This document shows positions 1 through 64,000 of a stretch of 64,000 bases of DNA, in pieces. Numbering within the stretch: the stretch's first letter is position 1; the number at the start of each line of letters is the position of its first letter. Source of the DNA: Candidatus Nomurabacteria bacterium (lineage in GTDB: Bacteria > Patescibacteriota > Minisyncoccia > Phycocordibacterales > UBA918); contig CP060229.1 in assembly GCA_023898585.1 (NCBI GenBank), forward strand, positions 75,388-139,387, in the 5' to 3' direction. The notes below the pieces were generated by a model that saw only the letters and a list, made by a program, of their open reading frames with translations, was not told the DNA's origin and did no database searches. A program made the position numbers and the translations under genes.

Positions 1-612
1 CACTGTGTGTAACTACTGTCTGCATGGTGAATACTATACAACAAAATAAAAAGGGGGCGAGTAACATATACCCCGCCCCCTTCAATTTTCACTTTTCATT
101 TTTTAAATGGTTTGCTATTACTACTCCAGACGAAGCCCGCCAAGTGAAAAAGCGTAACCAATAGTGTCCAAGGAAGTTTGAGCCACCTTATGAACTCAGA
201 GTCACCTGAGTTTTTTACAGTCCCCCTCAATTTTTCTTTCCGTAGTACACCGCTTACACTCCTCGGTTTCCGGTGAGGATTCCGATTCGCCCCATTCGTG
301 ACCTAAAACCATACAAATGATTTTGTTCGCCACATAAGAAAATATGTGAAGAAACAAAATACCGAGCAGATAGAAACCGGCAACGCAGCCTCCCACCAAC
401 CCTTCTTAGACATAATTCCACCTCCTTTGTCATTTGTTACTTCTTACGATGCTTACCCGATAATATGGTCGAGAAATATTTCAAAACGAAAACCAAGTCA
501 AAAACCAAGACGTCTGTGCTTTAGCATGTCTTTTAAAATTATCACAACAAACCGCTAGATTGAAAGTACCACGTTTTTGCATTTTGACAATGGTTTTTGT
601 ATAGTGTCCCTG

Positions 613-1794
613 ATGTACATATTGTCGATAGAAACCTCTTGTGACGAAACTGCTCTCAGCCTGGTGAAAACCGAAGGGAGCTTTCCACATGCCTCTTACG
701 ATATACTAGGAAACGAGCTCTGGTCACAAATTGACATTCATAAAGAATACGGTGGCGTTTTCCCTGCTCTAGCCAAAAGAGAACACGCTACCACAATTGT
801 CCCGTTGCTAAAAAAAATAATAAAGGAATCAGAAGATTTTGGCCCTGCTGTTATTTCAGAAATATCACCCCAAACCAAACAGGCAGTTGAAAAAATCCTT
901 GAACGGGAACCCAGTTTGGCTGAACAACTGTTTGCCTTTCACGATGAATATGGGGCTCAAACGATTGATTTAATAACGGTAACAAACGGACCCGGGTTAG
1001 AGCCGGCACTTTGGGTCGGTGTAAATTTCGCCAAAGCTCTGAGCTTACTCTGGGATGTGCCAGTCGTTCCTGTCAATCATATGGAAGGTCACATATTGGC
1101 AAGTATTTTTGATGCTGAGCGCGACAATCAACTTTCAGATATATCTTTTCCGGCGATATCCCTTCTTATTTCCGGCGGTCATACAGAACTCATTCTCATG
1201 AATAATTGGGGTAACTATGAAAAGATAGGACAGACACGAGACGACGCGGTGGGTGAAGCTTTCGACAAAGTTGCCAGAATGATTGGTCTACCTTATCCCG
1301 GCGGTCCGGAAATTTCTCGACTGGCAAGTGAAGCAAGAAAGAGAAATCTGCCAGAATATGTAAAACTTCCGATTCCTATGCTTCACTCCGGTGATCTTGA
1401 TTTCTCATTTTCAGGACTTAAGACCGCAGTTCGCTATGCAATCCAGGAAAAGTCCCTTACGGACGATGAGAAGGCTTCCTTAGCCAGAGATTTTGAGGAC
1501 GCAGTGACTACTGTCTTACTTAAAAAAACCTCGGACGCTGTTGAAGCGCATGGTGCCAAGACATTGATTGTAGGTGGCGGTGTTAGCAACAGCAAATACA
1601 TCAAGACCACATTTGACTCCAACTTTTTGACAAAACACCCGGACGTGACAGTCTACTTCCCCAAACCAGGCCTTTCAACCGACAACAGCATAATGATAGC
1701 TCTCGCCGGACACGCTCACGCGAGTAGCGCTTTGTTGCCAACCGGGACCGATGTTATACGCGCTGAAGGTAATAAATCCTTAACAGAACGATAG
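613..1794 (+). CDS. tsaD: tRNA N6-adenosine threonylcarbamoyltransferase TsaD (Kae1/YgjD family)
   Basis: ORF 577..1794; SIETSCDETALSLV N-terminal signature and HMEGH metal site; start placed at MYILSIETS (613). Confidence 0.85.
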   Translation: MYILSIETSCDETALSLVKTEGSFPHASYDILGNELWSQIDIHKEYGGVFPALAKREHATTIVPLLKKIIKESEDFGPAVISEISPQTKQAVEKILEREPSLAEQLFAFHDEYGAQTIDLITVTNGPGLEPALWVGVNFAKALSLLWDVPVVPVNHMEGHILASIFDAERDNQLSDISFPAISLLISGGHTELILMNNWGNYEKIGQTRDDAVGEAFDKVARMIGLPYPGGPEISRLASEARKRNLPEYVKLPIPMLHSGDLDFSFSGLKTAVRYAIQEKSLTDDEKASLARDFEDAVTTVLLKKTSDAVEAHGAKTLIVGGGVSNSKYIKTTFDSNFLTKHPDVTVYFPKPGLSTDNSIMIALAGHAHASSALLPTGTDVIRAEGNKSLTER

Positions 1795-2041
1795 ACTTCT
1801 CCTTGCGATTTTTACAAAAAAGAGCTATAAACAATTAGCTTTAAGCCGATCATTTCAGAATCCCCCCGGTGTTGATAACGGCCACTTGTCATAAAAAATA
1901 CCCGTAAGGGATCAGTTCACGAACATTCCATATCATTTGGTATGTTTTCCCCTGTGGACTGATCCCTTATAGGTATTTTGCATTGTCCCATTCCATGCTA
2001 CTATCGCCTTATTACTGGCGGTATTCTTATTATCAACACCT

Positions 2042-4201
2042 ATGAAGGAAGAGCGACAATCACAAATCCCGGAGGTTTTTTTATCTCCCTACGACCCGGC
2101 GAAACACGAAAAACGTATCTATCAGCTTTGGGAAGAATCCGGATTTTTTAATCCTGATAATTTGCCAGGTGAGCGTAGCGAACCCTTCACAATCGTAATG
2201 CCTCCACCAAACGCCAACGGTTCTCTCCACGCGGGTCATGGCCTCGTTTTCGCCATCGAAGACACCATGATGCGCTTTGAACGTATGCGAGGCAAGAAAG
2301 CACTCTGGTTACCGGGTGCTGACCATGCTGGTTTTGAAACTCAAGTAGTCTACGAAAAGAAACTCCAGAAAGAAGGCCGTTCTCGTTTTCAAATGGAACC
2401 AAAGGATCTCTACAATGAGATCATGGATTTTACCATGTCAAACAAATCGATCATGGAAAATCAGATTCGTGAACTGGGCGCATCCTGCGATTGGTCTCGT
2501 TCACTTTTTACTCTTGACGATTCCGTAATCAAAATTGTTTACGACACTTTCAAAAAACTGGAGGAAGACGGACTTTTATATCGCGGAGCTCGCACTGTAA
2601 ACTGGTGCCCCAAACATCAAACTTCACTTTCCAATCTCGAAGTCAACTACAATGAAAAGACTGATCCTTTTTATTACTTCCAATACGGACCGTTTGTAAT
2701 CGGTACAGCAAGACCAGAGACAAAATTCGGCGACAAGTATGTAGTTATGCACCCGGATGATGCACGTTACGAAGATTTCCAGCATGGACAAAAAATTGAT
2801 CTCGAATGGATAAATGGACCGATTGTCGCGACCGTCATCAAAGACCAAGCGGGTGATCCAGAAATGGGCTCAGGTGTGATGACAATCACTCCTTGGCACT
2901 CCAACATTGATTTTGAAATCGCTAAACGACACGATTTAGACTACGAACAAATAATTGATTGGCGAGGTAAATTACTTCCTATCGCGGGAGAATTTGACGG
3001 AATGAACATTGAAGAAGCCCGCCAAAAAATTGTCGATAAGTTGGACAAAAAAGGATTGTTGGTAAAAATTGATGATAAGTACGACCATTCAGTTCCGTGT
3101 TGCTACAAATGCGACAAAGAAATTGAACCACAAATTCGCGAGCAATGGTTTGTTAAAATGCGACCTTTGGCGGATAAAGCCATAGAAGCGGTAGACTCAG
3201 GTAATGTCAAGTTCGTGACCAATCGCGACGAAAGGGTTTTTAGAGATTGGATGAGCAAAATTGATGATTGGAACATATCCAGACAAGTAGTTTGGGGTAT
3301 CCCAATTCCCGCCAAGGTATGTAGCGAATGCGGTCATGGCATGGTGGACTTGGAAAGCAAAATCACTAAGTGTGAAAAGTGCTCCGGTAAAGTCGAAAAA
3401 GATCCCGACACGTTCGATACATGGTTCTCATCAGGTCAGTGGCCTCTGGCAACGACCCACTATCCTGATGGAGACGATTTCAAACAACACTACCCTACTT
3501 CAGTCATGGAAACCGGCAAGGACATCATTTTTTTCTGGGTATCAAGAATGATCATGCTTGGTCTTTACAGAACCGGAAGAGTACCGTTTAAAAAAGTTTA
3601 TCTACACGGCATGGTACGTGATAAACACGGAAAGAAGATGAGTAAGAGTAAAGGCAACGTTATAGCACCAAGCGAAATTCAAGAACGTTTTGGAACCGAC
3701 GCCCTACGCATGGGCTTATTGGTTAACACCGCGCCGGGCAGTGACATGAATCTAGACCCTGATAAGGTGAATGCTTATAAAAAGTTCGCCAACAAAATCT
3801 GGAATATCACCCGTTTTGTACTGGAAAACACTTCCGACATGCCCGAGCAAGCAACCTTGACGGCCGATGATGCAGAAAATATCAAAGCTAAACTAAAAAC
3901 AACAATAGCGGAAATAACCAAGGACATGGAAAAAGACCGTTTCGACCTGGCATCGGAAAAACTTTACCATTTTGTTTGGAGTTATTTTGCGAGTGAGTTA
4001 CTGGAAGAGTCAAAACCTTTGCTTCAATCCGGTGATGCGTCAGTCAGAATATCGAGACAAAAACTTCTCAGAGAATACCTGATAACATCAATTAAACTGC
4101 TTCATCCTTTTATGCCGTTTGTTACTGAGACAATCTGGCAAGAACTGCCGGATGATATGAAAGATCACGCTGTCTTGATGGTAGCGCAGTGGCCCAAGTA
4201 A
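2042..4201 (+). CDS. valS: valine--tRNA ligase (class I aaRS), compact form lacking C-terminal coiled coil
   Basis: PPPNANGSLHAGHG (HIGH region, ValRS-like PPPN), KMSKSKGN (KMSKS), CP1 editing motif TARPETKFGDKYVVMHPDDARY. Confidence 0.8.
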   Translation: MKEERQSQIPEVFLSPYDPAKHEKRIYQLWEESGFFNPDNLPGERSEPFTIVMPPPNANGSLHAGHGLVFAIEDTMMRFERMRGKKALWLPGADHAGFETQVVYEKKLQKEGRSRFQMEPKDLYNEIMDFTMSNKSIMENQIRELGASCDWSRSLFTLDDSVIKIVYDTFKKLEEDGLLYRGARTVNWCPKHQTSLSNLEVNYNEKTDPFYYFQYGPFVIGTARPETKFGDKYVVMHPDDARYEDFQHGQKIDLEWINGPIVATVIKDQAGDPEMGSGVMTITPWHSNIDFEIAKRHDLDYEQIIDWRGKLLPIAGEFDGMNIEEARQKIVDKLDKKGLLVKIDDKYDHSVPCCYKCDKEIEPQIREQWFVKMRPLADKAIEAVDSGNVKFVTNRDERVFRDWMSKIDDWNISRQVVWGIPIPAKVCSECGHGMVDLESKITKCEKCSGKVEKDPDTFDTWFSSGQWPLATTHYPDGDDFKQHYPTSVMETGKDIIFFWVSRMIMLGLYRTGRVPFKKVYLHGMVRDKHGKKMSKSKGNVIAPSEIQERFGTDALRMGLLVNTAPGSDMNLDPDKVNAYKKFANKIWNITRFVLENTSDMPEQATLTADDAENIKAKLKTTIAEITKDMEKDRFDLASEKLYHFVWSYFASELLEESKPLLQSGDASVRISRQKLLREYLITSIKLLHPFMPFVTETIWQELPDDMKDHAVLMVAQWPK

Positions 4202-4339
4202 AAACACCAACCTAACTATACTCGTGACGGCCCGATAAGACACGATGGTCAGACCAGAAAAGAATGGTTCTCTCTCAACAGTCCCCACTTAACCGAACCT
4301 TTACTATTGTGGACACTATGTTTTGGTACAATAGTCTGA

Positions 4340-5044
4340 GTGGAATCAACCTATTTCGCCATAGCTTTTTTATCCGGACTGGTACCTGCCCTATTCTGGG
4401 TCTGGTTTTGGTTGCGAGAAGACAAAAAACGTCCCGAGCCTTATTTTTTAATAACGATATCATTTATCGCCGGCATGGCTGTAGTACCTATCGCCCTACC
4501 TTTACAACAACAGGCTTTGAATCTGTACACCGGAGATAACGTGATGTTGGTCTGGGTAATTATTGAAGAGTTATTGAAATACGCGGTTGCTTTGGTGTTA
4601 ATTTTCTGGAATAAGGAAGTAGACGAACCTATCGATATGGTCATTTACATGATCATGATCGCTCTTGGCTTTGCTGCGTTGGAAAACGCCTTATTTATAT
4701 TCAATCCACTCGTAATGGGTGATTACCTCAATTCCGTACTGACCGGCGGATTCAGATTCCTAGGAGCCAGCCTTCTTCATGTTTTAGCCTCAGGCACGGT
4801 CGGAGTTTGTCTGGCCTTGGCCTACTACAAACCAAAGCTTACCCAAGTCCTCATTGGCACGCTGGGGTTGTTCATAGCCATTGTGTTGCATGCCTTATTT
4901 AACTTTTTTATAATGGATGCAAATGGAGAGACTATTATAACCGTCTTCCTTTTTGTCTGGATGGGCATCATCCTTCTGTTTCTTCTTTTTGAAAAAATAA
5001 AACTGCTCGAACGTAGCCATAATCATCAACCAAAAATATCATGA
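4340..5044 (+). CDS. PrsW-family intramembrane glutamic protease (CPBP-like)
   Basis: multi-TM ORF with EELLKY (EExxK), FAALENALF (FxxxE) and HALFNF motifs typical of PrsW/PF13367. Confidence 0.6.
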   Translation: MESTYFAIAFLSGLVPALFWVWFWLREDKKRPEPYFLITISFIAGMAVVPIALPLQQQALNLYTGDNVMLVWVIIEELLKYAVALVLIFWNKEVDEPIDMVIYMIMIALGFAALENALFIFNPLVMGDYLNSVLTGGFRFLGASLLHVLASGTVGVCLALAYYKPKLTQVLIGTLGLFIAIVLHALFNFFIMDANGETIITVFLFVWMGIILLFLLFEKIKLLERSHNHQPKIS

Positions 5045-5553
5045 AAAAACCATCATTTTTAGAGAGACTTACCGGCAATCAAGCGGATGAGTATGATCGC
5101 GTTTTAGACGAAGACCATGAATTTGGCGAGGATGACGATTTGGCCGTCGAGGATGATAACCAGCAAGAAGATGATTGGCGAAACGAGGAGAGCGACGGCA
5201 ACGACCAGCAAGACGGGGAGTTACCGGTCGATATGTACCAGACCGACGAAATGATAGTAATTCGAGCCCTCGTTGCCGGGGTTAGTCCGAATGATCTGGA
5301 AATCTCAATTACTAGAGATATGGTGACCATGAGAGGAGTGCGTGAAGAGTACCAAGAAGCACCGGATGATGGATATTTTCATCGGGAATTGTTCTGGGGT
5401 AGTTTTTCCCGCACTCTCCTTTTGCCGGAAGAAGTAGCTATTGATGAAGCGGAAGCACAAGAGAAACACGGATTACTTGAGATCAAACTTCCCAAATTAG
5501 ACAAACACCGCTCGACCCAACTTAAAGTCAGAACAAATGCCGGACATAAGTAG
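5041..5553 (+). CDS. Hsp20/alpha-crystallin family small heat-shock protein with acidic N-terminal extension
   Basis: alpha-crystallin domain pattern (VDMYQTDEMIVIRALVAGV...ISITRDMVTMRG...LEIKLPK); Asp/Glu-rich N-terminus. Confidence 0.75.
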   Translation: MKKPSFLERLTGNQADEYDRVLDEDHEFGEDDDLAVEDDNQQEDDWRNEESDGNDQQDGELPVDMYQTDEMIVIRALVAGVSPNDLEISITRDMVTMRGVREEYQEAPDDGYFHRELFWGSFSRTLLLPEEVAIDEAEAQEKHGLLEIKLPKLDKHRSTQLKVRTNAGHK

Positions 5554-5612
5554 TGGTAAATCCTCGATGTAAACTGGTCGCTTTTTTTGGATATAGTCAA
5601 GTCAAATTGAAT

Positions 5613-5651
5613 AGAACACCAAGATCCTTTCGGCCTTGGTGTTCTTTTGTT
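5613..5651 (+). terminator. rho-independent terminator after Hsp20 gene
   Basis: 11-bp stem AGAACACCAAG/CTTGGTGTTCT followed by TTTTGTT. Confidence 0.6.
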
Positions 5652-5663
5652 ATAACCAAACTT

Positions 5664-5981
5664 TTACATGTAGGTAGCATGTGCTTCAATAATTTGAAGA
5701 ATAATCATCTTGCATTGTTGAATTGAAATAGACAGGTTTATAGAATCGCTCCCAAGATGACTATCATCCGACTGAAGAGTGAGTAATTTCTTTATGTCGC
5801 TGAACTTCTCCTCGCGAATGCTTGCTCCTTTGGGAATCCCGCTCAGCAGAGGGTCAAAGACAGCGTCACATAATGCGACAAACTTCTCTTCCTGCCCGCG
5901 AACACGTCCGCTGTCTTTCCACAAAAGACGCGTTTCTTTCAATTCCTGTAATGCTTGACGAACGTTGATTGTAGTACTCAT
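5664..5981 (-). CDS. hypothetical protein
   Basis: 105-aa ORF, no recognisable motif. Confidence 0.35.
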   Translation of the reverse strand: MSTTINVRQALQELKETRLLWKDSGRVRGQEEKFVALCDAVFDPLLSGIPKGASIREEKFSDIKKLLTLQSDDSHLGSDSINLSISIQQCKMIILQIIEAHATYM

Positions 5982-6199
5982 CTTTTCTCTAACCTCACTT
6001 TATACTTGTGAATTCAAACCTATCTACATTATAAGTTTGGTTCAAAAACAAACAATTTTCAAATCTGTGGTCTGGTTGTCTAAAATATACGGATAAAAAG
6101 ACCTGCTAGTCTTTATTTGGGCGTGATTCGAAACAAATTAAACATAAACAAAGCGCCGATAACAGATTTCGGCGCTTAGTAGCAGTCTCATTCCAACCC

Positions 6200-6385
6200 T
6201 TACTCTTCGAGTCCTACTTCAATGTATGTTGATACCACCTGACCCGAAGCTTGTCGGATGTCTACCAATTGAATAGCGGTATGATCTTCAAGCTGAACAG
6301 GTTCATCTCTAAACCCCAAAACTGTCCCGACAACTTCAGGAGTTGGTAAGCCATTCTTATTGTATGTCTTGTGAATTTTCTCCAT
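6200..6385 (-). CDS. hypothetical protein
   Basis: 61-aa ORF, no recognisable motif. Confidence 0.3.
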   Translation of the reverse strand: MEKIHKTYNKNGLPTPEVVGTVLGFRDEPVQLEDHTAIQLVDIRQASGQVVSTYIEVGLEE

Positions 6386-6804
6386 TTTATTATCCTCTAT
6401 TTATCACAGTCAAAAAGAACACCGAGGAAATCAGAAATGATCCCGCCCACTATAATTTAAACATTTTATGAACAGGAAAGAAAACAGATTTAGACAATTG
6501 AATTAGGTACCGACAAGCAGTGAGTTCAGTTACTCTTTCCTTCCCACATCAAAATTCAGGGAAATTAGAAGTTTTTCATTGTAAAGTAGAAGTCCTTGAG
6601 GTGTGCTTGGGAGCAGTTCGGTCAATCTTGGTTATGGTTTACAGGCATATTGGCGCAGGTTACTAAGTGTTTTCTCTAGCTTCGCTAGTTGCGAGCACTA
6701 AGTACCTACTGCCCCAGCTCGCCTATTTTTGTGCTAGGAGAGGCACAAAAATTATGGCTCCGCTTCACAAAGACGTACGCAAGCAAAGCAGTTTGCCTGC
6801 TAAC

Positions 6805-6838
6805 AGAAAAAACACCAGACACGTGTCTGGTGTTTTTT
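6805..6838. terminator. bidirectional hairpin terminator (3' of tRNA-Phe)
   Basis: perfect palindrome AACACCAGACACGTGTCTGGTGTT flanked by A6 and T6 runs. Confidence 0.6.
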
Positions 6839-6852
6839 CTGTTACGTCTTTG

Positions 6853-6925
6853 TGCTTGGGAGCAGGCTCGAACTGCTGACCCTTCGCTCTTCAGGCGAAT
6901 GCTCTACCAACTGAGCTACCCAAGC
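6853..6925 (-). tRNA. tRNA-Phe(GAA)
   Basis: reverse complement GCTTGGGTAGCTCAGTTGGTAGAGC...CTGAAGA...GGTCAGCAGTTCGAGCCTGCTCCCAAGCA; cloverleaf with GAA anticodon; CCA not encoded. Confidence 0.85.
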
Positions 6926-7024
6926 ATGTTTTCCCGACCTATAATTTAAATAAGTAGTGGTTGCTATTCTACCTTTTTCTCGGTTTTTTTCAAATTTTTC
7001 GCTTTTATTCTTATCCAGCTATTA

Positions 7025-7321
7025 TTAATTGGAACCACCTTTAGCCGCTTCGTAAAATTGCTTCCAGCCGGGTATTTCTTGTAAGCCCTGCTGAAAAGTC
7101 TCAAAAGAAGACCCAAAAGATTCGAAATAAGGTTCGATTACGTAGTAGTAGAGTATGAAAGGAACACCGATTAAGAATAACGACCAGGCCACTCTTACCC
7201 AAAAAGACCAAATCGAACGTCTATTAAGAGTTCTGAGGAGTTGATTGTTTTCTGTCAACAATCGTTGGTTTTCTAGTACTAAATCACGCAATAACTGATT
7301 CTCGTCTTTTTCGGGCGACAT
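7025..7321 (-). CDS. hypothetical small membrane/coiled-coil protein
   Basis: ORF 7025..7411 trimmed to internal ATG (MSPEKDENQLL...); C-terminal TM helix. Confidence 0.35.
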   Translation of the reverse strand: MSPEKDENQLLRDLVLENQRLLTENNQLLRTLNRRSIWSFWVRVAWSLFLIGVPFILYYYVIEPYFESFGSSFETFQQGLQEIPGWKQFYEAAKGGSN

Positions 7322-7462
7322 AATTAAAGTATAGCAGACTGTGCGTGAACAAAATTGAAAATATGCTAGAGTATGTTGACTTTTTAAAGTAATGAACATT
7401 TTGTAAGGCAATCAAACAAATTTTATATGTAACCCTAAAGACATGTTTAACAACAATACCTT

Positions 7463-7534
7463 GCCCTCGTAGTTCAATGGATAGAACAGCACACTCCTAA
7501 CGTGCTAATGTAGGTTCGATTCCTACCGAGGGCA
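7463..7534 (+). tRNA. tRNA-Arg(CCT)
   Basis: GCCCTCGTAGTTCAATGGATAGAAC...CTCCTAA...GTAGGTTCGATTCCTACCGAGGGCA; perfect 7-bp acceptor; anticodon CCT (A31:C39 mismatch in anticodon stem). Confidence 0.8.
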
Positions 7535-9048
7535 CAAAACAAGACTTCTGACGAAGTCAACGAGCGCGGAGAAGCCGCGCGAGAAAAAGAAAAAGGAGAA
7601 ATACGCCGTCGCGTAGCGACGAAATGGCTGGGCGAGGGCACGGAAAAGTGGGCGGTTTTGTCACGAACCACATGGTTCGTTCCGATTTTTTGGACGAAGT
7701 CGGCAATTTCGGAGAAATTGTCAGACGAGGACAAAAAAGCGGCTTGTTTCGTATCCAAAACCCACTCCCGCAAGGGTTCGACCCAAGTATTTCCCCGACG
7801 TTCACAATCTTTCTTCTTCTCGTTCAAAGTGGCGAGAGAGCGCATAGTAGTGTCTTTCTTTTTTAGATAAATCTCTTTCGGTATGTCTCCGTCCAAATAC
7901 GCAGATACTAGCTTCTCCATGCGCTCCTCGTCCGCTTTGATTTTGGCAGAAAGATTTTGAACATCACTTTGCGATGAGTTAGTTTCTTCACGCTCCCATT
8001 CGTCAATTTTCGCCAACATCCAGTCAGCGTACTCATCGCAAAGTGAAATTGTTTGAAGCCGATCCTTAATTTGTGCAACGAGGTCTTTCTCTTGTACATA
8101 CCCTTGCGAGCAAGCGCCGTGCTTCTTGGTACAGCGATAGTAGCGATACACTCCACCATTGCCCTTAGCGTGTTGCGCCGTGAACATGCCGCCGCACTCA
8201 CCACAACGGAACAGTCCTAAAAACGGAAAATCATGGCGGTTTCTTCGCATCGGCGCACGCGCTTTGCTCGCAAGAACTTTTTGCACGGCTTCAAACAATG
8301 TCGGGGAAATAATTGGTTCAAATGTGCCGTCAAACCATTCTTCATTGTGACGAACAAATCCGAGATAAGCACGATTGCTCAAAAGGTGTTTGATGGCACA
8401 TTTGGCAAGTGGCTTTCCTTTCGAACTGGTAACGCCTAAATCCACCAAAAACTGCGACAAAGAAACCAGTCCATGTGTACCTTTCGCATATTCCTCAAAA
8501 GCGTGCTGCACAATCTTGGCGTTCACCTCATGCGGTTCTATCTGCCGAGTACGCGGATTGTTCACATACCCAAATGGCGCTTTTGTGAGCCACTCACCTC
8601 GTCGCAGTTTTTGGCGGATGCCTCTTTTCACATTTTGTACCAGATTGTCTGAGTAGTATTTACTTTGCCCAAAAGCCACTTGCAACATAAAGAGCCCTTG
8701 TGGAGTGGGTTCAAACCAAAATGTCGGAAAGCGCAAAGACGCGATTCTCTCGGTATCTACGGCATATATGACGCGCCCACCGTCAATCGAATTGCGCGCC
8801 AATCTATCGGGATGCCAACCAAGAATGCCCTGCGCTTCTCCCGATTCAATACGCGTCATCATCTCATTAAAAATCGGACGACCGGGTGTCTTTGCGCTTT
8901 TCGACTCTTGAAACTCCGCTAGGATTTCAAGATTTTCTTTACGCGCAAATTCACGTAGTTCAAACAACTGGGCTTCAATACTCATGACTTGCTTATCGTC
9001 ATCTTCTGTTGATTTGCGAGCGTATAGAAAATATTTTGGTTTGATCAT
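7474..9048 (-). CDS. large serine recombinase (resolvase/invertase catalytic domain + recombinase domain + zinc ribbon)
   Basis: MIKPKYFLYARKSTEDDDKQ... with catalytic Ser in YARKST, Cys cluster CGECGG...C, ~524 aa; start at ATG 9048 (the ORF upstream extension lies in repeat sequence); 3' end overlaps tRNA-Arg on the opposite strand. Confidence 0.85.
   Translation of the reverse strand: MIKPKYFLYARKSTEDDDKQVMSIEAQLFELREFARKENLEILAEFQESKSAKTPGRPIFNEMMTRIESGEAQGILGWHPDRLARNSIDGGRVIYAVDTERIASLRFPTFWFEPTPQGLFMLQVAFGQSKYYSDNLVQNVKRGIRQKLRRGEWLTKAPFGYVNNPRTRQIEPHEVNAKIVQHAFEEYAKGTHGLVSLSQFLVDLGVTSSKGKPLAKCAIKHLLSNRAYLGFVRHNEEWFDGTFEPIISPTLFEAVQKVLASKARAPMRRNRHDFPFLGLFRCGECGGMFTAQHAKGNGGVYRYYRCTKKHGACSQGYVQEKDLVAQIKDRLQTISLCDEYADWMLAKIDEWEREETNSSQSDVQNLSAKIKADEERMEKLVSAYLDGDIPKEIYLKKKDTTMRSLATLNEKKKDCERRGNTWVEPLREWVLDTKQAAFLSSSDNFSEIADFVQKIGTNHVVRDKTAHFSVPSPSHFVATRRRISPFSFSRAASPRSLTSSEVLFCALGRNRTYISTLGVCCSIH
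7597..7721 (+). repeat. core+Y repeat (direct copy of 13838..13945; core GGCACGGAAAAGTGGGCGGTTTTGT at 7633..7657)
   Basis: about 120 bp near-identical to 13838..13945; the core is present inverted at 9095..9119. Confidence 0.8.
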
Positions 9049-9059
9049 AATTTTGAAAA

Positions 9060-9600
9060 AATTATTTTTGGATACGAAACAAGAAACAAAACCGCCCACT
9101 TTTCCGTGCCTCACCCTGTCCGATTTCGTCTCACAGCGACGGGCTGTATTTGGTTTTGTTTCCTCGCGCCGCTCGGTCGCTATTAGTTGACCTTCGGACG
9201 AAGAAGTCTTGTTTTGTGCAGAAATACTGACCTTTGCTCGAACCCATTTCGAGAACCGATGAACATACCATGATCGTTCACGCGCCGAGCGCGTGGTGAT
9301 GCGGACGCGAAGCGTACGCATTGGGGAATACATGTTTGGGCGCGCTCCGTCCTCTCACTCCGTCGTCGCTAAGCGTGCCGTACGGCCACGCATTTCTTCG
9401 CCTCCGTTCGTGCGGCTCCTCGCAAAACCCCATTTTCCTCCGCCGAAAGGCCAAAATATTGAAAAGGAAATGGTTGGTTTTGCTTGCGTAGGGCTGCTTT
9501 ATCAACATGTGCTGTATTATATAACATTGGATAGTAAACAAAAGTAAGTATAATTAAAACTTGTTAATGTTATGACGACTGCAATAGAAAAGCTGGCTAA
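9060..9600 (-). repeat. core+X inverted-repeat arm (reverse complement matches 13381..13900)
   Basis: blockwise reverse-complement alignment of 9061..9600 to 13381..13900 with several small indels; also inner IR 9064..9090 matching 7738..7762. Confidence 0.8.
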
Positions 9601-9785
9601 GAATATTAAGATTATTAGGATTAAAACATGTCACAGGGTGACATCTGTAGAGATGCAGCAAAGGCAGGACCGTTCTTTCATACATACAACATTGAGGCTG
9701 GCAAATCAAAAATAACGCTTTGAAAACATTGAACGTATCGCTAAGGCTTTCGGTGTTACTTGTGATGAGCTTTTTGAATAAACGC

Positions 9786-10777
9786 ATGTCTCAAGAGGGA
9801 GGAAAAAAGAAAATACTGTCACATCATAATGTTTGCGGGATGTGGGGGTCTCGATACACTGTTTGAGTGGTTTTGAATCCCTTGAAAAAAAGTACGAGGA
9901 AAAGAAATTTTTATATAGATAATGCTAAAACGTTGATCCATCACTTGTTTAACGTTTAAATTGTACTTCAACCACGAGATAGAATGCGGTAGGATAGTCC
10001 ATGATATAGATGGTACACATAACTCTATTTTGTCGCTCATTCCAAAGTCGACGGATGTAGTTTGGGTGGCTTCCCCTGCCAAGAATTTAGTCAAACAGGC
10101 AAAAGACGGAGAAGGCTTCAACAGCGGAGAAAGGAGTTCTATACGCAGTATGGCGGAAGTCATAAAGAGAACAAAACCGATGGTGAATTTATAGACAGAA
10201 AACGTTAAATGATCTGCTCACTGATTTTGATGGTGGTACTGCCATCGATATTATTAAGGAAGATTTTGCTTCGGCGGTTATCATGTAAATCACAAACTGC
10301 TGGTTTGCGGATTTGATTATGGTGCCTCAAACACGAGAACAAGTGATAATTGTTGGAACAAAAAAGGTGTTTTGCCGAGATTTGAAGATAGTGATTACCA
10401 AAGCCAACACATGCCAATAAGCATGTTTCTGTAGGAGAAGCGCTGTCGATCTAGAAAGCGTCGAGGAAGGTGGCTTTTCCAATCATTATTGGTCGAAGGC
10501 AAAAAAGAATAAGGGGCAAGGAAATAATGTTATTCACAAAGACAAACCGGGGCCAACAATGAGAACAGAACATCATGGAAACATAGAATTTCACTGGAAC
10601 GGAAAACGTAGATTATCAGCGCGTGAAGCTGCTCGTATACAATCATTTCCTGATGATATGGAATTTCTACCATCTACCTCTCAAGCATATAAACAAATAG
10701 GAAATGCCGTACCCCCTATTTTAGGGTGGCACGTGGCAAAATCCGTAGAATCATTCCTAAACAGAAACTTGAAATAA
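9786..10777 (+). pseudogene. dcm: DNA (cytosine-5)-methyltransferase, frameshifted (Dcm-like)
   Basis: C5-MTase motifs in three different frames: motif I MFAGCGGLDTLFEWF (then TGA), motif IV GGFPCQEFS, motif VIII PQTRERVIIVG, motif X/C-terminus RRLSAREAARIQSFPDD...QIGNAVPP (ORF 10559..10777). Confidence 0.75.
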
Positions 10778-10778
10778 C

Positions 10779-11771
10779 ATGATATACGCAGAAAAAGAAA
10801 ATCCGAGCGAAGAAGTTTTTCTAGAGTTACTGGAAAATTCAAAAAATGGTTTGATTGAAAAATTGCAAAGCAATGGACCTTTGCCGAACTCAACGCAATT
10901 CGAAGTTTTAGTGTGTGAGGAAATGCAAGCAAAAGCCATTGGTACTGAATTCGAGGGAACAATAAGGCAAACAGGGGTTGCTGCTTTTCCAGATATTGTA
11001 GCCAATGGTTATTTTGGCGTAGAAGTAAAAATGACCATAAAAGATCACTGGCGCTCTACCGGCAACAGTGTTCTGGAAAGTTTACGAGAAGAAGATGTTG
11101 AGAAGATTTATATTATGTTTGGTAAACTGGGCGGTACTCCCGATGTGAAATACCGTTTATACCAAGAATGTTTGCCGTCTGTTAGCGTGACCCATTCTCC
11201 TCGTTATCAAATAGACATGAATTTAGCTGTTGGAAAATCTATTTTTGATAAGATGGGTATTTCTTACGATGAATTGAGAACAAGTGGAGATACCATCCAA
11301 CAAATTAAGACGTATTATCGAAGTCAGCTCCAAGAAGGTGAAGGTTTGTGGTGGATTGACGAGGAATCAGAAGCACCTTCACCAGTGATTAAACAATTTC
11401 GAACTTTGGAAACAGAGGATAAAGAAAGATTTAAAATTGATTGCATGATCTTATTTCCTGAATTGTTTAGAAATAGAGCAAATTACGATCGCGCCGCCGC
11501 ATATCTTACCACCGAGTTTGGTGCTGTCTCAGCAAGCCTGAGGGATGAGTTTAGTGCTGGTGGTAGACAAGAAGTAATGGTTGCGAGAGAAAAAAGAAGT
11601 GTGTCGCAAGTACTCTCGCAACTTCGAGGATATGCCCCACAAATCACAGCTCGAATCCAAGAGCTTGACGAGGGTCTTTTAAAATTTTACTGGAAAGTCT
11701 CGTCCATAGAAGAAGACAGGATTCAACAATGGAAAGGTTTGATTGACGAAGTGCGCGGTCGGTCTTGGTGA
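10779..11771 (+). CDS. putative type II restriction endonuclease (PD-(D/E)xK fold)
   Basis: 330-aa ORF starting 1 nt after the dcm stop; FPDIVANGYFGVEVK fits PD-x(n)-ExK nuclease motif; R-M operon context. Confidence 0.5.
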   Translation: MIYAEKENPSEEVFLELLENSKNGLIEKLQSNGPLPNSTQFEVLVCEEMQAKAIGTEFEGTIRQTGVAAFPDIVANGYFGVEVKMTIKDHWRSTGNSVLESLREEDVEKIYIMFGKLGGTPDVKYRLYQECLPSVSVTHSPRYQIDMNLAVGKSIFDKMGISYDELRTSGDTIQQIKTYYRSQLQEGEGLWWIDEESEAPSPVIKQFRTLETEDKERFKIDCMILFPELFRNRANYDRAAAYLTTEFGAVSASLRDEFSAGGRQEVMVAREKRSVSQVLSQLRGYAPQITARIQELDEGLLKFYWKVSSIEEDRIQQWKGLIDEVRGRSW

Positions 11772-11865
11772 TGATCTTCCCTCAGAAGTTTTTGAATCAG
11801 GTCATGAAGAAGCAGAACTAGCAACAACCTAAATCGTAATTTTTCAAAACAAAGCTAAAATTCGG

Positions 11866-12244
11866 ATACGTTAACGGTTCGTGAGCGGTCAAAGCGCATG
11901 TCGCTAATACGTTCAAAATCAACAAAGTTTGAGAGGATTTTATTGAAGACTTTAAAAAGAACACGTAAAGCATTTACCTCCAAACGATACGAGCGTTTTT
12001 GAGTAAGCCAGACGTGGTGTTTGGCAAACACAAGGTCTGTGTATTTCTCGATAATGTGGGCTTAATTTTGGCATGGCTGGCAATATCGAGATGTAAAGCA
12101 TTTACTTATCAAAGATGATTTCTGGAGAGAGAAAATTGAAAGAAATAGGAAAACGTGACAAAAAGTAACACGTAAGCTTCGTGCCGAGGGGTGGATTGTG
12201 TTTCGTTTTTGGGAGCATAAGCTTAAAAAGGCATCATCAGGCTA
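11866..12244 (+). pseudogene. vsr: very-short-patch repair endonuclease Vsr, frameshifted remnant
   Basis: MSLIRSKSTKFERILLKTLKRT, KPDVVFGKHKVCVFLDN and C-terminal LRAEGWIVFRFWEHKL in different frames with intervening stops. Confidence 0.6.
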
Positions 12245-12371
12245 ATTGCATAGAAAAAGTTTTGGATAGTTTAAAATAAAGTTATGAAAGTCACTGAACT
12301 AAAAGAAAACAGAACTTCCCAGAGAAAAGATGGAAAAGTATGGAGCAAAACGACTCAAAATTTTGAGTTGA

Positions 12372-12900
12372 TTGCGATTGTTTTGGGTTCTGGAATCAAG
12401 GGTTGTAACGATGCTGGAATTAGCAAGAAAAATTGAAAAACTCATTATTCAAAAATCAGCAAACAACGTTACCTTTGAAGATTTGCGGAAGATTCGCGGG
12501 TTGGGAAAAACAAAAGCTATACAAGTTCTTGCCATAATCTCTCTCGTCGACCGCTTAGGAAGCGGACAAAATTTCAAACATATTATCCATTAAAGACGTT
12601 TGAATAATGTTCTGATTTTCGATCGTCAAAAAAAAGAACACGTCGTTGCTTTTTATTTTGATACTCAACAAAAACTAATAGAGGCGAATAATTTCCGTTG
12701 GGACGCTCGACACATCTCTTGCGCACCCGGGTGAGTTTTGAACCTGCCTTGCAACCTCTGCCGCGGGTGTGGTCTTAGCACACAACCACCCCTCAGGAAG
12801 TGTTGATCCATCGGATGATGACATTGCCATTACGAAACGCATGGCGGACGCAGGCGATTTACTAGGCATTACACTTATCGATCATTATCGTCTCCGATAA
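12372..12900 (+). pseudogene. radC: RadC-like JAB/MPN domain protein, frameshifted
   Basis: N-terminal HhH region TFEDLRKIRGLGKTKAIQVLAI (ORF 12372..12593); JAMM motif VVLAHNHPSGSVDPSDDDIAITKR in another frame at about 12770..12900. Confidence 0.65.
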
Positions 12901-13380
12901 AGAATTTCGAGCAATAGACTAAATCAAGGTTGGAAAATAACTCTATTTAAAGTAAAATCGGGAAAGAGCGGTGGTTTAGGAGATGTGTTCACTGTCATTC
13001 GCGCTTACGCCAGATAAAGGTGGTCACTTATCTCCTTTATCAGAACATTTAACTTTAAGCTTACAATGCCTAGAACCAAATGTCGTCCGACTCGGACTAC
13101 TGGTAAGCCAGGACCAAAACGGTCACGGTCAAACCGCATAAACGCTCTACACCGAAACCACTGAAGAAGTGCTAGTAGGAAGATTCGGACGGCGACGTAA
13201 GTCGTCGTTCGTTTCGTTAGGGTAAACCTCGCACAAAGCGAACATCGGACAGTACCGAGCAAGCCATGCGAACGAATGTGAGGCGGCCATGCGAGGTAGT
13301 GGCGGAGCGTTGTGAGCGTTGGTTAATATTACCCACCGGCTTGAACGACGTGCCGCCTTGGGCGCCACAAGGACGACGAA

Positions 13381-13945
13381 AGGCGAAGTGAAAAGCTTTC
13401 TATTGCAGTCGTCATAACATTTCCACAGTTTTAATTATACTTACTATTGTTTTACTATCCAATGTTATATAATACAACACATGTTGATAACTCACCCCTG
13501 CACCCACCAACCATTTCCTTTTCAATATTTTGGCCTTCGGCGGAGGGGTTTGGGGAGGAGCCGCATTAAAAAGGCAAAGGAAATGGTGGTGGGATGCACG
13601 CGCGCAGCGATAGCGGAGCGCGTCCCAAGGCGCATGTATTCCCCAATGCGTACGCTTCGCGTTCGCATCACCACGCGCTCAGCGCGGCACGATCATTGTC
13701 CTTTCTCGAAATGGGTTCGAGCAAAGGTCAGTATTTCTGCACATTCAGAAACTTCTCGTTCCGTGAGGTCGCTACGCGACAAAGCGGCGCGGGAGCCAAA
13801 ACTAAAACAGCCGTTCGAGAGTCTCCCAGACTCCCTCACCTCCGCGACGAAATCAGACGGAGCGGGCACGGCGAGGCGGGCGGTTTTGTCACGAACCGTA
13901 TGGTTCGTTCAGACTTTTTTGACGAAGGAGGCAATTTCGGAAAAT
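13381..13945 (+). repeat. X+core+Y composite repeat (copy of the alternative recombinase junction)
   Basis: 13381..13900 equals reverse complement of 9060..9600; 13838..13945 equals 7597..7721; ORFs 13481..14011 and 13594..13950 are translation artefacts of this repeat. Confidence 0.85.
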
Positions 13946-14031
13946 ACTAGCAACGGGAGTCGATTCTTACCCTGTTTACTCAATACCATCATGCATACCG
14001 TAGAAATGTGACGGCTGATTATATTCTGAGT

Positions 14032-14385
14032 TTAGACGTCAGTTGTTGTTTGAATCTTATTCAACCTACTATGCGTATAAGTGAATACATCCACCAACAC
14101 CTTAATGTACAATACGTATACAATAAACTGAATTCCATTGTATACCACTTGTCCAGCTTCAAGTGGCAAGAGCACGTAGATAAAAGGTGCCGCAACATAT
14201 TCACTGAAGGGGAAAAAGCCAATAACGTTGTAATTAAAAAGATTGCCCAGATATGCCGGATTTGCTTGTAATAACGGCGGGAGTATCAGCATCGCAACAC
14301 TGTAGACAACCATCCCCCACAGCGCCCATTTTAGATATTCTTTTGCTATCGTCATGACGGTATCATAACACACTTCCGACCCCAA
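14032..14385 (-). CDS. hypothetical membrane protein
   Basis: 117-aa ORF with hydrophobic segments. Confidence 0.3.
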   Translation of the reverse strand: MGSEVCYDTVMTIAKEYLKWALWGMVVYSVAMLILPPLLQANPAYLGNLFNYNVIGFFPFSEYVAAPFIYVLLPLEAGQVVYNGIQFIVYVLYIKVLVDVFTYTHSRLNKIQTTTDV

Positions 14386-14484
14386 AACGCCAATTCAACA
14401 ACTCCTGTAGTAACGCTTTTACTGTAGTGAGTTTCGTTTTTACCAAGATTGAATTGTGGCTTTATTATTTGCCCCTGGTGTACT

Positions 14485-14973
14485 CTAAACTTCCGCAAAC
14501 ACAATCATATAATTGTGTCCGAATTTTTCGACACACCGAGGGCAATATGCGTAGTGTACGTAATAATCTTTAGCCTTTTTACCTTGCTTATCTAGAAATG
14601 CACCCATCACTTTAAGATGCTTAGGCACCGAATTGTATGGACCCTCAAAGACTTTTGCTATGAATTCTCCTGATAGACTTGTGTTTTCCGCACCTGGAAC
14701 TTCTTTCGTCACGGAATAAAATATCTCAGACTTGAACAAAGAGGGATCATGAAACAAAACTAGAGCATCACTCATGTCAGGCATGTTGGCACCGGCTTGT
14801 CCAGCCAAATCACACATTGATTTCATTTTTCTTCCGATGGTTGGCGGAAAAGGAATGTGGAAAAATGTAGGGACAGATTCTTTGACAAAAAGTTTTTTGT
14901 CCCATTGAAAAGTTTTTTCTTCCCATTTCGAAGGATGGAACTCGGGACAACAAGTTGTGTTGTTATTATCCAT
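14485..14973 (-). CDS. hypothetical protein
   Basis: 162-aa ORF, Cys-containing C-terminus (YCPRCVEKFGH); no confident family. Confidence 0.4.
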   Translation of the reverse strand: MDNNNTTCCPEFHPSKWEEKTFQWDKKLFVKESVPTFFHIPFPPTIGRKMKSMCDLAGQAGANMPDMSDALVLFHDPSLFKSEIFYSVTKEVPGAENTSLSGEFIAKVFEGPYNSVPKHLKVMGAFLDKQGKKAKDYYVHYAYCPRCVEKFGHNYMIVFAEV

Positions 14974-15083
14974 AATAATTATGATTTAAATTATTGGAGA
15001 CAAGAAGTTGAGACACACAAAAAGTCGGCGAAAAGAGCTTCCGGATTTACTTTAGAATAACTTCCCAGTCACTCTAGCCTATG

Positions 15084-15365
15084 CTACAGCTTTAAAAGCT
15101 CACTCAGTTTTGACTCATCAAAACCGATTACCACATCTTCACCAATTCTTATAACCGGTACACCCATTTGTCCGGTCAAGTCAATCATCTCCTGCCGTCT
15201 TTCAGCGTCGGAAGCAACGTCAAATTCTGTATAATTGACATTATTCTCCTTGAAGAAGGCTTTTGCCTCCTGGCAAAAATGACAAACTGGGGTGCTGTAG
15301 ATAAATACCTCAGAATCAGTTGCTTCTGGTGTTGTGTTTTCTTCATTTGTTCCTGGCGTATCCAT
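15084..15365 (-). CDS. glutaredoxin-like / NrdH-like redoxin
   Basis: CHFC active-site CxxC, thioredoxin-fold pattern (YSTPVCHFCQEAKAFF...GVPVIRIG). Confidence 0.7.
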   Translation of the reverse strand: MDTPGTNEENTTPEATDSEVFIYSTPVCHFCQEAKAFFKENNVNYTEFDVASDAERRQEMIDLTGQMGVPVIRIGEDVVIGFDESKLSELLKL

Positions 15366-15405
15366 AAAAATTTAATTAAATTTTAACATTCAGAAGTATA
15401 ACAGT

Positions 15406-15792
15406 TTATCGCCAAAACTGGTACCATTTGGCGTCTTCTTCCTTTGCGGTAGTGGTGGAAAGAGGCTGTATTTCTGACTCCTTGGGCTCATCTTCAACTA
15501 TTACGACTATTTGCTCGCCTTCGAGCGCCACGTCAAATTGTTTTCTCATTTCCGCTTCCAAACCTCTTTCGTTTGACAGATATTCGACCTGCTCTTCTAG
15601 TTGGTCTTTCCTTGTCTGTAGAGTTGCTACTTGCTGTTCGGCTTGAATTCTACGATCGGACATTTCCATCGCTATGTCGTAGCGAACATAAGTGCTCCAG
15701 CCAACCAGCAGAGTCAGAACCAGAATCACACCTTGTGTGAAGGGAGAATTAACAATAGAACGAAGTTTTCTTTTTTGGTGAAAATCAAACAT
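15406..15792 (-). CDS. septum formation initiator (FtsB/DivIC-like)
   Basis: N-terminal TM followed by coiled coil (ATLQTRKDQLEEQVEYLSNE). Confidence 0.5.
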   Translation of the reverse strand: MFDFHQKRKLRSIVNSPFTQGVILVLTLLVGWSTYVRYDIAMEMSDRRIQAEQQVATLQTRKDQLEEQVEYLSNERGLEAEMRKQFDVALEGEQIVVIVEDEPKESEIQPLSTTTAKEEDAKWYQFWR

Positions 15793-16032
15793 TCATCTTC
15801 ATTATACAATTTATTTACGGAGATTAAACAATCCGCTATAATAACGCGCATGAGTTTCTTATTTCACGAAAAAACAAAAAAGGCCATTAGGTGGGTGTGG
15901 GGAGTTATTGTCATTGTTATAATAATCAGTATGATTTTCGCCTATTCTGGCGGAGCAGGAATGTTTTAGAAAAAACTTAGATTCTAGAAGAATTTACTAA
16001 GTTTGTTGCGGTGAGCCGTTTGGAGTTAACAC

Positions 16033-17835
16033 CTATTCATTTTTCATCATTTTCATAAAGACTTCTTGTGGAATATGAACCCTCCCCCGAGCCAAGGCCT
16101 TGGCTTTTCCTTTTTTCTGCTTCTCGCGGAGTTTCATCTTTCGAGTAATATCTCCCCCGTAGAGATGAGCAGTAACGTCTTTTTTAAGAGCGCTTAGCTT
16201 CTTGGTAGAAATGATCTTCCCCATTACTTTAGCTTGAATCTTTACGATAAATTGTTGACGAGGTAAGGTGTTATAGAGTTTTTCTGTGACCGCCTTAGCT
16301 TCTATTTCTGCCCGGCCCATACCGATTACCCTAGAAAAAGCCGGCACAAGCTCCTCCGCCACTAACACTTCAAGCTTTGTAACAGAAGCCGGTCGCATCT
16401 CAGCGACTTCATAAGAAAGCGATGCATACCCGCTACTGGCATTTTTCAGTCGGTCAAAAAACCCTCTCATGAGTTCACGTAGCGGTATTTCAATAGTCAA
16501 TAGAGTTCTCCCGTCGCTGAACATTTCCGTATCAATGACACTGGACTCGTGTTCGTAAAGCAATGTCATGACGTTGCCCATATATTCACCAGGTAAAATT
16601 ATCTGACCCAAAACCCACGGTTCCCGGACGGTTACATTTTGCCCATGCTCCGGGAAGCGATTGGCGGCGTAGATTTCTTCCACTTGACCATCGGGCCACG
16701 TTATTTCGTAAGAAATCGAAGGAGCAGTAATAATTATATCTATGTTGAATTCTCGGCGTAGACGCTCAGTTATTATCTCCATGTGCAACATACCCAAAAA
16801 ACCACACCGAAAACCTCGACCGAGTACTCCAGAAGACTCTTCTTCGTAGGAAAGAGAAGAATCCGAAAGTTGAAGACGATCAAGAGCTTGGTGTAACTGA
16901 GTGAAATCATCTTGATTAGAAGGAAAAATAGATGACCAGACTACTGGTCGCGCTTCTTGGTAGCCCGACAAGGGTTCCGCTGTGGAGCGAACCGGCAACA
17001 ATGTATCCCCGACCCCCGCCACTCCCGGTTCCTTTATACCTGTCACAACATATCCGATCTCACCCGCTCCAAGACTGTCTACAGGTCTTTCGTCCGGAGT
17101 GACAATACCTACTTCAAGAGCGGTAAATGTCTTCTTACTAGCAGCGAATTTTAGGACATCGCCTTTTTTCACCTCGCCGTCAAACACTCTCATAAAAACA
17201 ATAATTCCCCGATGATTGGAATACTCAAAATCAAAAATCAACCCTCGATGGGAGTCTATTTTACTTGCCCGCGGTGGAGGAATTCTTTGCCGAATCGCCT
17301 CAAGCAAATCGAGTACTCCGAGACCCGTTTTACCGGACACTAGTAAAATATCCTCCCGTGAACAACCGAGCAGTTTGACAACCTCTTCACCAACTTCTTT
17401 TGGTCGAGAGTGAGGGACGTCGATTTTAGTTAGGACGGGAATAATAGTCAGTCCTAAGTCTTTTGCCATCTGCAAAGTGGTTAGAGTCTGAGCTTGCACA
17501 CCTTGAGTACTATCAACCAAAAGCAGAACTCCTTCGACGGCCTTTAACGCTCTCGACACTTCGTAAGAAAAATCAATATGTCCCGGCGTATCAATCAAAT
17601 TGAACTCATAATCAACACCACTTGACTGGTATATCATACGTACCGGTTGCATCTTGATGGTGATTCCGCGCTCCCTTTCCAGGTCCATTGAATCAAGCAC
17701 TTGTTCTTTCATTTTGCGAGCCTCTACGGTCTTTGTCACTTCCAACATCCGGTCGGCCAGAGTAGATTTGCCGTGATCAATGTGAGCAATAATACTGAAA
17801 TTTCTTATTTGCATAGATTTTATTGTAGTGGTCAC
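16033..17835 (-). CDS. lepA: elongation factor 4 (LepA)
   Basis: IRNFSIIAHIDHGKSTLADR G1 motif, DTPGHIDF, full-length GTPase 600 aa. Confidence 0.9.
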   Translation of the reverse strand: MTTTIKSMQIRNFSIIAHIDHGKSTLADRMLEVTKTVEARKMKEQVLDSMDLERERGITIKMQPVRMIYQSSGVDYEFNLIDTPGHIDFSYEVSRALKAVEGVLLLVDSTQGVQAQTLTTLQMAKDLGLTIIPVLTKIDVPHSRPKEVGEEVVKLLGCSREDILLVSGKTGLGVLDLLEAIRQRIPPPRASKIDSHRGLIFDFEYSNHRGIIVFMRVFDGEVKKGDVLKFAASKKTFTALEVGIVTPDERPVDSLGAGEIGYVVTGIKEPGVAGVGDTLLPVRSTAEPLSGYQEARPVVWSSIFPSNQDDFTQLHQALDRLQLSDSSLSYEEESSGVLGRGFRCGFLGMLHMEIITERLRREFNIDIIITAPSISYEITWPDGQVEEIYAANRFPEHGQNVTVREPWVLGQIILPGEYMGNVMTLLYEHESSVIDTEMFSDGRTLLTIEIPLRELMRGFFDRLKNASSGYASLSYEVAEMRPASVTKLEVLVAEELVPAFSRVIGMGRAEIEAKAVTEKLYNTLPRQQFIVKIQAKVMGKIISTKKLSALKKDVTAHLYGGDITRKMKLREKQKKGKAKALARGRVHIPQEVFMKMMKNE

Positions 17836-17882
17836 TACTCTACCCTACTCCAACGATAAAGACTAGCTTTTGGGGAAAATCG

Positions 17883-19547
17883 TTATTGCGGAGCGATCAC
17901 ATCTGTTTTTAAGATTCGTGATTGAAAAGAACGGTATATTTCTTTCAGTTCCGGGGAGTTACCGACGGCATATGTCAAAACAATAGCAACTATACCCATG
18001 ACACCGGCCGTTATCCCCTGGATCATTATTCCAACAAAAGTTTCTTGGTTTATTCCCCCCACCACAAAAACCAAAGTCACGTAGGCAGTGACCGCCCCAG
18101 CAATGGTCGCCACACCGGAATGTACAAAAAGTCTCGCCAGTGGACGAAGGTTTATGTTAAAGATTCTTTTTGATAAGACTATAAGTGCAATGAGTTGGAT
18201 ATATTGACCAAGCACAAAAGCTAAGGCCAGGACCAAGACTTCAGAACCCGCAACCCCAGTCAAGCGAAAAGTTTCATTCAAGAATGATTGTAGAGCGGTG
18301 TATTCCGTGTATAAAAACATAAAGCCCGTGGCTAGCGCGACGGAAATTACACCTCCGGCGAGAGCAACAAAAAAAGGAAGGACTGTGCGACCGCCAGCAT
18401 AAAAAGCTCTTATCAACAAAAGCAAAACGGCTTGCGCCAAAAGCGAAATAACAAAAATCGCCAACATAGCGGCCGTCAACCTGGTATCGCTCCAGTTAAA
18501 CTCCCCACTTCCAAGAAGCACGCGCACAATCTGAGCACGCAGAACAATAACCAAACCAATGATAGGAATTGACCAGAAAAATATGTGTCTCAAAGCGGTT
18601 AAGAGTTGTTTGTTGAAGCCCTGTAGGTCACTTTTAGCGTGTAAATAAGAAAGAGTCGGAAAAGCGGCAACAGAGTAACTCATGCCTATAATTACCAAAG
18701 GGACGGATTGCAAATTGAAAGCAAACTGAAAAACCGATACCGACCCAACCGACATCACGGAAGCCATGCCGATTAAAATAAGTAGCACAATTTGATTGAT
18801 TGATAATGTTAGCGCTCTTGGTACGGAGACCAGAAGAATGTTCTTTATTAATCCCCAATCAATTTTGGACGTCGTAAAGAAAGAATATTCGCTCTTTAGC
18901 ACAAACGGTAACTGAATTGCCAGATGTCCCACAGCTCCCAAAACCACCCCGACGACGAGACCGACGAGACCGACTGCAGGATAAAAGAAAGTAATCCCTA
19001 AAATGATTCCAACATTGTACAAAAGTGGGCTGAGGGCATACAGGATAAAACGATGGTTCATCTGTGTTACAACCCCGCACAAACTGGATAAACCCAGCAA
19101 AAACGGTTGGATAAGCAAGATACGCAACAACAGAATCAGACTCTCATACTCTTCCCCAAAACCGGGAAATATATGCAGAACATACCAAGGCGCTAAAAGC
19201 GCCAACAATCCGGCTACCAGCGTATACACCAACAAGAATAGCGAGAACATTTGCGACAAAACTTTCGCGCCACCGGCTGGGTTATTATCCTCAGCGTATC
19301 TGTTCACGAAAGGCAACAGCACATATATCGAAAGAACAGAAGCAAAAAGCACAAATAACAAATCTGGGATGCGAAAAGCGGCATAGTAAAGATCAAGTTC
19401 AATCCCCGCGCCAAAAGTGTGAGCGAGAAGCCTGTCTCTAACAATCGCTAAAATTTGTGATCCAAAAGCAAATAATGCGAGTATGTAAGCAGCCTGATGT
19501 AAACCACGCACCTCACGGTACACAAAGTTGAAAACTCGCTTAACCAT
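17883..19547 (-). CDS. murJ: lipid II flippase MurJ (MviN)
   Basis: 554-aa polytopic protein, N-terminal MurJ pattern (ILAIVRDRLLAHTFGAGIELDLYYAAFRIPDLLF). Confidence 0.8.
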   Translation of the reverse strand: MVKRVFNFVYREVRGLHQAAYILALFAFGSQILAIVRDRLLAHTFGAGIELDLYYAAFRIPDLLFVLFASVLSIYVLLPFVNRYAEDNNPAGGAKVLSQMFSLFLLVYTLVAGLLALLAPWYVLHIFPGFGEEYESLILLLRILLIQPFLLGLSSLCGVVTQMNHRFILYALSPLLYNVGIILGITFFYPAVGLVGLVVGVVLGAVGHLAIQLPFVLKSEYSFFTTSKIDWGLIKNILLVSVPRALTLSINQIVLLILIGMASVMSVGSVSVFQFAFNLQSVPLVIIGMSYSVAAFPTLSYLHAKSDLQGFNKQLLTALRHIFFWSIPIIGLVIVLRAQIVRVLLGSGEFNWSDTRLTAAMLAIFVISLLAQAVLLLLIRAFYAGGRTVLPFFVALAGGVISVALATGFMFLYTEYTALQSFLNETFRLTGVAGSEVLVLALAFVLGQYIQLIALIVLSKRIFNINLRPLARLFVHSGVATIAGAVTAYVTLVFVVGGINQETFVGIMIQGITAGVMGIVAIVLTYAVGNSPELKEIYRSFQSRILKTDVIAPQ

Positions 19548-19555
19548 AAGAAGTA

Positions 19556-22192
19556 CTACTCGGCAGATTCCGACTCGGTAGCAGAGCCTTCACCTTCATC
19601 TGCTGTTGCATCAGGAGGTGTTTCTGTAACAACTTCTTCAGAGGGTTCGTTTGAAGCACCTTCATCACTCTGATCAGGTTCCGAAGAAGCATTGATGGTA
19701 TTGATCGGCTTTACCAAACCAGTGTCGACACCTGTGTCTGTAGTAACAGTATCTTCGAAGCTTCTTTCCGGAGATGTTTCAGCAACTGGCACATCGAGTC
19801 CAAAATCTGGTAGTACGATATCTTCACCGTTTTCAATTTGCCTAATTAGCGTTAAGAGCTGTTCGTTGTCCGGATTAGTCTGTTGTACCATACGTAATTG
19901 TTCGAGAGCACCGGCAACGTTATCGGTTTCAGCATAAACAAGGGCCAGCATGTAACGAGCGTTCGCGTAAGCCGGATCTAAACCAACTGCTCGATTAAAG
20001 ACAGTAATCGCTTCTTCGTTGTTACTAATTGCAGACAATAGAACTCCCAATTGGAAGTACCTGGTCGGATTGTTTGGCTCGAGAATAATAATGGCTCTCG
20101 TCGTTGCAATAGCGGATTCGGTTTTACCTTCATTAATATCCAGCTGGGCTGACAAATAAAGCGCTTCGGTAAAGTTTCCTTTGAGATTTAATGCTTCGGC
20201 TATTTCCTTACGCGCCAACTCTATATCGCCAATTCTCACCGCCATTTGAGCGCCAATCAGTCTGTACCCAGGATTAAGTGGATCAATCTTTTTAGCCTGA
20301 TTAAGAGCCTGTTCTGCCCTTTCCTGAGCTCCATCTATACCAGCAATAGCAAGACCGCTGTAGACACCGGCCAATATGGCGTGGTTAGTCGGGTTGGTCG
20401 GATCATCTTTAGCAGCCTGTTCCGCAAATTTTAGAGCTAGTTCGGCCACTCTTCTAAATTGCTCTTGCTGCTCTTCGTTTGGCTGACTGATTGTTAACAA
20501 CGAATTCAAGTTGCTCAATTGTATTCTGGCTCTGACGCTGACAAAACGATCGTCAGGGTACATACCATAAGAACTGAGAGCTAATTGTTCAAACTCGTCG
20601 ATAGACTGTGCCATGACCTGGGCTTTGGAGAAGCGAGTCTCTGCCACATACTGCTTGGTCACCGAAAAGAGCGCCCCTACCACGATGGTTATAACAAGAA
20701 TGGTTGTCGCCATTAGAAAGAAACCTCTCTGACGATTTATGGCAAGAGGCACGGTGCGAAGCATGCCCGGCAATAGAGAACCGGCTGCCACGAACGTCAT
20801 TCCGGTAAACATTGCTCCAAGAATCAGTATTCCAGCCCCTGGCACATAGATATAAGACATCCCCCATATGAAACAAGAAGCACCGAAAGTAACGGCCCCG
20901 AAATAGTACCAGTAGGAATCATACCGATCACTTCTCAATAACATCCGATAACCCAAGTATAGGAAGTACAGATGGAAGGCTACCAACAACAATCCTCCTA
21001 GAAGACCAACATTTACAAACAACGTCGGGACAAAACCGCTACCGGAATTAAAATCAGTGTCCCAGAAAATAGTGTCGTTTATGCTTCGATCTTTGTATTG
21101 ACGCCAAGCGTCCGAAAAGCGATTAGGACCAATACCAAACAAAATGTTTTCTTTATACACTGATTTAGCAATGTCTATCGTCGCTCCGGCTGACGGTTTG
21201 ACTTCTACGTAATTTACATCAGTCCACTGACTTATTTTGTTACCGGCATAATCACCGGCCACAATAAACACAGCACTGACGATACAAACCAACATCGTCG
21301 TTGTGATCAACACGCGTGAATTGGTTTTCACAAAAGAGTTATTTTCTGTCCTAAACAAAGAATCTCTGGACAATAGATAAACAAACATTAGAAGACTGAA
21401 GAAACCGACCACCAACCAGATATCAAAGAAATTGATTGTAGCCAAGACGGCAAGCGAAGCTAAGATTAACAGCGATAAAGAATACTGAAGCCAAGACTTA
21501 AGCGGAAGTTGGACCAGGGTGATGAGTCCGATAATAATCACCAGCCCGGCGAAGATAGCAAGATCATTAAAACCACCAATCGGAGAAACTGTTACCGAAC
21601 CAAAACTGCCAAATTGTAATATCTCCGGACCGAACAACAATCTCACCAGATTATAAACAATGAGTAAAACCGCTGAAAAACTGAAGAAAGCCAAGGCCTT
21701 AATACTCATGACTTTAGAGTTCTGAAGAACTAGTGGGATAGTCATGACGAGACATAAAACACCAAGAAAACCAACTGTATGTATCTCCATCACACTGCCA
21801 CGAAGAGCATCTTGAGAATCTCCTGATAACAAGCCGGAAATCAAAGCGGTAAACAATAAGAGCCAAAACAAAAAAAGTGAAATAGGCAAAACCGTCGCAC
21901 CTTGTGTCTTTCTAACAGCCAACAACATAACCGAAATTACAACAACAGTGCTTACCAAGATACTTAACATCACCTTATCAAAACCCAAAGATGCCCATAA
22001 ACCAGGGATAAAGAAAATCGGAACTAACCCGAGTAACGTTATAACACCATATTGCGATACGGTTTTTAGCGTGGTTGCAGTAACGTCATTTTTAAAATTA
22101 CTTTCTTCACCAGCCACACCCTCTCCTCCTTCTTTGGGAGGCCACTGTTTCATTTTTGGTATAAATAAACTGCCTGACATAAAAAATCCCAC
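19556..22192 (-). CDS. O-antigen ligase-like polytopic membrane protein fused to C-terminal TPR repeats and acidic tail
   Basis: about 12 TM helices (Wzy_C-like), then TPR-like repeats (YANARYMLALVYAETDNVAGALEQL etc.) and Glu/Asp/Ser-rich C-terminus. Confidence 0.55.
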   Translation of the reverse strand: MGFFMSGSLFIPKMKQWPPKEGGEGVAGEESNFKNDVTATTLKTVSQYGVITLLGLVPIFFIPGLWASLGFDKVMLSILVSTVVVISVMLLAVRKTQGATVLPISLFLFWLLLFTALISGLLSGDSQDALRGSVMEIHTVGFLGVLCLVMTIPLVLQNSKVMSIKALAFFSFSAVLLIVYNLVRLLFGPEILQFGSFGSVTVSPIGGFNDLAIFAGLVIIIGLITLVQLPLKSWLQYSLSLLILASLAVLATINFFDIWLVVGFFSLLMFVYLLSRDSLFRTENNSFVKTNSRVLITTTMLVCIVSAVFIVAGDYAGNKISQWTDVNYVEVKPSAGATIDIAKSVYKENILFGIGPNRFSDAWRQYKDRSINDTIFWDTDFNSGSGFVPTLFVNVGLLGGLLLVAFHLYFLYLGYRMLLRSDRYDSYWYYFGAVTFGASCFIWGMSYIYVPGAGILILGAMFTGMTFVAAGSLLPGMLRTVPLAINRQRGFFLMATTILVITIVVGALFSVTKQYVAETRFSKAQVMAQSIDEFEQLALSSYGMYPDDRFVSVRARIQLSNLNSLLTISQPNEEQQEQFRRVAELALKFAEQAAKDDPTNPTNHAILAGVYSGLAIAGIDGAQERAEQALNQAKKIDPLNPGYRLIGAQMAVRIGDIELARKEIAEALNLKGNFTEALYLSAQLDINEGKTESAIATTRAIIILEPNNPTRYFQLGVLLSAISNNEEAITVFNRAVGLDPAYANARYMLALVYAETDNVAGALEQLRMVQQTNPDNEQLLTLIRQIENGEDIVLPDFGLDVPVAETSPERSFEDTVTTDTGVDTGLVKPINTINASSEPDQSDEGASNEPSEEVVTETPPDATADEGEGSATESESAE

Positions 22193-22222
22193 TAATTAAT
22201 ATGCTTATTATTCTATCATAAG

Positions 22223-22250
22223 AAAAAAATACCCAAACGGGTATTTTTTT
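22223..22250 (-). terminator. hairpin terminator at 3' end of rnpB
   Basis: AAAAAAATACCC-AAAC-GGGTATTTTTTT symmetrical hairpin with U-runs. Confidence 0.6.
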
Positions 22251-22790
22251 CACACCTAAGCCGGATTCTGTCAGACCGAAGTCTGGATGATCATTTACCT
22301 AGGATATATGTTGCCATATACCTCATGCGACTCTCCCAGCCCTACTTTCCAGTATCATTTATTTCCGTCACTGAGAACTATTCAAATTGAAGAATTCCTA
22401 CCTTTTATTTATAAATGATTTCAGAAAGTAGGGCTGGGCACGGTCTTGCACACAAGTAAGGATTTTGCCGTTTCAATCGGATTGTTACCAACCTGACTAT
22501 TCCTTTAAAACAAAGGAATCCCCTTGCTTTCGCTCCGGGCGTCTCTGCTCGCACCTCTTTGAGCACCCACCTAGGAAATCCAATCAAAGACCGGATAGTT
22601 AAGTAGATGCACGACGACGGGTGTTACCCGCTACCTGGCTCCACGGAAATCGTGGGTGTGTCCGGACTTTCCTCCCAGCTCTACTTTTACGAAACAGTTG
22701 TTAGGATTTACCTACAACAGCCAACAAAATAGTATCGACTATTTGCTCACCGACCACATCGTAAAAGCAGAGCTGGGCGATCATCGTGTT
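22248..22790 (-). ncRNA. rnpB: RNase P RNA (bacterial type A-like) with expanded P3 and P16/17 helices
   Basis: minus strand carries P4 halves GGGAGGAAAGUCCGGAC (22675..22658) and CUGACAGAAUCCGGCUUA (22268..22251), P5-P7 GCCAGGUAGCGGGUAACACCC, P11/12-like GGUGCG...; ends approximate. Confidence 0.75.
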
Positions 22791-22858
22791 CTCTCATTAT
22801 GCAACAATTTGTAAATATTGCAATGTTTTCGCTTCTACCGAAGCGTCGATTGTGCGAA

Positions 22859-23419
22859 CTAGGAAGTCTTGAGCACAACTTGATCGCCAACTTTTATTGA
22901 ATTATTAGAAACGAAACCGGCTACCGCCTCTATAACAAACCAGGACGAGACGGGAGAAGCGAAAGATTCCGGGTATGTGTCAGGAGAGACGTTTTCTTCA
23001 ATGTGAACAATTTCACCTTCCTCCGCGACCCATATAATATCAATCGAGTAATTCATGTCCTTCATCCAAATTGAATGTTCACCGGCTGTGCCGAAAGAAA
23101 ACAGCTTTACCACATTGTCGGGCAGAAACGGGGTGTCGGAAAGACCCATGATGCGCTCCGGTATAGTGTCTGCAACTGAAGCTTGTACAGGAACGCCACT
23201 AATGGTAATCGGAACCGTATTAGGATAAATGACTCGCCAGTCTTCGGGAGGAACATCCTTTTCCTGCTCCTCACTTTTTACCGATATTTCATACTCACCG
23301 CGAGCCACCGCTTCACGCACATTCTCTTGTTCATACTGAACCGCAAAATAAATCCAAACTCCACCCCCAACGAGGGCAATAAACAAAAGCACCATGACAA
23401 TTCTTTCGGCGGTTTTCAT
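22859..23419 (-). CDS. DUF192 domain protein (COG1430) with N-terminal membrane anchor
   Basis: 186-aa ORF; C-terminal DUF192-like pattern (GLSDTP...MKDMNYSIDIIWVAEEGEIVHIEE...WFVIEAVAGF...GDQVVL). Confidence 0.6.
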   Translation of the reverse strand: MKTAERIVMVLLFIALVGGGVWIYFAVQYEQENVREAVARGEYEISVKSEEQEKDVPPEDWRVIYPNTVPITISGVPVQASVADTIPERIMGLSDTPFLPDNVVKLFSFGTAGEHSIWMKDMNYSIDIIWVAEEGEIVHIEENVSPDTYPESFASPVSSWFVIEAVAGFVSNNSIKVGDQVVLKTS

Positions 23420-23435
23420 ACAAAAAATATCAAGC

Positions 23436-23632
23436 TAGACTAATTTTTACTTTAGTAGAGCGTGTTCAAAAATCCTCCGATCTCCAAAGGTTTGCAAAAT
23501 TTGAGACAAAAAATTGATAGAATTTCGAGTCATACTGATTGTACGGTAAGAAATTATAGCGGTTTTTTGACCAAATTTTGCAAACCGACGTGCCGGAACA
23601 AAATACTAGAAAGCAATTCATTCTTTTGTGTA
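23436..23632 (-). repeat. MITE-like element copy A (inverted relative to copy B at 58377..58571)
   Basis: 197 bp; termini TAGAGCGTGTTCAAAAA ... TTTTTGGACATGCTCTA; reverse complement about 90% identical to 58377..58571; internal TTGCAA-N19-TATAAT promoter-like sequence oriented toward DUF192 gene. Confidence 0.8.
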
Positions 23633-23666
23633 GGATTTTTGGACATGCTCTAGTATTGGCAGTATA

Positions 23667-24959
23667 TCACTTTAGGACATCGAGGAAAATTGTCGCTAGC
23701 CCGAGCAAGAAAATAAGCCCACAGACGTCCGTGACAGTGGAAATAAAAATGGTTGATGTGGCCGCCGGATCCTTCCCAAGATGTTTCATCAGTAAAGGCA
23801 CAATCGAACCGGCGAAGGCTGCCACAATATGTGAGGCAACAAGAGCGACAGCAACAATCGCTCCGAGTTCGGGCTGACCATTCCACAAGGCCGAGACCAG
23901 GGCCACTATAGAACCAATAATTACTCCGTTTGCTACTCCAGCACCCAACTCCTTCCAGATGGCCGGGGTGGCATTCTGCAACGAAATAGTTCCTAGCGTT
24001 ATACCCCGCACCATAATCGCAAAGGTTTGAGTAGCGGCGTTGCCACCCATACCGGCGATAATGGGAATGTAGACCGCTAGAATCGTCAGCGTGTCCAAAG
24101 TATCCTGAAAAGCAAGAACTACTGAACCGGCTAAAAAACAAGTTGCCAAGTTAAGAATCAACCATTTGTAGCGGTTCTGCACCTTTTTCCCCACACCATC
24201 AAAAGGCCTTTCACTATCATCGACACCGGCAAATTCATACAAAGATTCGGCCGGCATGTTACCGAACAATGTCCTCGCGGCATCGGCGTAGATGATACCC
24301 AACACACTGGTATCGTGATCAAGGACAATCACCTTTTTACTGTCGGTACTTACCAAAGTGTCGACTATCTTATTGACATCCGCTTGATAGGTAATAGTCT
24401 GGACACTCTGAACATGCTTCTTCAAAATACTGGTGTTTCTTTCTTTTACAATCGAAGAAAGTGGTACCTCACCAATTAATTCACCATCATCATGCACTAA
24501 AACTTCGGGGTAGCGGGCCGTCTCTTCGTAGTGATCACTTATCAGTTCAGCCGCTTTAGAAATCGTTAATGAACCGGCTAGAAACAAATAGTTGAAGTTG
24601 ATCAACGATAGAGTGGCCTTGGGGTGAAACCGCAAAAAATATTCCATTTTTTCTTTAACATCACCTTTGAGACGTTGGACGATTTTGTCTCTTTGTTTTG
24701 GGTTTTTTATTCTAGCCAAAACTCGTTGTGCTTGTTGCATGTCCATATGATCGAGCATCTCAACAATCTCGTGTATGCGCAGATGTTTTAGTATTGACTG
24801 TTGTACATAAGGTGACAAATTCTCAAAAACAACACTTCGTTCAGGTACGCTCATGTCGCGAAATATACTCATTCTCTCCTTAGTATGATAAGTCAGAGAA
24901 TGCACATAATCCGGTTTCTTTTTCTGCATTGCCATCAGTATATCAGGGTCGCGATACAA
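23667..24959 (-). CDS. mgtE: magnesium transporter MgtE
   Basis: N-terminal MgtE_N, tandem CBS region, C-terminal 5-TM MgtE channel domain; 430 aa. Confidence 0.85.
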   Translation of the reverse strand: MYRDPDILMAMQKKKPDYVHSLTYHTKERMSIFRDMSVPERSVVFENLSPYVQQSILKHLRIHEIVEMLDHMDMQQAQRVLARIKNPKQRDKIVQRLKGDVKEKMEYFLRFHPKATLSLINFNYLFLAGSLTISKAAELISDHYEETARYPEVLVHDDGELIGEVPLSSIVKERNTSILKKHVQSVQTITYQADVNKIVDTLVSTDSKKVIVLDHDTSVLGIIYADAARTLFGNMPAESLYEFAGVDDSERPFDGVGKKVQNRYKWLILNLATCFLAGSVVLAFQDTLDTLTILAVYIPIIAGMGGNAATQTFAIMVRGITLGTISLQNATPAIWKELGAGVANGVIIGSIVALVSALWNGQPELGAIVAVALVASHIVAAFAGSIVPLLMKHLGKDPAATSTIFISTVTDVCGLIFLLGLATIFLDVLK

Positions 24960-25038
24960 AAATTATGGTTGTTCATAAAAGCCGTGCGACCTAAAGGTCG
25001 CACGGCTTTTACATTTCGAAGACCGGACAAACTGAAAA

Positions 25039-25830
25039 TTATTTAATCTCAATCTCCGCCAACTCTTTTAGTTCAGTCAAGTAATTATCAATTGCTACTT
25101 GCTCTTTGGAAGCTCGTACTTGAGCTTCAACCTGTTCTCTAACTTCCTCAAGAGCAGGCAAACCAGCTTCTTCACCGCCCGCGCCCTGGTAAAGAGCGGA
25201 AACTTCTTCTTCCGTCACCTCTATCACCGCTTCTTCAAAAACAGTTTCCAGTAATTGCTGAATCGTCAGCTCATCTCTTACGTCCTTGTATAACCGATCT
25301 TCAGTAATACCAAGTGAGGTCATTCTTTCGTTCAACACTTCTTCCCCACCAATCTCAGTCTTTATACCTTCCAGCCTCTCTGAAACCGCCTCATCTGAAA
25401 TATTGATACCTTTTTCTGAGGCCGCTTGTTTCAACAATTCAGTATTCACTAACACGTCAAGTGCCTGGGTCCTTATTTCAGCTGTGGCCTCAGGGGTTGT
25501 GATATCGACACCTTGAGCTGACGCTACTTGGCTGAATTGTTGGATACTGGTACTAAGGTCAGAGTTAATTATTTCCTTGCCATTAACTACCGCGACGACA
25601 GTATTGGCATTTTGGTTAGCGATAACCGACTCGAAAATATTAGTTGAGGAGCGACCTTGTTTTTCCATCATATACAAAACCGCGAGAATAATCGCCACCA
25701 CTATCACGACGGCTACAACGTACCCCCAGACTTTGGACTTCTTTTTGGTTTCAGAAGTCACTGCAGACTCCTCGGAAGTCACTCTTTCTTCAGTTGATTC
25801 GACTTTTGGTTGTGTTTCGTTTTCGCTCAT
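25039..25830 (-). CDS. membrane-anchored SurA N-terminal-domain-like chaperone (hypothetical)
   Basis: single N-terminal TM, helical Glu-rich periplasmic domain resembling SurA_N/PrsA N-domain. Confidence 0.4.
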   Translation of the reverse strand: MSENETQPKVESTEERVTSEESAVTSETKKKSKVWGYVVAVVIVVAIILAVLYMMEKQGRSSTNIFESVIANQNANTVVAVVNGKEIINSDLSTSIQQFSQVASAQGVDITTPEATAEIRTQALDVLVNTELLKQAASEKGINISDEAVSERLEGIKTEIGGEEVLNERMTSLGITEDRLYKDVRDELTIQQLLETVFEEAVIEVTEEEVSALYQGAGGEEAGLPALEEVREQVEAQVRASKEQVAIDNYLTELKELAEIEIK

Positions 25831-25919
25831 AGAATTTTACAACATTATAATAATATCCCGTGCCCACACAAAAAGGAGTAAGCGACGTACGTAGGCAATA
25901 TATTACACCAGAGTAGTCT

Positions 25920-26681
25920 CTAAGACAAAGCCTTCGGGTGCTGAAGACTCCAACTCGCGAGTACAACCGCTGTCGCAGTCGCTACATTCAATGACTCACA
26001 CTGAGGATGAATAGGTACAGAAATTAGCTCGTCGCACAATTCCTTAGTTTTTTCTCGGAGACCCACGCTTTCATTACCAAGCACAAACACAGAGGGTCGA
26101 GTGAATTTTTCCGTGACTGTAGTGGTAGTACCTTTCCCTTCAAGTCCATAGACCCAAAAACCGTCTTGTTGTAGATCTCGCAATACTGTGTTTACGTTTG
26201 GGATCGTCACCAAAGGAACTCGAAAAGCCATACCGGCCGACACCTTCACCACACTACCAGTAATCGGGGCTTGATTATGTGGCGGTATAAGTACCCCCGC
26301 CACGCCAAAAGCGGCTCCCGACCTGATAATCGCTCCTACATTGTGTGGATCTTGCACCTCACCAAGAACCAAAAGGGCTGTGTCGGGAGTTTTTTTCAGT
26401 GATTCTCTGAATTCTTTGTATGGTACGGTCAGTTTGTGGGGCAATAGCCCGGCCACCACCCCCTGGTGGGTAGCATTGGAAGAAATACCTCGGGGTGGAT
26501 TCTTTAGATTAAGAATTTTAATGGAAATATTGTTCCTTTCCGCCAGCGTTAGTATTGTCTTTTCTCTAAAATCTGCTTCCAGATACAGCTCCACCACAAC
26601 GTCCGGACGCTCTTGTAGCATCTCGCAGACAGCATGCTTTCCATAGATATACTCCACCTCGACTCTCTCTTTTTTCTTCAT
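25920..26681 (-). CDS. TrmH/SpoU-family RNA 2'-O-methyltransferase (RlmB-like)
   Basis: SpoU_sub_bind N-region plus SPOUT motifs (VLGEVQDPHNVGAIIRSGAAFG, VFVLGNESVGL, ESLNVATATAVVL). Confidence 0.8.
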   Translation of the reverse strand: MKKKERVEVEYIYGKHAVCEMLQERPDVVVELYLEADFREKTILTLAERNNISIKILNLKNPPRGISSNATHQGVVAGLLPHKLTVPYKEFRESLKKTPDTALLVLGEVQDPHNVGAIIRSGAAFGVAGVLIPPHNQAPITGSVVKVSAGMAFRVPLVTIPNVNTVLRDLQQDGFWVYGLEGKGTTTTVTEKFTRPSVFVLGNESVGLREKTKELCDELISVPIHPQCESLNVATATAVVLASWSLQHPKALS

Positions 26682-27042
26682 AATTGGCGCATAGTACCAC
26701 AGTTTTTCATTTTAAAAAGACTGACAGGCGTTATAGATAGATAAAACTGTTACTGCATTCACCCTGTGAATATGGAAACAAACACAAGCTACTAAAGGAT
26801 CGTCTGGATGAATAGTTGGGTGCTAGAGAAAACAGAAAGGAACGATAAATAAACTACCTCGCTGCAGAGCATATAGGGTATCAGCGTTGGACTACGTAGC
26901 AAATAGTGAGCCTTGTGCTGGTGAAGAGTGCAGTTGTCGGTAATTGTGATGCTCCTGATTGTTAAAGTAGTTGATATCAGGAGCAATTTTATTAAACAGA
27001 AAACTTACCTCACCAAAAATGCAATTTGTGAGGTAAGTGGTC

Positions 27043-28431
27043 CTATATAACATCATCAGCAATTGACTTGATGTAAGTTACCAGCTTATCCTGAACCGCT
27101 TTGGCTTCGGATTTTTTCTTGGCTTCAAACATCAGCTTTATTGCGTACTCGGTTACGCTCAACTTAACACCACCCCACACATCACCAAAATCTACGATCA
27201 AACCGTCAAATTTTTTAATTGATTTTGGGTGTAAACTTTTTATGTAAGCTTCGGTTTTAGCCATTGCCAATTTTTTGTCTTTAACTTCCACGATCACATC
27301 TTCAGTCTGCTGATATTTTAGATACGGTTTCATCATCTCACTGAACGTTTTCCCTTCATTCCTGGCTTCCGCGTAGACTTCCAGTACGGCAAGCATAGTC
27401 AAAGTTACAGAATCGGTGAAGAAATAGTTCTTGAAATAAAAGTGTCCGGAATGTTCACACGAGAATAACACATCCTTCTTTCTCATCGATTCTTTTATAA
27501 ACGCGTGTCCGACCCTCATAATAACAGGCTTGCCTCCACCTTCTCTGATCGCTTCTTCAAATGAACGACTGGTCAAGGATGTGTAGCCGATTTTTGCCTG
27601 TGGATTAGTTTGCAACAGACGCGTGGCAATCAAGCCTCCGATAACCGCGCTATTGATATAGTTTCCTTTTTCGTCAAGAAAAGCGATCCTGTCTGAATCC
27701 CCGTCAAAAGCAATTCCGAAATCGTACTTTTCTTTTTTAAGACGATCTTTGATCGGTTTCTGGTGTTTTGACAAAGTCGGATCAGAACCACGATTCGGAA
27801 ACGAACCGTCCAGTTTCGGAAACATTACCTCAAACTTTATTGGTAATTTTTCCTGCAACAGAGGCATAAGAACTCCCGCCATGCCGTTTCCGGCGTCCGC
27901 CAAAACTTTAATCCCCTCCCATCCCTTCGATTTGCAACCTTTCAAAACAAACCTTTGATATCCCTTCGATATATCTTTGTTTGATATTTTTCCGCGCTTT
28001 TCTGCGTCAACAAATTTTCCTTTCTCTATGCGACGACGCAACTTCCCCAGTCCAAACTTTTCTGTCAGCGGAATAGCTCCGGCGTGAACCAATTTCATTC
28101 CGTTGTATTCTTTGGGGCTGTGAGAAGCGGTAATCATCACCCCCGGCAAATCCATCGTACCGGAAGCATAATAAAGCGCTGGAGAATGCACCAAACCAAC
28201 ATTGACCACATCAGCACCCGAATCAGTCGCCCCCTTAAGAAAAGCTTCGTGCAATTTGGGAGTAGACAGACGCATATCTCGCGCTACAACCAATTTCTTA
28301 TATCGGAATTCTTCGACGAAGGCTCTGGCGACAAAATACGCCAATTCCTCGTCTATTTCGGTCGGGTAAGTGCCTCTAATGTCTGCGTCTTTAAAGGCGC
28401 GCTTATAGTCAGCCTGTAATTTCATTTTCAT
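27043..28431 (-). CDS. phosphoglucomutase/phosphomannomutase family protein
   Basis: active-site loop GVMITASHSPKEYNGMK, Mg-binding FDGDSDR; ORF extends to a GTG at 28533 but ATG at 28431 (MKMKLQADY) preferred. Confidence 0.8.
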   Translation of the reverse strand: MKMKLQADYKRAFKDADIRGTYPTEIDEELAYFVARAFVEEFRYKKLVVARDMRLSTPKLHEAFLKGATDSGADVVNVGLVHSPALYYASGTMDLPGVMITASHSPKEYNGMKLVHAGAIPLTEKFGLGKLRRRIEKGKFVDAEKRGKISNKDISKGYQRFVLKGCKSKGWEGIKVLADAGNGMAGVLMPLLQEKLPIKFEVMFPKLDGSFPNRGSDPTLSKHQKPIKDRLKKEKYDFGIAFDGDSDRIAFLDEKGNYINSAVIGGLIATRLLQTNPQAKIGYTSLTSRSFEEAIREGGGKPVIMRVGHAFIKESMRKKDVLFSCEHSGHFYFKNYFFTDSVTLTMLAVLEVYAEARNEGKTFSEMMKPYLKYQQTEDVIVEVKDKKLAMAKTEAYIKSLHPKSIKKFDGLIVDFGDVWGGVKLSVTEYAIKLMFEAKKKSEAKAVQDKLVTYIKSIADDVI

Positions 28432-28880
28432 ACGAGAGTAGTATACCTCAGAGCTTGTACAAAAAGATCCAGGTTTTGGAATTATACAATCTGTCTGTAT
28501 AACAAAAACCAACGAGATTGGTTTCCTTGACACGAAACTTTTAAAAAACCCGCCGAATAAAGCGGGTTTTGTTTTAGGTCAAAAACATGAAAGAAATTTA
28601 CAGACGGTACGTTTCCCTTCTTCCCGGGAGCCGCCCTCGGAATAATAATTCTTGAAAATATGGGAGTATGCACACAAAAACTATTGACAAAAATATAATG
28701 TGTATTACTATAGCCAGAACGCTTTTGTAACTCGCCACAACACCCACTTTAAAGCCCTGCTTTAAAGTGGGTGTGAGCACAGTGTGGGCTCAAGCGGCAG
28801 TATTCCTCGCACAACGTTGATTCTGTTATTACTACCGCACGCCCGGGGATCAAACATTCCTCTTTTAACCATATTTATTA

Positions 28881-30197
28881 TTGATGACAACTCAAACTTC
28901 GCGACTTCCACAATCGAGACGTCGATCTTACTCAAGTTCCGGCACAAAGCCAGAACAATCATTTAGTCGTAATAGACGCCCGAATAACGGAACTGGTTTT
29001 GGCAGTGGTCGTTTTGGTGGACACAAACGCTCACACAACAATTTTCGTAACAATAGAAACAGAGCTCGCTCCGGCGGCGGCCGTAAACAACCCACCTTCG
29101 ACCCTTCGCAGTTTATAAATAAAAATCCGATCGAGACAAAAGAAGAGGTGTACGTACCAAAACACCGATTCACAGACTTTGGCCTACACCCCAGGATTGT
29201 TGAAGCTGTGACCGGTCAAGGCATTTCTTCTCCCTCACCCATCCAAGATCAAGTGATCCCCCTTATCAATGATGGAAAAGATGTGGTCGGATTGGCAGAA
29301 ACCGGTTCCGGTAAAACGGCGGCCTTTTTGTTGCCACTCATTAAGAAAACTTTGACGAACAAGAATCAAGTGACATTGATCCTCACTCCCACCCGCGAAC
29401 TCGCTCTCCAGGCAGAAGCGGAATTTCGTAAATTCAGTGTCGGTTTTAAACTCTACGCCACCTCGTGTGTCGGAGGTACGAGTATCAGACCACAGATACG
29501 AGCTCTCAAAAGAATCAACCATTTTATTATTGGGACACCCGGTCGTATTCTCGACCTTATAAATCGTGGTGATCTACGAACCGAAAGAATCAATAACGTC
29601 GTTCTTGACGAAGCTGATCGCATGCTCGATATGGGATTTATTCATGATATGCGTAAAATCTTAGAAAATGTCACCAAAAACCGACAAACTCTTTTCTTCT
29701 CCGCTACCATGACGGCAGAGGCTGAAAGGATGGTAAACGATTTTATGCGTTCGCCAGTTACTGTTTCTGTAAAAAAGAAAGATGTGACCGACAGTATCAC
29801 TCAAGACGTTGTGCCTTATGAACACGTGCACAAATTTGACACTTTGCTCGCTCTGCTCTCCAAGGAAGAAATGAGACGAGTGATTATCTTCGGCTCAATG
29901 AAACACAGTGTGGAAAAATTATCTAATGAACTGTGTCGCTCCGGTATTAAAGCAGAATCCATTCACGGTAACAAAAGCCATGGTCAGAGGCAACGTTCAC
30001 TGAACGCTTTTAAAAGTGGTAACGCCCGGGTGTTGGTTGCGACAGACGTAGCGGCGAGAGGAATTCATGTTGATAATGTTTCTCATGTAATAAACTACGA
30101 CTTACCAAACACTTTTGAAGATTATGTGCACCGTATTGGCCGTACCGGTCGTGGGGTTCACAAAGGTCAAGCTTTAACCTTCGTACCGAAAAGATAG
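28881..30197 (+). CDS. DEAD-box ATP-dependent RNA helicase with N-terminal Arg/Gly-rich region
   Basis: Q-motif, AETGSGKT (motif I), DEAD, SAT, HRIGRTGR (motif VI); RG/RN-rich first 70 aa. Confidence 0.85.
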   Translation: MMTTQTSRLPQSRRRSYSSSGTKPEQSFSRNRRPNNGTGFGSGRFGGHKRSHNNFRNNRNRARSGGGRKQPTFDPSQFINKNPIETKEEVYVPKHRFTDFGLHPRIVEAVTGQGISSPSPIQDQVIPLINDGKDVVGLAETGSGKTAAFLLPLIKKTLTNKNQVTLILTPTRELALQAEAEFRKFSVGFKLYATSCVGGTSIRPQIRALKRINHFIIGTPGRILDLINRGDLRTERINNVVLDEADRMLDMGFIHDMRKILENVTKNRQTLFFSATMTAEAERMVNDFMRSPVTVSVKKKDVTDSITQDVVPYEHVHKFDTLLALLSKEEMRRVIIFGSMKHSVEKLSNELCRSGIKAESIHGNKSHGQRQRSLNAFKSGNARVLVATDVAARGIHVDNVSHVINYDLPNTFEDYVHRIGRTGRGVHKGQALTFVPKR

Positions 30198-30306
30198 CGG
30201 GTGTTTCATTAAAAAAACCAAGTGCGACCCAGACTGTCGAACCGAAGTAATGAAAAAAGAAGGTCACGACCGTTACAGGAAGTGACCTTTTAAAAATGGT
30301 TTTGCC

Positions 30307-30903
30307 TCATAAAATACGAATTTCTTCGGCTTGTGTATCTTCCCTTCCTCGCCTAAAACCAACCACTATTTCCACTCTCGTCCCTTTCGCACAAACACTC
30401 ACGTCCAGACCCGATTTTCGGAGATATATTTCGTGCACAAAAATGAGCTCATTTTCTCCTTCCGGCACAACAAAACCGTAGCCTTTTTCTGAATGAAAGA
30501 AAACAAAAGTCGCCTTAAGCCACTTCTCTTTGGGTATATTGTCCCAACGTCTTTGGTTTTCCTCATCTACTCTCTCTTCGGAAAAGAGAGATATGTCCTT
30601 GGCTCCAAGCTTACCATTCGAGCGACGAAATGGTGTGTATTCAATCCATTCACCTCCCTTCAAGGGAGTTATGATATGCAAATACTTAAGTTGCGACCGA
30701 TGGACAAGAACGTCTCCTTCTTGATTGTACGGGGAGACGAAACCGAAGCCCGTCTCTTGATTGAAGTGTTTTATAAACCCGATCTGTTTGTCCTCTGACT
30801 GAAAAGTGTGATTTCTGTTTCGAAACCTATTACCCCTACGCTTCTCTGACTTAAACAATTTTCCCTCCAGATATTTCGAAGAACCGAACGACCATAAAAT
30901 CAA
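30307..30903 (-). CDS. tandem cold-shock-domain protein
   Basis: two CSDs: GFIKHFNQETGFGFV... and ATFVFFHSEKGYGFVVPEG.NELIFVHE. Confidence 0.7.
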   Translation of the reverse strand: MILWSFGSSKYLEGKLFKSEKRRGNRFRNRNHTFQSEDKQIGFIKHFNQETGFGFVSPYNQEGDVLVHRSQLKYLHIITPLKGGEWIEYTPFRRSNGKLGAKDISLFSEERVDEENQRRWDNIPKEKWLKATFVFFHSEKGYGFVVPEGENELIFVHEIYLRKSGLDVSVCAKGTRVEIVVGFRRGREDTQAEEIRIL

Positions 30904-30968
30904 TCGATATTGAACACGTATTTAAAAGTAAAGTCAATTATTTATCTTGAGTCAAAACAAAATAAGTT

Positions 30969-31943
30969 CTACTGAAAACTGACGATATTCGGTGGAATAT
31001 GACCAAGGAAGAACTCATTTATATTTACAGCCACCATTTCTGACATCTTATTTCTAGTCTCTTCGCTGGCGGAAGCTATGTGGGGAGTTAAAACAACATT
31101 CTCCAATTTACTCAAACCTCTTGCCAATTTTGGTTCTGATTCAAAAACATCAAGACCGGCTCCTTTGATTATTCCTTTTTTAAGGGCTTCGACCAGTGCT
31201 TTTTCATCTATCACACCTCCGCGGGAAGTGTTGATGAGATAAGCTGATGGCTTCATCATCGCCAACCTTTCCGCGCTCAAGAAATGCTTAGTTTCTGGCA
31301 GAAGCGGTACGTGCAGGGAAACAACATCTGATGTGCGCAAGACATCTTCCGGTGTTTCGTAATAATGACAACCGATCTCGGACTCTAAAGACTCGGAACG
31401 GTTAATGTCATAATAATTCACTTGCATACCAAAACCGAGAGACAATCGTTTGGCCACTGCCGAACCGATCCGGCCCGCTCCGACAATACCCAAAGTTTTG
31501 CCGGTCAAATCACTCCCGAGTAAAAGCTCAGGGGACCAACCTTGGTATTTTTTTGCTCGCATGAAGCGGTCAGCCTCGGGAATTCTTTTCACCACCGAGA
31601 GAATAAGGGACACGGTATATTCAGCCACTGTATCAGTTAAGACATCGGGGGTGTTGGTAACGGTGACTCTCGCCTGTCCTAAAGCTGACACGTCGATATT
31701 ATTAAATCCAACCGCGTAATTGGCGACGATTTTTAATTGCGGAGTAAACGACAGCACAGAACCATCTATATGGTCTGTTAACAATGAGACTATACCTTCA
31801 TAGGGTCTCAGCGATAGCATTTCTTTCAGCTCATCGGGCGAAAGTGCGCCGTCTTTTTCGCTCACCACGACTTCGTGTCCGCCTTCTTTCATCCACCGCA
31901 ACCCTATTTCGGGTATTTTTCTGGTGACAAATATAAGTGCCAT
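30969..31943 (-). CDS. D-isomer-specific 2-hydroxyacid dehydrogenase (glyoxylate/hydroxypyruvate reductase-like)
   Basis: NAD-binding GIVGAGRIGSAVAKRL, catalytic R/E/H pattern (NTSRGGVID ... LTPHIASA). Confidence 0.8.
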   Translation of the reverse strand: MALIFVTRKIPEIGLRWMKEGGHEVVVSEKDGALSPDELKEMLSLRPYEGIVSLLTDHIDGSVLSFTPQLKIVANYAVGFNNIDVSALGQARVTVTNTPDVLTDTVAEYTVSLILSVVKRIPEADRFMRAKKYQGWSPELLLGSDLTGKTLGIVGAGRIGSAVAKRLSLGFGMQVNYYDINRSESLESEIGCHYYETPEDVLRTSDVVSLHVPLLPETKHFLSAERLAMMKPSAYLINTSRGGVIDEKALVEALKKGIIKGAGLDVFESEPKLARGLSKLENVVLTPHIASASEETRNKMSEMVAVNINEFFLGHIPPNIVSFQ

Positions 31944-31966
31944 ACTTTAATAAAAAACTAATAATC

Positions 31967-32461
31967 TCACCCAACCGATTCATCCTTCATAGCTTTGATA
32001 GATTCAACCACCTGATCGTAATAAGAGCGAACATTTAAGAGATTCTTGATTGCCAATTCGGTATCTTCGATTATGTAGGCTTGAAACGATACGAAGCCGG
32101 CTTCGTTAGGGAGGGACGACAAAGCCTCAACTCCTCTTCTTATCTTGTCGAGCTCAATCTCAAGATGATCGCGGAAGGACTCCAAATCACTGCTTATGGA
32201 ACAGAGGTTGTCGGCCGTGTCTTGGAGAGATAGTATTTCGTCAATATCTTCACATTGATTCAGTTGGTCTTCAACTTTCTTTAGAGCCCGCCGAATAACA
32301 ACTTGTCTTACAGCCAAACGGTTCTTCTCCTTCCTCATGTAGCTCATGTTGGAAATAATTCTCTGTAGGCCACTTTGGGTTGTTTGTAGCTGTATTTGCT
32401 TCATACTATTGAGGCTATCATGCGCCGGGAATAATTCAATTGTGATATACACATACACCAA
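31967..32461 (-). CDS. hypothetical coiled-coil protein
   Basis: 164-aa ORF, heptad-rich; true start possibly internal (MKQIQLQ). Confidence 0.3.
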   Translation of the reverse strand: MVYVYITIELFPAHDSLNSMKQIQLQTTQSGLQRIISNMSYMRKEKNRLAVRQVVIRRALKKVEDQLNQCEDIDEILSLQDTADNLCSISSDLESFRDHLEIELDKIRRGVEALSSLPNEAGFVSFQAYIIEDTELAIKNLLNVRSYYDQVVESIKAMKDESVG

Positions 32462-32756
32462 AATTTATCAAGTTAAACTGTGGATAATATTGTGCATAAG
32501 CTGTTAATTACTTGCTTGTCGAGGCGAGCTCTACAGAGAAGTCGAGGGCTAGAAAGAATATTTTTTAACTATACACACAAATCTGCGACCAACTGCAAAA
32601 AATAAGGCTTTTATTGCAAGAGTATTGAGGAAAAAATGATTTCTATTTAATTAGAATTTCACATAATGTTAAAGTTCTGGTCACCCCATCTATCGGATAC
32701 TACTTTTCGGAAACAAAAGTAGTTCTTTTCACAACGAAAAACATAGGTGAACCAAC

Positions 32757-33515
32757 ATGAACGCGCAATCCGAATTTACACCAAACGATTGGGATTTTTA
32801 CGCTACCTGTTACGATACTTTATTACAGCTGAAACCATATCGAGAGTTAATTGATCAGGTTGCCACTGAAATTGATACTCGGCCTTCAGATAAACTGCTT
32901 GATCTGGCATGTGGTACAGGGAGTCTATTGGCAACACTGGCCAACAGATTACAACTTTCTGAATTATCGGGGATAGATTTTTCTCCCAGCATGTTACAGC
33001 AAGCCAAACTGAAAGTGAGGCCGGGGAGAGTAGAATTTAGACAAGGTGATGTAAATAATATCTTGCCTTGGCAAAATGACCACTTCGACAAAGTTGTGTG
33101 TGTGAATGCTCTCTACACTTTCAACAGTCCCGAGAGCAGTCTAAGGGAAGTTTATCGGATTCTAAAGCCGGGCGGTGACATTATCCTTGTCACTCCCAAA
33201 CAAGAGTTCGAAAACGGGCTGGTACTCAAGGCTCATGCTGGAAGTGATAAACCGGATTCATATTGGTCAAACTCGCACGCCTCAGCGGAAAGAGAAGAAT
33301 GTCTGATAAGATCAGCAATCAAAGACGAGTCCGTTGTAAAGCAAATGATCTACGTTGCCGAACACAACCGTAAAATCGCCCGAACTATAACTTTCCATTT
33401 CTTTACATCTCAAGCCTTGGAAAAATTATTTACGGAGTGTAATTTTTCCATACTTAAAATGGTTCCTGTCTACGCCGATCAATGCATCTTGGTGCGTGCT
33501 CGAAAGAAGCCGTGA
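32757..33515 (+). CDS. class I SAM-dependent methyltransferase
   Basis: motif I LLDLACGTGSL, motif post-I/II (IDFSPSML, VVCVNALY), ILKPGGDIIL. Confidence 0.7.
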   Translation: MNAQSEFTPNDWDFYATCYDTLLQLKPYRELIDQVATEIDTRPSDKLLDLACGTGSLLATLANRLQLSELSGIDFSPSMLQQAKLKVRPGRVEFRQGDVNNILPWQNDHFDKVVCVNALYTFNSPESSLREVYRILKPGGDIILVTPKQEFENGLVLKAHAGSDKPDSYWSNSHASAEREECLIRSAIKDESVVKQMIYVAEHNRKIARTITFHFFTSQALEKLFTECNFSILKMVPVYADQCILVRARKKP

Positions 33516-33524
33516 GGAGTCAAC

Positions 33525-34130
33525 ATGAAAGAAATTGAAGTTATCACTTCACAGCATCCTAGCTATCAAAAAGTCTGTGATTTTGCTGATGGTATATACC
33601 TAGAAACAATTGGTGCTGGAATCAGGACTCCCCCAGACACAATGATAATGGCAACAGAAAACGGCCGGGTTTGCGGGTGTGTCGGCCTCAGCAGTACCGT
33701 GTCTTCCGGACTTTTTTTGAATGATGGGAGATTTTATGAAATTATAAAGAATCTACCACAGGGCACGAGAATTGCTGAACAAAATATCCTCGCAGTCCGT
33801 AAATTTCCGGCCGGTATACCATTGCTCATTTCCACCGTGGTGGCTTTCGCTAGGAGTATCGGAATTCAAAAAATTGCCTTTGCTGGTATACCTGCGTCCT
33901 GCAAGGCAGTTCAGCAACTTGGCTATCAAGTAACGGTGCTTGGCAAGACAGAGCTGAGAGTTTTTTCGGAAGAAGAAAAAATCAAATACCGGTTCTGGCT
34001 AGAAAGGTATCGTCCGGTATCAAGTATTCTGGATACCGAAGATTCTCACAAAATATGCCAGAGTGCCTTACTTCGTTTTTCAAAAAAGGCAGTGTTGGTG
34101 GGCAGGTTACAGTCTTCCGTACTGACATAA
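33525..34130 (+). CDS. hypothetical protein (possibly GNAT-fold acyltransferase-like)
   Basis: 201-aa ORF 10 nt after the MTase gene; no confident motif. Confidence 0.35.
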   Translation: MKEIEVITSQHPSYQKVCDFADGIYLETIGAGIRTPPDTMIMATENGRVCGCVGLSSTVSSGLFLNDGRFYEIIKNLPQGTRIAEQNILAVRKFPAGIPLLISTVVAFARSIGIQKIAFAGIPASCKAVQQLGYQVTVLGKTELRVFSEEEKIKYRFWLERYRPVSSILDTEDSHKICQSALLRFSKKAVLVGRLQSSVLT

Positions 34131-34199
34131 GCGATAATACAAGAGGATGTTTGACATTAGGGCTGTAAATGCTCTAATGTCTTTTACTTATTAGGAGCT

Positions 34200-36206
34200 A
34201 TGTTAATTATAATTCAGACGACTTTAGTTGTTACCATATTGTGTGCCAGTGCCTTAGGCATATATATATTTGCACAACACAAATCATCCTATCCGAAAAT
34301 ATTACTCATTATTCACTTGTTTAGCATCGCAACCTGGGCTTTCGCAACTCTAGTCGCCTTGCAACAAGAAAGTGATATTGCAGTAAAGATGGCTTACGCC
34401 AGCGCGGTTGTCTTGGTGATTTCGAAATATTACTTTATTGCTTCTTTTCCGGACTCCAAAATTCCGACTAAGTTTTTATCGCTCATCCCTTTACTGGTGG
34501 CGATTTTTTTATTCTGCATGTCCTTTTTCGATAATCTTTTTGTGGCCAGTTTTCAGGTTATTGGAGGATCTTATGTACTTATAAATGACGGTCCTCTTGG
34601 ATCAACATACATGCTACTAATAACAGCATTTATTATTTACCCAATAGTAAATTTGTGGCGGAAGAAAAAAGACCCAAAATACGTCGGTCATGTTGCTGAC
34701 CAAATTAAGTTCTTGTTTATCGGTACTTTCTTCTTTTTTATTCTCGGTGTCAGCACAAATTCGATCTTACCGGTCGTATTCCACATATACTATTTCAACG
34801 GTATCGGGCCATCCCTTTCTCTTATTCTGGCTGGGTTTATTGTATACATCATTAAAAAACACCATTTTCTCGATATTACTTTTGTCATACAACGTAGTTT
34901 GATTTATTCCGTATTAATCTGTGGTATCATCGGAATTTATATCACAGTTCTTCTTGTTCTCAACGAAATAACCTACCGAACAGCCTCCATGAACCCGATT
35001 GTGAGCGGAATAATTACTTCCATCATAGGTATCTTCTCAGTTCCTATGATAGACTCTTTTTTGCGAAAAAAGACAGACCGGCTATTCTTTAAAGACCGCT
35101 ACAATTACAATGACGTTCTTCAGGAATTATGTGGAAGCATAAACCGCAGTATAGAGATTACCGAGATAGAAGACCAGACTTCAAAGCTATTAAAACGTTC
35201 TCTCAAATCATCATCGGTAGAAATAATAATCAGTAATAGTCAAACAAGTTACAAACCAAAATTAAACAATTCACCATTTAAACTCAACGATAGAGGAGCG
35301 CTTTCCATACCACTTATAAGTGATAACAAACTGATAGGCCAATTAAGACTGGGGGAGAAATTATCTGGTGATAAATATTATGCCGCTGATTGGCAACTTC
35401 TAGAAACATTGTCACATCCACTGGCTCTTGCGTGTGAACGTGCCAAGTACCACAAAAGTCTGCAGGATTATTCTAAAAAACTCGAGATTGAAGTAAAAAA
35501 AAGAACCGCAGAGTTACAGGAGTCATACAAGAATCAGCAAGACATAATCTCTAATATAGCTCACGGACTACAAACTCCATTAACCATAGTCGAGAATGAG
35601 CTCGAATCCCTTAAAAAACAAGAAAATATATCTGGCCATATTCTTCTCCTTCAAAAATCACTTTCCTCGGTATCGACTTTTATTTACGATTTACTACGTC
35701 TTGTCTCACTAGAATCAAAAGCTGACCGTTTAAATTTTGAAAATTTTGATCTCAGTATGTTACTTGAGGAAATTGTGTCATACACCAGAATTATTGCTCT
35801 GGACAAAAAAATATCTTTAGATTTTGATATAGAAAGTGATATCAAAATAAATGGTGACATAAGGAAAATTGAAGAAGTGGTCCTGGCTTTGATAAGCAAT
35901 TCAATAAAATACATGAGGCAATCGGGAGAGAGAAATATTCATGTAAGCCTACAAAACGATCATCAGAACGCCATGATTACAGTCAAGGATTCAGGTATAG
36001 GCATACCACAAGAATCCCTTCCAAAAATATTTGACCGTTTTTATCGGGTGAAAAGCGATGTCACCAAAAACATACTCGGTTCGGGGTTAGGTCTCTCCAT
36101 CGCTCTTGCCATTGTTAAAGTCCACCAAGGAAACATATCGATAACAAGCCAAGTCGATGTTGGTACCAATTTTATGATCACGATTCCTTTATCTAATAAA
36201 AAGTAA
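34200..36206 (+). CDS. sensor histidine kinase with N-terminal multi-TM sensor domain
   Basis: about 8 TM helices, H-box SNIAHGLQTPLT, HATPase_c motifs (DSGIGIP...DRFYRV...GSGLGLSIA). Confidence 0.8.
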   Translation: MLIIIQTTLVVTILCASALGIYIFAQHKSSYPKILLIIHLFSIATWAFATLVALQQESDIAVKMAYASAVVLVISKYYFIASFPDSKIPTKFLSLIPLLVAIFLFCMSFFDNLFVASFQVIGGSYVLINDGPLGSTYMLLITAFIIYPIVNLWRKKKDPKYVGHVADQIKFLFIGTFFFFILGVSTNSILPVVFHIYYFNGIGPSLSLILAGFIVYIIKKHHFLDITFVIQRSLIYSVLICGIIGIYITVLLVLNEITYRTASMNPIVSGIITSIIGIFSVPMIDSFLRKKTDRLFFKDRYNYNDVLQELCGSINRSIEITEIEDQTSKLLKRSLKSSSVEIIISNSQTSYKPKLNNSPFKLNDRGALSIPLISDNKLIGQLRLGEKLSGDKYYAADWQLLETLSHPLALACERAKYHKSLQDYSKKLEIEVKKRTAELQESYKNQQDIISNIAHGLQTPLTIVENELESLKKQENISGHILLLQKSLSSVSTFIYDLLRLVSLESKADRLNFENFDLSMLLEEIVSYTRIIALDKKISLDFDIESDIKINGDIRKIEEVVLALISNSIKYMRQSGERNIHVSLQNDHQNAMITVKDSGIGIPQESLPKIFDRFYRVKSDVTKNILGSGLGLSIALAIVKVHQGNISITSQVDVGTNFMITIPLSNKK

Positions 36207-36292
36207 GGGGGTTACGTATCATACATATCTACAGTCATGACATGGTTGGTTACACATTCGAAGACAATCGATACAAATTTGGAATGTTTTAG

Positions 36293-36363
36293 CTACCCGA
36301 CAGGGACTCGAACCCCAATTACTTGGACCAAAACCAAGTGTCCTACCATTAGACGATCGGGTA
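36293..36363 (-). tRNA. tRNA-Gln(TTG)
   Basis: reverse complement TACCCGATCGTCTAATGGTAGGACACTTGGTTTTGGTCCAAGTAATTGGGGTTCGAGTCCCTGTCGGGTAG; 7-bp acceptor, anticodon loop TTTTGGT. Confidence 0.8.
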
Positions 36364-36432
36364 ATAGGCGATAGAAACGCACGCGATTATTTATGTGCGC
36401 CACTACCATATCACACTTTTAATTTTTTCTCA

Positions 36433-38091
36433 CTAGTTTGATTCGTAGGACGCCTTTATAAACGCAGTGAAAAGCGGGTGTGGACTGAGCGGTCTTGCTT
36501 GCAGTTCGGGATGAAATTGCACCCCGACAAAAAACGGGTGAATGTCTGTTGGTAGCTCGACAATCTCCATCAGACGACCGTCCGGCGACTTGCCGGTAAA
36601 ATTGAGTCCGGCAGTCTCTAGCTGGTTTATGTAATAAGGGTTCACTTCATAGCGATGACGATGTCTCTCTGATATTTCGTTAGTTCGATAGGCTTTTGTG
36701 GCTATAGATCCTGCACTGATTACCGTCGGATACGAACCTAAGCGCATCGTGCCCCCCATATCTTTACTGGCAATTTTTTCTCTTTGGTCTTCCATCACAC
36801 CGACAACCAGATGTTCCGCTTGAGGGTCGATTTCCTCGGTGCTGGATTTTTTTATCTTCGCCACATTACGAGCGAATTCAAGTACAGCCAACTGCATTCC
36901 GTAACAGATTCCGAAATAGGGAATCTTATTTTTACGGACATATTCAATGACGTTAAGCTTTCCGTCTATACCGGTCTTACCAAACCCTCCAGGCACAAGG
37001 ACTCCGTCAAAATTTTTCAACTTTTTCAGGTTCTTTTTATTTTCAAATTCTTGTGAAGAGAGATAAGAGATTTCCGGCTTCAGATTGAGTTTGTAGGCGG
37101 AGAACTTAATTGCTTCAAGTACTGAAATATAAACATCGGAAAGAACAAAGTCACCCGAATTGAAATACTTACCCACTACGGCAATTTTCACTTTATCATT
37201 CTCGTTCTTAGATCGCTTCACAAAAAGCCTCCATTCTTTCAAGTCAATGGTTTTTTTCCTGGGTAAATTAAGTAACTCTATCAACTGAGTGGAAAGTTTT
37301 TCTTCTTCGTAATTAAGTGGTATATCATAAATACTGTTAACATCAGGAGCTGAGATGACATTTTCAACTTTTACGTTACAGAATTTGGAAATCTTTTCTT
37401 TACGTTTGTCATCAATCCCGATCGGACTGCGACAGATAATCATATCGGCGAATACCCCGGCACTGTTCAACATACGTACGGCTGTTTGAGTTGGTTTGGT
37501 TTTCATTTCCCCGATTGAACCCGGCACCGGTAAATAACCTACCATGACCACTGCCACATTCTCCGGCTCTTCGGTCTCCATCATGCGAACCGCCTCCAAA
37601 AAAAGTACGTTTTGATACTCACCAACCGTACCGCCGACTTCAACCAAAACCACGTCGAAATCCTTGCCGGCTTTTTTAATACGCCGAATGACTTCAAGTG
37701 GTATATCGGGCACCACCTCGACATTTTTACCCTTATAACCAAGATTGCGTTCTTTTTCGATAACAGACTTATAAACACTGCCGGTTGTCATGTAATTGAT
37801 GGCCGGCAAATCGATATTGAGAAACCGTTCATAATTCCCCATGTCTTGATCGGTTTCCAAACCGTCTTTCAGAACAAATACTTCGCCGTGTTCAGTAGGA
37901 TTCATGGTTCCAGCGTCGACATTGATGTAAGGATCAATTTTTAAAGCTGTTACTCGGTGTCCCCGTGCTTGAAGCAACATAGCAATTGAAGAAGAGGTTA
38001 TTCCTTTCCCCACCCCACTCATGACACCACCGACCACAAATATGTACTTGGTCGGCGACTTTTTAACGGAAGCCTTTGTTCTCTTCTTCAT
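36433..38091 (-). CDS. pyrG: CTP synthase
   Basis: N-terminal synthetase domain (YIFVVGGVMSGVGKG) and C-terminal glutamine amidotransferase (GICYGMQ, HPE); 552 aa. Confidence 0.9.
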   Translation of the reverse strand: MKKRTKASVKKSPTKYIFVVGGVMSGVGKGITSSSIAMLLQARGHRVTALKIDPYINVDAGTMNPTEHGEVFVLKDGLETDQDMGNYERFLNIDLPAINYMTTGSVYKSVIEKERNLGYKGKNVEVVPDIPLEVIRRIKKAGKDFDVVLVEVGGTVGEYQNVLFLEAVRMMETEEPENVAVVMVGYLPVPGSIGEMKTKPTQTAVRMLNSAGVFADMIICRSPIGIDDKRKEKISKFCNVKVENVISAPDVNSIYDIPLNYEEEKLSTQLIELLNLPRKKTIDLKEWRLFVKRSKNENDKVKIAVVGKYFNSGDFVLSDVYISVLEAIKFSAYKLNLKPEISYLSSQEFENKKNLKKLKNFDGVLVPGGFGKTGIDGKLNVIEYVRKNKIPYFGICYGMQLAVLEFARNVAKIKKSSTEEIDPQAEHLVVGVMEDQREKIASKDMGGTMRLGSYPTVISAGSIATKAYRTNEISERHRHRYEVNPYYINQLETAGLNFTGKSPDGRLMEIVELPTDIHPFFVGVQFHPELQARPLSPHPLFTAFIKASYESN

Positions 38092-38100
38092 AGTAAAAAA

Positions 38101-39039
38101 TTAAGTTCGTAAATATCGTGCCACAGCCAAGATACTGGAAGCTAGACCAAGCACCACTCCGATACCTACCAAAACACCGAATATCTCTCCGAAGTGAGCG
38201 ACATAATAGGTAAACAGATTTAACTCAAAGAAAGCTTCCGTCCTAGGACCAAGCCAAATCAGTAATGGATAAAACATCAACAGAGCCAATACACCCGAGA
38301 TAACTCCGTACATGATTCCTTGTAGCATAAATGGGCCACGAATAAACATATTGCTCGCACCCACTAAACGCATAATCGCTATTTCTTCTCTAGCTGTATA
38401 AATAGCCAGTCGTACGGTGTTAAAGGTGATAAGAACCGCCGCTGTCAGCAATATAATCATCACGACAAGGCTGGCTTGCTCGACCGCTTTTATAATGGTG
38501 GTTAAGGTATCGATCGACTCCTTGTTTCTAGCGTAATTTATTTCATCTATTACCGGAGTTTGAGGTTGCTCTAATTCACGTTGTTCTTCCAGAAAGCGCG
38601 CTACGCTTTCGTATTGTGAAGTCTCTTTAGCTTGTATGGCAATAGTGGCACCGAGCGGATTCTCATCCAACTCTTCGAGTGCCTGGAGGGATATCTCATC
38701 ATCTTTGTTGTTTTCTCGATAGCGCTGTAAAGCTTCTTCTCGGGAGGTAAAATCAACCGACGCAACATCCGGTAAGGAAGCTACGGCATTTTTAATCCTC
38801 TCCACTTCTTCTTCTGGAGCATCGGGGACAAAATAAACATTGATATCAACTTTGGACTTAAGTGTTTGCAAAGAGGTCGATAAAAGCTGGTCAAGAAACA
38901 TCGTGGCTCCGATCACAAAAAGGGCGACTGTAAGCACAAAAACAGACGCCAACGCGACATAGGTGTTCCTCCAAAAACCGACAAATCCGGCTTTTACTAC
39001 TCTTCTTAGGGCGGTAATCATAAATAAACTTATTGGCAA
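38101..39039 (-). CDS. ftsX: cell division permease FtsX
   Basis: 4-TM ABC3-type permease directly downstream of ftsE. Confidence 0.8.
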   Translation of the reverse strand: MPISLFMITALRRVVKAGFVGFWRNTYVALASVFVLTVALFVIGATMFLDQLLSTSLQTLKSKVDINVYFVPDAPEEEVERIKNAVASLPDVASVDFTSREEALQRYRENNKDDEISLQALEELDENPLGATIAIQAKETSQYESVARFLEEQRELEQPQTPVIDEINYARNKESIDTLTTIIKAVEQASLVVMIILLTAAVLITFNTVRLAIYTAREEIAIMRLVGASNMFIRGPFMLQGIMYGVISGVLALLMFYPLLIWLGPRTEAFFELNLFTYYVAHFGEIFGVLVGIGVVLGLASSILAVARYLRT

Positions 39040-39118
39040 TCAAAATATAAAATTTTGTTATTTATTTTGATTGTTAAACTTCATATTCATTCTTCGATTG
39101 GTTATCAAATAAAAAAAT

Positions 39119-39802
39119 TTACAAAACATACTTACCAGAAACATCGTCACGCACCACTCGACCGTCATCCATGGTAATGACTCTTCTTTCTATCTCATCA
39201 ATCACTCCTTTGTTGTGCGTGGTCATTATAACAGTGGTGCCGAGATCGTTTATCTTTCTTAAGATCTGGACGACTTCATAGGTAGCAATAGGGTCGAGGT
39301 TTCCAGTTGGCTCATCGGCAATGATAATATCCGGCTGATTAACAATCGCACGTGCAATCGCCACCCTTTGTTTTTCTCCGCCGGACAACTCGTGTGGAAA
39401 ATTCCAGGCTTTGTCTTCAAGATCAACCAAAGCAAGCGCCTGGGGGACATTTTCTGCAACTTCTTCGTCACTGCGACCATTGGCTTCCATGGCGAAGGCC
39501 ACATTTTCGTAAGCTGTTTTGTGTGGAAGTAGTTTGAAGTCTTGAAAAACGGTACCGATTTTACGGCGGTAATGAGGCAATTTGGTTTTGGGAATTCGAT
39601 GAACATCAAGCGATTCGAAAAAAACCTGACCGTGAGAAGGATGGTCTTCCGCAATAATCATCTTGAGCAAAGTCGTTTTACCGGCGCCGGAATGACCGAC
39701 GATAGAAACAAATTCTCTAGGGGCCACTTGAAAAGTCACCTCCTGGAGAGCAGCGCTCCGACCATCGTTGTACACCTTTGAAACGTTATCGAAGTAGATC
39801 AT
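39119..39802 (-). CDS. ftsE: cell division ATP-binding protein FtsE
   Basis: Walker A GHSGAGKTT, signature LSGGEKQRVAIARA, Walker B IIADEPTGNLD; start at MIYFDNVSK (39802). Confidence 0.9.
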   Translation of the reverse strand: MIYFDNVSKVYNDGRSAALQEVTFQVAPREFVSIVGHSGAGKTTLLKMIIAEDHPSHGQVFFESLDVHRIPKTKLPHYRRKIGTVFQDFKLLPHKTAYENVAFAMEANGRSDEEVAENVPQALALVDLEDKAWNFPHELSGGEKQRVAIARAIVNQPDIIIADEPTGNLDPIATYEVVQILRKINDLGTTVIMTTHNKGVIDEIERRVITMDDGRVVRDDVSGKYVL

Positions 39803-39920
39803 GATTGATAGTATACCCCGCCCTAACATTTTTCACAAAGCACCGAATGTTAGTGTTTCAGACCGCGCTTTAATACCGCCTGTAATCTTAAAATAAAAAA
39901 TTGGGGCAGGATATATCAAG

Positions 39921-40832
39921 CTATTTTGAATTCGCTGAAGCATCTATAAACGCTTTTATATCACCGCTGAAAACCGAATCCACATTCCTGACTTCTGTGT
40001 CTGTTCGATGATCCTTTACCAGTTGATAAGGATGTAGTACGTAAGAACGAATCTGATTACCCCACTCGATCTTCATGGTTTTTTCGACCGATAAGCCTTG
40101 CATTTCACGCTGTCTTTGCTCCTCTTCAAAGGCAAATATTTTTCCTGCCAAAAGTGCCATTCCTTTTTCACGATTGAGCAGTTGGGTGCGCTCCGAAGAT
40201 ATGTTTACTGAGATATTTGTTGGCTTATGCACGATACGGACCGTCGTCTCGCGCTTATTTACGTTTTGACCACCAGCTCCGCCGGAGCGAGCAAAAGAAA
40301 TCTCCAAATCGTCTTCCTTGAGTTCCGTAGCGCTTGCGTCTTCAAGCCGTGGTGAGGCCTCCACCAAAACAAAAGAGGTCTGTCGTTTGCCGTTGGAGTT
40401 AAAGGGTGAGATACGAACCAAACGATGAACACCAGATTCATTGCGCAAAGTCCCGTAGGCGCCTTTGCCTTGTATTTCAAATGTGATATTTCGGTATCCG
40501 TTATGGTCGTTGGCGTTGCTGTCTACAATTACTACATTCCAGTTTTTTTGCTCAGCAAACTTTTTGTACATCTCAACCAACATCCTCGCAAAATCCTCAG
40601 CGTCATCTCCACCAGCCCCAGCCACTATGGTAAATACCGCATCATTACGATCAAATTTGCCTTTACCTTCGGCTGTGTCCTTGAGTTCCTGTAGCTCCTT
40701 AATCATCGCTTGCGCCTTTGGTGGATCAGCCCAAAAATCCGGCTGGAGCATGGCTGTTTCGATTTCAGCGATTCTGTTTTGTACCTCTGTTTGATCTGAC
40801 ATTGTTGAGAGTATAGCAAATAAATCAGGCAT
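39921..40832 (-). CDS. prfB: peptide chain release factor 2
   Basis: SPF tripeptide ([15 protein letters not shown]), GGQ ([11 protein letters not shown]); continuous frame from ATG 40832, no +1 frameshift element seen. Confidence 0.85.
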
Positions 40833-40861
40833 GGTCTTACGAGATCGTGCCCTTAAAAATT

Positions 40862-41404
40862 CTACACCTCCTTCACCCAAACCACCGTTTCATCCTCGGC
40901 TTTCCAGCCCAGAAAATTAAGTACTTGCTTTAAAACTAATACTGGCCATCGGCCATCGGCCCGAGCTCGAAAACCTTGAACATAGTAAAAACCAGCATTT
41001 TTCTTATTAGGGTTGTTAGTCAACTCCAATCTAAGCGTACGATCGTCACCACCCCACTTCCTGACTGCCAACATCGACAGTTCTCGCATCAATCGCGCAC
41101 CCAGACCAAGTTTTTGTACAAAAGGCGATATGACAATGTTATTGATGTAAACATGCGGAGTCGGAAAGGTGTCCGCTAAACTAATCTGGCCAGTTCCGAC
41201 AATAATATTTCGATGTAGCAGAAAGATGGTGTGCTCTGACTCACAAAACCGTTTGGTAGAAAGCACAACTGGTCGACAAGTCGCTGTCCGGCCGTGCAGA
41301 ACAGACATTAAATACTTGTATTGTTCCTCCGCTTCAGCTTTCGGCATATGATCAAAAATCTCTTCTGAAACCACTACTTTGATGGTCTGCGGTTTAATTT
41401 CCAT
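40862..41404 (-). CDS. GNAT family N-acetyltransferase
   Basis: acetyl-CoA motif [17 protein letters not shown]; 3' end overlaps prfB upstream region. Confidence 0.6.
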
Positions 41405-41503
41405 TACTGTCTCCTGATGATCAATTGTCTGTAATCAGCAGAGCAGACAATCCTGCGACCAGCAAAACAAAAACATCTCAATGGAGACGTTTTTTGTTTT
41501 CGG

Positions 41504-41576
41504 AGCCAACACACAGAATTGAACTGTGGACCTCATCCTTACCATGGATGCGCTCTACCAACTGAGCTATGTTGGC
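41504..41576 (-). tRNA. tRNA-Thr(GGT)
   Basis: reverse complement GCCAACATAGCTCAGTTGGTAGAGCGCATCCATGGTAAGGATGAGGTCCACAGTTCAATTCTGTGTGTTGGCT; anticodon loop ATGGTAA. Confidence 0.8.
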
Positions 41577-41858
41577 AAAAATTTGCCACACGAAAGCAAA
41601 AACTTTCGTGGCGATAGCATAGCAAATCAGGCAAAAATCCGCCAGCCTTTTGGGCCACCTCCGAGGATCGGTCACAAGTTCTCAGAAAATATATTCCCTC
41701 CGGTCATTATTTTCTGGACTCGCTACCCCGCCTCACTCGCTCGTCATACTTCCTCGCATCATTCCGGCTTTCAATCATCGACAGAAGCCAAGCAGTTGGC
41801 TTCCTGAGGTGTCTCAATTGCAAAATACCCGGAGAGATGTCGGACATTTTGCAACTGA

Positions 41859-41900
41859 CCGCCTCCGAGGATCGAACTCGGGACCTACGGTTTACAAGCG
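41859..41900 (-). pseudogene. tRNA-Thr-like 3'-half fragment (anticodon loop CTTGTAA to acceptor AGGCGG)
   Basis: reverse complement CGCTTGTAAACCGTAGGTCCCGAGTTCGATCCTCGGAGGCGG matches the 3' half of the neighbouring tRNA-Thr but no D-arm/acceptor 5' strand upstream. Confidence 0.5.
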
Positions 41901-41946
41901 AATGAGTGAATAACAAAGAAGTCGATTGTGCTTCTTCTGAACCGTG

Positions 41947-42018
41947 AGCCGTCTCCGAGGATCGAACTCGGGACCTGCGGTTTACGATACCGCCGCTCTA
42001 CAGCTGAGCTAAGACGGC
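41947..42018 (-). tRNA. tRNA-Thr(CGT)
   Basis: reverse complement GCCGTCTTAGCTCAGCTGTAGAGCGGCGGTATCGTAAACCGCAGGTCCCGAGTTCGATCCTCGGAGACGGCT; perfect cloverleaf. Confidence 0.85.
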
Positions 42019-42085
42019 TCACGGGCCAGAAAATATTTAGCCCGATTTTTATGTTTGAGCGAATGAAAATTGTATGATAACTCAT

Positions 42086-42122
42086 ACGATACCGCCACTC
42101 TACCAACTGAGCTAAAGTGGCT
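42086..42122 (-). pseudogene. tRNA-Thr-like 5'-half fragment (acceptor to anticodon CGT)
   Basis: reverse complement GCCACTTTAGCTCAGTTGGTAGAGTGGCGGTATCGTA then unrelated hairpin TGAGTTATCATAC; no 3' half adjacent. Confidence 0.45.
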
Positions 42123-42169
42123 TATTTCTCTATCCAAGCAATGAGCATACCATGAACATTAATCGAACT

Positions 42170-42631
42170 CTAACTCGACAGTTCTCCCCTAGTCTTAGCC
42201 CTCTTACTTACTCGTCTCTCCTTTCTCCCTCTGCCTTTATTCAAAGCCGCATACGTGGGTGAAAGCGAATCACAATTTGGGCAAATAAGTCTCAGATTGT
42301 TTTCTTTGTTGTTTTTGTAATCTCCATCAACATGATCAGCTACGAGTGGAATAAGTCCTGACTTCGGATTTACTTTGGACCAACCACACAAACAACATTT
42401 ATTGTCATATTTTTCTCTGAGGTACTTTTTTATATGTTTAGAAACAACACCGATATTTCTTATACCACTTACCTTCCCTTCCTTCCAATCTTTAATGAAC
42501 TGTCTGTGCTGATATTTTTGCTGACACACATTGCTACAATACTTGTAATCAGCATAAGCTGTCTCTTTTCCACATGATAAACAATTTGGTCTTGGCTTTT
42601 TGTAATTTGGCACCATCCAGTATTCTAACAC
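42170..42631 (-). CDS. HNH endonuclease
   Basis: Cys4 zinc knuckles plus HNH core CCLCGW...LVADHVDGDYKNNKENNLRLICPNCD. Confidence 0.7.
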   Translation of the reverse strand: MLEYWMVPNYKKPRPNCLSCGKETAYADYKYCSNVCQQKYQHRQFIKDWKEGKVSGIRNIGVVSKHIKKYLREKYDNKCCLCGWSKVNPKSGLIPLVADHVDGDYKNNKENNLRLICPNCDSLSPTYAALNKGRGRKERRVSKRAKTRGELSS

Positions 42632-42702
42632 GAACCTCAGACCAAAGAAAAGTCGCTACTAAGGTATAAAAAGGCGATAGGCTTAACGCCTACAGACCAA
42701 AC

Positions 42703-43086
42703 TCACCTTGTCTTTCCTCTTATCTTTTCTTCCTTCTCTATCCATTCCTCATCCCAACCGAAATGGTGAGCGACCTCGTGCCAAATCGTGTTTTCTATAC
42801 ATTCCACAATATCCTGAGGTTCTGAACAAGTGTCCAAAATGGCATTTTTAAAAATGGTGATTTTGTCCGGTAGCCTAAACTTGTCCTCCAGACCACGTTC
42901 CGACAGCGGCACGCCTTCATAAAGCCCAAACAAAACCCCTTCCTCGTCCAAGTCTGTTTCTTCCAACTGTTCCGAGGTCGGCTTATCTGCCAACACGATA
43001 GCCACATTTTTAATGCGCCTCAACACTTCCTCTCCCAACGCTTCAACTCCATTATCAACCAATTTTAAAAATTCCTGATCTGTCAT
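42703..43086 (-). CDS. minimal MMP-like zinc metallopeptidase family protein (COG3824-like)
   Basis: 127 aa with HEVAHHFGWDE (HExxH) near C-terminus. Confidence 0.55.
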   Translation of the reverse strand: MTDQEFLKLVDNGVEALGEEVLRRIKNVAIVLADKPTSEQLEETDLDEEGVLFGLYEGVPLSERGLEDKFRLPDKITIFKNAILDTCSEPQDIVECIENTIWHEVAHHFGWDEEWIEKEEKIRGKTR

Positions 43087-43094
43087 ACTTAACT

Positions 43095-43652
43095 CTATTT
43101 CCGTACTTTATCAATAATTAAGCGGATTATAAGCTCCCCGATTATGTATAAAGCGTAAGTTGGCTTACCGGATGCTAGCAAAGATACCGAGATGACATCA
43201 ACCAGTTTGGTGGCATCAAGACCGGTTTTAGCCAAATCCCAATCCCGAAGCATCAGGCGACCAATTCTATCAGATTCGGGATCCGGTCCGACATAAGACG
43301 CAACCGCTTTCAATTCTCCCCCATCCAACCAAAATCCTTTACAAAGTTGACATTGATCAACCCCGATTTTACTACCGGCTAAATAGTGCTTTTGCATTTG
43401 CGAACCATCTTTAGTGCAAGTAAGTTTATCTTCGATCCAAAAATTTTCCGGTGGAGTACCTGAGTTTTCCAAAGTCTTCCACTCTGCCAGTAATTCATCC
43501 GCCGATGAATATTTAGGAAAAGAAAAGTGTCGGATCAAATTCCGCACTTCTTGTTGTTCCAGCCACACACCCTGGCACTTCGGACAGGTATCAACCTCAA
43601 CGTCATCGAGATGTCTGACGTTGCAAACTACGTTGTCCTTGGGGCATAGCAT
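43095..43652 (-). CDS. zinc-ribbon (zf-TFIIB-like) domain protein with C-terminal hydrophobic tail
   Basis: two CPxC...C..C ribbons (CPKCQGVWLEQQE; CQLCKGFWLDGGEL). Confidence 0.45.
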   Translation of the reverse strand: MLCPKDNVVCNVRHLDDVEVDTCPKCQGVWLEQQEVRNLIRHFSFPKYSSADELLAEWKTLENSGTPPENFWIEDKLTCTKDGSQMQKHYLAGSKIGVDQCQLCKGFWLDGGELKAVASYVGPDPESDRIGRLMLRDWDLAKTGLDATKLVDVISVSLLASGKPTYALYIIGELIIRLIIDKVRK

Positions 43653-43832
43653 AGATAATGAAGTATAGCATCCACTGCACTTTGTTATCTAACAAAAATA
43701 GTTTTGGGTACTACTAGCGCGCTCACAGCTGACCCTGGAACTAAAATCGCATCCAAGGAATTATACCTTTGAAAGGTACCCCTTTCTTAAGACAACTTTT
43801 GCAAGTATTATCACTTAAACAATACAAGCAAT

Positions 43833-44108
43833 ATGTCCAAGAAAGGATACAAGATCTCAGCTGAGATAAAAGCCGAAGTTATCAATAAAATCAAACACGA
43901 AGGCTTGAGTGTTAGTGATACTGCCAACCAATACGGCATCAGTAGTCGAACCATTTATGATTGGCTAGGTACAAAGGCCACGGGTACGGTCAGTCTCCTT
44001 GAACACAACAAACTCAAGAAGGAAAACGAACAACTCAAACAAATCATCGGTGACCTCACCATAAAAATGTCCATTGAGGCTAAAAAGGGGCTCTCCAAGG
44101 GATGGTGA
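43833..44108 (+). CDS. IS3-family transposase OrfA (HTH + leucine zipper)
   Basis: HTH (LSVSDTANQYGISSRTIYDWL) and heptad Leu repeats. Confidence 0.75.
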   Translation: MSKKGYKISAEIKAEVINKIKHEGLSVSDTANQYGISSRTIYDWLGTKATGTVSLLEHNKLKKENEQLKQIIGDLTIKMSIEAKKGLSKGW

Positions 44109-44878
44109 TCGGTTATTCACGTACGCATCACTATTATCACCATAAACAACCTCAAAAGGATTGGCACACCAAGCAACTGATTGAGGCTGTGTTACGTGAG
44201 CACCCAGGCTATGGCCACAAGCGCTTGGCCACACACCTCAAGATCAACAAGAAACGAGTGCTGAGAGTTATGAAGTTGTTTGGTATTAAACCATACCGGA
44301 GAACTACTCCTAAAGTGTTTAAAAAGCCTAAAGGTAGTGTGTTTCCCAACTATTTAATGAGTGAGGAACCACGAGGGCCAGGTGATATATATGCCTCAGA
44401 CTTCACCTATCTTAAATATCGAGGAAAGTGGTTGTATGTGGCTACAGTACTCGATACGTACACTAGAGAGATAGTTGGTGTATCGATATTGACAACACAT
44501 CAGACACAGCTCGTCATTAACGCTTTGGCTTCAGCAGTGCTCCATCGAGCTCCTCCACGGATTATTCATTCCGATCAAGGGAGTGAGTACTGCTCAAAAG
44601 ACTACACTGCCTTAACCCAAAAGCTTGGTATCAAACAGTCCATGAGTGCCCCCGGTTGTCCCTGGGAGAATGGTTACCAAGAGAGTTTCTATAAAGGGTT
44701 CAAATTGGACTTAGGTGACCCAAACCGGTTTGATACTCTCGGTGAGTTAGTGGCTACTATTTATCAGACGATTAATTATTACAATCAAAAACGCATCCAC
44801 TCCGTCTTAAAAGTACCACCTCGGTTGTTTAGAGACCAACATGAGGTATTATTAAAAGACTTGCAAAAGGTGTCTTAA
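44102..44878 (+). CDS. IS3-family transposase OrfB (DDE integrase core, rve)
   Basis: IIHSDQGSEYCSKDY ... CPWENGYQESFYKGFK (DDE with conserved E region). Confidence 0.8.
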   Translation: MVIGYSRTHHYYHHKQPQKDWHTKQLIEAVLREHPGYGHKRLATHLKINKKRVLRVMKLFGIKPYRRTTPKVFKKPKGSVFPNYLMSEEPRGPGDIYASDFTYLKYRGKWLYVATVLDTYTREIVGVSILTTHQTQLVINALASAVLHRAPPRIIHSDQGSEYCSKDYTALTQKLGIKQSMSAPGCPWENGYQESFYKGFKLDLGDPNRFDTLGELVATIYQTINYYNQKRIHSVLKVPPRLFRDQHEVLLKDLQKVS

Positions 44879-45035
44879 TTTTGGGGTATCTTCCACACTC
44901 TCGCGGATATTTTGTTCGTTCTGCGAACTCCAAAATATCTCGCTCCATCGACCCCCACTCGGCGGCTCGCCTCCTTCGCTTCGCTACGGAGTCGGCTTCG
45001 CGCCGCCTCGGTTCAAGTCCCGTTTGGCGGAAAAT

Positions 45036-45077
45036 AGTAAGACCCCGGCCTATCCAGGCCAGGGTCTAACTATTTTT
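45036..45077 (-). terminator. rho-independent terminator after tRNA-Asp
   Basis: RNA hairpin UAGACCCUGGCC-UGGAUA-GGCCGGGGUCUUA followed by CUAUUUUCC. Confidence 0.55.
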
Positions 45078-45078
45078 G

Positions 45079-45400
45079 CGCGCCAGACGGGACTTGAACC
45101 CGCAACCTCCCGCGTGCACTGTATCCAAACTTTCGCTGTGGTGTGGACTATATCTTTACCGTGCCAAGTGTCACATTATGACGCTTGATTTAGGTACCCC
45201 GGTATCTAGTCTCTACGGAGCCCTATAACCATGTGTTTTTGCGTTATAGGTTCCCTCGGTATTCGCATATCTTCACCTTGTTTTTAAACAAAGTCTCAAA
45301 CTTAGCCTTCACCGATATCCCGGAATTTTTCAGTTCGCCTTTCGAACGAAAAGCTGCACGTCTACAGGCGGGTGCTCTAACCAAATTGAGCTACCAGCGC
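45079..45400 (-). tRNA. tRNA-Asp(GTC) interrupted by a group I intron in the anticodon loop
   Basis: exon 1 45400..45364 GCGCTGGTAGCTCAATTTGGTTAGAGCACCCGCCTGT; exon 2 45116..45079 CACGCGGGAGGTTGCGGGTTCAAGTCCCGTCTGGCGCG; spliced loop CUGUCAC, G73 discriminator. Confidence 0.7.
45117..45363 (-). other. group I intron (247 nt) within tRNA-Asp
   Basis: P1 with U:G at 5' splice site (exon CUGU pairs intron GCAG), S element AAGAUAUAGUCC, R-like GUAGAGACUAGA, terminal omega-G (…ACAGUG|CAC). Confidence 0.7.
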
Positions 45401-45401
45401 A

Positions 45402-46067
45402 TTAACGCTCGCGCGTTTTTATGAAATTGTCGAAACGAACCTTCTTTCTTTTCAGATGAAGCTTCGAGCACCTATTATACATAGTATTCGCCAATTGCAA
45501 AGCTCCGATGGTACTGAACTGCAAACGTGAGAAGTTTCCTTTACCTGAAGTGAACACACACCCACCTCTGACGCCAGCCTCGTTGAGTAACTTTTTCAAG
45601 TCAACTAAGAAAGACTGACACCCACTAGTAAAGGTAACTTGTAACACTGGGGTAGGACAGGGTCGCTTCTTGTTAACGTAACCAATCCACACATTACCAT
45701 CACCATCAAAATATCCTCGAACAAAATCGCCAAGAAATTGTTTAGGAATATCTGGTAAGGATAAACGTTTAGACTTTCCGGGACAAAAACCAAGCTGTAG
45801 CAAATCATAATAAATTTCTTTACTGCCAATTTGTAAACGGTAGACTGAACCTGAATCAGAAACACGCTTAGACACAACATGGTTGGAACACATTATCTTA
45901 CGAATGGATAAAATTATGTCTCTGTCAGCGGAATGAAGAGCCAAAAAATGCGTATTCCGTTTAGTCTGCACCATATTGCCGTCAGCAGCGAAGAAACCTA
46001 GTACATAGGCCATATCCGCAGACCAACGTTTGAAAAAGTCTGTATTTACCATTCGCTGAATTGGCAT
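45402..46067 (-). CDS. LAGLIDADG homing endonuclease (double-motif, free-standing)
   Basis: two LAGLIDADG motifs: YVLGFFAADGNM and FVRGYFDGDGNV; stop codon 1 nt before tRNA-Asp 5' end. Confidence 0.8.
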   Translation of the reverse strand: MPIQRMVNTDFFKRWSADMAYVLGFFAADGNMVQTKRNTHFLALHSADRDIILSIRKIMCSNHVVSKRVSDSGSVYRLQIGSKEIYYDLLQLGFCPGKSKRLSLPDIPKQFLGDFVRGYFDGDGNVWIGYVNKKRPCPTPVLQVTFTSGCQSFLVDLKKLLNEAGVRGGCVFTSGKGNFSRLQFSTIGALQLANTMYNRCSKLHLKRKKVRFDNFIKTRER

Positions 46068-46190
46068 ACTTAAATAATACCATATGACAGGATATTATAC
46101 TAACCATTTTTAGAGAATAAAGAAGAATCAATAAAATTAAACGATTTGATTGCTCTGTAAGGCTGTTTATAAGTAGCTAGCCACTTAAAA

Positions 46191-46409
46191 TTATATAGCC
46201 ACCAGCAATAGAGTAGTGACGACTAAGCTGTGCACCAAAAGCGCTTTATTAATTACCGCGGTAAGATCTGATTTTAGCTCGCGTAAGTCTTGCTTGGAAG
46301 CTAATTCAATTTCAACCCCAGTCATGTCTCTATCGATAGTAAAAGTATTCATGTATCGTAGTATGACATCTTCAAAAGGATTTTTATAAACTAGACAATC
46401 TGTACTCAT
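46191..46409 (-). CDS. hypothetical small membrane protein
   Basis: 72-aa ORF with C-terminal TM. Confidence 0.25.
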   Translation of the reverse strand: MSTDCLVYKNPFEDVILRYMNTFTIDRDMTGVEIELASKQDLRELKSDLTAVINKALLVHSLVVTTLLLVAI

Positions 46410-46606
46410 CTCTGCTTCTGCAAAAACCGATACACCATCAACGGTGCCCAGATCAGGAAACTAGCAAACCCGATAATAAAGAAAGTTGGGATAAATTTAG
46501 AAAGCGTTGTTTCTTGAAACGACTCTACCCAAAGACACATCAAAGTAATACTTGCGCACAGTAGCATAGCCACCCAAAACGTTCTCAAAGCAATTTTTTC
46601 AGTCAT
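46406..46606 (-). CDS. hypothetical small membrane protein
   Basis: 66-aa ORF, two predicted TM helices, overlapping stop/start with the downstream ORF. Confidence 0.25.
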   Translation of the reverse strand: MTEKIALRTFWVAMLLCASITLMCLWVESFQETTLSKFIPTFFIIGFASFLIWAPLMVYRFLQKQR

Positions 46607-46667
46607 TACTTACTGTAACCAAGATTAACCTGTAAAAGTTGTTTTCGAGATCATAAGTGTAAAATTG

Positions 46668-46741
46668 TGTCGACGGGAGGGAACGATCCTCCGACCTTAG
46701 CTTTATGAGTGCTACGCTCTAACCAACTGAGCTACGTCGAC
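46668..46741 (-). tRNA. tRNA-Met(CAT) (elongator Met or Ile2-lysidine type)
   Basis: reverse complement GTCGACGTAGCTCAGTTGGTTAGAGCGTAGCACTCATAAAGCTAAGGTCGGAGGATCGTTCCCTCCCGTCGACA. Confidence 0.75.
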
Positions 46742-46875
46742 AAGACTAAGAATAGAATAACAAAGCTTGCTTGGATATTCTGGTTACAAACACAGTCGGC
46801 ACAAGTTTTACTCATACCGACAAATATTTTCACCTTCTTCTATGTATCACAGGTTACTATATTTATAATATCAAA

Positions 46876-47568
46876 TCAATTACTTAAGTTCTTCGGGCTT
46901 AACACACTCTCTGCCATAGATATATGCTCCGGATAACCAATCGGTAGCCATAAATCCTGTTCGATAATTTTTACCGGGTGATCTTGAGCGTAGGCGGTCA
47001 GCATATCAGTCACATACAGTTCACCCGATGGAGAGACCGGGGGTTCATAATCCAAGATTGATTTATCGACCACAAAGCCACCAATATTTACCAAGTTTGA
47101 AGTTGGGTTTTCTGGCTTTTCAATAATTTCCTTTAACGTACCATCTTTATTCTGAATCAGTACTCCATATAATTCAGGAGTCTTTGATACCCTGCCGAGC
47201 ATAGCATGATCTTCCTTCACCACTTTTTCCAGTGCTTTACGACCATGAATATCATCGGAGTACATAAACAAAAACTTACCGGAAATAACCTCTTTGGCTT
47301 TGAGTAGTGCATCTCCGGTCCCGCCAGCGAAGTTTGGCTGATGCGAGTATCTAACTGTTCTCCCCATAAATTCTTCACCACAATAAGCTTTGATTTGCTC
47401 TTCCAAATAGCCGGTAACAATCACCAGTTCATCAATCTCATCAGGCAGGGCTTCGACAATGTAGTCAAGAATAGACTTGCCACATACCTTTATAAGCGGT
47501 TTCGGGGTATTTTCAGTTAAAGGCCGAAGTCTCTTACCTTCCCCGGCCGCCAAGATTACGCATTGCAT
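46876..47568 (-). CDS. sugar-phosphate nucleotidyltransferase (NTP_transferase family)
   Basis: MQCVILAAGEGKRLRPLT N-terminal pyrophosphorylase motif. Confidence 0.7.
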   Translation of the reverse strand: MQCVILAAGEGKRLRPLTENTPKPLIKVCGKSILDYIVEALPDEIDELVIVTGYLEEQIKAYCGEEFMGRTVRYSHQPNFAGGTGDALLKAKEVISGKFLFMYSDDIHGRKALEKVVKEDHAMLGRVSKTPELYGVLIQNKDGTLKEIIEKPENPTSNLVNIGGFVVDKSILDYEPPVSPSGELYVTDMLTAYAQDHPVKIIEQDLWLPIGYPEHISMAESVLSPKNLSN

Positions 47569-47648
47569 AGCTTATGTTTATACCACATTCGAGCACAAAA
47601 GGTTGTTTGTGGACACAGAATACGCAGGCTGGATATCCAGGCGTCACC

Positions 47649-48518
47649 CTAGCCTTCTCCTTTTTCATCAGTATCACAACACTCCTTTATCACAGCCTTG
47701 AGTTCAGGGCAATCGACAGCGTACGCTAATATTGCTCGCAAATAACTTTCCGGATCACCGGTTGTAATCCACTTTCCACCTTCAACCTCCTTCGCTAAAA
47801 ACCGTCCTCCTTCTTGAATATAGTTTCTGATCGCGTCAGTAATCCATAATTCGTCCCCTTTCCCGCGTGCGGTGCGCGCCAAAATGTCGACAATCTCTCG
47901 ATTGAGAACATATCTCCCGAAAGCGGCGTGCCTCGACGGAGCTTCTTTCTTGTCCGGTTTTTCTATAATGTCTTCAAGTTCATTGCTGTCCGCACGATAT
48001 TTGACGATTCCATATTTTTCCACTTCATCTTCCGAGACTTCTTGCACGCCCAATATCGGCGCTTGCTCTTTCTTGTGCAGGTCAATTAACTGTTTCGCGA
48101 AAGGCACTTTGCTTTTTACCAAATCGTCACCAAAGGCATAAATGAAAGGATCGTCCCCTATCACACTGGCGGCCGACAAAAGTGGTGTGCCGTTGCCGTA
48201 AGGACCTTTTTGTCGCACGTAGATAAAGTTTGCCATGGTCGATATTTTTCGCACCTGTTCAAGGCGCTTGTTTTTTCCGGTTTTTTCCAAGCTTCGCTCC
48301 AATTCGAAAGACCGATCGAAGTGATCTTCGAGTGGCTTTTTGTCCCACCGTGTTACCATGATGATGTCCTTGATTCCGGCATCAACCAATTCTTCTACTA
48401 AATACTGAATGATCGGCTTATCAATAATCGGCAACATTTCTTTCGGTTGCGATTTGGTGGCCGGCAACAATCTGGTTCCCGAGCCAGCTACCGCAATTAC
48501 CGCTTTTGTTATTTCCAT
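47649..48518 (-). CDS. galU: UTP--glucose-1-phosphate uridylyltransferase
   Basis: AVIAVAGSGTRLLPATKSQPKEMLPIIDKP; start at MEITKAV (48518); the ORF's upstream extension runs through a tRNA and tandem repeats and is not coding. Confidence 0.8.
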   Translation of the reverse strand: MEITKAVIAVAGSGTRLLPATKSQPKEMLPIIDKPIIQYLVEELVDAGIKDIIMVTRWDKKPLEDHFDRSFELERSLEKTGKNKRLEQVRKISTMANFIYVRQKGPYGNGTPLLSAASVIGDDPFIYAFGDDLVKSKVPFAKQLIDLHKKEQAPILGVQEVSEDEVEKYGIVKYRADSNELEDIIEKPDKKEAPSRHAAFGRYVLNREIVDILARTARGKGDELWITDAIRNYIQEGGRFLAKEVEGGKWITTGDPESYLRAILAYAVDCPELKAVIKECCDTDEKGEG

Positions 48519-48597
48519 ATATCGAGAGATTATAACACTATAGCCGGCTTGGGAAAATGAAAAAGGCTGGCAAGGAAGCCAGTCTTTTTCATTCTTG

Positions 48598-48668
48598 TTG
48601 CGGGGCCCGGAATCGAACCGGGGTCTGGAGGTTATGAGCCTCCCGAGGTACCTCTCCTCTACCCCGCT
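48598..48668 (-). tRNA. tRNA-Met(CAT), initiator-like (1:72 mismatch)
   Basis: reverse complement AGCGGGGTAGAGGAGAGGTACCTCGGGAGGCTCATAACCTCCAGACCCCGGTTCGATTCCGGGCCCCGCAA. Confidence 0.65.
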
Positions 48669-49046
48669 GTAATATTCATTCTTTTCTCCTCTCATCTTAA
48701 CGGAATCTCGGGAGGTTATGAGTCTTATGATTTTTCTGCTCGGTACCTCTCCTCTACCCCGCTGTAATATTCATTCTTTTCTCCTCTCATCTTAACGGAA
48801 TCTCGGGAGGTTATGAGTCTTATGATTTTTCTGCTCGGTACCTCTCCTCTACCCCGCTGTAATATTCATTCTTTTCTCCTCTCATCTTAACGGAATCTCG
48901 GGAGGTTATGAGTCTTATGATTTTTCTGCTCGGTACCTCTCCTCTACCCCGCTGTAATATTCATTCTTTTCTCCTCTCATCTTAACGGAATCTCGGGAGG
49001 TTATGAGTCTTATGATTTTTCTGCTCGGTACCTCTCCTCTACCCCG
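48669..49046. repeat. tandem repeat, 95-bp unit, about 4.6 copies, derived from upstream region + 5' half of the adjacent tRNA-Met
   Basis: unit TCTCGGGAGGTTATGAGTCTTATGATTTTTCTGCTCGGTACCTCTCCTCTACCCCGCTGTAATATTCATTCTTTTCTCCTCTCATCTTAACGGAA starting at 48706, 48801, 48896, 48991, with a variant copy spanning the tRNA itself. Confidence 0.9.
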
Positions 49047-49270
49047 CTATGTTATTTAATTCTACTGCTACCACGCGTTTGAATGAGCTCTTCTCATCCT
49101 ACAGGGTCTGTACACCTTGTCACTAAATTATTTCGTTCCTCATAATTTAGCAGGCAAGGTCTTGCGAAGGTCTCCCAGACCTTCTCAACCCGCTTAATAC
49201 CAATTCTATTTCTGTCGATTTAAAAACAAACGACAGTGTTAAATTACACCATTTTCGAAATGTTAGCAAC

Positions 49271-49906
49271 TTAAGTAACCCCAAACTCGGCAAACACTCG
49301 TCGGTATCTGGCGATTGTTTCCTCAGTCATTCTTTTTGTTAGCACATAATCAGCTCCGTCGTGTGCAATACGGTTTCTGACCTTATGCGCTTCCCAAGCA
49401 TCGTTCAATGACCCTAGTTGCGAGGGGGAAATACTTCGCAATCTTTCTCCGAGAGAATCTCCAGCGTAGCCACGATTCTTCAGCACACTATCGAGAATGA
49501 TATCTGCTTCGATGATCGCCAGCTTCCAATCGTTTGGATTATCGGATTCGGAATGGGTAAAGATGTCAGCCAAGCGACTGTTTGTACCGTTCCCCCTTAT
49601 TTGTTCATCATAGAGTTTCTCTTGAGCCCGTAGCCTTTCTGTACGTAAATCATAATAGAGATTTTTTTGCACCGCAGCGTACACATATAAAATCAAAAAT
49701 ATAATACAGACGATGTAAGCCAATACGGTATAAAATGACCAAAAAGAACCGAGAAAACTGACCAGTCCATTAGGCACGCTTCCGCCACTGAAAAGTCCGG
49801 TAAACAAAACTGAAATATCAATCCCAAAGGATGATAATGGGACGCTAGGCACCGCCGTTGTGGCTGAAGTGCTGGTTACGAATGTGATTGGTTCTGTTGG
49901 ATCCAT
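49271..49906 (-). CDS. hypothetical membrane-anchored protein with C-terminal HEPN-like Rx4-6H motif
   Basis: N-terminal TM; C-terminal ...NDAWEAHKVRNRIAHDG. Confidence 0.35.
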   Translation of the reverse strand: MDPTEPITFVTSTSATTAVPSVPLSSFGIDISVLFTGLFSGGSVPNGLVSFLGSFWSFYTVLAYIVCIIFLILYVYAAVQKNLYYDLRTERLRAQEKLYDEQIRGNGTNSRLADIFTHSESDNPNDWKLAIIEADIILDSVLKNRGYAGDSLGERLRSISPSQLGSLNDAWEAHKVRNRIAHDGADYVLTKRMTEETIARYRRVFAEFGVT

Positions 49907-49912
49907 AATGCG

Positions 49913-51343
49913 CTAACCGCGCTTGTCATAAATTGTTTTACCGATGGCAAACAATTTGGAATCACTCCCGTGCGGTCCAATATATTGTACCCCAACCGGT
50001 AGCGATTTTTTGTCTCGCTCCACTTCTCCCATTGGAAAAGACAGAGCCGGTACTCCCGTCAAATTCACCGGTACGGTAAAGATGTCTTGTTTGTACATGG
50101 CAAGAGGGTCGCTTTTTTCTCCGAGTTTAAAAGCGGGAGTAGGGGTAGTCGGAGTCAAGATTACGTCTACTTTCTTGAAGACTTCTTTTAGTTCCTCGCG
50201 CATTTTTTTACGAACCAACTCGGCTTTTCCGTAATAAGCGTCGTAGTAACCCGCAGACAAAACGTAAGTTCCAAGCAAGATACGCCTTTTAACTTCCGCT
50301 CCAAATCCTTCAGCCCGTGACTTTTCGTAAACATCCAACAGAGTGTCGCCTTCGGCTGAATGTCCGTAGCGAATTCCGTCGTAACGAGCCAAGTTGGAAG
50401 AAACTTCGGCCGGCATCACGATGTAGTAAGAAGCCAGTCCCTGTTCAAAAAGTGGCAACTCAATATCCACAATTTCGTGACCAGCCTTTTTCAACAGTTC
50501 AATATGGTCATTAAAAGCTTGAAGCACATCCGGATCAATGCCGTCTGCTAAAAAATGTTTCGGTACTCCAAAGGTGTATTTTTCCTTTACTGGTAATTCA
50601 GGATAAGTGTCTTTATCAATGGTCGTCCCGTCCATTTTATCGAGGCCAGACATGATATCGTGTACCAATTCAGCGTCAGCCACAGTATTGGTAAGCGGAC
50701 CGGCCTGATCCAATGAAGATCCCATGGCCATTAGCCCATAGCGAGAAACGGCACCGTAAGTGGGCTTAAATCCGACAATCCCACAATAGCTGGCCGGTTG
50801 TCTGATAGAACCTCCGGTGTCAGTACCTATTGCAACCGGCACCGCCCCCATGGCGACCGAAGCCGCCGAACCGCCGGAAGAACCCCCCGGCACACGCTCG
50901 GTATCAACCGGGTTTTTAGTCGGGCCAAAGGCCGAATTTTCCGTAGAGCCTCCCATGGCAAACTCGTCCATATTAGTTGCGCCGACAATAATCGCTCCGG
51001 CTTCTTTCAGTTTCGCAACAATCGTTGCGTCATAGACGGCCTTGTAGTTTTCGAGAATTTTTGACGCGCCGGTTGCCTTCCTACCTTTTACCAATATGTT
51101 GTTTTTCAAAGCGATCGGCACACCAAGGAGAGGTGGTATATCTTTTCCTTTTTCTTTATATTCTTTTGTCGCTTTTTCAGCCTCACCCAAAGCATCTTCA
51201 TAAACGTCCAAAAAAGCATGTATGTTGCCGTCTTTTTCCTTGATGACTGCTAATGCTTCCTCGACCGCGTCGACGGGAGTGTAGTCGCCGGTTATAAACT
51301 TCGCTCGTAAATCGGAAATTGTTTTCATATTGTCATTAATCAC
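49913..51343 (-). CDS. gatA: Asp-tRNA(Asn)/Glu-tRNA(Gln) amidotransferase subunit A
   Basis: amidase signature GGSSGGSAASVA, 476 aa. Confidence 0.9.
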   Translation of the reverse strand: MINDNMKTISDLRAKFITGDYTPVDAVEEALAVIKEKDGNIHAFLDVYEDALGEAEKATKEYKEKGKDIPPLLGVPIALKNNILVKGRKATGASKILENYKAVYDATIVAKLKEAGAIIVGATNMDEFAMGGSTENSAFGPTKNPVDTERVPGGSSGGSAASVAMGAVPVAIGTDTGGSIRQPASYCGIVGFKPTYGAVSRYGLMAMGSSLDQAGPLTNTVADAELVHDIMSGLDKMDGTTIDKDTYPELPVKEKYTFGVPKHFLADGIDPDVLQAFNDHIELLKKAGHEIVDIELPLFEQGLASYYIVMPAEVSSNLARYDGIRYGHSAEGDTLLDVYEKSRAEGFGAEVKRRILLGTYVLSAGYYDAYYGKAELVRKKMREELKEVFKKVDVILTPTTPTPAFKLGEKSDPLAMYKQDIFTVPVNLTGVPALSFPMGEVERDKKSLPVGVQYIGPHGSDSKLFAIGKTIYDKRG

Positions 51344-51662
51344 CTGTGTGTAAGATTTTCTTCACTGTCAAAAATCGACCTTCTGCTGATGGCATTTCAG
51401 CCATTATGTCTTCTGTAAACTCATCGGAAGCGTTGGTCACTTCGTCTTTTCGAAAAATATTAAACCGCACACCGACTTCCGGTGTGGCTTTTTCATCGTC
51501 GGCCACGATGCCACTTACTGTACTGACGTAGGACACGATTGAGGTTAGTTCTTCGGGAAGAATCTCCTTCTCTTTCTCTGTCAACCTAATACGAGCCAAG
51601 GTCGCCAAATGTTCTATATCTTCTTTTTTCATGAAACCTAGCATACCATTTACCACCGACAA
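51336..51662 (-). CDS. gatC: Asp/Glu-tRNA amidotransferase subunit C
   Basis: about 100-aa ORF overlapping gatA start, GatC-like N-terminus (DIEHLATLARIRLTEKE). Confidence 0.65.
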   Translation of the reverse strand: MSVVNGMLGFMKKEDIEHLATLARIRLTEKEKEILPEELTSIVSYVSTVSGIVADDEKATPEVGVRFNIFRKDEVTNASDEFTEDIMAEMPSAEGRFLTVKKILHTGD

Positions 51663-51714
51663 TTTAAACTTTTCAACCCAAACACTTTAAATACGTTGTC
51701 GGACCGGTAAAAAC

Positions 51715-54324
<2,610 letters not shown>

Positions 54325-54344
<20 letters not shown>

Positions 54345-54969
54345 ATAAATAGGTTACCACCTCCACTTGTTGCACATCCTTCAGCGAGCCGGTTCGCCAG
54401 GTTACTTTGGAGGTGACTTTGAGCTGACCGGCAGGTAGACCGGTAGCATCAAAAGACACCACTCTTGTGTACGGTGTCTTAGTATTTGGATTTGTACCAG
54501 AATTAACATCGTAGGTATAACGAGATCGCTTTCCGGGCGTGTTGGCTATGTATAGGAGGCATTTGTTATCTGAACCTGCGACACAAGAATCTGCTGATTT
54601 TAACCCTCCCACGTTACTATCTGAATTAAGCTCCATTCTGCAACCGTTTGACTCAAAACATCTGCGATATGTACCCGAAGTATCGGTAAAATCATCCCAG
54701 GGTTTTTCAATATATTCGGGATCGTGAACGTTGGGAGCAATATCGGGAATATACTTCTTCAAAACCAAATCATCCCGTGCTTTTTGGGCTATCTCCGCTC
54801 CCTCCTGCGCCAAAAAGAAAGCGACCACCTGCTCCCCGGAAAAACTTGTACTATTGGAAGCGGAGATGATTATCTTCATCGGACCGACCACCACGATCAG
54901 CAAAATGGTTATAGCGACCAGTGTCTCCACTAAACTAAAACCTTCTTGTTGTGACCGAAAATATCTCAT
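54325..54969 (-). CDS. type IV pilus minor pilin (prepilin-type N-terminal cleavage/methylation domain)
   Basis: QEGFSLVETLVAITILLIVVVG class III signal. Confidence 0.65.
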
Positions 54970-55622
54970 ATGTCTAATACCCTTTGTGTTACCGTCGTCT
55001 GCATATCATACACTTTAGAATCACTCACTTCTCTCGCTTTGATATAGATAGTAACCGTAGCTTGATCATTTTTTGGTAGAGAACCTCCTCCTGTATCATT
55101 TAAAGGCCGACTGCCGGTCACAAAAAACTCTGCCTCTTCAATGGCAATTCCTGAAGAAACGATTGACTGTGCTGTTCCTCCACTCACCCGACGCATGATT
55201 GTCTTCGCATCTTTATCAAAATAATAGACAATTCTTTTGTCGGGAGCTCCGGTGATACTCTGCCCGCTTTCGACAAAGGAAATGCCGTGGAATTTTTGTG
55301 AGGTTTTATTTCCTTCGTGACAGTCATTAAAAACATTCGAATCTAAGGGTTCATTTGGCTTGAAAGTCTTTTTTGGACCTCCACTGAGAGAATTTTGACT
55401 ATCACAAAAATACTTCGTCCCCGTCCTAATCTCTCTCGTCATACTATCAAGCGCAAAGGAAAGATTAACCATGACACTTTGCTCTTTTTGCAACTGTTCG
55501 TTTGAAGCGATGAGTGAAAGGAGAGCACCAACAGAAATAGTGATCACCACCGAAAAAAGTCCCAGCGCGACAATCATTTCTATGAGGGTGAAACCCGATT
55601 GTGTCTTGTTAAAAGTTTTCAT
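54966..55622 (-). CDS. type IV pilus minor pilin (PilV/FimT-like)
   Basis: QSGFTLIEMIVALGLFSVV prepilin signal. Confidence 0.65.
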   Translation of the reverse strand: MKTFNKTQSGFTLIEMIVALGLFSVVITISVGALLSLIASNEQLQKEQSVMVNLSFALDSMTREIRTGTKYFCDSQNSLSGGPKKTFKPNEPLDSNVFNDCHEGNKTSQKFHGISFVESGQSITGAPDKRIVYYFDKDAKTIMRRVSGGTAQSIVSSGIAIEEAEFFVTGSRPLNDTGGGSLPKNDQATVTIYIKAREVSDSKVYDMQTTVTQRVLDI

Positions 55623-55629
55623 CTAAATA

Positions 55630-56250
55630 CTATAATACCGCAATTTGCCCGGTCGACGTTATCTCAATTGTGCGTACTTCTCCGCTACAAGTGGTGTTGT
55701 CACATTCTTTTGAGATATCAATTTCCACTTTTGAAGCTGTCACTTCGCCCGAAGAATCAAAAAAGCGAGCATCGAAATTGGGACGTTCAAAAATAACTGA
55801 CAATCCGTTACCGTCATAACTATCTCCTACGGCTCGTATCGCTCTAACTTCAAACTTCTTGTCAAGCACACCCTGAATACCAAATTCTTCTCCGGTGTTA
55901 TAGAATCCATTTAAGGTGGGGGCGTCTTTAAAAATGCGATAGGAATTATCCTGGCTGTTTGCCGTATCAAAATGCACCCCCATCACTGAACGAAAATTTG
56001 CATTGCTACCGATTGAACCGACGGCGCTGAGTTGCACTTCTCTAATATGTAAAGCTATCTCGTAGGCTTGGTTACGCAGCAAAACAGCATCATTGAAAGA
56101 ACTCTGTCGCACCATGATGATGGTAGTCACGATCATCATTATGGTGAGACTAACCATCAACTCTATCAACCCGAAACCGGACTGCTCGTGATCGTTGCGA
56201 AATGAAGATGATGGGGTTTTTCTAAAAAAAGCTAAATAATTCCAAGACAT
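55630..56250 (-). CDS. type IV pilus minor pilin (GspH/FimT-like)
   Basis: EQSGFGLIELMVSLTIMMIV prepilin signal after long leader. Confidence 0.55.
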   Translation of the reverse strand: MSWNYLAFFRKTPSSSFRNDHEQSGFGLIELMVSLTIMMIVTTIIMVRQSSFNDAVLLRNQAYEIALHIREVQLSAVGSIGSNANFRSVMGVHFDTANSQDNSYRIFKDAPTLNGFYNTGEEFGIQGVLDKKFEVRAIRAVGDSYDGNGLSVIFERPNFDARFFDSSGEVTASKVEIDISKECDNTTCSGEVRTIEITSTGQIAVL

Positions 56251-57070
56251 TTAGTTTTGTAAATATAATTACCAGCCCACTTGCCACCAAGAAGGGCGCG
56301 AATGGTACAGCGCTTTTCATTGTAAGGGCTCTACCGGCAAAATGTAAGCGAGATTGTCCCCTTTTTAATTTCTGCCAGCCGATCACAATCAGGCTGATTA
56401 CCGCGCCGATCCAAAAAGATAAAACCACGAAAGAAAAAACAAAAGGCGTGCCGACTAGTAACCCCAAAGGAAAAGCCAGCTTTACATCGCCAAAACCAAG
56501 CCACTTACCTTTAGAAATGACCCACAAAAACAACAAGAAAGCCGATCCGAAGAGAGCTGACAAAAATCTGAAAGTTAAGACTTCCCAATCTTGAGGCAAC
56601 AATAAATACTCATAGCCGATTAAAACCAGTACGGAAAAAGTCAGTATTATTGTCAGTCTGTCCGGAATTATGAAATGATACAAATCATAAACCGTAATAA
56701 CCATCAACACGGAAAAAATAAACCAAAAGAGAATGACGATAAAAATATTGAGAGACAACGTCAGACTAAGTACGAACAAAACGCCGGTCGCCAGTTCCAC
56801 CAAAAAATAACGACAGGGTATGCGAGAGCCACAAGTGCGACATCGTCCGCGTAATATCAGATATGAAAACAAAGGAAATAATTCAAACCACCGAAGGCTT
56901 GCACCACAAGAAAGACAGTGCGAGTTTCCCGACAAAGACTTGCCGGTATGAAAACGGTAGATGTAGACATTGAGAAAACTACCGATGATTACACCAAAGC
57001 CAAACGCGACCAACTGTAGCCACCAGTAAGGGAAAAGGGTGAGGTCGATAAGTGTAGGAACTGCGAGCAT
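56222..57070 (-). CDS. pilD: prepilin peptidase (A24 family)
   Basis: N-terminal Cys4 (CLSCGASL...CRTCGSRI), multi-TM peptidase A24 domain. Confidence 0.85.
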   Translation of the reverse strand: MLAVPTLIDLTLFPYWWLQLVAFGFGVIIGSFLNVYIYRFHTGKSLSGNSHCLSCGASLRWFELFPLFSYLILRGRCRTCGSRIPCRYFLVELATGVLFVLSLTLSLNIFIVILFWFIFSVLMVITVYDLYHFIIPDRLTIILTFSVLVLIGYEYLLLPQDWEVLTFRFLSALFGSAFLLFLWVISKGKWLGFGDVKLAFPLGLLVGTPFVFSFVVLSFWIGAVISLIVIGWQKLKRGQSRLHFAGRALTMKSAVPFAPFLVASGLVIIFTKLNVLELFSFF

Positions 57071-57184
57071 GAGACTGACATTATACCGCTATCAAACCTA
57101 TACCCCAAATGACTACGATGACTGCAACAGTTCTCCCGAAGTTCCGAAGGGTTACCCTTCGCGAAGGGTTACCCTTCGGGGACG

Positions 57185-57622
57185 TTATTGGCAGGTGTAC
57201 TCTTCGGACCCGGAGGTGGTTATGAGGGCGGTTCCCCGCTCGACTCGGTTGCCGGCGCTGTCGACACAGTAATGGACTGATGAATTGAGCGGGATGGAGA
57301 GAGCGAATCTGTCAGCGGTGCTGTTGCAGGTGACAGTTTGTCCGGAAAAGGTCTCGACTGCGTTGATTTGTTTTACAATGGAGTTTGCCTGCGTCGCGCC
57401 GTTGGTACCACAGACTAGGTCGTAAGTCTTTGATTTTGATTCCTCCACAAACGCCCTCTTACCAACTACCGTCAATTCGGCTTTGATTCTTGCCTCACTT
57501 GCTTGACCACGCGCATTGCTTAAACTAGACAAAATTACCGCGACCAGAATACCAATGATAGCGATAACGATCAGTAGCTCAATTAGGGTGAAGGCCTGTT
57601 GTCTGTTCTGCATATATTTCAA
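57185..57622 (-). CDS. type IV major pilin (PilA-like)
   Basis: QQAFTLIELLIVIAIIGILVAV class III signal; C-terminal Cys pair. Confidence 0.8.
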   Translation of the reverse strand: MKYMQNRQQAFTLIELLIVIAIIGILVAVILSSLSNARGQASEARIKAELTVVGKRAFVEESKSKTYDLVCGTNGATQANSIVKQINAVETFSGQTVTCNSTADRFALSIPLNSSVHYCVDSAGNRVERGTALITTSGSEEYTCQ

Positions 57623-57717
57623 TACTATAACTATAGCAGGAAAAATTGTCTTTTTTCACAATTACAAACAAAAAACCGCCGAGGCGGTTTTTTGTTTGTA
57701 TCTTCTATCTTCGGAGA

Positions 57718-58212
57718 TTATTGACAAGTGGTAACATTATTTCCCGCAGTAGCATCTGCAACTATCCTTGTTGCACCTATTTCGCCAGCAAAACCTGAAC
57801 TGTCGACACAGAAAAACTTTCCAGAACGTAGAGTCACTTGTACTCCGTATGATTCGTCATTGGCTGCACATATTCCCGTGCCATTAGCCTGAGCATTTGC
57901 TGCTTGCATTAATTTTACAATTGGTGCATTTGCACAGACTCCGGGAGCATTTGTTCCACTGTCCGTAACATTAGTCATAGTACCATCAGCAGCCATTGTT
58001 GCATCATTTAAACCATACGTAAATCCATTCTCCGAGTAATAAATTTCAGCAGCATTTCTGATGTTGTTGGTGGAGGTCTTCGCAGACGCGTCATTGGCAT
58101 TATCCCGAGCATCGTTTAGTGAACCAATCACCACCGCTGCCAAGATACCAATAATCGCGATCACGACGAGAAGTTCGATGAGTGTAAAACCTCGTTGTAA
58201 AGTCTTTTTCAT
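57718..58212 (-). CDS. type IV major pilin (PilA-like), second paralog
   Basis: MKKTLQRGFTLIELLVVIAIIGILAAV (start trimmed from 58245 to 58212); C-terminal Cys pair. Confidence 0.8.
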   Translation of the reverse strand: MKKTLQRGFTLIELLVVIAIIGILAAVVIGSLNDARDNANDASAKTSTNNIRNAAEIYYSENGFTYGLNDATMAADGTMTNVTDSGTNAPGVCANAPIVKLMQAANAQANGTGICAANDESYGVQVTLRSGKFFCVDSSGFAGEIGATRIVADATAGNNVTTCQ

Positions 58213-58376
58213 AAAATACTTATACTTAATTATCTTTTTATTCATTAATATCGGATTTCAGATATCAGCTGCGTATCTGAAACTCGACGGCCTACGTTGT
58301 ACGAGGCTCCATTTATTATACGACGTTGTTCCGCTTTAAAAATAAACAGTAGTCAGCAATTGTGGACAACACAACT

Positions 58377-58571
58377 TAGAGCATGTCCAAAAACCCTACA
58401 CAAAAGAGTAAATTCTTCTCTAATATTTTGTTTCGGCTCGTCGGTTTGCAAAATTTGGTCAAAAAACCGCTATAATTTCTTACCGTACATCAGTATGGCT
58501 CGAAATTCTATCAATTTTTTGTCTCAAATTTTGCAAACCTTTGGAGCTCGAGGGTTTTTGGACATGCTCTA
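58377..58571 (+). repeat. MITE-like element copy B (195 bp) with extra palindromic half-site 58572..58586
   Basis: TIRs TAGAGCATGTCCAAAAA ... TTTTTGGACATGCTCTA; inverted copy of 23436..23632. Confidence 0.8.
58446..58476 (+). promoter_or_regulatory. sigma70-like promoter-like sequence inside the repeat (TTGCAA-N19-TATAAT)
   Basis: perfect -10 TATAAT at 58471..58476, -35 TTGCAA at 58446..58451; same sequence inverted in copy A about 23517..23547 facing DUF192. Confidence 0.35.
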
Positions 58572-58890
58572 GAGCATGTCCAAAAATCCCAATTTCTGCG
58601 TTGTCTGCATCTCGGTATGCTCACCGTATGTCCATATACGTCTCACATACCTCGATTTGACACCGTACCGGTGCTGTACACCTTTTGGATAATTTTATTC
58701 GTAAACTCTAAAATTATCGCAAAAGGTCTTGCAAAAGTCTTCTAGACTTTCTCACCTTGAAATTGTGAGTTTTGAAGACATGCTCTTGCTCTGTTGCAAT
58801 GTCAGACAATCATACCGCTCTGTATTATAAGGTTTTCAGACATTCTCTTGGTGAGGAATGACTCTTCGTATGGGGCTGAAAGTGGAAGAG

Positions 58891-60108
58891 CTAGAAAGCG
58901 CTCGTCATGTTGTAAATAGGCATCAACACTGAAGCGAGAAGTACACCTACCCCGAGACCAAGGAGCACGATCATGGCCGGTTCAATCAGGCCTATTAAAG
59001 TGTCAACCGCATTGTTTACCTCACGCCGGTAGAAGTTGGAAAGAGTGGTGAGGATAGTTGCCAAGCTTCCGGTTTCTTCACCGACCTTGACCATTTGAGC
59101 GAGTACACCGGGGATCTCAGGATATTCCGCTATAGAGTCGGCAAAAGAACGTCCACCCTTAACTTCCGTCAAAGCTGATTCGATAATCTCTCGATAAACA
59201 GCGTTGTCAACCACATCGGCAGTCACTTCAAGAGCCTGTACAATCGAAATACCGCTTCCGAGCATGGTAGACATGTTGTCACAGATGCGAGTCAAGAGTA
59301 GCTTTCTTTGCAGATCACCAAGATACGGCAGAGAAATTAGTAATCCGTCTATGGTGCGTTTACCAACTTCGGTTTTAGAAAATCGCCAAGCTCCAATACC
59401 GCCAAGAGCAATGATGAACAGCAACAAGGCGATATAATCGACCATGAAATCAGAAATACCGATGACTATCTTGGTATATATAGGTAGCTCTTGACCAGAA
59501 TCTGACAAAATGGCGGCGATATTCGGTATCACTAAAGTAAGCATCATCGCCATAACACCAATAAATATTGTGATCACAAAGGCCGGATAAACGAGAGCAT
59601 TTCTGGCTTTGGAAATCACTTCATACTGTCGGTCGAGATAATCTGCCAAATAATCAAAGGTTTTTTCCAGTGAGCCGGATTCTTCCCCAGCTTTCACCAG
59701 ATTTATATAGAATGACGAGAATATGTCGGAATGAACTGACAAGGCTTTGGATATCGAATTACCGCCTTGCAGATCTTCAACAATTTGGTTCATCGCGCTT
59801 TTTAGTCTGGGGTTTTCAATCTCGGCCGACAACAACCGGAAGATTCTAAGGGGTGAAACCTGAGCTTGAAATAAAGTGGCAATCTGTCGTGACAAAATTA
59901 CCACTTCTTTGTTGGACACCGACTGGAACATTGCAAATTCTATATTGAAAGCCCCCATCAATCCGCTAGTCTCGCCGACCTCAGAAATCGAGATCAGGGT
60001 GTATCCTCGTTTTTGTACCGCAGTGATGGCCGCGTCTACGGTCGAAGCTTCGACGGTGCCTTCGCGTTGAATATTTGAACTGTCTATGGCTTTGTAATTA
60101 AAGAGCAT
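58891..60108 (-). CDS. pilC: type IV pilus platform protein PilC (GspF family)
   Basis: 405 aa, duplicated T2SF domains, three TM segments. Confidence 0.85.
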   Translation of the reverse strand: MLFNYKAIDSSNIQREGTVEASTVDAAITAVQKRGYTLISISEVGETSGLMGAFNIEFAMFQSVSNKEVVILSRQIATLFQAQVSPLRIFRLLSAEIENPRLKSAMNQIVEDLQGGNSISKALSVHSDIFSSFYINLVKAGEESGSLEKTFDYLADYLDRQYEVISKARNALVYPAFVITIFIGVMAMMLTLVIPNIAAILSDSGQELPIYTKIVIGISDFMVDYIALLLFIIALGGIGAWRFSKTEVGKRTIDGLLISLPYLGDLQRKLLLTRICDNMSTMLGSGISIVQALEVTADVVDNAVYREIIESALTEVKGGRSFADSIAEYPEIPGVLAQMVKVGEETGSLATILTTLSNFYRREVNNAVDTLIGLIEPAMIVLLGLGVGVLLASVLMPIYNMTSAF

Positions 60109-60121
60109 ATTTCTTATTTAT

Positions 60122-61189
60122 TTAGATAAGTCTTTCCAATCCTTTGGGATTTCCTGAATAAGTAAACGCATTCTCGACCGTGATATCACCATTTTGCACC
60201 AGACGAGCCAGTGATCGGTTCATGTCTATCATGCCCTGCTCCAAACCGGTTTCGATCACCGATTGGATTTCGTGCACCCTGTTTTCACGAATCAGGTTCG
60301 CAACAGCGGTGTTGTTGATGAGCAACTCATAAGCCGGAACCAAACCACCGGCAATGTGTGGGATGAGTCTTTGAGAAAAAATCGCAATCAATGAGCCTGC
60401 CATCTGAACTCTGATCTGTGCTTGTTGGTCGCCCGGGAATGAATCGACAATACGATTGATAGTCTGTGCGGCGTCGTTCGTGTGTAAAGTGGAATAAACC
60501 AAGTGGCCGGTTTCGGCGGCAGTTACGGCGGCGGAGATGGTTTCAGCATTACGCATCTCACCAACCAGTATTACATCCACGTCTTGGCGAAAGGCGGCAT
60601 TGAGCGCGGTTTCGAAAGTTCTGGAATCGATACCGATCTCACGCTGGTCAATCAGAGATTTTTCTTCGTTGTAGATGTATTCGATCGGATCCTCGATGGT
60701 CACGATATGTTCGGCACGGTCGTGGTTGATTTTATTAACCATAGCGGCCAGGGTGGTAGATTTACCTTGACCAACCGGACCTACACAAAGAAAAAAACCT
60801 TGGGAACGTTGGGTAAAACTATCCAAGATAGGCGGTAAATTCAATTCTTCAAAATTGCGAATTACGTTGGGTATCAACCTAAGAGCGATTCCCATCTTCC
60901 CTCTTTGGTAAAAAGCATTACCTCGGAATCTTACTCCTTCCGTATTTTCGTACGAGAAATCAATTTCGTTATATTCTTTGTAACTTTCAAACTGACTCTC
61001 ACGCATCATAACTTTAGCAAAAGACGAGGCGTCCGCTTCGGTGAGAATCGGTTTTTTGAGCAAGGGTATCAGAGTGCCAGAGACTCTAATTAAAGGATGA
61101 GAACCGACCGACAAGTGGAGGTCGGAGGCCTTCTCTTGTAGGATCACTTCAATCAGTGCATTTAATTCTCGTTTGTAATCTACGGCCAT
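60122..61189 (-). CDS. pilT: twitching motility retraction ATPase PilT
   Basis: Walker A GPVGQGKSTTL, Asp box, His box, 355 aa typical of PilT. Confidence 0.85.
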   Translation of the reverse strand: MAVDYKRELNALIEVILQEKASDLHLSVGSHPLIRVSGTLIPLLKKPILTEADASSFAKVMMRESQFESYKEYNEIDFSYENTEGVRFRGNAFYQRGKMGIALRLIPNVIRNFEELNLPPILDSFTQRSQGFFLCVGPVGQGKSTTLAAMVNKINHDRAEHIVTIEDPIEYIYNEEKSLIDQREIGIDSRTFETALNAAFRQDVDVILVGEMRNAETISAAVTAAETGHLVYSTLHTNDAAQTINRIVDSFPGDQQAQIRVQMAGSLIAIFSQRLIPHIAGGLVPAYELLINNTAVANLIRENRVHEIQSVIETGLEQGMIDMNRSLARLVQNGDITVENAFTYSGNPKGLERLI

Positions 61190-61193
61190 AAAA

Positions 61194-61568
61194 TCATGTG
61201 TTAAATAATTCTTCCACCTTCTTTACCACGCCACTCGGAACCGATTCTGACTTAACAATGTATCCTACGGCACCGGCAGCCTTAGCTTCGCTTATGTCTT
61301 CTTCCTGTCCCTGATTGGATAAGACAATACATTTCGCTTTCATATCAGGAAATTGTTTTTTAATTTCTTTAATTAACTCCAATCCGGACATACCCGGCAT
61401 GATCATATCTAACAAAATAACATCAAAACTTTGGTTTCTTTTGATTATGGAGATGGCTTTAGAGGCCCCGTCCGAAACCTCTACTTCGTGTCCGCCTTCG
61501 GTAAATTTTTTCGCGTACATGTCACGCAAAAACGCATCGTCATCAATGAGTAGTAGTTTCATTACCAC
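61194..61568 (-). CDS. response regulator receiver domain protein (CheY/PilH-like) embedded in pilus operon
   Basis: LLIDDD...DVILLDMIMPGMSG...K pattern; 124 aa stand-alone REC. Confidence 0.75.
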   Translation of the reverse strand: MVMKLLLIDDDAFLRDMYAKKFTEGGHEVEVSDGASKAISIIKRNQSFDVILLDMIMPGMSGLELIKEIKKQFPDMKAKCIVLSNQGQEEDISEAKAAGAVGYIVKSESVPSGVVKKVEELFNT

Positions 61569-63372
61569 TCATTATATCCCCTAATCCTTCCACTTCCGGT
61601 AAGTTATCGACAGTAATGAACTCATCGTCAGCGAGTGAATCGAGTCCGATTTGTGTACTGTACACATTCATCTCTTCGTAAGGAATTTCATGATTCAAGG
61701 CTTTTATAATTGAATCTTCTTGAATGGTGATAAAACCTTTTTTCCGAGCAGCTTGAAAAAACTCTTCTTCAGACGCGTTTTTGAGAATCAACTCTTGCAT
61801 TTCTTCATCTATCTCCAACACCTCAGTGACCGCCGTTCTACCACTGTAGCCGGTCACGCAAGTGGGAGAAGGTTCGGGATGTAATATGGTTTTGCTTTTA
61901 GGAATTCTGTTTCGATATTTTTCGGGTAGCGACTTAAAAACTTCGTTTATTCTTAACTCGGTGCTGGCGTCAATTTTTTCCTCGCGACCGGAATTCGGAC
62001 ACAAAGTCCTCGCCAATCTTTGAGCAATAGCCATCTTGAGCGTCGGAGCGATAAGATAGGGGTCGATACCCATGTCAATTAAACGAGGAATGACTCCTAT
62101 CGAGCTGTTGGTGTGGATGGTTGAAAGTACCAAGTGTCCGGTTAGCGCAGCTTGAATAGCGAGCTGGGCCGTTTCTTTATCACGAATTTCACCGACCATG
62201 ATAATATCGGGGTCTTGTCTTAGGGTCGCTCTTAATCCAGTGGCAAAAGTGTAGCCGATTTCCGGTCTCACTTGCGATTGACTGACTCCGTCCAGGTTGT
62301 ATTCAACCGGGTCTTCGAGAGAAACAACGTTTTTAGAAAGAGTGTCAACCTGTTGAATCATACCTCGCAGAGTGGTTGATTTACCGGAACCGGTGGGACC
62401 GGAAATAAGAATGATTCCGTATGGTTCCTTAACGATGCGCTTAATGACTTCCATGTTGAATTTGGAAATGCCACTTTTCTCAAGGGAACGAATACCGATG
62501 CCAGTGTCCAAAATACGCATCACCACCTTTTCACCATGATTGGTAGGCAAAATTGAAACACGGAAGTCTATTTTACGGTCATCAAAGGTGGCTGAGAAGC
62601 GACCGTCTTGCGGTTTTCTCCTCTCGTCGAGTCGCATTGACGAGAGTATCTTTACTCTTGCAACAACAGCCATATGAACATTTTTAGGTAGCTCGAGACT
62701 GGTTGCTAATGTCCCGTCTACACGAAAACGCACCCCGACCTTGAAAGGACTCGGTTCAATGTGTATATCAGACGCTTTACCATCAACCGCATAGCGCAAT
62801 ATTGTGGCCACAATCTTAGTCACCGGTGCATCTTCCTCGATATGCTCAAAGGAATCTTTGGATTGAGATGATTCGTCCAAACTCGCAGCGATTTCAGCGT
62901 CGAGCTCCGTCTCCAGAGTCTCAAGCGCCACACCCACTTCACCTTTAAGATTGGAATAAAAAACAAGAACTTTGGTGATGTCCTCATCCAGCATGTAGAC
63001 GAGACGATACGGGAGATTGTGCTTGGTGCTTATGAAATTTAAAGCGTCTCGCATCTGAAGATTGTCCGGATTACTCACCCCCACCACCAGAACCTTGTCT
63101 TCAATAAATAAAGGCACTATTCTGTAGTGCGCGGCTGAATCTTCCGATATAAAACCAAGTAAATCTTGACTGACGGTAAACCCTTCCGGTATCACAAAAG
63201 CCGGAACTTGGTAATATTCCGCCATGAAGTTTCGGACATCAGACTTGCCCATGCCGAGATCTACAAAAACCTCTTCGTAGGTTTTACCGGTTTCCCCGAT
63301 GATTTGCTCAGCTCTTTCGACAAAAGCATCGTCCAGATTATCACGTTTTTTCAGAGCTTGAAGCGGGTCCAT
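61543..63372 (-). CDS. pilB: type IV pilus assembly ATPase PilB (GspE family)
   Basis: N-terminal T2SE_Nter, Walker A GPTGSGKSTT, Cys4 zinc site, 609 aa. Confidence 0.9.
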   Translation of the reverse strand: MDPLQALKKRDNLDDAFVERAEQIIGETGKTYEEVFVDLGMGKSDVRNFMAEYYQVPAFVIPEGFTVSQDLLGFISEDSAAHYRIVPLFIEDKVLVVGVSNPDNLQMRDALNFISTKHNLPYRLVYMLDEDITKVLVFYSNLKGEVGVALETLETELDAEIAASLDESSQSKDSFEHIEEDAPVTKIVATILRYAVDGKASDIHIEPSPFKVGVRFRVDGTLATSLELPKNVHMAVVARVKILSSMRLDERRKPQDGRFSATFDDRKIDFRVSILPTNHGEKVVMRILDTGIGIRSLEKSGISKFNMEVIKRIVKEPYGIILISGPTGSGKSTTLRGMIQQVDTLSKNVVSLEDPVEYNLDGVSQSQVRPEIGYTFATGLRATLRQDPDIIMVGEIRDKETAQLAIQAALTGHLVLSTIHTNSSIGVIPRLIDMGIDPYLIAPTLKMAIAQRLARTLCPNSGREEKIDASTELRINEVFKSLPEKYRNRIPKSKTILHPEPSPTCVTGYSGRTAVTEVLEIDEEMQELILKNASEEEFFQAARKKGFITIQEDSIIKALNHEIPYEEMNVYSTQIGLDSLADDEFITVDNLPEVEGLGDIMSGNETTTH

Positions 63373-63375
63373 AAT

Positions 63376-63702
63376 TTACTGACCGGTTACAACAGTCGAT
63401 CTGCTTCCTGTGTCAGAAAAAGGATTGTCTCTCCCCACTGGGCGATCCAGGATCGGAGTCGAATAACTTCGAAGTGACAGAAGCCTTTCGTCGTCAAAAA
63501 ATTCGAGATTGAGCTCGGCTTCATTCAAAATCCTGCTTCTCTCTATGAAAATGTTGGCGTTCTTGAGTACGTTTTCCATATCAAGATCGCTATTTACAAA
63601 ACTTGTATCATCTGCGAATTTCTGCGTGTATAAATAATATCCAGCAACTCCAATGACTATTATTCCCAAAACGGTGGATAAATTTGTGGTGGCTTTTTCC
63701 AT
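63376..63702 (-). CDS. hypothetical pilus assembly membrane protein (PilN/PilO-like)
   Basis: single N-terminal TM, position immediately upstream of pilB. Confidence 0.3.
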   Translation of the reverse strand: MEKATTNLSTVLGIIVIGVAGYYLYTQKFADDTSFVNSDLDMENVLKNANIFIERSRILNEAELNLEFFDDERLLSLRSYSTPILDRPVGRDNPFSDTGSRSTVVTGQ

Positions 63703-63704
63703 AA

Positions 63705-63998
63705 TTATATTTCTATTTCCTTATTCAAAGCTTCGTCCTTGAATGAGTAAGTCTTTAATTTTACTTCGGCGGACAAAAAACCCTCCTCCGACTCGGATAC
63801 CGACAATTCACTCACTTCTAGAGGATAGTTGTTTCTCTCCAGAACGTCAAAAAAATGTTTGATCTGTTCGTAGCTTCCTTCCAGACTTACACTAAAAGAG
63901 TAAGAGTTGGAAAGACCACCAGTATCGCCCCCTTTCGAACCGGGACCTTCATAACTTACGTTTGTTGCCTTTATCCCAGCCTCTTCAATTATTAACAT
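63705..63998 (-). CDS. hypothetical pilus assembly protein, possibly 5'-truncated by window edge (PilO/GspM-like C-terminus)
   Basis: ORF reaches the last codon position of the window; may continue upstream. Confidence 0.3.
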   Translation of the reverse strand: MLIIEEAGIKATNVSYEGPGSKGGDTGGLSNSYSFSVSLEGSYEQIKHFFDVLERNNYPLEVSELSVSESEEGFLSAEVKLKTYSFKDEALNKEIEI

Positions 63999-64000
63999 CA

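Follow-up and report, generated by a model that had tools for sequence, protein, structure and literature searches.

A putative 6.2-kb island carrying a large serine recombinase gene, next to the 3′ end of tRNA-Arg in a Candidatus Nomurabacteria bacterium

The window—the whole stretch of 64,000 nucleotides analysed here, taken from contig CP060229.1—carries a tRNA-Arg(CCT) gene and the gene of a large serine recombinase (LSR), as the preliminary description of this DNA had said; the two are convergent and overlap by 62 nt. Three LSR domains are recognized in the protein: Resolvase (PF00239, 5.8e-22), Recombinase (PF07508, 4.8e-13), and Zn_ribbon_recom (PF13408, 4.1e-12). Residues R11, S13, D81, R82, and R85 are invariant across 22 homologues; the gene is intact and not the pseudogene that had been considered. 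Its nearest solved relative is SPbeta SprA/YokA (1.9e-18), and its scores fall well short of the NCBIfam cut-offs for CcrB and XisF. The tRNA side of the locus comprises the following features, named by the roles they would have in an integration:

7463–7535 (+): tRNA-Arg(CCT), putative integration target (ARAGORN and Rfam, 66.9 bits)
7474–9048 (−): LSR gene, 524 aa, intact (Pfam domains and catalytic residues)
7532–7716: copy C, attL plus antisense C-terminal codons of the LSR
7532–7535 (+): attL identity block GCAC (from comparing the three junctions tRNA–GCAC–J, U_A–GCAC–J, and U_B–GCAC–relic)
7532–7549 (+): J, island-side (P′) arm at the presumed crossover, 18/18 against the reverse complement of 9202–9219
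7550–7636 (+): V_C, variable spacer; antisense, the variable C-terminal tail of the LSR
7637–7661 (+): K, the 25-bp core of the preliminary description and inner end of the inverted duplication; antisense VRDKTAHFSVP
7662–7716 (+): Y, hairpin (7663–7680) and T-run (TCCGATTTTTT) on the tRNA-sense strand (terminator scan)
7743–7760 (+): inner 18-mer inside the LSR codons (V)LDTKQA, partner of 9066–9083

Copy C is protein-coding on the other strand. J read antisense gives the LSR motif S-E-V-L-F-C-A, with L(S/T)xxEVSFC conserved among homologues; K is kept as the protein motif VRDK(S/T)A(R/H)F; and Y encodes the LSR residues FSEIADFVQKIGTNHVVR. A hairpin with T-run stands at the place of Y in 33 of 65 loci and might substitute for the displaced terminator of the tRNA. 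V_C is 95% identical to both V arms of another locus (L001) and about 74% identical to V_A, its counterpart upstream of the LSR gene. There, a second copy of these elements lies in inverted orientation:

9066–9083 (−): inner 18-mer within the leader of the LSR, 17 nt before the ATG, conserved in family leaders
9086–9592 (−): copy A, inverted attP-like copy forming the LSR leader
9086–9219 (−): J-V_A-K, inner part of copy A, repeating the LSR 3′ end in inverted orientation except for the 81-nt segment containing Y
9216–9219 (−): GCAC block of the internal attP-like site
9220–9592 (−): U_A, P arm of this site and upstream leader, with GTTCGAGCAAAGG 24 nt from GCAC; aligned to U_B

Copy A is an intact, inverted, attP-like element found family-wide: 67 of 75 loci have an equivalent inverted repeat (median 134 nt, 97.8% identity), and the attP core is conserved among 24 sequences. 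The inner 18-mer arms covary between loci—in L003 the codons change T to M and the leader is changed to match. Beyond copy A follow an apparently decayed cargo, annotated by PADLOC, PHROGs, and reading of the sequence, and the far end of the putative island:

9593–13396: cargo, apparently decayed
~9650–9780 (+): Xre-type HTH remnant with internal stop
10559–10777 (+): C5-methyltransferase C-terminal fragment (PADLOC MTase_II, 6.6e-23)
10779–11771 (+): type II restriction enzyme (PADLOC REase_II, 4.3e-49)
~12284–12900: RadC-like gene, frameshifted
13397–13738 (+): U_B, P arm on the attR side, 78.6% identical to U_A
13739–13742 (+): attR identity block GCAC
13739–13944 (−): relic (J_B-V_B-K_B-Y_B) of the 3′ end of another, older LSR gene, aa 445–506 with an in-frame stop

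All repeats of the preliminary description are real and far beyond chance, with their coordinates off by 4–9 nt. The 25-bp core GGCACGGAAAAGTGGGCGGTTTTGT, placed at 7633–7657 and 9095–9119, is indeed inverted around the recombinase with 25/25 identity, yet lies at 7637–7661 (+) and 9086–9110 (−); shuffles give 0 matches expected by chance, and a diverged third copy (21/25) is found at 13865–13889 (+). The second, inner inverted repeat exists as the 18-mer CTTGTTTCGTATCCAAAA at 7743–7760 (+), reverse complement at 9066–9083, shifted from the reported 7738–7762 and 9064–9090. A further perfect 18-mer, GCACAAAACAAGACTTCT, had been missed; it begins within the final 4 nt of the tRNA (7532–7549) and has its reverse complement at 9202–9219. 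The segment 13381–13945, described as an upstream arm X, the core, and a downstream segment Y, does show the proposed homologies within corrected limits: 13397–13889 (+) matches 9592–9086 (−) rather than 9600–9060, at about 79 to 82% identity in the alignment and with indels whose lengths are not multiples of 3, and 13844–13944 is an 81% identical direct copy of 7616–7716 rather than 7597–7721, with weaker direct homology from 7532 onward. The divergence point was given precisely, as the homology of the arms ends right after GGGCGGTTTTGT.

The LSR belongs to a large and apparently undescribed recombinase family, found in ultra-small (CPR) bacteria, with general tRNA-gene targeting. More than 6000 homologues are found at E≤1e-10; the 120 listed are 66 to 88% identical and come from Patescibacteria wherever the annotation names a taxon. 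Relatives occur in GTDB species genomes (n=586), and among 2.9 million viral contigs the family is all but missing. Of 84 related loci, 60 have the 3′ end of the LSR gene next to a convergent tRNA, with 21 anticodons among them, and 4 have it next to tmRNA; LSRs 88 to 93% identical to that of the window sit beside Arg-CCT, Arg-TCT, and Gly-TCC genes, all with a GCA+C end. The cargo of different loci is unrelated. Five cargo segments are common to several loci and have the same orientation in all of them, which speaks against the suggestion that the X arms make the 3.8-kb cargo invertible.

In 29 loci the attL, attR, and attP-like junctions can be read, and their only common sequence is a block of 4 to 9 nt at the tRNA end, beyond which attR passes into unrelated chromosomal sequence, often a hairpin with T-run. 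The breakpoints lie about 100 nt from the 25-bp core, at which the crossover had been placed, and never at the core itself. Judging from these junctions, the crossover probably occurs within or at the block at the tRNA 3′ end—GCAC at 7532–7535 in the window—and the exact position of the crossover dinucleotide is one that we infer. The distance between the T-loop-like GTTCG and the block is 24 nt in the internal attP-like site and 18 nt in the tRNA; an offset of +6 recurs in 35 of the 42 loci compared, and one of +5 in 4. The B half-site would correspond to the T-arm and acceptor end of tRNA-Arg(CCT), with the T-arm as the likely recognition element. In otherwise identical relics, the five nucleotides that follow GCAC on its right are ATTCA in the window and in L109 and AAAAT in L108, a difference that a single fixed crossover inside GCAC cannot explain.

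Contigs of the same species differ at precisely this position. One of them (L111) is 99.66% identical over 7.5 kb and diverges exactly after 7535, continuing into the 3′ end of another LSR subfamily. These contigs thus bear a different island from the tRNA 3′ end onward. L108 and L109 have the relic in common with the window and carry different U arms. At the protein level the relic shares 61% identity with the resident LSR (tblastn, E 1.8e-12; FSEIASFVKKV-stop-TNHTVRDKTARLAVPAPSDFVA) and matches P0007, the LSR of the syntenic locus L002. Copy B (13397–13944) consists of attR (U_B) joined to 206 nt left from the 3′ end of an older LSR gene, with an in-frame stop, and is a product of tandem accretion and not the inversion junction it was taken for. 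Full or partial tandem islands with the same layout are found in L003, L015, and L026. Neither an excised circle nor an empty tRNA-Arg site was recovered for the species of the window, and the island of the window itself was not found in other samples. The two U copies elsewhere in the family have a median identity of 99.5%, while the arms of the window are unusually diverged (U 78.6%, V ~74%); given this and the decayed cargo, this copy of the island may no longer be mobile.

From these in silico sequence comparisons we consider it probable that ~7536–13738 (6.2 kb) is a small integrative genomic island whose own LSR inserted it at the 3′ end of tRNA-Arg(CCT). The sequences themselves show the island anatomy, its family-wide recurrence, where the junctions lie, the polymorphism between strains at 7535, and the relic; that the LSR catalysed the integration events is a likely step beyond them. 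A mobile LSR island had been one of two options in the preliminary description, and it is the one that agrees with an architecture recurring at 21 tRNA kinds and tmRNA, with the junctions in 29 loci, and with the polymorphism within the species. The predicted circular form would carry attP as U–GCAC–J, where U ends with the T-loop-like GTTCGAGCAAAGG and the J side would be the last conserved stretch of LSR coding sequence. Its chromosomal target would be the T-arm and acceptor end of the tRNA, with the exchange taking place in the few nt common to the tRNA end and U. On one side, attL would run tRNA–GCAC–J-V-K-Y and then into the LSR gene, which is directed toward the tRNA, so that the C-terminal codons of the LSR would overlap, antisense, a new 125-nt tRNA trailer and also the hairpin and T-run of Y. 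On the other side, attR would read U_B–GCAC–former sequence 3′ of the tRNA, which here would have been the attL side of an older L002/P0007-type island; since 206 nt of it survive, 13397–13944 looks like X-core-Y. Directly upstream of the LSR gene, the second, inverted copy U_A–GCAC–J-V_A-K (9086–9592) serves as its leader, and because of this copy the gene is bracketed by inverted repeats with the core as their inner end.

The existence of this second attP copy is not accounted for by the island model and counts as a point against it. The tandem layout, in turn, seems to need recombination of attP with attL, or alternatively integration of a fused double circle; canonical serine integrases are not known to carry out an attP × attL reaction.

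An LSR gene between long inverted repeats might also be a cassette (~7550–9200) that flips itself between two states, one in which the LSR is read from its own leader and one in which it lies directly downstream of and codirectional with the tRNA. Such inversion could proceed by homologous recombination or by LSR-catalysed exchange of attL with the internal attP, whose products would again be attL and attP and, hence, reversible. The gene would stay intact in either orientation, and the tandem islands suggest that attL is acceptable to the enzyme as a partner. Within a locus the arms of the family-wide repeat (67 of 75 loci) are 96 to 100% identical, and V and U vary freely between loci, which points to ongoing exchange between the arms. 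The flipped layout (tRNA or tmRNA, J-V-K, ATG) was found, with a repeat of ~130 nt, in L014, a MEGAHIT k141 contig, and also in 10 contigs from metagenomes, at 9 different targets. However, this makes 11 flipped contigs against 64 normal ones—1 against 64 among genome loci—and every long or complete contig is normal (L006, L028, L053, L078). No flipped contig extends past the far repeat, four end exactly there, and inverted-repeat artefacts do occur in the assemblies of these samples, for example the fold-back contig L110. Integration via the second attP could equally give the flipped layout, and copy B, coming from a different LSR lineage, is left unexplained. Flipping of the LSR gene is hence a possible but rare and unproven event, as artefacts may explain the flipped contigs; as an account of the locus we regard it as unlikely, if worth keeping in mind.

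Far less credible is the other option of the preliminary description, an invertase-type switch with crossover at the core, in which 13381–13945 would be the alternative junction produced by inverting 7658–9094. It was suggested by the perfectly identical (25/25), inverted cores, by copies A and B parting exactly after the core, and by the X-core-Y order of copy B. The core is, however, kept as LSR codons (VRDKTAHF) in all homologues, and the homology of the arms runs through it to J. The core of copy B has 4 mismatches in 25 positions, and the Y and V of that copy stem from another LSR lineage and contain a stop codon. Together with the junctions at the tRNA end, the divergence of L111 after 7535, and a 524-aa LSR in place of a small Hin/Gin-type invertase, this makes the switch highly improbable. 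X-core-Y might instead be a ~450-nt noncoding RNA gene with its own promoter, structured body, and terminator—either the target of the element or a leader/antisense RNA controlling the LSR by pairing of the 5′ leader with the mRNA 3′ end. The fold of copy B is better than that of its shuffles (z = −4.5), whereas that of copy A is not (z = −0.45). Copy B is GC-rich within an AT-rich genome, the long U hairpin retains its pairing despite different sequences in several loci, Y offers a hairpin and T-run, and the leader is complementary to ~150 nt in the 3′ part of the ORF. On the contrary, a search of Rfam gives no match even at E≤5, conservation of U across the family is confined to its ~45-nt attP core, and the 3′ third is LSR coding sequence. 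Where the arms differ, G:U-compatible changes are not in excess (52 versus 71, p = 0.10), so the identity of the arms is kept at the DNA level. We therefore consider such an RNA gene improbable, though less so than the switch.

The island model places the LSR next to phage large serine integrases such as SPbeta SprA/YokA, the Listeria A118/LI integrase, phiC31, and Bxb1, with which it shares the resolvase catalytic, recombinase, and zinc ribbon plus coiled coil domains, short attP and attB with few central bases in common, and an integrase gene at one end of the element; sequence similarity to characterized members is low (SprA, 1.9e-18). Structures of LI integrase place the attP half-site motifs farther from the centre than the attB motifs, and the motif of the family described here likewise lies farther out in attP (+6). 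Unlike these phages, the family uses the 3′ ends of many tRNA and tmRNA genes and not one protein-coding gene, its attP overlaps the C-terminal codons of the integrase itself, a second inverted attP copy flanks the LSR gene, and its elements are islands of 3 to 9 kb.

A serine recombinase gene between inverted repeats is also found in the Hin, Gin, Cin, and Pin systems—with the recombinase gene of Hin inside the invertible segment. Those enzymes have ~190 aa, a C-terminal helix-turn-helix, 26-bp sites, and a Fis-bound enhancer; here, on the contrary, the LSR has 524 aa, the repeats measure 130 to 600 bp, and the junctions point to integration. As an analogy only, the predicted circle resembles the yeast 2-micron plasmid in having two unique arcs and long identical inverted repeats with a recombinase site in each. 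The 2-micron plasmid has 599-bp inverted repeats and FLP, a tyrosine recombinase acting on identical sites, whereas the element described here uses a serine recombinase, lacks replication genes, and has a circular form predicted from its anatomy.

Islands of tyrosine integrases as collected by Islander/TIGER share the intact tDNA, the adjoining integrase gene, strain-variable cargo, and tandem accretion. They differ in the recombinase family, and no tRNA fragment is duplicated here, owing to a crossover at the extreme 3′ end. In the ssrA-specific islands of Dehalococcoides, the serine recombinase gene dsiB lies on the reverse strand beside attL, 3′ of the tmRNA gene, with tandem, decayed members downstream of the target and variable cargo (PMC3146451). 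The reverse-strand recombinase at attL, the tandem islands, and the variable cargo all recur here, and four loci of the family are at tmRNA. The Dehalococcoides islands bear a 20-bp ssrA direct repeat and a six-gene integration module with a second small recombinase, DsiA, and no inverted attP copy is described for them (PMC3146451). The family described here has that copy and combines a single LSR with a block of 4 to 9 nt and at least 21 tRNA species besides tmRNA.

The gene at 7474-9048 (-) encodes a large serine recombinase (LSR) of 524 amino acids, in which a profile search finds Resolvase, Recombinase, and Zn_ribbon_recom domains.

Domains of the LSR, with Pfam accession and significance of the match
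PF00239, resolvase catalytic domain, 5.8e-22
PF07508, recombinase domain, 4.8e-13
PF13408, zinc-ribbon domain, 4.1e-12

The reading frame of the gene is intact, and the catalytic R11, S13, D81, R82, and R85 are present; the motifs YARKS13T and D81-R82-L-A-R85 are invariant across an alignment of 22 homologues. SprA of SPbeta is matched over residues 9-413 (1.9e-18), and the protein stays far below the cut-offs for CcrB, CcrC, and XisF. It is a member of the large serine recombinases that is distant from the characterized ones. At E<=1e-10, a homologue search returns more than 6000 relatives, of which the 120 listed share 66-88% identity and belong, where named, to the Patescibacteria (CPR). 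Exact-protein look-ups gave no match for the LSR itself (524-aa and 619-aa versions) or for the restriction enzyme of the island. Among 2.9 million viral contigs, only one distant match (40% identity) was found—the family is essentially absent there, and a phage origin was rejected.

The inverted repeats that the preliminary description placed around this gene are real, with positions that needed small corrections. The 25-bp core GGCACGGAAAAGTGGGCGGTTTTGT, for which 0 matches are expected in shuffled sequence, is identical at 25/25 positions between 7637-7661 (+) and 9086-9110 (-), and a third copy (21/25 identical) lies at 13865-13889 (+). The inner 18-mer spans 7743-7760, with its reverse complement at 9066-9083. 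A further perfect inverted 18-mer, GCACAAAACAAGACTTCT, had been missed: it is found at 7532-7549 and as reverse complement at 9202-9219, and starts within the last four bases of tRNA-Arg(CCT) (7463-7535). The long inverted arms proposed earlier were recovered as well, with ~79-82% identity between copy A (9592->9086, -), the leader of the LSR gene, and copy B (13397-13889, +) at the far end of the island. Their homology stops exactly after GGGCGGTTTTGT, past which copy B is a direct copy of 7662-7716. For the description of these copies, we distinguish an outer arm (U), the outer 18-mer (J), a variable spacer (V), the core (K), and a hairpin with T-run (Y). J and K are perfect between the window's arms, although V in between is only ~74% identical (leader copy versus the copy beside the tRNA gene). 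A reading of U as a protein-coding gene was discarded, as copies A and B differ by indels whose lengths do not keep a triplet frame (not multiples of 3) and the ORF at 13481-14011 has no Pfam match.

The alignment of the 22 homologues is conserved through FLSSSDNFSEIASFVQKIGTNxxVRDKSARFxxPxPSxFVAxRR...L(S/T)xxEVSFC, after which the C-termini run into (G)(I/N)RT—the antisense reading of the tRNA T-loop. The conserved C-terminal stretches are the reverse complements of Y, K, V, and J. What had been described as arm, core, and downstream segment is hence, read antisense, the recombinase's own C-terminus. N-terminally extended gene calls such as GGFVSCFVSKNNF place the core also upstream of the start codon of homologues, which makes the inverted repeat a family-wide feature. 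On the sense strand of the LSR, the order is U-J-V-K-inner 18-mer-LSR ORF...Y'K'V'J'-tRNA (antisense). Following K, the leader skips 81 nt, Y included, and homology resumes at the inner 18-mer.

This anatomy was followed through 84 loci, 4 of them identified by exact-protein look-ups and the other 80 taken from the GTDB species genomes, in which 586 relatives were found. The 3' end of the LSR gene abuts a tRNA gene convergently in 60/84 loci, covering 21 anticodons, and a tmRNA gene in 4/84; in the window as in these loci, the integrase gene thus adjoins an intact tRNA or tmRNA gene at one end of the island. At one locus, the abutted tRNA carries the anticodon TTA and the ARAGORN label 'tRNA-Stop'. 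LSRs that are 88-93% identical to the window's sit at Arg-CCT, Arg-TCT, and Gly-TCC genes, all ending GCA+C. Of the 75 loci whose upstream sequence is long enough, 67 have the J-V-K inverted repeat between leader and 3' coding end, with a median length of 134 nt and a median identity of 97.8%. A contiguous second repeat, U, is found in 30/50 loci (111-538 nt, median identity 99.5%), its partner copy lying 1.1-6.1 kb further upstream with unrelated cargo in between. About 35 of the 80 genome contigs start within the leader repeat, 100-320 nt ahead of the LSR gene, so that the element often breaks contigs in metagenome-assembled genomes of CPR bacteria. Two loci, L001 (11578-11661 and 11787-11870) and L014 (2038-2082 and 2236-2280), bear duplicated 5' parts of the target tRNA, separated by a similar insert of ~110-150 nt (GGATATTTTG...CTTGCG..GCTCCCA); this insert is a different element associated with the same tRNA genes.

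The preliminary description had assigned the crossover to the 25-bp core. To locate it, three junctions were lined up in 29 loci: U to J in the leader, tRNA 3' end to J, and far U to unrelated chromosome. The sole stretch common to all three is a block of 4-9 nt corresponding to the last tRNA bases (e.g., GCAC, GCACCA, TCAC, CCACCA, or CACCGCA).

Positions of the GCAC block in the window
7532-7535, attL
9216-9219 (-), internal attP-like site
13739-13742, attR

[quoted passage not shown] No junction in the 29 loci maps to the core, which lies ~100 nt from the GCAC block and is no more than the inner end of the inverted duplication. On this comparative evidence, attP and attB are short sites with only a small central overlap in common, and hybrid attL and attR sites flank the element, as for a serine integrase. 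The far end of the window's island does not repeat a displaced fragment of the tRNA gene, as only 4 nt (GCAC) are shared and the crossover falls at the very end of the tRNA; a 24-nt tRNA-Arg fragment is present in the syntenic locus L002. Serine integrases carry out a unidirectional attP x attB reaction that is reversed only with a directionality factor, for which no candidate was identified here. The tandem islands described below hint at attL as a possible reaction partner, which would be atypical for these enzymes. Two further models were dropped: a folded single-strand attP as in CTX phage, since double-strand exchange within the stem of such a hairpin would leave the chromosome broken, and a two-step excision via the internal attP, for which no route was found.

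The P arm of the attP-like site bears a conserved GTTCG(A/C)GCAAAGG at 24 nt from the block; the T-loop GTTCGA of the tRNA lies at 18 nt. This offset is +6 in 35/42 loci and +5 in 4/42. In serine integrases, as established by structural work, the zinc-ribbon motif stands ~5 bp further out in attP than in attB half-sites. The offset would hence fit recognition by the enzyme of the T-arm in attB and of a mimic of this arm in attP, which would explain the breadth of targets.

Copy B had been taken as the alternative junction of an inversion (13381-13945). Its distal part, 13944-13738 (-), translates to FSEIASFVKKV*TNHTVRDKTARLAVPAPSDFVA...EVSECA with an in-frame stop, corresponding to LSR residues 445-506 at 61% identity to the resident LSR. 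It matches the type of LSR that occupies the same tRNA-Arg site in L002. Copy B is therefore the attR arm of the present island (U_B), joined at GCAC to the attL-side relic of an older island—a tandem accretion followed by decay. The same tandem layout with a full second LSR is found in L003 and L026, and in L015, a J-like sequence likewise follows the attR junction.

Contigs of the same species from other samples, 99.2-100% identical to the window flanks, show that the content of this site varies. One of them, L111 (GCA_020428745.1), is 99.66% identical over window 1-7535 and unrelated beyond 7535, so that this island boundary coincides exactly with the proposed crossover; directly after its tRNA-Arg, at 9599-9847, stands the 3' end of an LSR from another subfamily (...NWLEPFEKWINEAQNLAQIA...). 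That subfamily, ~41% identical to the window's LSR, also occurs in tandem with the main family in L003, L008, L016, and L074. Two others, L108 and L109, share the relic with the window and differ in their U arms, and the 5 nt right of GCAC differ between otherwise identical relics. Different islands therefore occupy the tRNA-Arg site within one species—a content polymorphism at a single site among close relatives. Neither an empty site nor a circle junction was recovered in the same-species contigs. Of the earlier alternative between a switch and a mobile island, the island is hence borne out by junctions and strain polymorphism, and a switch is not demonstrated.

Apart from the intact LSR ORF, the island looks old, to judge by its genes and arms. 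U_A and U_B (the arms of copies A and B) are only 78.6% identical against the family median of 99.5%. Beside U_A, at ~9650-9780 (+), an Xre-type HTH gene interrupted by a stop codon survives as a remnant; its place next to U_A is taken in L002 and L004 by an intact, divergently oriented HTH gene. At 10559-11771, a C5 cytosine methyltransferase is reduced to a 72-aa C-terminal fragment, followed by an intact type II restriction enzyme gene (PADLOC 4.3e-49), and a RadC-like gene at ~12284-12900 is frameshifted. A restriction nuclease without its cognate methylase is expected to be toxic, except where it has lost activity or protection comes from another source. The cargo of L004 (7300-9650) comprises an Erm/KsgA-like rRNA methyltransferase, an aminoglycoside-phosphotransferase-like gene, and an HTH gene. 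The window thus holds an old, partly decayed island beside the relic of a previous one, with no demonstrated switch.

On the tRNA-sense strand, a terminator scan finds in Y a 7-bp hairpin followed by TCCGATTTTTT, embedded in the codons for QKIGTNxxVR; an equivalent hairpin with T-run stands just after K in 33/65 loci. The far-U junction of the 29-locus comparison often continues into a hairpin with T-run resembling the tRNA's original terminator. Since integration shifts this terminator to attR, we infer that Y may act as its substitute. In the leader copy, which is devoid of Y, transcription from U would then reach the LSR gene. A consensus scan of the window found no convincing inward promoter in U_A. 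The best hexamer pair, TGGATA-16-TATAAT, is sigma-70-like, lies in the conserved AT-rich outer segment of U_B at 13434-13461 (-), and points outward into the cargo; read from sequence, the corresponding part of U_A has these two hexamers as well, spaced by 15 nt, and L004 has a good inward TTGACT-16-TACAAT.

At the RNA level, U does not correspond to a described structured family: Rfam 15 covariance models match only tRNAs, whether the whole window is searched at gathering score or 7300-14200 at E<=5. A 95-nt tRNA-Leu(CAG) called by ARAGORN at 18471-18565 is absent from the Rfam tRNA model matches at gathering score. Pairing of the leader with the 3' end of the ORF as RNA was rejected, as G:U-compatible differences between the arms are not in excess (52 vs 71, p = 0.10); homogenization therefore acts on DNA. 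That the arms are nearly identical within a locus and diverge freely between loci means that they keep exchanging sequence.

Such exchange raises the possibility that the LSR cassette inverts physiologically, which we regard as unlikely. The long, nearly identical arms provide a geometry that permits inversion, and one genome contig, L014, shows the flipped order of tRNA-Glu, J-V-K, inner 18-mer, and ATG. A pattern designed for this layout gave 18 matches in a metagenome collection, 10 of them genuine, next to tmRNA and eight tRNA species plus one tRNA cut off by the contig end; all of these contigs end inside the LSR gene or at its end. However, 64 genome loci are normal against this 1 flipped, and all long or complete contigs are in the normal state. 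Of the 11 flipped contigs overall, four terminate precisely at the far repeat and none runs past it. Artefacts might account for them, as inverted-repeat artefacts do occur in these data: L110, a public 34-kb MEGAHIT contig of the same species, folds back exactly on a 44-nt perfect palindrome beside tRNA-Phe (6801-6844) through assembly or library preparation. Integration through the second attP could equally give the flipped layout. Inversion of the cargo between the U arms, also envisaged in the preliminary description, was assessed on 5 segments shared between loci, all in the same orientation, in a comparison that is underpowered.

The puzzle of the family is why a second, inverted attP and ~130 nt of the gene's own 3' end are kept as leader, for which there are four candidate answers. 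The second attP might be an operator for autoregulation, by analogy with the resolvase that binds res in Tn3/gamma-delta; it might permit integration in either orientation; it might serve a conservative attL x attP inversion; or it might let the circular form flip back and forth, in the manner of the 2-micron plasmid. A more encompassing model would have CPR-wide integrases read the T-arm and acceptor end, universal among tRNA and tmRNA genes, via the T-loop mimic of attP, 6 bp further out, and hence use almost any tDNA. The inverted, identical attP leader would place the gene between attL and an intact attP and so allow a conservative attL x attP inversion, which yields attL and attP once more and could flip the gene reversibly between its own and the tRNA promoter. 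As a whole, we consider this model improbable.

Serine integrases are valued for genome engineering because their sites are short, and to our knowledge, an individual integrase is normally confined to a single fixed target. A large natural family that uses the conserved ends of many different tRNA genes, and of tmRNA genes too, would show how the choice of target can be generalized, and an attachment arm that imitates the tRNA T-loop at a shifted register is a concrete hypothesis on this choice. Mobile elements of CPR/Patescibacteria are, as far as we know, poorly characterized. Here, the family emerges as a common CPR vehicle for small accessory cargo—restriction-modification and resistance-like genes in the present cases—and explains a frequent cause of assembly breaks in these genomes. 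A serine-integrase family at tRNA genes contradicts what the Islander authors stated in 2014 (PMC4383910), namely that targeting of tRNA genes is not known for integrases of the serine family. Full-text searches of the literature yielded no description of this LSR family or its inverted attP. Switches of the Hin/Gin type employ a serine recombinase of ~190 aa with a C-terminal HTH, in contrast to the 524-aa LSR of the window. The closest described system is that of the Dehalococcoides ssrA islands (PMC3146451), which likewise bear a serine recombinase beside attL and occur as tandem islands.

Follow-up and report, generated by a model that had tools for sequence, protein, structure and literature searches.

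The apparent decay of a C5-cytosine methyltransferase gene and of the repair gene that accompanies it, in this metagenome-assembled genome (MAG), most probably consists of uncorrected sequencing or assembly errors. This reading, to which we give a probability of close to nine in ten, is drawn from independent assemblies, because these show an ordinary, fully intact restriction-modification operon at the same locus. The first-pass annotation of the window (the whole 64-kb stretch of DNA analysed) had described a nuclease that survives between decayed dcm and vsr genes and had pointed to the paradox of a lethal orphan nuclease. The decay reading gives way before short-read assemblies of the same allele, at the same position, which are indel-free and carry five intact genes, and the paradox, its headline, is left without support. 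Neither gene decay nor an orphan nuclease is left needing explanation. One of the four ways out that the annotation had itself listed, namely that the frameshifts are assembly errors, is favoured by the intact independent assemblies and by an indel-dominated, transversion-rich spectrum of differences.

The frameshifts themselves are present in the deposited sequence, where the HTH, Dcm, Vsr, and RadC genes, all on the forward strand, are split across three frames. The first gene of the operon (9572-9780), encoding an HTH_3 (XRE/C-protein-like) protein, is broken by 14 frameshifting indels; the intact protein, found in the Logan short-read contig L001 (run SRR15882951), matches Pfam HTH_3 at 1.9e-15. 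The gene for the Dcm-like C5-cytosine DNA methyltransferase follows at 9786-10777 and carries 35 frameshifting indels, all located in 9791-10447, together with 32 substitutions. As previously described, its motifs are scattered over three frames: GFPCQ (10068-10082) in frame 0, FAGCGG (9832-9849) and, in addition to those listed earlier, ENV (10198-10206) in frame 1, and QTREQVIIVG (10328-10357) and RRLSAREAARIQSFPDD...GNAVPP (10607-10717) in frame 2. The form QTRERVIIVG, given earlier for the fourth of these, belongs to the intact homologue. In the window, the enzyme can be read in one frame only over its C-terminal 72 aa (Pfam DNA_methylase, 2.7e-15). Its L001 counterpart (330-1316) aligns with PF00145 at 2.8e-69, covering positions 2-322 of the 324 in the profile, and has M.HaeIII (2e-34) and M.HhaI as its nearest relatives in the PDB. 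No second Dcm-like gene was found within the 64-kb window.

The gene for the Vsr very-short-patch repair endonuclease (11771-12279), whose intact form overlaps the 3' end of the nuclease gene, is broken by about 15 frameshifting indels. Its frameshifted state had been correctly described, with MSLIRSKSTKFE (11898-11933) and GWIVFRFWEH (12189-12218) in frame 0, and KPDVVFGKH (12005-12031) in frame 2; the L001 protein matches PF03852 at 1.5e-14. The last gene of the operon, encoding a RadC-like JAB-domain protein (12284-12925), contains 13 frameshifting indels, and its L001 product matches PF04002 at 2.6e-37, in addition to UPF0758_N. The damage, initially described for dcm and vsr, does affect both, but the HTH and radC genes are hit as well. 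The gene identities first proposed were right, judging by the Pfam match of the methyltransferase fragment and by the match of the nuclease open reading frame (ORF) to the PADLOC model REase_II for Type II restriction endonucleases (4.3e-49). Underneath the noise, the locus is very probably, as far as its sequence allows one to say, an ordinary intact five-gene Type II operon, encoding an HTH protein, a C5-cytosine methyltransferase, a PD-(D/E)XK nuclease, Vsr, and RadC.

Several independent assemblies cover the locus and its surroundings. L001 encodes intact HTH (68 aa), Dcm (329 aa), REase (347 aa), Vsr, and RadC (214 aa) proteins, and the window carries the L001 base at 87 of the 94 sites that separate L001 from another contig, L114 (87 of the 91 informative ones). 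In L110, the clean right flank (window 13504-15631, 99.9% identity, 0 gaps) is continuous with an indel-free cassette end that aligns to L001 at 99.84% identity, likewise without gaps; over those 550 nt, the window shows 10 gap openings. L001, L110, and L114 are mutually indel-free, with intact genes, so that the lesions, which should recur in independent sequences of the same strain and locus if the genes were decayed, do not do so. Outside the cassette, the window is accurate: 1-7535, 13504-22942, and 24200-41540 (around 34 kb compared with independent assemblies) show 0-2 gap openings per alignment. For example, L008, also from SRR15882951, is 100.000% identical to 26068-36347 (10.3 kb) with 0 gaps, and L106 is 99.94% identical to 13748-21949, also with 0 gaps. 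L105, L106, L108, L109, L110, L111, and L112 match the right flank at 99.5-99.9%, with 0-1 gaps, down to 13504-13748. On the left, contig L013 of a sister MAG is colinear with 1-7535 (99.66%, 0 gaps) and completely divergent beyond. SRR15882951 contains at least two closely related strains (L014 is 1% different from the window over 2.7 kb), and L001 could therefore, in principle, derive from a sister strain.

Within 9451-13397, 93 indels (48 insertions and 45 deletions) and 64 substitutions separate the window from L001, with a transition to transversion ratio of 28:36 (0.78). These indels are mostly 1-2 nt long, show no homopolymer excess, and, outside a clean patch, occur about once every 28 nt, including in the non-coding spacer. 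The natural divergence of the cassette is of another kind: L114 and L001 are separated by 94 substitutions, with a transition to transversion ratio of 75:19 (3.9), and 0 gaps over 4011 nt, and in the REase gene third codon positions account for 16 of 19 substitutions. Further cassettes behave similarly, with 242 mismatches and 2 gaps for L005, and 567 mismatches and 5 gaps for L002. The indel to substitution ratio is around 1.5:1 in the window versus about 1:100 in natural cassette divergence, and Fisher tests separate the two spectra at p = 2.6e-26 to 1e-67. The window, thus, lacks the signature of natural mutation, in which substitutions far exceed indels and transitions exceed transversions. 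What it contains is an indel-dominated set of differences from accurate assemblies, limited to one stretch within otherwise accurate sequence, as is typical of assembly errors. Self-restriction followed by error-prone repair was considered as a source of the indels and rejected, as these are too dense for any recognition site and also hit the non-coding spacer.

The noise is confined to one stretch and uneven in density. Compared with L114, each 100 nt contains 0-2 gap openings up to about 9110 and 6-9 beyond it. Along the cassette, the error density is around 12.5% in 9451-10050, then 3-6%, and it drops to exactly 0 in a patch at 10448-11752. This patch differs from L001 by 3 transitions and 0 indels, and its part from 10637 to 11752 shows no difference at all; at the regional rate, these 1116 nt would be free of events with a probability of 5e-20. 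Taking in 110 codons at the end of dcm and then 325 from the start of the nuclease gene, it ignores gene borders and ends inside the nuclease's own 3' part. The nuclease ORF, therefore, looks intact among frameshifted neighbours because the corrected patch happens to span most of its gene.

The noise from about 9110 to 13503 most probably corresponds to uncorrected single-molecule (long-read-type) consensus errors laid over an ordinary Type II m5C operon. Its technical cause is probably that a single long read, or a few, bridged a repeat-bounded element common to several strains, and that short reads polished this bridge only in part; the clean 1.3-kb patch would be a part that was fully corrected. 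The full polishing of long-read or hybrid metagenome assemblies has been described as difficult (PMC8518188, Introduction). The stretch resembles other frameshift-rich regions of such assemblies by its indel-dominated differences from short-read assemblies, its local error at the level of raw reads (around 12%), its genes broken into many short ORFs, and the accurate sequence around it. It departs from them in that the noise lies within one repeat-bounded mobile element and surrounds a perfectly corrected 1.3-kb patch.

This element is an island, whose left boundary lies at 7535/7536, by a tRNA-Arg(CCT) gene (7463-7535, forward strand) detected with both ARAGORN and Rfam. On the opposite strand, the 3' end of a large serine recombinase gene (7474-9048, reverse strand, 524 aa) overlaps the tRNA gene. 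The recombinase ORF is open and its sequence looks clean, with Pfam domains Resolvase, Recombinase, and Zn_ribbon_recom, and its divergence from L114 consists chiefly of substitutions. Its homologues (520-530 aa) cover 100% of its length, the best one being only 88% identical, and the exact allele, searched for with any of three start codons, is absent from the protein collection. The gene is bracketed by a perfect inverted repeat of 25 nt, IR-B (outer copy at 7637-7661, inner copy at 9086-9110), and the error-rich stretch begins right after the inner copy. The equivalents of IR-B measure 130 nt in L114 and 54 nt in L066, both at 100% identity.

A second inverted repeat, IR-A, of about 250 nt, flanks the cassette; the repeat arms noted earlier around the locus do exist, at 9195-9590 and 13397-13763. 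The right arm proper (13504-13763) is clean, with a continuation of lower identity to about 13889-13944, and is 79-96% identical to the arms in L114-L119. The left arm (9195-9478), on the other hand, is a heavily garbled copy, at 76-80% identity and with 13-34 gap openings relative to the right arm of the window and both arms of L114, whereas these three clean copies are mutually 94-100% alike and gapless. As the left arm is around 20% off the clean copies, which is above the noise elsewhere, part of this difference may be real. The junction at 13394-13503 (reverse strand) is chimeric: here the left end of the cassette (promoter and 25 nt from the start of the HTH gene) recurs as an inverted and clean copy; window 13533-13394 corresponds to L001 1-141 at 99.3%. 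Other assemblies have 56-57 nt of different, right-end sequence at this site, and L110, L112, and L114 show the other junction type beside the right arm. Comparison of these junctions points, with high probability, to a structural mis-join that placed left-type junction sequence at the right junction.

L114 and L115 have perfect inverted repeats (251 nt and 247 nt) on either side of their cargo, and the cargo of L115 is a different restriction-modification pair with a CBASS-like patatin/SMODS module. The repeats were considered as a general trait of the restriction-modification cassette, which was rejected, given their absence around the cassettes of L002, L022, L024, L026, L027, and L030. An exact 28-nt core of the arm has no match in the JGI metagenomes, where a 23-nt core is found at 5 loci; this shorter core has no match in viral contigs, and Rfam gives only a chance-level miRNA match on the arm.

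Such an architecture raises the question of whether the noise, although technical, had a biological trigger. The cassette may invert between its repeats, through RecA or the serine recombinase, and long reads in both orientations would then have been merged into one consensus. Such a merger would scramble the interior and leave a chimeric junction on the right. This is an unlikely scenario overall, yet it has several points of contact with the locus. The repeat arms bound the noise, a recombinase gene adjoins the cassette, the cargo of L114 and of L115 lies between perfect repeats, and an inverted cassette would be expected to leave a clean left-type junction after the right arm, as seen in the window. 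Nevertheless, all the independent contigs that cross a junction (L110, L112, and L114) share a single orientation, so that a second one is hinted at solely by the chimeric junction of the window, which repeat-induced mis-polishing explains equally well. Furthermore, the left arm is garbled too, and the noise shows no symmetry around the middle of the segment. Tentatively, the IR-A arms and the recombinase bracketed by inverted repeats could form a so far undescribed carrier of defence genes in CPR/Patescibacteria, with cargo inverted or exchanged at the arm/cargo junctions, and orientation heterogeneity could be what broke the assembly, though we regard this as doubtful.

Genuine decay, in which many mutations would have inactivated the cassette while selection, or a recent gene conversion from an intact copy, kept the nuclease region clean, appears highly improbable. 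The frameshifts do stand in the deposited record, several related strains coexist in the samples, and gene conversion could have left a 1.3-kb tract identical to an intact allele. However, neither the ratio of indels to substitutions nor that of transitions to transversions resembles natural divergence, and the underlying allele is nearly identical to L001, which leaves no time for 93 indels to build up. The clean patch has no synonymous changes, begins inside dcm, and stops before the nuclease stop codon; such a pattern does not track selection on the nuclease. L110, finally, has an indel-free cassette at the same flank.

The last proposal, that phase-variable repeat slippage or programmed ribosomal frameshifting still allows Dcm to be made, which would keep the nuclease safe, finds a general precedent in the phase-variable methyltransferases known in other bacteria and nothing specific in the window sequence, and is excluded in practice because dcm alone holds 35 scattered frameshifting indels, in mixed sequence and with no simple-sequence tract at the breaks, besides its 32 substitutions, while the HTH, vsr, and radC genes and the non-coding spacer are hit likewise.

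With uncorrected assembly errors as the preferred reading, the nuclease itself can be reconsidered. Its ORF (10779-11771, forward strand, 330 aa as read, USN92289.1) starts one nucleotide after the methyltransferase stop, as was noticed initially; the spacing is real, and it is the native layout of the operon, being the same in L001. The ORF had also been regarded as uninterrupted and apparently intact, which does not hold, as the final 22 residues of the nuclease, which are conserved, are lost to a 2-nt deletion at 11753, with RGRSW and a stop in their place. The true gene extends to about 11822 (347 aa), its garbled 3' end (11753-11822, forward strand) also containing a 1-nt insertion at 11814, and full-length homologues measure 347-350 aa. 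Residues 1-325 are 100% identical to the homologue P0001 and to the L001 REase. The truncation removes a conserved C-terminal helix (PSEVFxSG), in which S336, F339, and G342 are nearly invariant in homologues; the AF2 model (pLDDT 84.5) predicts a helix at 335-346.

The catalytic signature PD-x(n)-ExK, first seen in the sequence FPDIVANGYFGVEVK (10986-11030), is well founded: P71, D72, E82, V83, and K84 (PD-x9-EVK) are invariant in 36 homologues. The best PDB folds for the AF2 model are HincII, SwaI, EcoRV, and Hjc, all of them PD-(D/E)XK nucleases and all weak matches (Foldseek E 0.008-0.14; TM-score 0.16-0.30 when query-normalised and 0.21-0.42 when target-normalised). The likeness to HincII-, EcoRV-, and SwaI-like nucleases concerns the fold of the catalytic core, the sole comparable part, and no membership of their families is claimed. 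Searches of Pfam, NCBIfam, and PDB sequences assigned the nuclease to no family and gave no solved relative by sequence. In the contig index, no exact match was found to the 330-aa product of the window, nor to ValRS.

Type IIP m5C systems with a linked vsr gene are known, for example, in the dcm-vsr/EcoRII and HpaII-type arrangements, Vsr repairing the T:G mismatches that arise from 5mC deamination. The operon resembles them, with a Dcm-family methyltransferase directly upstream of a PD-(D/E)XK nuclease and Vsr directly downstream. The same order is found around the nuclease homologues: across 80 genome loci, Dcm is upstream in nearly all, and Vsr comes next in most, including most loci above around 45% identity. 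On a Klebsiella plasmid, a homologue of 31% identity, annotated as 'restriction endonuclease', sits beside a 'DNA cytosine methyltransferase' and a 'very short patch repair endonuclease'. With its methyltransferase, its PD-(D/E)XK nuclease, and its linked Vsr, the operon is thus predicted to function as a Type II m5C restriction-modification system. It differs from the known systems with vsr by a nuclease outside any Pfam or NCBIfam family and by the addition of RadC and of an upstream HTH gene. The latter recalls C-protein-regulated operons, such as those of PvuII, BamHI, and AhdI, as the operon opens with the gene for the 68-aa HTH_3 protein, 4 nt ahead of the methyltransferase gene, and by analogy this protein may have a regulatory role. 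Nevertheless, classical C proteins are usually encoded directly upstream of the nuclease gene, whereas the HTH gene here precedes the methyltransferase.

As a biological claim about an orphan restriction enzyme or gene decay, the locus has no importance. As a warning on data quality, it shows that a 'complete' single-contig GenBank MAG (994,774 bp) can hold a 4.4-kb stretch with an error of up to around 12%, which makes apparent pseudogenes of five defence-operon genes and puts the truncated nuclease USN92289.1 into the public protein databases. Pseudogene counts, defence-system censuses, and screens for 'orphan nucleases' on such genomes will catch false signals of this kind, the risk being greatest at repeat-bounded mobile elements common to co-occurring strains. 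The conserved inverted repeats of about 250 nt are the sole feature at the locus worth further study. The element, combining a serine recombinase, conserved perfect inverted repeats, and a variable defence cargo, offers a modest lead on the movement of defence genes in CPR bacteria.

The decay of dcm and vsr around an intact nuclease ORF, as proposed in the first-pass annotation, is almost certainly a flaw of this assembly and not a real feature of the organism, judging from sequence comparisons. The source MAG is a single contig of 994,774 bp, labelled Candidatus Nomurabacteria bacterium, and the 330-aa ORF (10779-11771, + strand) is already in its NCBI record as USN92289.1 (locus tag H6782_00510; the ValRS gene at 2042-4198 is USN92283.1). 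The frameshifts, therefore, are part of the sequence as deposited and did not arise afterwards. Inverted repeat arms (9195-9590 and 13397-13763) enclose the operon region, in which the HTH gene upstream and the RadC gene downstream are broken up in the same way as dcm and vsr. The motifs listed in the annotation were all found at their positions, but one had been misread: the window carries QTREQVIIVG, whereas QTRERVIIVG belongs to the intact homologue.

An intact copy is found on L001, a 4011-nt short-read contig from run SRR15882951, which encodes a protein (P0001) 100% identical to residues 1-325 of the ORF. Its five genes are tightly packed as one operon, encoding HTH_3 (68 aa), Dcm (329 aa), the nuclease (347 aa), Vsr (overlapping the nuclease end), and RadC (214 aa). 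More distant relatives (contigs L002-L005) also carry this operon unbroken, as does L114, a contig of another MAG, where it again adjoins a serine recombinase and a tRNA-Arg.

Over the 3947 nt compared (window 9451-13397), 48 insertions, 45 deletions, and 64 substitutions (Ts:Tv 28:36) separate the window from L001. These indels are mostly 1-2 nt long and balanced between insertions and deletions, with no homopolymer excess. L114 differs from L001 by 94 substitutions with 0 gap openings over 4011 nt (Ts:Tv 75:19), with the nuclease gene accounting for 19 changes, of which 16 are at third codon positions; L005 shows 242 mismatches and 2 gap openings over 2309 nt, and L002 567 mismatches and 5 gap openings over 3745 nt. 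The indel-to-substitution ratio of the window departs from this natural cassette divergence with p = 2.6e-26 or better. The L001 base is present in the window at 87 of the 94 sites separating L001 from L114 and, therefore, the allele beneath the noise is essentially that of L001. On the alignments, a lineage so near L001 cannot have gathered 93 indels naturally.

Indel-free sequence from independent assemblies matches the window in organism, allele, and genomic position, which favours assembly error, one of the options raised in the annotation. One SRR15882951 contig (L008) matches all 10,280 nt of window 26068-36347 without a mismatch or gap, and a second (L106) covers 13748-21949 at 99.94% without gaps. 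Against other independent assemblies, window 1-7535, 13504-22942, and 24200-41540 show 0-2 gap openings per alignment. A further independent contig, L110, spans the right flank (window 13504-15631, 99.9%, no gaps), the right arm, and the cassette end, where it is indel-free relative to L001 (1 mismatch and 0 gap openings over 629 nt), whereas the window shows 10 gap openings across 550 nt of that end.

The noise sets in from about 9110, just beyond a perfect 25-nt repeat that precedes the recombinase start. About 12.5% of positions differ at 9451-10050, about 6% at 10051-10450, and about 3% at 11753-13397, and the noise ends from 13504, at the inner edge of the right arm. The stretch 10448-11752 has zero indels, with three transitions only at 10448-10636 and no differences at 10637-11752; at the regional event rate, such a difference-free 1116-nt stretch has a probability of 5e-20. 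As this patch opens within dcm and closes before the nuclease gene reaches its stop codon, its limits track neither gene borders nor selection. The ORF itself is not intact: a 2-nt deletion at 11753 swaps its last 22 residues for RGRSW* (homologues have 347-350 aa), and with them go a predicted helix and S336, F339, and G342, all three nearly invariant. Three clean arm copies are 94-100% alike among themselves and align without gaps; the left arm (9195-9478) reaches only 76-80% identity to them and needs many gaps. The right junction is chimeric: the 56-57 nt seen there in L001, L110, L112, and L114 are missing, and 13394-13503 instead repeats the cassette left end in clean, inverted form, comprising the promoter and 25 nt from the start of the HTH gene. 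Either the assembly was mis-joined at the repeat, or the inverted orientation has left a trace here.

The repeat-bounded element would have been spanned by a single error-prone long read, or by a few, and the resulting bridge corrected in part with short reads; the noise extent, the clean patch, the garbled left arm, and the chimeric right junction all fit. A variant of the artefact, in which real inversion of the cassette between perfect repeats provoked the noise, is rather unlikely: the chimeric junction is its sole hint, and among independent contigs spanning a junction, a single orientation is seen throughout. Genuine decay, with the nuclease patch conserved or converted, is highly improbable: the mutation spectrum, an underlying allele nearly identical to that of L001, a patch that lacks even synonymous changes and whose borders do not fit, and L110 all contradict it. 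Phase variation or programmed frameshifting of the methylase, also offered in the annotation, cannot explain dcm, which by itself carries 35 scattered frameshifts.

The nuclease assignment held up better. In the PD-x9-EVK signature, already noticed in the annotation, P71, D72, E82, V83, and K84 are invariant across 36 diverse homologues. The ORF has no sequence match in Pfam, NCBIfam, or PDB; the PADLOC Type II restriction enzyme model matches it at 4.3e-49, and it has more than 1000 homologues, mostly from CPR bacteria. Structure prediction, a check named beforehand, gave an AlphaFold2 model (pLDDT 84.5) whose top PDB fold matches (HincII, SwaI, EcoRV, and Hjc) are all PD-(D/E)XK nucleases, albeit with weak scores. 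Across 80 genome loci, a Dcm-type methylase lies directly upstream almost without exception, and Vsr directly downstream in most; a Klebsiella plasmid encodes a homologue with 31% identity, annotated as a restriction endonuclease, beside cytosine methyltransferase and Vsr genes. The PADLOC match, motif, folds, and neighbourhood thus identify the ORF as the predicted nuclease of a Type II m5C restriction-modification system. The underlying operon is such a system with linked Vsr on a recombinase island, a known kind, and is probably regulated by the small HTH protein. Its last gene, a RadC-like JAB-domain gene 4 nt past vsr (L001 2811-3455, window 12284-12925), is kept in the closest relatives (nuclease identity at least 61%, RadC 81-88% identical); more distant loci lack it or have it at another place.

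The large serine recombinase gene (7474-9048, - strand; Pfam Resolvase, Recombinase, and Zn_ribbon_recom) abuts tRNA-Arg(CCT) at 7463-7535. A sister MAG contig (L013) is colinear with the window to 7535 and divergent beyond; the island, therefore, begins there, and this end of the tRNA is a site of variable integration. The recombinase ORF extends about 60 nt into the opposite-strand tRNA, as it does in L114 (tRNA 11529-11601, anticodon TCT; ORF 10001-11590). Among 5.8 billion proteins, its matches reach at most 88% identity and none comes from its own NCBI record, though neighbouring genes of that record are present; it may have been annotated as a pseudogene or dropped for the tRNA overlap. 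Inverted repeats, about 1.36-1.43 kb apart, bracket the gene. They are perfect in three loci, namely the window (25 nt, 7637-7661 and 9086-9110), L114 (130 nt, 9909-10038 and 11403-11532), and contig L066 (54 nt, 4193-4246 and 5661-5714), and 83% identical over 143 nt in contig L116 (2930-3072 and 4498-4640). The outer copy sits within the 3' coding end of the gene, and a third copy lies at window 13844-13944.

Elsewhere in the window, a perfect palindrome of 44 nt (two 22-nt halves without a spacer; 6801-6844) adjoins tRNA-Phe (6852-6925). The ENA MEGAHIT contig L012 folds back exactly there into a mirror image, which is a hairpin mis-assembly in that public record. In the sister MAG GCA_020428745.1 (L006 13052-13739), an ABC-transporter gene is split into 75-, 48-, and 76-aa pieces, its window counterpart (about 39.1-39.8 kb) being one 236-aa ORF (39119-39829); the split is likely an error of that other assembly.

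The arm of about 250 nt, clean at window 13504-13763 and present in L114 at 5472-5722 and 9674-9924, is kept at 79-96% nucleotide identity in other metagenomic contigs with differing cargo. In one of these (L115), two perfect 247-nt inverted copies (1177-1423 and 7617-7863) enclose 6.2 kb with other contents, comprising another restriction-modification pair, a CBASS-like module, and a LexA-like repressor. The genes there are HTH, a 365-aa ORF without family, a Dcm other than that of the window, a LexA/S24 repressor, and patatin with a SMODS cyclase. Both arm/cargo junction sequences are conserved (arm followed by GGGTGC... and arm followed by GGTCTGCTCGCCAC...). The arm-bounded element appears to be a vehicle for variable defence genes in CPR bacteria, and is the one lead worth keeping from this locus.

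Follow-up and report, generated by a model that had tools for sequence, protein, structure and literature searches.

The rnpB gene in the analysed window, a 64,000-nucleotide stretch of a Candidatus Nomurabacteria genome, carries two long hairpins that are best read as copies of a non-autonomous, MITE-type transposable element widespread in the Paceibacteria/Parcubacteria (CPR), a reading to which a probability of about three in four is given. The family itself exists and transposes, and it occupies helices P3, P12-14, P16, and P19 of rnpB along with 16S and 23S rRNA. Large helix extensions of CPR RNase P RNAs are already known; what is new is that an IVS/MITE-type element colonises RNase P RNA and that its family is also present in prepilin leaders and in the 16S and 23S rRNAs. 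A preliminary description of this DNA had suggested that a common small inverted-repeat element inserted twice, and that the helices did not grow independently. That proposal is supported by five independent lines of evidence: dispersed copies of the hairpin, a 6-bp target-site duplication (TSD), a short P3 in close relatives, the occupation of several rnpB helices, and a double copy in the relative L215. The features of the gene are collected in Table 1.

Table 1. Positions of rnpB, its parts, and its flanking signals in the window
Feature	Position	Strand	Basis or remark
Promoter-like TTGCAA-N17-CATAAT, upstream of rnpB	22796..22823	(-)	Putative; read from sequence
rnpB, bacterial class-A RNase P RNA, ~541 nt	22250..22790	(-)	RF00010, P4 strands, synteny, orthology
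P3 unit, in place of the P3 tip; probably a complete hairpin element CCAGC...GCTGG (104/102 nt)	22674..22777	(-)	Stem, arms, relatives
Arms of the P3 unit, CCCAGCUCUGCUUUUACGA / UCGUAAAAGUAGAGCUGGG	22759-22777 and 22674-22692	(-)	19 bp including one G.U
P4 5' strand / J3-4, GAGGAAAGUCC	22664..22674	(-)	Universal motif, exact
P9 expansion, hairpin with arms GCAUCUACUU / AGGUGGGUGC	22557..22615	(-)	Rfam insert, fold, segment lengths
P15/16-arm unit (P16 unit); probably a complete hairpin element CCAGC...GCTGG (104/102 nt)	22335..22438	(-)	Stem, arms, relatives
Arms of the P16 unit	22411-22438 and 22335-22362	(-)	28 nt, 86% complementarity; outer 15-17 bp perfect
P19 hairpin CAGAC-UUCG-GUCUG, unexpanded	22272..22285	(-)	Sequence
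P4 3' strand, ACAGAAUCCGGCUUA	22257..22271	(-)	Exact motif
Intrinsic terminator hairpin GAAAAAAAUACCC-GUUU-GGGUAUUUUUUUC, immediately 3' of P1	22222..22251	(-)	13-bp perfect inverted repeat, then U-run

That the minus strand encodes an RNase P RNA, as first described, is borne out by a full-model RF00010 alignment, both P4 strands, synteny, and orthology, all of which agree. A local scan scores 55 bits (E = 6e-16) over model positions 1-367, the full model, and its alignment is broken at P3, at P9 (a 67-nt insert vs 10), and at the P15-17 arm/P16 (a 69-nt insert). These three large inserts explain why RF00010 is absent from the Rfam scan of this rnpB at the gathering threshold of 100 bits; the database check suggested in the preliminary description thus misses the gene at the curated cut-off and recognises it locally, with breaks at the expanded helices. 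Assignment to class A follows from the universal P4 strands (GAGGAAAGUCC... / ACAGAAnCCGGCUUA), which are exact, and from a helix order of P1-P19. Helices P2, P5-8, P10-14, P15, P18, and P19 are discernible and can be aligned with those of about 44 relatives, and most relatives also have a TTGCAW...TGCATAAT box ahead of rnpB and a comparable terminator downstream. The L15 GGU motif, which pairs with the 3'-CCA of pre-tRNA, is absent, the 3' strand of L15 being GGGAGAGUC and L15 reading GGGAGAG, and none of the seven tRNA genes of the window encodes CCA. The gene lies among murJ, a large TPR/O-antigen-ligase-like membrane protein gene, DUF192, mgtE, a surA-like gene, and spoU, and DUF192 homologues place the host in the CPR/Patescibacteria, of the Nomurabacteria/Paceibacteria type. 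Indirect support for the prediction that this RNA is a working ribozyme comes from its single gene, which is conserved and syntenic, lies between a promoter-like box and a terminator, and shows 0 substitutions over 483 nt between strains.

The two hairpin units are 104 nt each and lie in the same orientation; neither contains an ORF, and their arms form 15-19 bp. An AT-rich interior of 66 nt separates the arms of the P3 unit, whose long stem was correctly noticed at the outset, although it is not the strictly perfect 18-bp stem around a 65-nt loop then reported. In the P16 unit, the 17-bp stem first described holds for the perfect outer pairs, while the arms then quoted include unpaired flanking bases. 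This unit is flanked by GCAAGACCGUG and AGAGUCGC, and basal relatives have a 12-nt hairpin in its place. Window-type arms read CCAGCYCTRCTTT, and the arm motif CCCAGCYCTRCTTTY occurs four times in 64 kb, precisely in the four arms of the two units (chance expectation 0.47; four occurrences reached in 0 of 100 shuffles), which agrees with the earlier remark that the stems are alike and point the same way. The units share their termini of about 15 nt and have unrelated interiors; nearly all of the 48/104 ungapped identity falls in the arms. Folding of the hairpins gives z = −8.0 for the P3 unit and −7.3 for the P16 unit relative to shuffled sequences. Both units fit an IVS-type structure: an extended stem-loop that has inverted-repeat termini, replaces a peripheral helix tip, and occurs sporadically in related genomes. 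Neither unit is flanked by a 6-bp TSD. Searching the 64-kb window reveals no further copy, and BLAST of the unit interiors against all dispersed copies matches only the arms.

Relatives allow the history of each helix to be read. About 44 GTDB representatives keep the synteny from DUF192 to rnpB, as do several closer metagenome contigs; a strict P4-regex search recovered 19 rnpB loci and a loosened one 46, and the RNA of each relative was segmented by conserved anchors, A0-A8. L085, the nearest relative by DUF192, has no rnpB downstream of that gene. Between A0 and A8 the window RNA measures 532 nt vs 308-357 nt in typical relatives. The earlier statement that the RNA is unusually long, at about 540 nt, is right. 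It is not the longest rnpB of its clade: L215 (DUF192 70% identical) has 657 nt between the same anchors, with six expanded segments.

P3 spans 10-23 nt in nearly all relatives (16 nt in L089, 14 in L090, 18 in L213, 11 in L214, and 16 in L216, for example). It is short in L005-L019, L086-L092, L213, L214, and L216, and long P3 hairpins are sporadic, being found in L020, L021, L027, L029, and L215. The P3 of L086 reads CCAGC-TT-GCTGG, so the outermost CCCAGC/GCUGGG of the window P3 matches a native short P3. The hairpin distal to L15, P16, behaves differently: it is 12-20 nt long in basal members vs a perfect hairpin of 43-67 nt, in many sequences, in about 35 of 46 relatives. Its basal 14 bp are 97.6% paired, and in a set of 33 distinct sequences every one of the 14 pairs varies at both of its positions. 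This covariation test is weak because independent palindromic insertions mimic covariation, and true compensatory change is limited to clearly homologous subgroups such as L025/L032/L036. The comparison with relatives proposed in the preliminary description favours insertion at P3, which is short in close relatives, while the long covarying P16 of most relatives is nominally the kind of pattern that it had named as evidence against insertion.

The stem of the element recurs in other helices of these RNAs. P16 stems of L006, L033, and L215 read TCCAGCACCACTTT and are shorter versions of the hairpin element, and stems much like it stand in P3 and the P12-14 region of L021, in P3 and P19 of L027, and in P19 of L029; P19 hairpins of 52-70 nt occur in L027, L029, L040, and L212. 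L215 speaks directly for several copies within a single rnpB: the hairpins of its P3 and of its P12-14 region are equally long and, with the loop counted in, agree at about 87% over 63 nt. The consensus element stands in its P16, and arms CCAGCCCTAGATTCG belong to a further hairpin, in the P5-8 segment. Outside rnpB, the strict arm motif was not found in about 540-600 kb of DUF192-anchored relative sequence, and the stems of the other expansions (other P16 types, P9, P19) had no dispersed copies in the sequences examined, which form a biased sample.

Dispersed copies came from metagenome contigs, which were scanned for CCAGCNCYRYTTT and AAARYRGNGCTGG separated by 16-76 nt; this pattern was derived from the rnpB hairpins, and arm identity among its matches is therefore partly by construction. 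At least 120 contigs carry the same termini, so that the copy search suggested earlier, fruitless in the window, succeeds beyond it. Among the matches listed, 123 of 128 are true hairpins with stems of 12-24 bp and five are chance matches; only about eight of the loci listed lie in rnpB, and most copies stand outside it, in CPR (Paceibacteria) contigs. Lengths among the matches listed peak at 97-102 nt (102 nt in 19 copies, 101 in 13, 99 in seven, and 100 in six). Measured alike, the window units are 102 nt, which equals the family mode but is also the upper limit of the pattern; single copies longer than this were not found in 1.3 Mb, where longer matches are composites only. Copies on unrelated contigs can be aligned, whichever way they point, over a discrete unit of about 115 nt with 74-94% identity, and nested and tandem arrangements occur (L097, L168, L206, L127). 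The family consensus terminus is CCAGCACCACTTT, with terminal inverted repeats CCAGC(A/C/T)C(C/T)(A/G)(C/T)TTT. Some dispersed arms are identical to those in the window: CCAGCCCTACTTTC of L128 to the arms of the P16 unit, and CCAGCTCTACTTT of L158 and L147 to those of the P3 unit.

The surroundings of the copies are typical of CPR genomes, type-IV pilus operons being one such neighbourhood, and the host of L175 is Parcubacteria/Staskawiczbacteria-like by its LigA. Relative to the flanking genes, copies point either way, and paired copies lie 0.3-4.8 kb apart on other contigs. In about 0.7 Mb of flanks, no transposase that could mark an autonomous partner recurs near copies, and none lies between paired ones; in L142, two copies enclose a 23S_rRNA_IVP ORF. 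A scan of phage contigs in IMG/VR gave one chance match and no element. The strand that would be sense in RNA was sought through G.U vs C.A asymmetry and MFE, which recovered four of six known rnpB orientations and was concordant with flanking genes in one copy and discordant in 11, a result that amounts to noise.

Several other identities were considered for the dispersed hairpins and set aside. Integron attC sites also have conserved ends, a variable centre, and ...AAC/GTT... flanks, but there are no cassette arrays and the duplications are of 6 bp. A DNA-uptake sequence would be far denser than these copies are, and IS200/IS605-type PATEs are unlike the element, which forms one long hairpin and has a TSD. 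Flanks of the form ...CAAGCGCAC|CCAGC (L158, L138, L098, L162) raised the idea of a divergent rnpB, which neither core HMMs nor Rfam supports.

Transposition is recorded in the flanks of the copies. Among the matches listed, a 6-nt direct repeat abutting the CCAGC...GCTGG termini is perfect in 7 of 120 copies (permutation mean 0.5) and agrees at five or more of six positions in 23 of 120 (permutation mean 3.0, maximum 9); windows of 5 or 7 nt give no direct-repeat signal. When pilin, RNA-gene, and duplicate copies are left aside, a TSD is present in 12 of 76 copies vs 1.2 expected, a number reached in 0 of 2000 permutations. The duplicated targets are RTWWAY-like, among them GTAAAC, GTTTAC, ATAAAT, GTCAAC, and GCTCGC. 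A duplication of fixed length so far above chance means that the family transposes, and together with small size, inverted-repeat termini, and the lack of an ORF it identifies the family as a MITE.

Where the copies have settled is equally distinctive. Stable-RNA genes occupy less than 1% of such genomes and hold, among the matches listed, about a quarter of the sampled copies; a TSD accompanies none of the 29 RNA-gene copies. By BLAST against identified rRNA segments, about 19 of the 120 listed loci are within or adjoin 16S, 23S, or 5S genes. L134 has a copy in 16S rRNA, and L174 and L115 have copies in 23S rRNA; the one in L115 replaces the tip of helix 9 right after AAUGGGGAAACCC, and helix 9 is likewise occupied in L174. 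The rnpB helices occupied in other genomes are P16 (L129, L145, L210), P3 (L164), P19 (L212), and P12 (L099/L157). Eleven copies, among the matches listed, stand in frame within type-IV prepilin leaders, where the target GTTTAC supplies G-F-T codons and the element end plus TSD restores ...S-G-A-G|F-T. The prepilin leader that carries the element is cut off by prepilin peptidase.

These observations suggest a model for how the window RNA came to be enlarged. The element would consist of terminal inverted repeats around an AT-rich, poorly conserved interior, would measure about 102 nt at full length, and would generate a 6-bp TSD. Landing at the tip of a peripheral helix, such a palindrome would prolong the helix as a long stem made of its inverted repeats, away from the catalytic core, and because the growth is directed outward the ribozyme would survive. 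Being very compact, CPR genomes would tolerate insertions in few places (spacers between genes, prepilin leaders that are cleaved off, and the helix tips of rRNA and RNase P RNA), and copies would accumulate there. In the window, insertion would have been followed by loss of the TSD and of the native loop, or recombination with another copy would have brought the units in. The P3 copy appears to be a recent gain. The P16 copy may go back further, or may be an independent insertion at a site that is hit repeatedly, and at least some of the P16 expansion may be native, given the long paired P16 of most relatives. The hairpins may be kept as helix extensions or, by analogy with the intervening sequences of 23S rRNA, may be cut out by RNase III; a motif search of the 64-kb window found no rnc gene. 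A bolder version, which is possible though doubtful, holds that the family is a CPR-wide, IVS-like element excised by RNase III, so that mature RNase P RNA would be split into three or four base-paired fragments, and 16S and 23S rRNAs likewise. If it were true, one selfish element would stand behind many unexplained 'insertions' in CPR structural RNAs.

Strain comparison bears on both the reality and the tempo of these insertions. Four independent assemblies (three ENA, one Logan), which differ in sample and assembler, contain rnpB with both units at 99.1-100% identity to the window. The most divergent, L001, is 99.1% identical over 4.2 kb, with 39 differences, 22 of which fall in the P3 unit; 21 of these are within the 54 nt of its interior, where no indel is present. 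Over the other 483 nt of rnpB, the complete P16 unit among them, L001 and the window show 0 differences, which indicates that the rnpB core and the P16 unit are constrained or recently fixed. The P3 interior, in turn, seems to turn over very fast, and ectopic conversion from another copy is a plausible cause.

The same assemblies speak against an artefact or chimera in which a palindrome was misjoined into rnpB during metagenome assembly. Palindromes and repeats do confuse short-read assemblers, yet both units recur in all four assemblies, with L001 alone differing in the P3 interior, and analogous structures occur in many unrelated MAGs, which makes this explanation hardly credible. Native, lineage-specific expansion has more in its favour and is still very unlikely. 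It would have P3, P9, and P16 grow independently under RNA-level selection, the likeness of the stems coming from shared constraints (a pyrimidine-rich 5' arm, a U-tract) or from intragenic gene conversion. The long and variable but paired P16 of most relatives fits such growth, as do the real compensatory changes in homologous subgroups, the P3 base shared with L086, the lack of TSDs at the window copies, and the lack of any other copy in the window. What it leaves unexplained is the presence of the same 13-16-nt arms at more than 100 non-rnpB sites, with TSDs, and of the same stem in four or five different helices across genomes. Moreover, P3 leaps from 11-23 to 102 nt, close relatives offering no length in between, the L215 copies have loop sequence in common, and both window units stand at the full length of the element.

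A third explanation grants that the hairpin is mobile and makes its function in RNA primary. The stem would be a module recognised by a protein or nuclease, for example an RNase III site marking an IVS; it would be selected in stable RNAs and operon transcripts and would spread mainly by recombination, with transposition secondary. Fixed 6-bp TSDs at many sites instead point to DNA transposition, and further points against it are that copies face either way with respect to their neighbouring genes and that some lie inside coding leaders. The module is accordingly judged unlikely, although it would account for a stem that is conserved around a loop that varies even between strains, for RNA-gene copies without TSDs, and for the 23S_rRNA_IVP ORF of L142. 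The stems of 17-28 bp are also in its favour, since such lengths suffice for RNase III. Enrichment in 16S, 23S, and rnpB genes (about a quarter of copies), including helix 9 of 23S rRNA, a classical IVS site (PMC4990558), likewise agrees with it.

Among known systems, the closest parallel to the proposed MITE-type element is the intervening sequence (IVS) of 23S rRNA. IVSs are sporadic stem-loops with inverted-repeat termini at the tips of helices 9, 25, and 45; they are excised by RNase III and are suspected transposon remnants (PMC4990558). The IVSs of Salmonella, Leptospira, Coxiella, and Alphaproteobacteria resemble the window hairpins in stem-loop form, peripheral helix site, sporadic spread, and suspected transposon origin, and the window's family itself sits in 23S helix 9 of L115/L174. 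An IVS is defined by RNase III excision, which for the window hairpins is a possible fate. They differ in host: here it is RNase P RNA, and the family extends to 16S rRNA, to intergenic DNA with 6-bp TSDs, and, in frame, to prepilin leaders. To our knowledge, no report names RNase P RNA as the host of an IVS.

The window RNA also belongs with the diverged RNase P RNAs of the CPR. As described by Lui et al. 2021 (PMC8172020), these class-A RNAs score under the Rfam cut-offs and show 'large extensions of helices'. In most of them the UGG/GGU motif that binds CCA is missing; it is absent in 23 of 35 CPR genomes (PMC8172020). All three features are found in the window RNA. The extensions were described there in structural terms, with no link to a dispersed repeat, whereas the P3 and P16 extensions of the window are probably copies of a hairpin family.

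Other repeats offer partial parallels. STRR repeats reportedly lie inside P12 of cyanobacterial RNase P RNA, as Vioque is said to have described in Nucleic Acids Res in 1997. Like the window hairpins, they are a genome-wide repeat within a peripheral rnpB helix that the ribozyme tolerates, but they are tandem heptamers in P12 only, whereas the hairpin family consists of inverted repeats with TSDs. Rickettsia palindromic elements (RPE), said to go back to Ogata et al. in 2000, form a further parallel. RPE and bacterial MITEs such as Correia, ERIC, and Nezha are palindromic, non-autonomous, dispersed elements of about 100-150 bp whose in-frame insertion in protein genes is tolerated. That property is shared by the 11 hairpin-family copies in prepilin leaders. 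The hairpin family is set apart by description from these elements through its different termini (CCAGCACCACTTT), its 6-bp TSD at an RTWWAY-like target, its CPR hosts, and its marked presence in stable RNAs. A literature search found no paper with the motif sequence in a microbial context and none linking MITEs to CPR genomes or CPR rnpB.

If the window hairpins are copies of this family, they are an instance of selfish DNA able to enlarge an essential ribozyme without destroying it. The odd size and poor detectability of CPR RNase P RNA have been noted before and left unexplained, and element copies would offer a mechanism for the growth of structural RNAs in ultra-small, compact genomes. The signature CCAGCACCACTTT...AAAGTGGTGCTGG could be masked, which would improve the annotation of rnpB and rRNA genes. 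The occupied helices, P3, P12-14, P16, and P19, with P9 less certain, would also serve as a natural map of insertion tolerance for RNase P.

The preliminary description counted two expansions, both of which are present, and overlooked a third in P9. At 59 nt, this helix far exceeds the 13-18 nt of most relatives; lengths of 58-60 nt are also found in L006, L027, L071, and L086, where the sequences differ. By eye its arms look like those of the hairpin element, and BLAST against all copies yields arm matches only, none of them significant, so that P9 may hold a degenerate third copy. Elsewhere in the window, a hairpin at 13.5 kb likewise matches the element copies in its arms only. Apart from the hairpin family, a second, different MITE family is active in the window's genome.

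A third expansion of the RNase P RNA gene (rnpB) lies in P9. Comparison of relatives shows that P9 reaches 58-60 nt in the rnpB of four of them as well (L006, L027, L071 and L086); their helices are clearly homologous and covary, but their sequence is unlike that of the window P9. The window RNA is smaller than that of another comparison sequence, L215, whose expanded segments, measured between conserved anchors, are P3 (61 nt), P5-8 (107 nt), P9 (101 nt), P12-14 (111 nt), P16 (67 nt) and P19 (53 nt). At least three of these six are consensus copies of the CCAGC...GCTGG hairpin element. Coordinates of these and other features are collected in the table.

Features of the window and of comparison sequences (L-numbers), with coordinates in each sequence
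Feature	Location	Strand	Description
P9 expansion of rnpB	window 22557-22615	-	59 nt vs 13-18 nt in most relatives
L215 rnpB	L215:1929-2585		657 nt between anchors; six segments expanded
Element in prepilin leaders, examples	L175:1323-1424; L160:2726-2827; L202:577-648, 1132-1203; L154:1458-1500; and others		
tRNA genes, seven	window 6853-6925, 7463-7534, 36293-36363, 41504-41576, 41947-42018, 46668-46741, 48598-48668		
MITE-like element (different), two copies	window 23456-23655; 58377-58571	+; -	roughly 200 nt; about 90% identical
100-nt hairpin	window 13499-13598, within about 13200-13900	+	23-bp stem, 54-nt loop, arm TGCACCCACCAACCATTTCC

The window and the strain L001 are 99.1% identical, and a comparison of the pair reveals a cluster of substitutions in the interior of the P3 unit, where 21 of 54 nt differ without an indel (window 22702-22768, L001 3650-3720). 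A second cluster places 10 differences within a 64-nt patch of a surA-like gene (window 25102-25165). Homology between the two stops at 22218, immediately past the rnpB terminator. Elsewhere, the DUF192-rnpB locus occurs twice on CAXRCZ010000007.1, at 49398-54943 (L029) and 71774-77319 (L030), in opposite orientation and with identical rnpB sequence. Either a large segment has been duplicated in inverted form, or the arrangement is an artefact of the assembly.

None of the tRNA genes in the window encodes its 3'-CCA, and the CCA-pairing GGU is absent from the L15 loop of the window rnpB (about 22326-22334). These two features are mutually consistent and in line with published CPR data. A 95-nt tRNA-Leu called by ARAGORN but not by Rfam within the murJ ORF (18471-18565, minus strand) is probably a false positive.

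The element is also carried in frame by the leader peptides of type-IV prepilins, where it lies at the G-F-T codons (target GTTTAC). Its end restores an ...SGAG|FT cleavage site, and the enlarged leader is therefore presumably still removed. Pairs of copies bracket a 23S_rRNA_IVP (S23p-family) ORF (L142:2681-4254), the rnpA gene (L177:3801-4338) and, inside a 23S rRNA gene, a LAGLIDADG_2 endonuclease ORF (L172:292-1655).

The window also holds a different MITE-like element, with termini TAGAGCATGTCCAAAAAYCCT and nested inverted repeats, one copy of which fills the mgtE-DUF192 spacer; in L086 and other relatives this spacer measures just 17 nt. The 100-nt hairpin, closely preceded by a TATAAT-like box, opens a GC-rich stretch in which neither an Rfam match nor a convincing ORF was found, and its region may be an unannotated structured RNA. 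Finally, five inverted-repeat pairs with 16-20-nt arms and 51-150-nt spacing cluster 3' of a tRNA gene (window 7960-8905).

Follow-up and report, generated by a model that had tools for sequence, protein, structure and literature searches.

We found that two repeats of about 195 bp, lying in inverted orientation in the 64-kb stretch of DNA analyzed here (the window), are very probably copies of a non-autonomous IS5-type MITE, which would have been mobilized in trans by an IS5-family DDE transposase of the IS1031/IS427 kind. The MITE-like nature proposed in the first-pass annotation was borne out by the IS5-family termini, the TA flanks, the empty sites in relatives, a homologue in another genomic context and the lack of a conserved reading frame.

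Alignment and repeat finding placed copy A at 23456..23652 on the plus strand (197 bp, counting the TA on either side; core GAG...CTC at 23458..23650) and copy B, inverted relative to copy A, at 58377..58571 on the minus strand (195 bp; core at 58379..58569). The coordinates of copy B agree with those first reported; copy A had been placed at 23436..23632, which is 20 nt too far left. The identity between the copies, initially put at roughly 90%, was 92% (183 of 198 aligned columns; 91.9% by BLAST). Four of the columns are single-base indels, and two identical stretches reach 48 and 51 nt, the second being the longest. The GC content of the copies (0.355-0.364) was lower than that of the window (0.432), and their lengths of 195 to 197 bp fall within the range for MITEs, which are about 50-1000 bp long and AT-rich relative to the genome.

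Neither repeat finding nor nhmmer detected further full or partial copies of the interior within the 64-kb window. Across all sequence searched, the family has three members, namely the two copies in the window and one in another genome. The third member (L008:882..1071; Paceibacterota MAG-855) was a full-length homologue, 77-79% identical, among the matches listed in the terminus scan described below, and it is located between a divergent membrane-protein gene and an unrelated 172-aa ORF. An nhmmer profile of the three copies found no additional member among about 184 collected loci and the window. A metagenome scan with the family-specific subterminal pattern TGTGTAGGRTTTTTGRACATG and a viral-contig scan with an interior pattern each returned 0 matches, and a second metagenome scan (the terminus followed by YCC) returned other families and insertion sequences, with no new member of the copy A/B family. 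Short-read contigs end inside both copies, as is expected of repeats, and the two known copies account for these breaks.

The ends of the copies carry a 17-nt motif, TAGAGCATGTCCAAAAA, for which the window has six occurrences when up to 3 mismatches are allowed, compared with 0.26 expected from shuffled sequence. Three of the four ends match the motif exactly, namely the two of copy B and the right one of copy A (23636..23652, minus strand). The left end of copy A (23456..23472, plus strand) reads TAGAGCGTGTTCAAAAA, with two mismatches to the right end, both of which give G-T pairs on the plus strand. The terminal inverted repeats are therefore 17 nt long with 2 mismatches in copy A and 21 nt long and perfect in copy B; the earlier statement that both copies end in the same inverted repeat holds for copy B and for the right end of copy A, and fails at the left end of copy A. 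We excluded REP/BIME elements, which are GC-rich imperfect palindromes of about 20-40 bp with a GTAG-type head, since the present element is 195 bp long and AT-rich and has IS5-type ends of 17-21 nt.

The termini of the copies, TA followed directly by GAGCRTGTYCAAAAA, are those of IS5-family insertion sequences of about 900 bp. Pairing of left and right termini identified eight units of about 901-924 bp with the same termini (L129, L133, L138, L140, L150, L155, L159 and L165), whose ends read TA followed directly by GAGCATGTTCAAAAAC; the 17-20-nt ends of the L138-type insertion sequences match the window element. Each of the eight units contains one ORF of 267-288 aa with the DUF4096 and DDE_Tnp_1 domains, and these ORFs score 234 bits against the NCBIfam model NF033580 (IS5 family), for which the cutoff is 110. 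Pairwise identity among the eight transposases is 66-82%. That of L138 is MEK7576356.1, annotated as 'IS5 family transposase [Patescibacteria group bacterium]', and a predicted autonomous partner of the same terminus type is present in Patescibacteria. The identity of these transposases to those encoded by IS5-family elements of Synechocystis plasmids, for which the ends were read as GAGCGTGTTTGAAAAG and GAGCGTGTTTGAAAAGT, and to that of ISGdi1, which ends in GAGCCCGATCCGAAAG, is about 49%. The same ends were found on a 903-bp unit of a Saprospiraceae MAG (L108), the IS5 transposase of which is only 39% identical, and on a 1628-bp unit (L109) encoding a DUF772 and DDE_Tnp_1 protein closest to IS1182. 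A pair of termini 1526 bp apart in Brevibacillus (L023) lies inside a 728-aa non-transposase ORF and was treated as a chance pairing.

Within the 64-kb window, no transposase was found, and tblastn searches with the IS5 and IS1182-like transposases gave chance matches only. BLAST and nhmmer likewise detected no homology between the interior of the window element and any IS-bearing locus, the similarity being confined to 20-26 nt at the termini. The interior therefore lends no support to an origin of the element as a deletion derivative of an insertion sequence.

The terminus is shared far more widely than the interior. A scan with a degenerate form of the terminus covered one genome per species, and the matches listed were mostly chance 17-mers; among them were three informative classes, namely the full-length homologue, short multi-copy repeats and the longer units described above. 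Short repeats that start with the same 17 nt and have unrelated interiors were found at no fewer than 12 sites in Bacillus caseinilyticus, on at least 8 contigs of an unclassified MAG (most of them at contig ends), and in Kaiserbacteria and Saccharibacteria MAGs. In total, at least 25 unrelated interiors were found with these termini, in Bacillota, the candidate phyla radiation (CPR), Sumerlaeota and Bacteroidota. The interiors of the short terminus-bounded units clustered into 26 groups, of which 22 were singletons, indicating that the terminus is the only common part. Such sharing of the terminus alone is expected if one widespread transposase group moves many unrelated non-autonomous elements, and the window copies would be among these.

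We further analyzed the bases that flank these ends. TA stands directly against GAG... and ...CTC on both sides in 31 distinct elements, a count in which the search pattern itself required TA at one end and the flank is only 2 bp long. A pyrimidine occupies position -3 in 24 of the 31 and G occupies position +3 in 17, giving a Y-TA-R target. Copy A, copy B and the L008 copy all have TA on both sides. Copy A is also flanked by a flush direct repeat, TAGTA, at 23453..23457 (plus strand) and 23651..23655, while copy B and the L008 copy have a flush repeat of TA only, without the 5-bp repeat. The TAGTA repeat may be a true 5-bp duplication or may have arisen by chance; the minimal duplication would be TA. 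IS427 makes a TA duplication of 2 bp. Flush 5-bp repeats are present in five independent units, including copy A, and among the TA/TA units 3 were observed compared with an estimated 0.26 expected, which is above chance.

Six other units with these ends (L006, L026, L039, L054, L108 and L173), including the Synechocystis insertion sequence, have 3-bp TAA/TTA duplications, and ISGdi1 has TTA by inspection. The flanks of the Synechocystis insertion sequence and of ISGdi1 fit the TNA target rule given for the IS1031 group (PMC12016507). For the copy A/B family, a 3-bp (TNA) or 4-bp (YTAR) duplication was rejected, because the flush bases, xTA at the left end and TAy at the right, are necessarily different.

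Copy A lies between two genes of the minus strand, mgtE (Mg2+ transporter; 23667..24935) upstream and a DUF192 gene (22859..23419) downstream, at 14 nt from the mgtE stop (23667) and 36 nt from the DUF192 start (23419). Its reference strand is antisense to both genes. Two relatives have their genes arranged as in the window (SpoU methylase, SurA-like protein, MgtE, DUF192 protein and TPR protein). Their DUF192 proteins are 71% (L169) and 69% (L170) identical to that of the window, and their mgtE-DUF192 spacers are 19 nt and 16 nt long, respectively, compared with 247 nt in the window. The short spacers of the relatives indicate that copy A is an insertion into the operon junction. The sequence TATACT directly after the mgtE stop is common to the window and both relatives, and in the window the element begins 8 nt further on. 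Judged from the relatives, the junction was presumably tight and co-transcribed before the insertion. The DUF192 protein has one variant that is 99% identical, the next relatives being at most 73% identical. Every contig that encodes the identical or the 99% identical protein contains copy A, and for the strain with the 99% variant a 340-nt comparison at copy A gave 100% identity.

Copy B is located in a 645-nt spacer between a pilC-like gene (T2SS F family; 58891..60108, minus strand), which lies upstream of a nest of MITEs, and the first pilin gene, which encodes a prepilin-type pilin (57718..58245, minus strand) and lies downstream of copy B. The corresponding spacer in the relative L184, whose PilC is 83% identical, is 406 nt long and has no terminus-like sequence; it resembles the window spacer only in the last 82 nt or so before the pilin gene, outside the MITEs.

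Next to copy B in this spacer is a remnant (58570..58660, plus strand) from a second family of MITEs that has the same terminus; the remnant abuts copy B head to head. The remnant is 75-80% identical to the left 90 nt or so of elements of about 121 bp found in Kaiserbacteria (L101 and L004), Saccharibacteria (L072) and metagenome contigs (L163 and L164), with E-values of 1e-12 to 5e-4; it is truncated to about 90 bp, and the right half is missing. Copy B and the remnant have the TA at 58570..58571 in common, and their abutting termini form a 32-bp perfect palindrome (58555..58586). The 22-bp palindrome that had been assigned to copy B is real, though merely the core of this longer one, and the 'extra half-site' said to belong to copy B is in fact the left terminus of the truncated second-family element. 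The simplest history would be that copy B inserted at a TA flanking the older second-family element, with T-TA-G as the target.

A single 218-bp element at 58570..58787 was considered and rejected, as its segment 58666..58754 shows homology to an intergenic motif without termini (49100..49187), the match starting at 58666. Beyond it, on the side of pilC, are two terminus-like remnants on the minus strand, one at 58766..58787 (AA followed by GAGCATGTCTTCAAAACTCA) and a degenerate one at 58828..58849 (AA followed by GAGAATGTCTGAAAACCTTA). The first of these remnants is also where six short-read contigs, obtained from different samples, break off, all of them exactly 30 nt into it, which points to a further genomic copy or to a polymorphism in the population.

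The interiors of the copies are largely palindromic. In copy A, an inner palindrome (23489..23586) has the arms GGTTTGCAAAATTTG at 23489..23503 and 23572..23586, and these arms and the sequence between them pair as the central part of a hairpin that comprises the whole element. In both copies the element pairs almost end to end, forming one long predicted hairpin. The RNA fold of the element, which had been proposed as a check, was very stable: for copy A the plus strand gave -74 kcal/mol (z = -8.5 against shuffles) and the minus strand -63 kcal/mol (z = -7.0). When the three family members were compared, the hairpin of copy B was the most stable (-88 kcal/mol), followed by those of copy A (-71 kcal/mol) and the L008 homologue (-50 kcal/mol). 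A consensus fold of the three sequences contained 73 pairs. About 20 of these are disrupted in one copy or more, and 9 stay paired despite changes on both sides. These nine changes hint at a constraint on the hairpin beyond the transposase-binding ends, in a comparison of three sequences in which covariation is inseparable from common ancestry. Apparent covariation within the terminal repeats is expected in any case, because both ends must fit one transposase, and the erosion of the hairpin in two of the three copies argues for neutral decay.

Six-frame translations of copy A, copy B and the L008 copy had no open frame common to all three, the single-base indels shifting the frames between copies A and B. 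In a search of the window against Rfam at gathering thresholds, only tRNAs reached threshold, and a lenient Rfam search of the element returned only miRNA-type hairpin matches of 16-26 bits, compared with gathering scores of 80-249.

The first-pass annotation had also noted TTGCAA-N19-TATAAT inside copy A, facing DUF192, and had suggested that the element may supply the promoter of that gene. This sequence is present on the minus strand at 23553..23583 (TTGCAA at 23583..23578; TATAAT at 23558..23553) and does point at DUF192; the distance from the end of the TATAAT hexamer to the ATG (23419) is 133 nt, not about 100 bp as first given. A sigma-70 scan of 23300..23800 with spacers of 16-18 nt found 0 promoter-like sites, none in copy A, and the alternative -35 hexamers located 17-18 nt upstream of TATAAT match TTGACA at 2-3 of 6 positions. 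In the region of copy B the scan found three weak 9/12 sites, which were unremarkable compared with shuffles. The TATAAT strand of copy B runs antisense into pilC, and the strand facing the pilin gene has TTGCAA-N20-TAGAAT. A hybrid promoter using the outward TTGAAC/TTGGAC of the terminus as the -35 was rejected, as no acceptable flanking -10 was found at 16-18 nt on the DUF192 or the pilin side. Because of the 19-nt spacer, the nil scan and the flipped orientation of copy B, the suggestion is not supported as it was stated, and copy A as the source of a DUF192 promoter remains speculation.

A broader form of this idea is that the element, although a MITE by origin, has been domesticated and is kept since TTGCAA-N19-TATAAT and its mirror TTGCAA-N20-TAGAAT drive DUF192 and other neighbors, in the way of the outward promoters of Neisseria Correia elements. 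The hexamers exist and face DUF192 in copy A, the splitting of the operon junction may leave DUF192 in need of a new start, and the perfect identity of copy A over 340 nt in the 99%-DUF192 strain would fit. The TATAAT is also kept in L008, where the element sits between divergent genes, and several bacterial MITEs have documented promoters of the sigma-70-like type (PMC10969869, PMC4596501). However, in L008 the -35-like hexamer is shifted and the spacer is 20 nt long, the other options at 17-18 nt in copy A are poor matches, and the pilin gene is preceded by a conserved region of its own that the MITE does not include. In addition, a weak terminator-like hairpin with a T-run (23490..23474, minus strand) lies between TATAAT and DUF192, and the hexamers fall in stem regions, so that their conservation is explicable by the palindrome. 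Copies A and B are oriented oppositely relative to the direction of the flanking genes, which argues against an oriented cis-regulatory element. That the hexamers point at DUF192 in copy A has the weight of a coin toss, and with the weak support from sequence we consider a domesticated promoter unlikely.

A role of the transcript was weighed in the same manner. The stem of about 190 nt might be an RNase III target or a bidirectional attenuator (A5-stem-T5) that uncouples the flanking genes and is kept for that reason. The fold is very stable on both strands, an A-run and a T-run border the stem, the terminator-like site lies within copy A, nine pairs show compensatory changes among the three copies, and RNase III cleavage of Correia-containing transcripts provides a precedent (PMC10969869). 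On the other hand, the opposite orientations of the copies apply here as well, the strand that folds better owing to its G-U pairs is the antisense one in copy A, and a scan found no terminator-like site in copy B. The decay of the hairpin in copy A and L008 relative to copy B resembles neutral erosion, and the compensatory changes come from three sequences with a shared ancestry. The probability that the element is maintained as a cis-acting hairpin is similarly low.

Both ideas meet in a wider proposal. In a streamlined genome of the candidate phyla radiation, 200 bp of selfish DNA should be purged fast. The element could then have been kept in this genome of about 1 Mb by rewiring, with the hairpin stopping or processing the mgtE transcript and an internal start putting DUF192 under separate control once the ancestral operon had been split, and the IS5-type terminus would move dozens of unrelated hairpin cargos across phyla, CPR among them, as regulatory modules. 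We regard this proposal as somewhat less probable still.

Recombination between the inverted copies, which would flip the 35-kb segment between them, was raised in the first-pass annotation. It is possible in principle, as the copies are inverted, 92% identical and have identical runs of 48 and 51 nt, but nothing observed points to it: each of the six contigs covering an entire copy (L119, L120, L121 and L168 for copy A; L174 and L175 for copy B) keeps the parental arrangement, the minus strand carries nearly all long ORFs between 14.5 kb and 64 kb, and the GC skew stays negative both within 23.6-58.4 kb and beyond it. Such an inversion is very improbable. Least probable of all is that the repeats are not transposons but a duplicated small-RNA gene or structured non-coding RNA with IS-like ends by chance, since the strong fold z-scores and the G-U asymmetry favoring one strand are outweighed by generic hairpin scores far below threshold with no Rfam family match, by 17-nt termini identical to those of IS5-family insertion sequences and dozens of other short repeats, by the absence of the element from orthologous sites, and by an orientation to the neighboring genes that is not fixed.

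Among known systems, the closest to the copies are the IS5-family insertion sequences of the IS1031/IS427 kind (ISGdi1, ISLrh, the Synechocystis copies and the unit encoding MEK7576356.1). Like the window element, they have GAGC.TGT..AAAA at both ends and T/A-rich insertion sites that contain TA; in contrast to them, the window element is 195 bp long and non-coding and has no interior sequence in common. A 3-bp TTA borders ISGdi1 and the Synechocystis insertion sequence, whereas in the window element and in insertion sequences of the Patescibacteria type TA stands directly against GAG...CTC.

Tourist MITEs and the PIF-Harbinger elements of eukaryotes are likewise short, hairpin-forming and non-autonomous, with IS5-related transposases and TWA/TA-containing sites. 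They differ in their eukaryotic hosts, 3-bp duplication and unrelated sequence, and the likeness is an analogy only.

The Correia elements of Neisseria (CREE/NEMIS) are also MITEs of about 100-200 bp with terminal inverted repeats, TA ends and a long transcript hairpin, and they are intergenic, often just upstream of genes, with promoter-like hexamers (PMC10969869). Their termini are unrelated in sequence to those of the window element, and they number more than 100 copies per genome, compared with 2 copies in 64 kb here. Their promoters, IHF site and RNase III cleavage were shown experimentally, whereas the window element has a putative promoter-like site with a 19-nt spacer. Chunjie of Geobacter uraniireducens is an AT-rich MITE of 178-235 bp with terminal inverted repeats of about 21 bp, a very stable predicted RNA fold and one copy inside an operon (PMC3184786, PMC10969869); it differs in having 9-bp direct repeats, dozens of copies and an unrelated sequence. 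BrickBuilt of Porphyromonas gingivalis is an intergenic MITE whose terminal repeats match the resident ISPg1 and ISPg9, which contains no transposase remnant and for which bidirectional promoter activity was proposed (PMC4596501). It differs from the window element in its terminus (GAGACCTTTGCA), its internal 23-nt minisatellite, its 19 copies and its promoter activity measured with lacZ fusions (PMC4596501).

Returning to the reading as an IS5-type MITE, we propose the following history. The transposase would recognize the terminal inverted repeats of 17-21 bp (TA followed by GAGCRTGTYCAAAAA) and insert the element at TA, preferably Y-TA-R, so that TA would then stand on both sides as the putative duplication. 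The interior, unrelated to the insertion sequence, is an AT-rich and nearly full-length palindrome, and because of this either DNA strand or a through-transcript could fold into a hairpin of about 190 nt. Copy A probably landed in the mgtE-DUF192 operon junction of 16-19 nt, and copy B at the TA beside the older second-family MITE in the pilC-pilin spacer. If DUF192 is affected, whether by read-through that leaves a hairpin in its mRNA, by partial termination or by a new internal start, this would be incidental to the element and would not explain its existence. Given the absence of a transposase from the window, the 8% divergence and the decay of the hairpin in copy A and L008, the copies are most likely immobile relics.

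MITEs are well known in bacteria. The genomes of CPR bacteria (Patescibacteria) are very small and usually poor in mobile DNA, and a full-text literature search found no description of MITEs in them. As defined by sequence comparison, the copies represent a new putative MITE family, which is known from three copies in two Paceibacteria genomes and belongs to a large group of elements, spread over several phyla, with IS5-type termini. The locus provides a clean example, with an empty site in relatives, an insertion in a former operon junction, a nest of two MITE families and a predicted autonomous IS5-family partner in the same superphylum. It is also useful for annotation, because such repeats break short-read assemblies there. 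The element appears to be an ordinary kind of selfish DNA, and any regulatory role is putative. The locus opens no new mechanism and offers a small test case for the tolerance of operon insertions; the one biologically interesting consequence would be the splitting of the mgtE-DUF192 operon junction.

Among the comparison loci L001-L167, taken from genomes and metagenomes, the terminus TA|GAGCRTGTYCAAAAA flanks at least 25 short interiors that are unrelated to each other; they come from Bacillota, CPR, Sumerlaeota, Bacteroidota and other groups. Examples include L003, L009 and L032 of Bacillus caseinilyticus and L001, L005 and L038 of the MAG PMV_2_maxbin.003. The same terminus lies at the ends of autonomous elements, both IS5-type and IS1182-like. 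We found flush 5-bp direct repeats in five independent terminus-bounded elements: TAGTA at copy A, the MITE with IS5-type ends (window 23453-23655), TAATA at L027:1114-1273, TTATA at L082:2524-2706, TATTA at L083:6926-7078 and TATAA at L089:4025-4271. The direct repeat was TA in most other elements and TAA/TTA in six. These differences may reflect differing staggered cuts by separate transposase subgroups that share one kind of end.

A further repeat in the window, an intergenic motif of ~90 nt, occurs at 49100-49187 and 58666-58754 (71% identity, E value of 8e-6), and also at 13816-13838. The motif, which is placed 3' of minus-strand genes, contains the hairpin GAAGGTCT...AGACCTTC and lacks IS-type termini. 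Possible readings are a cassette of terminator plus promoter and some other small repeat.

Repeat analysis of the window further revealed a tandem array at 48647-49048, alongside the minus-strand tRNA-Met gene (48597-48668), with 4.2 units of 95 bp and 100% identity among all units. Since each unit carries a copy of the 5' ~21 nt of the neighbouring tRNA-Met gene together with the anticodon-loop-like CTCATAACCTCC, a row of pseudo-tRNA fragments precedes the genuine tRNA-Met. The array could be a true minisatellite or an artefact of assembly. Elsewhere, ARAGORN called a 95-nt tRNA-Leu(CAG) on the minus strand (window 18471-18565), which did not match the Rfam tRNA model at the gathering score; the predicted gene may have a long variable arm or an intron, or may be a false call.

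A large serine recombinase of 619 aa (window 7474-9333) adjoins tRNA-Arg (7463-7535). Inverted repeats of about 400 bp (9195-9590 and 13397-13763; 85-100% identity) bracket a ~3.8-kb segment with a 330-aa ORF inside, and a second, inverted copy of the recombinase N-terminal/upstream region lies near 13.6 kb. This is possibly an integrated island or an invertible segment.

Directly 5' of the pilin start, the inverted repeat TTTCAGATACGCAGCTGATATCTGAAA lies on the minus strand (window ~58255-58285). While the rest of the pilC-pilin spacer of L184, a relative with 83% identical PilC, is unrelated to that of the window, TTTCAGATACGCAGCTGATATCTGAAA is kept there at ~4080-4110. TTTCAGATACGCAGCTGATATCTGAAA may serve the pilin gene as an operator or a regulatory hairpin.
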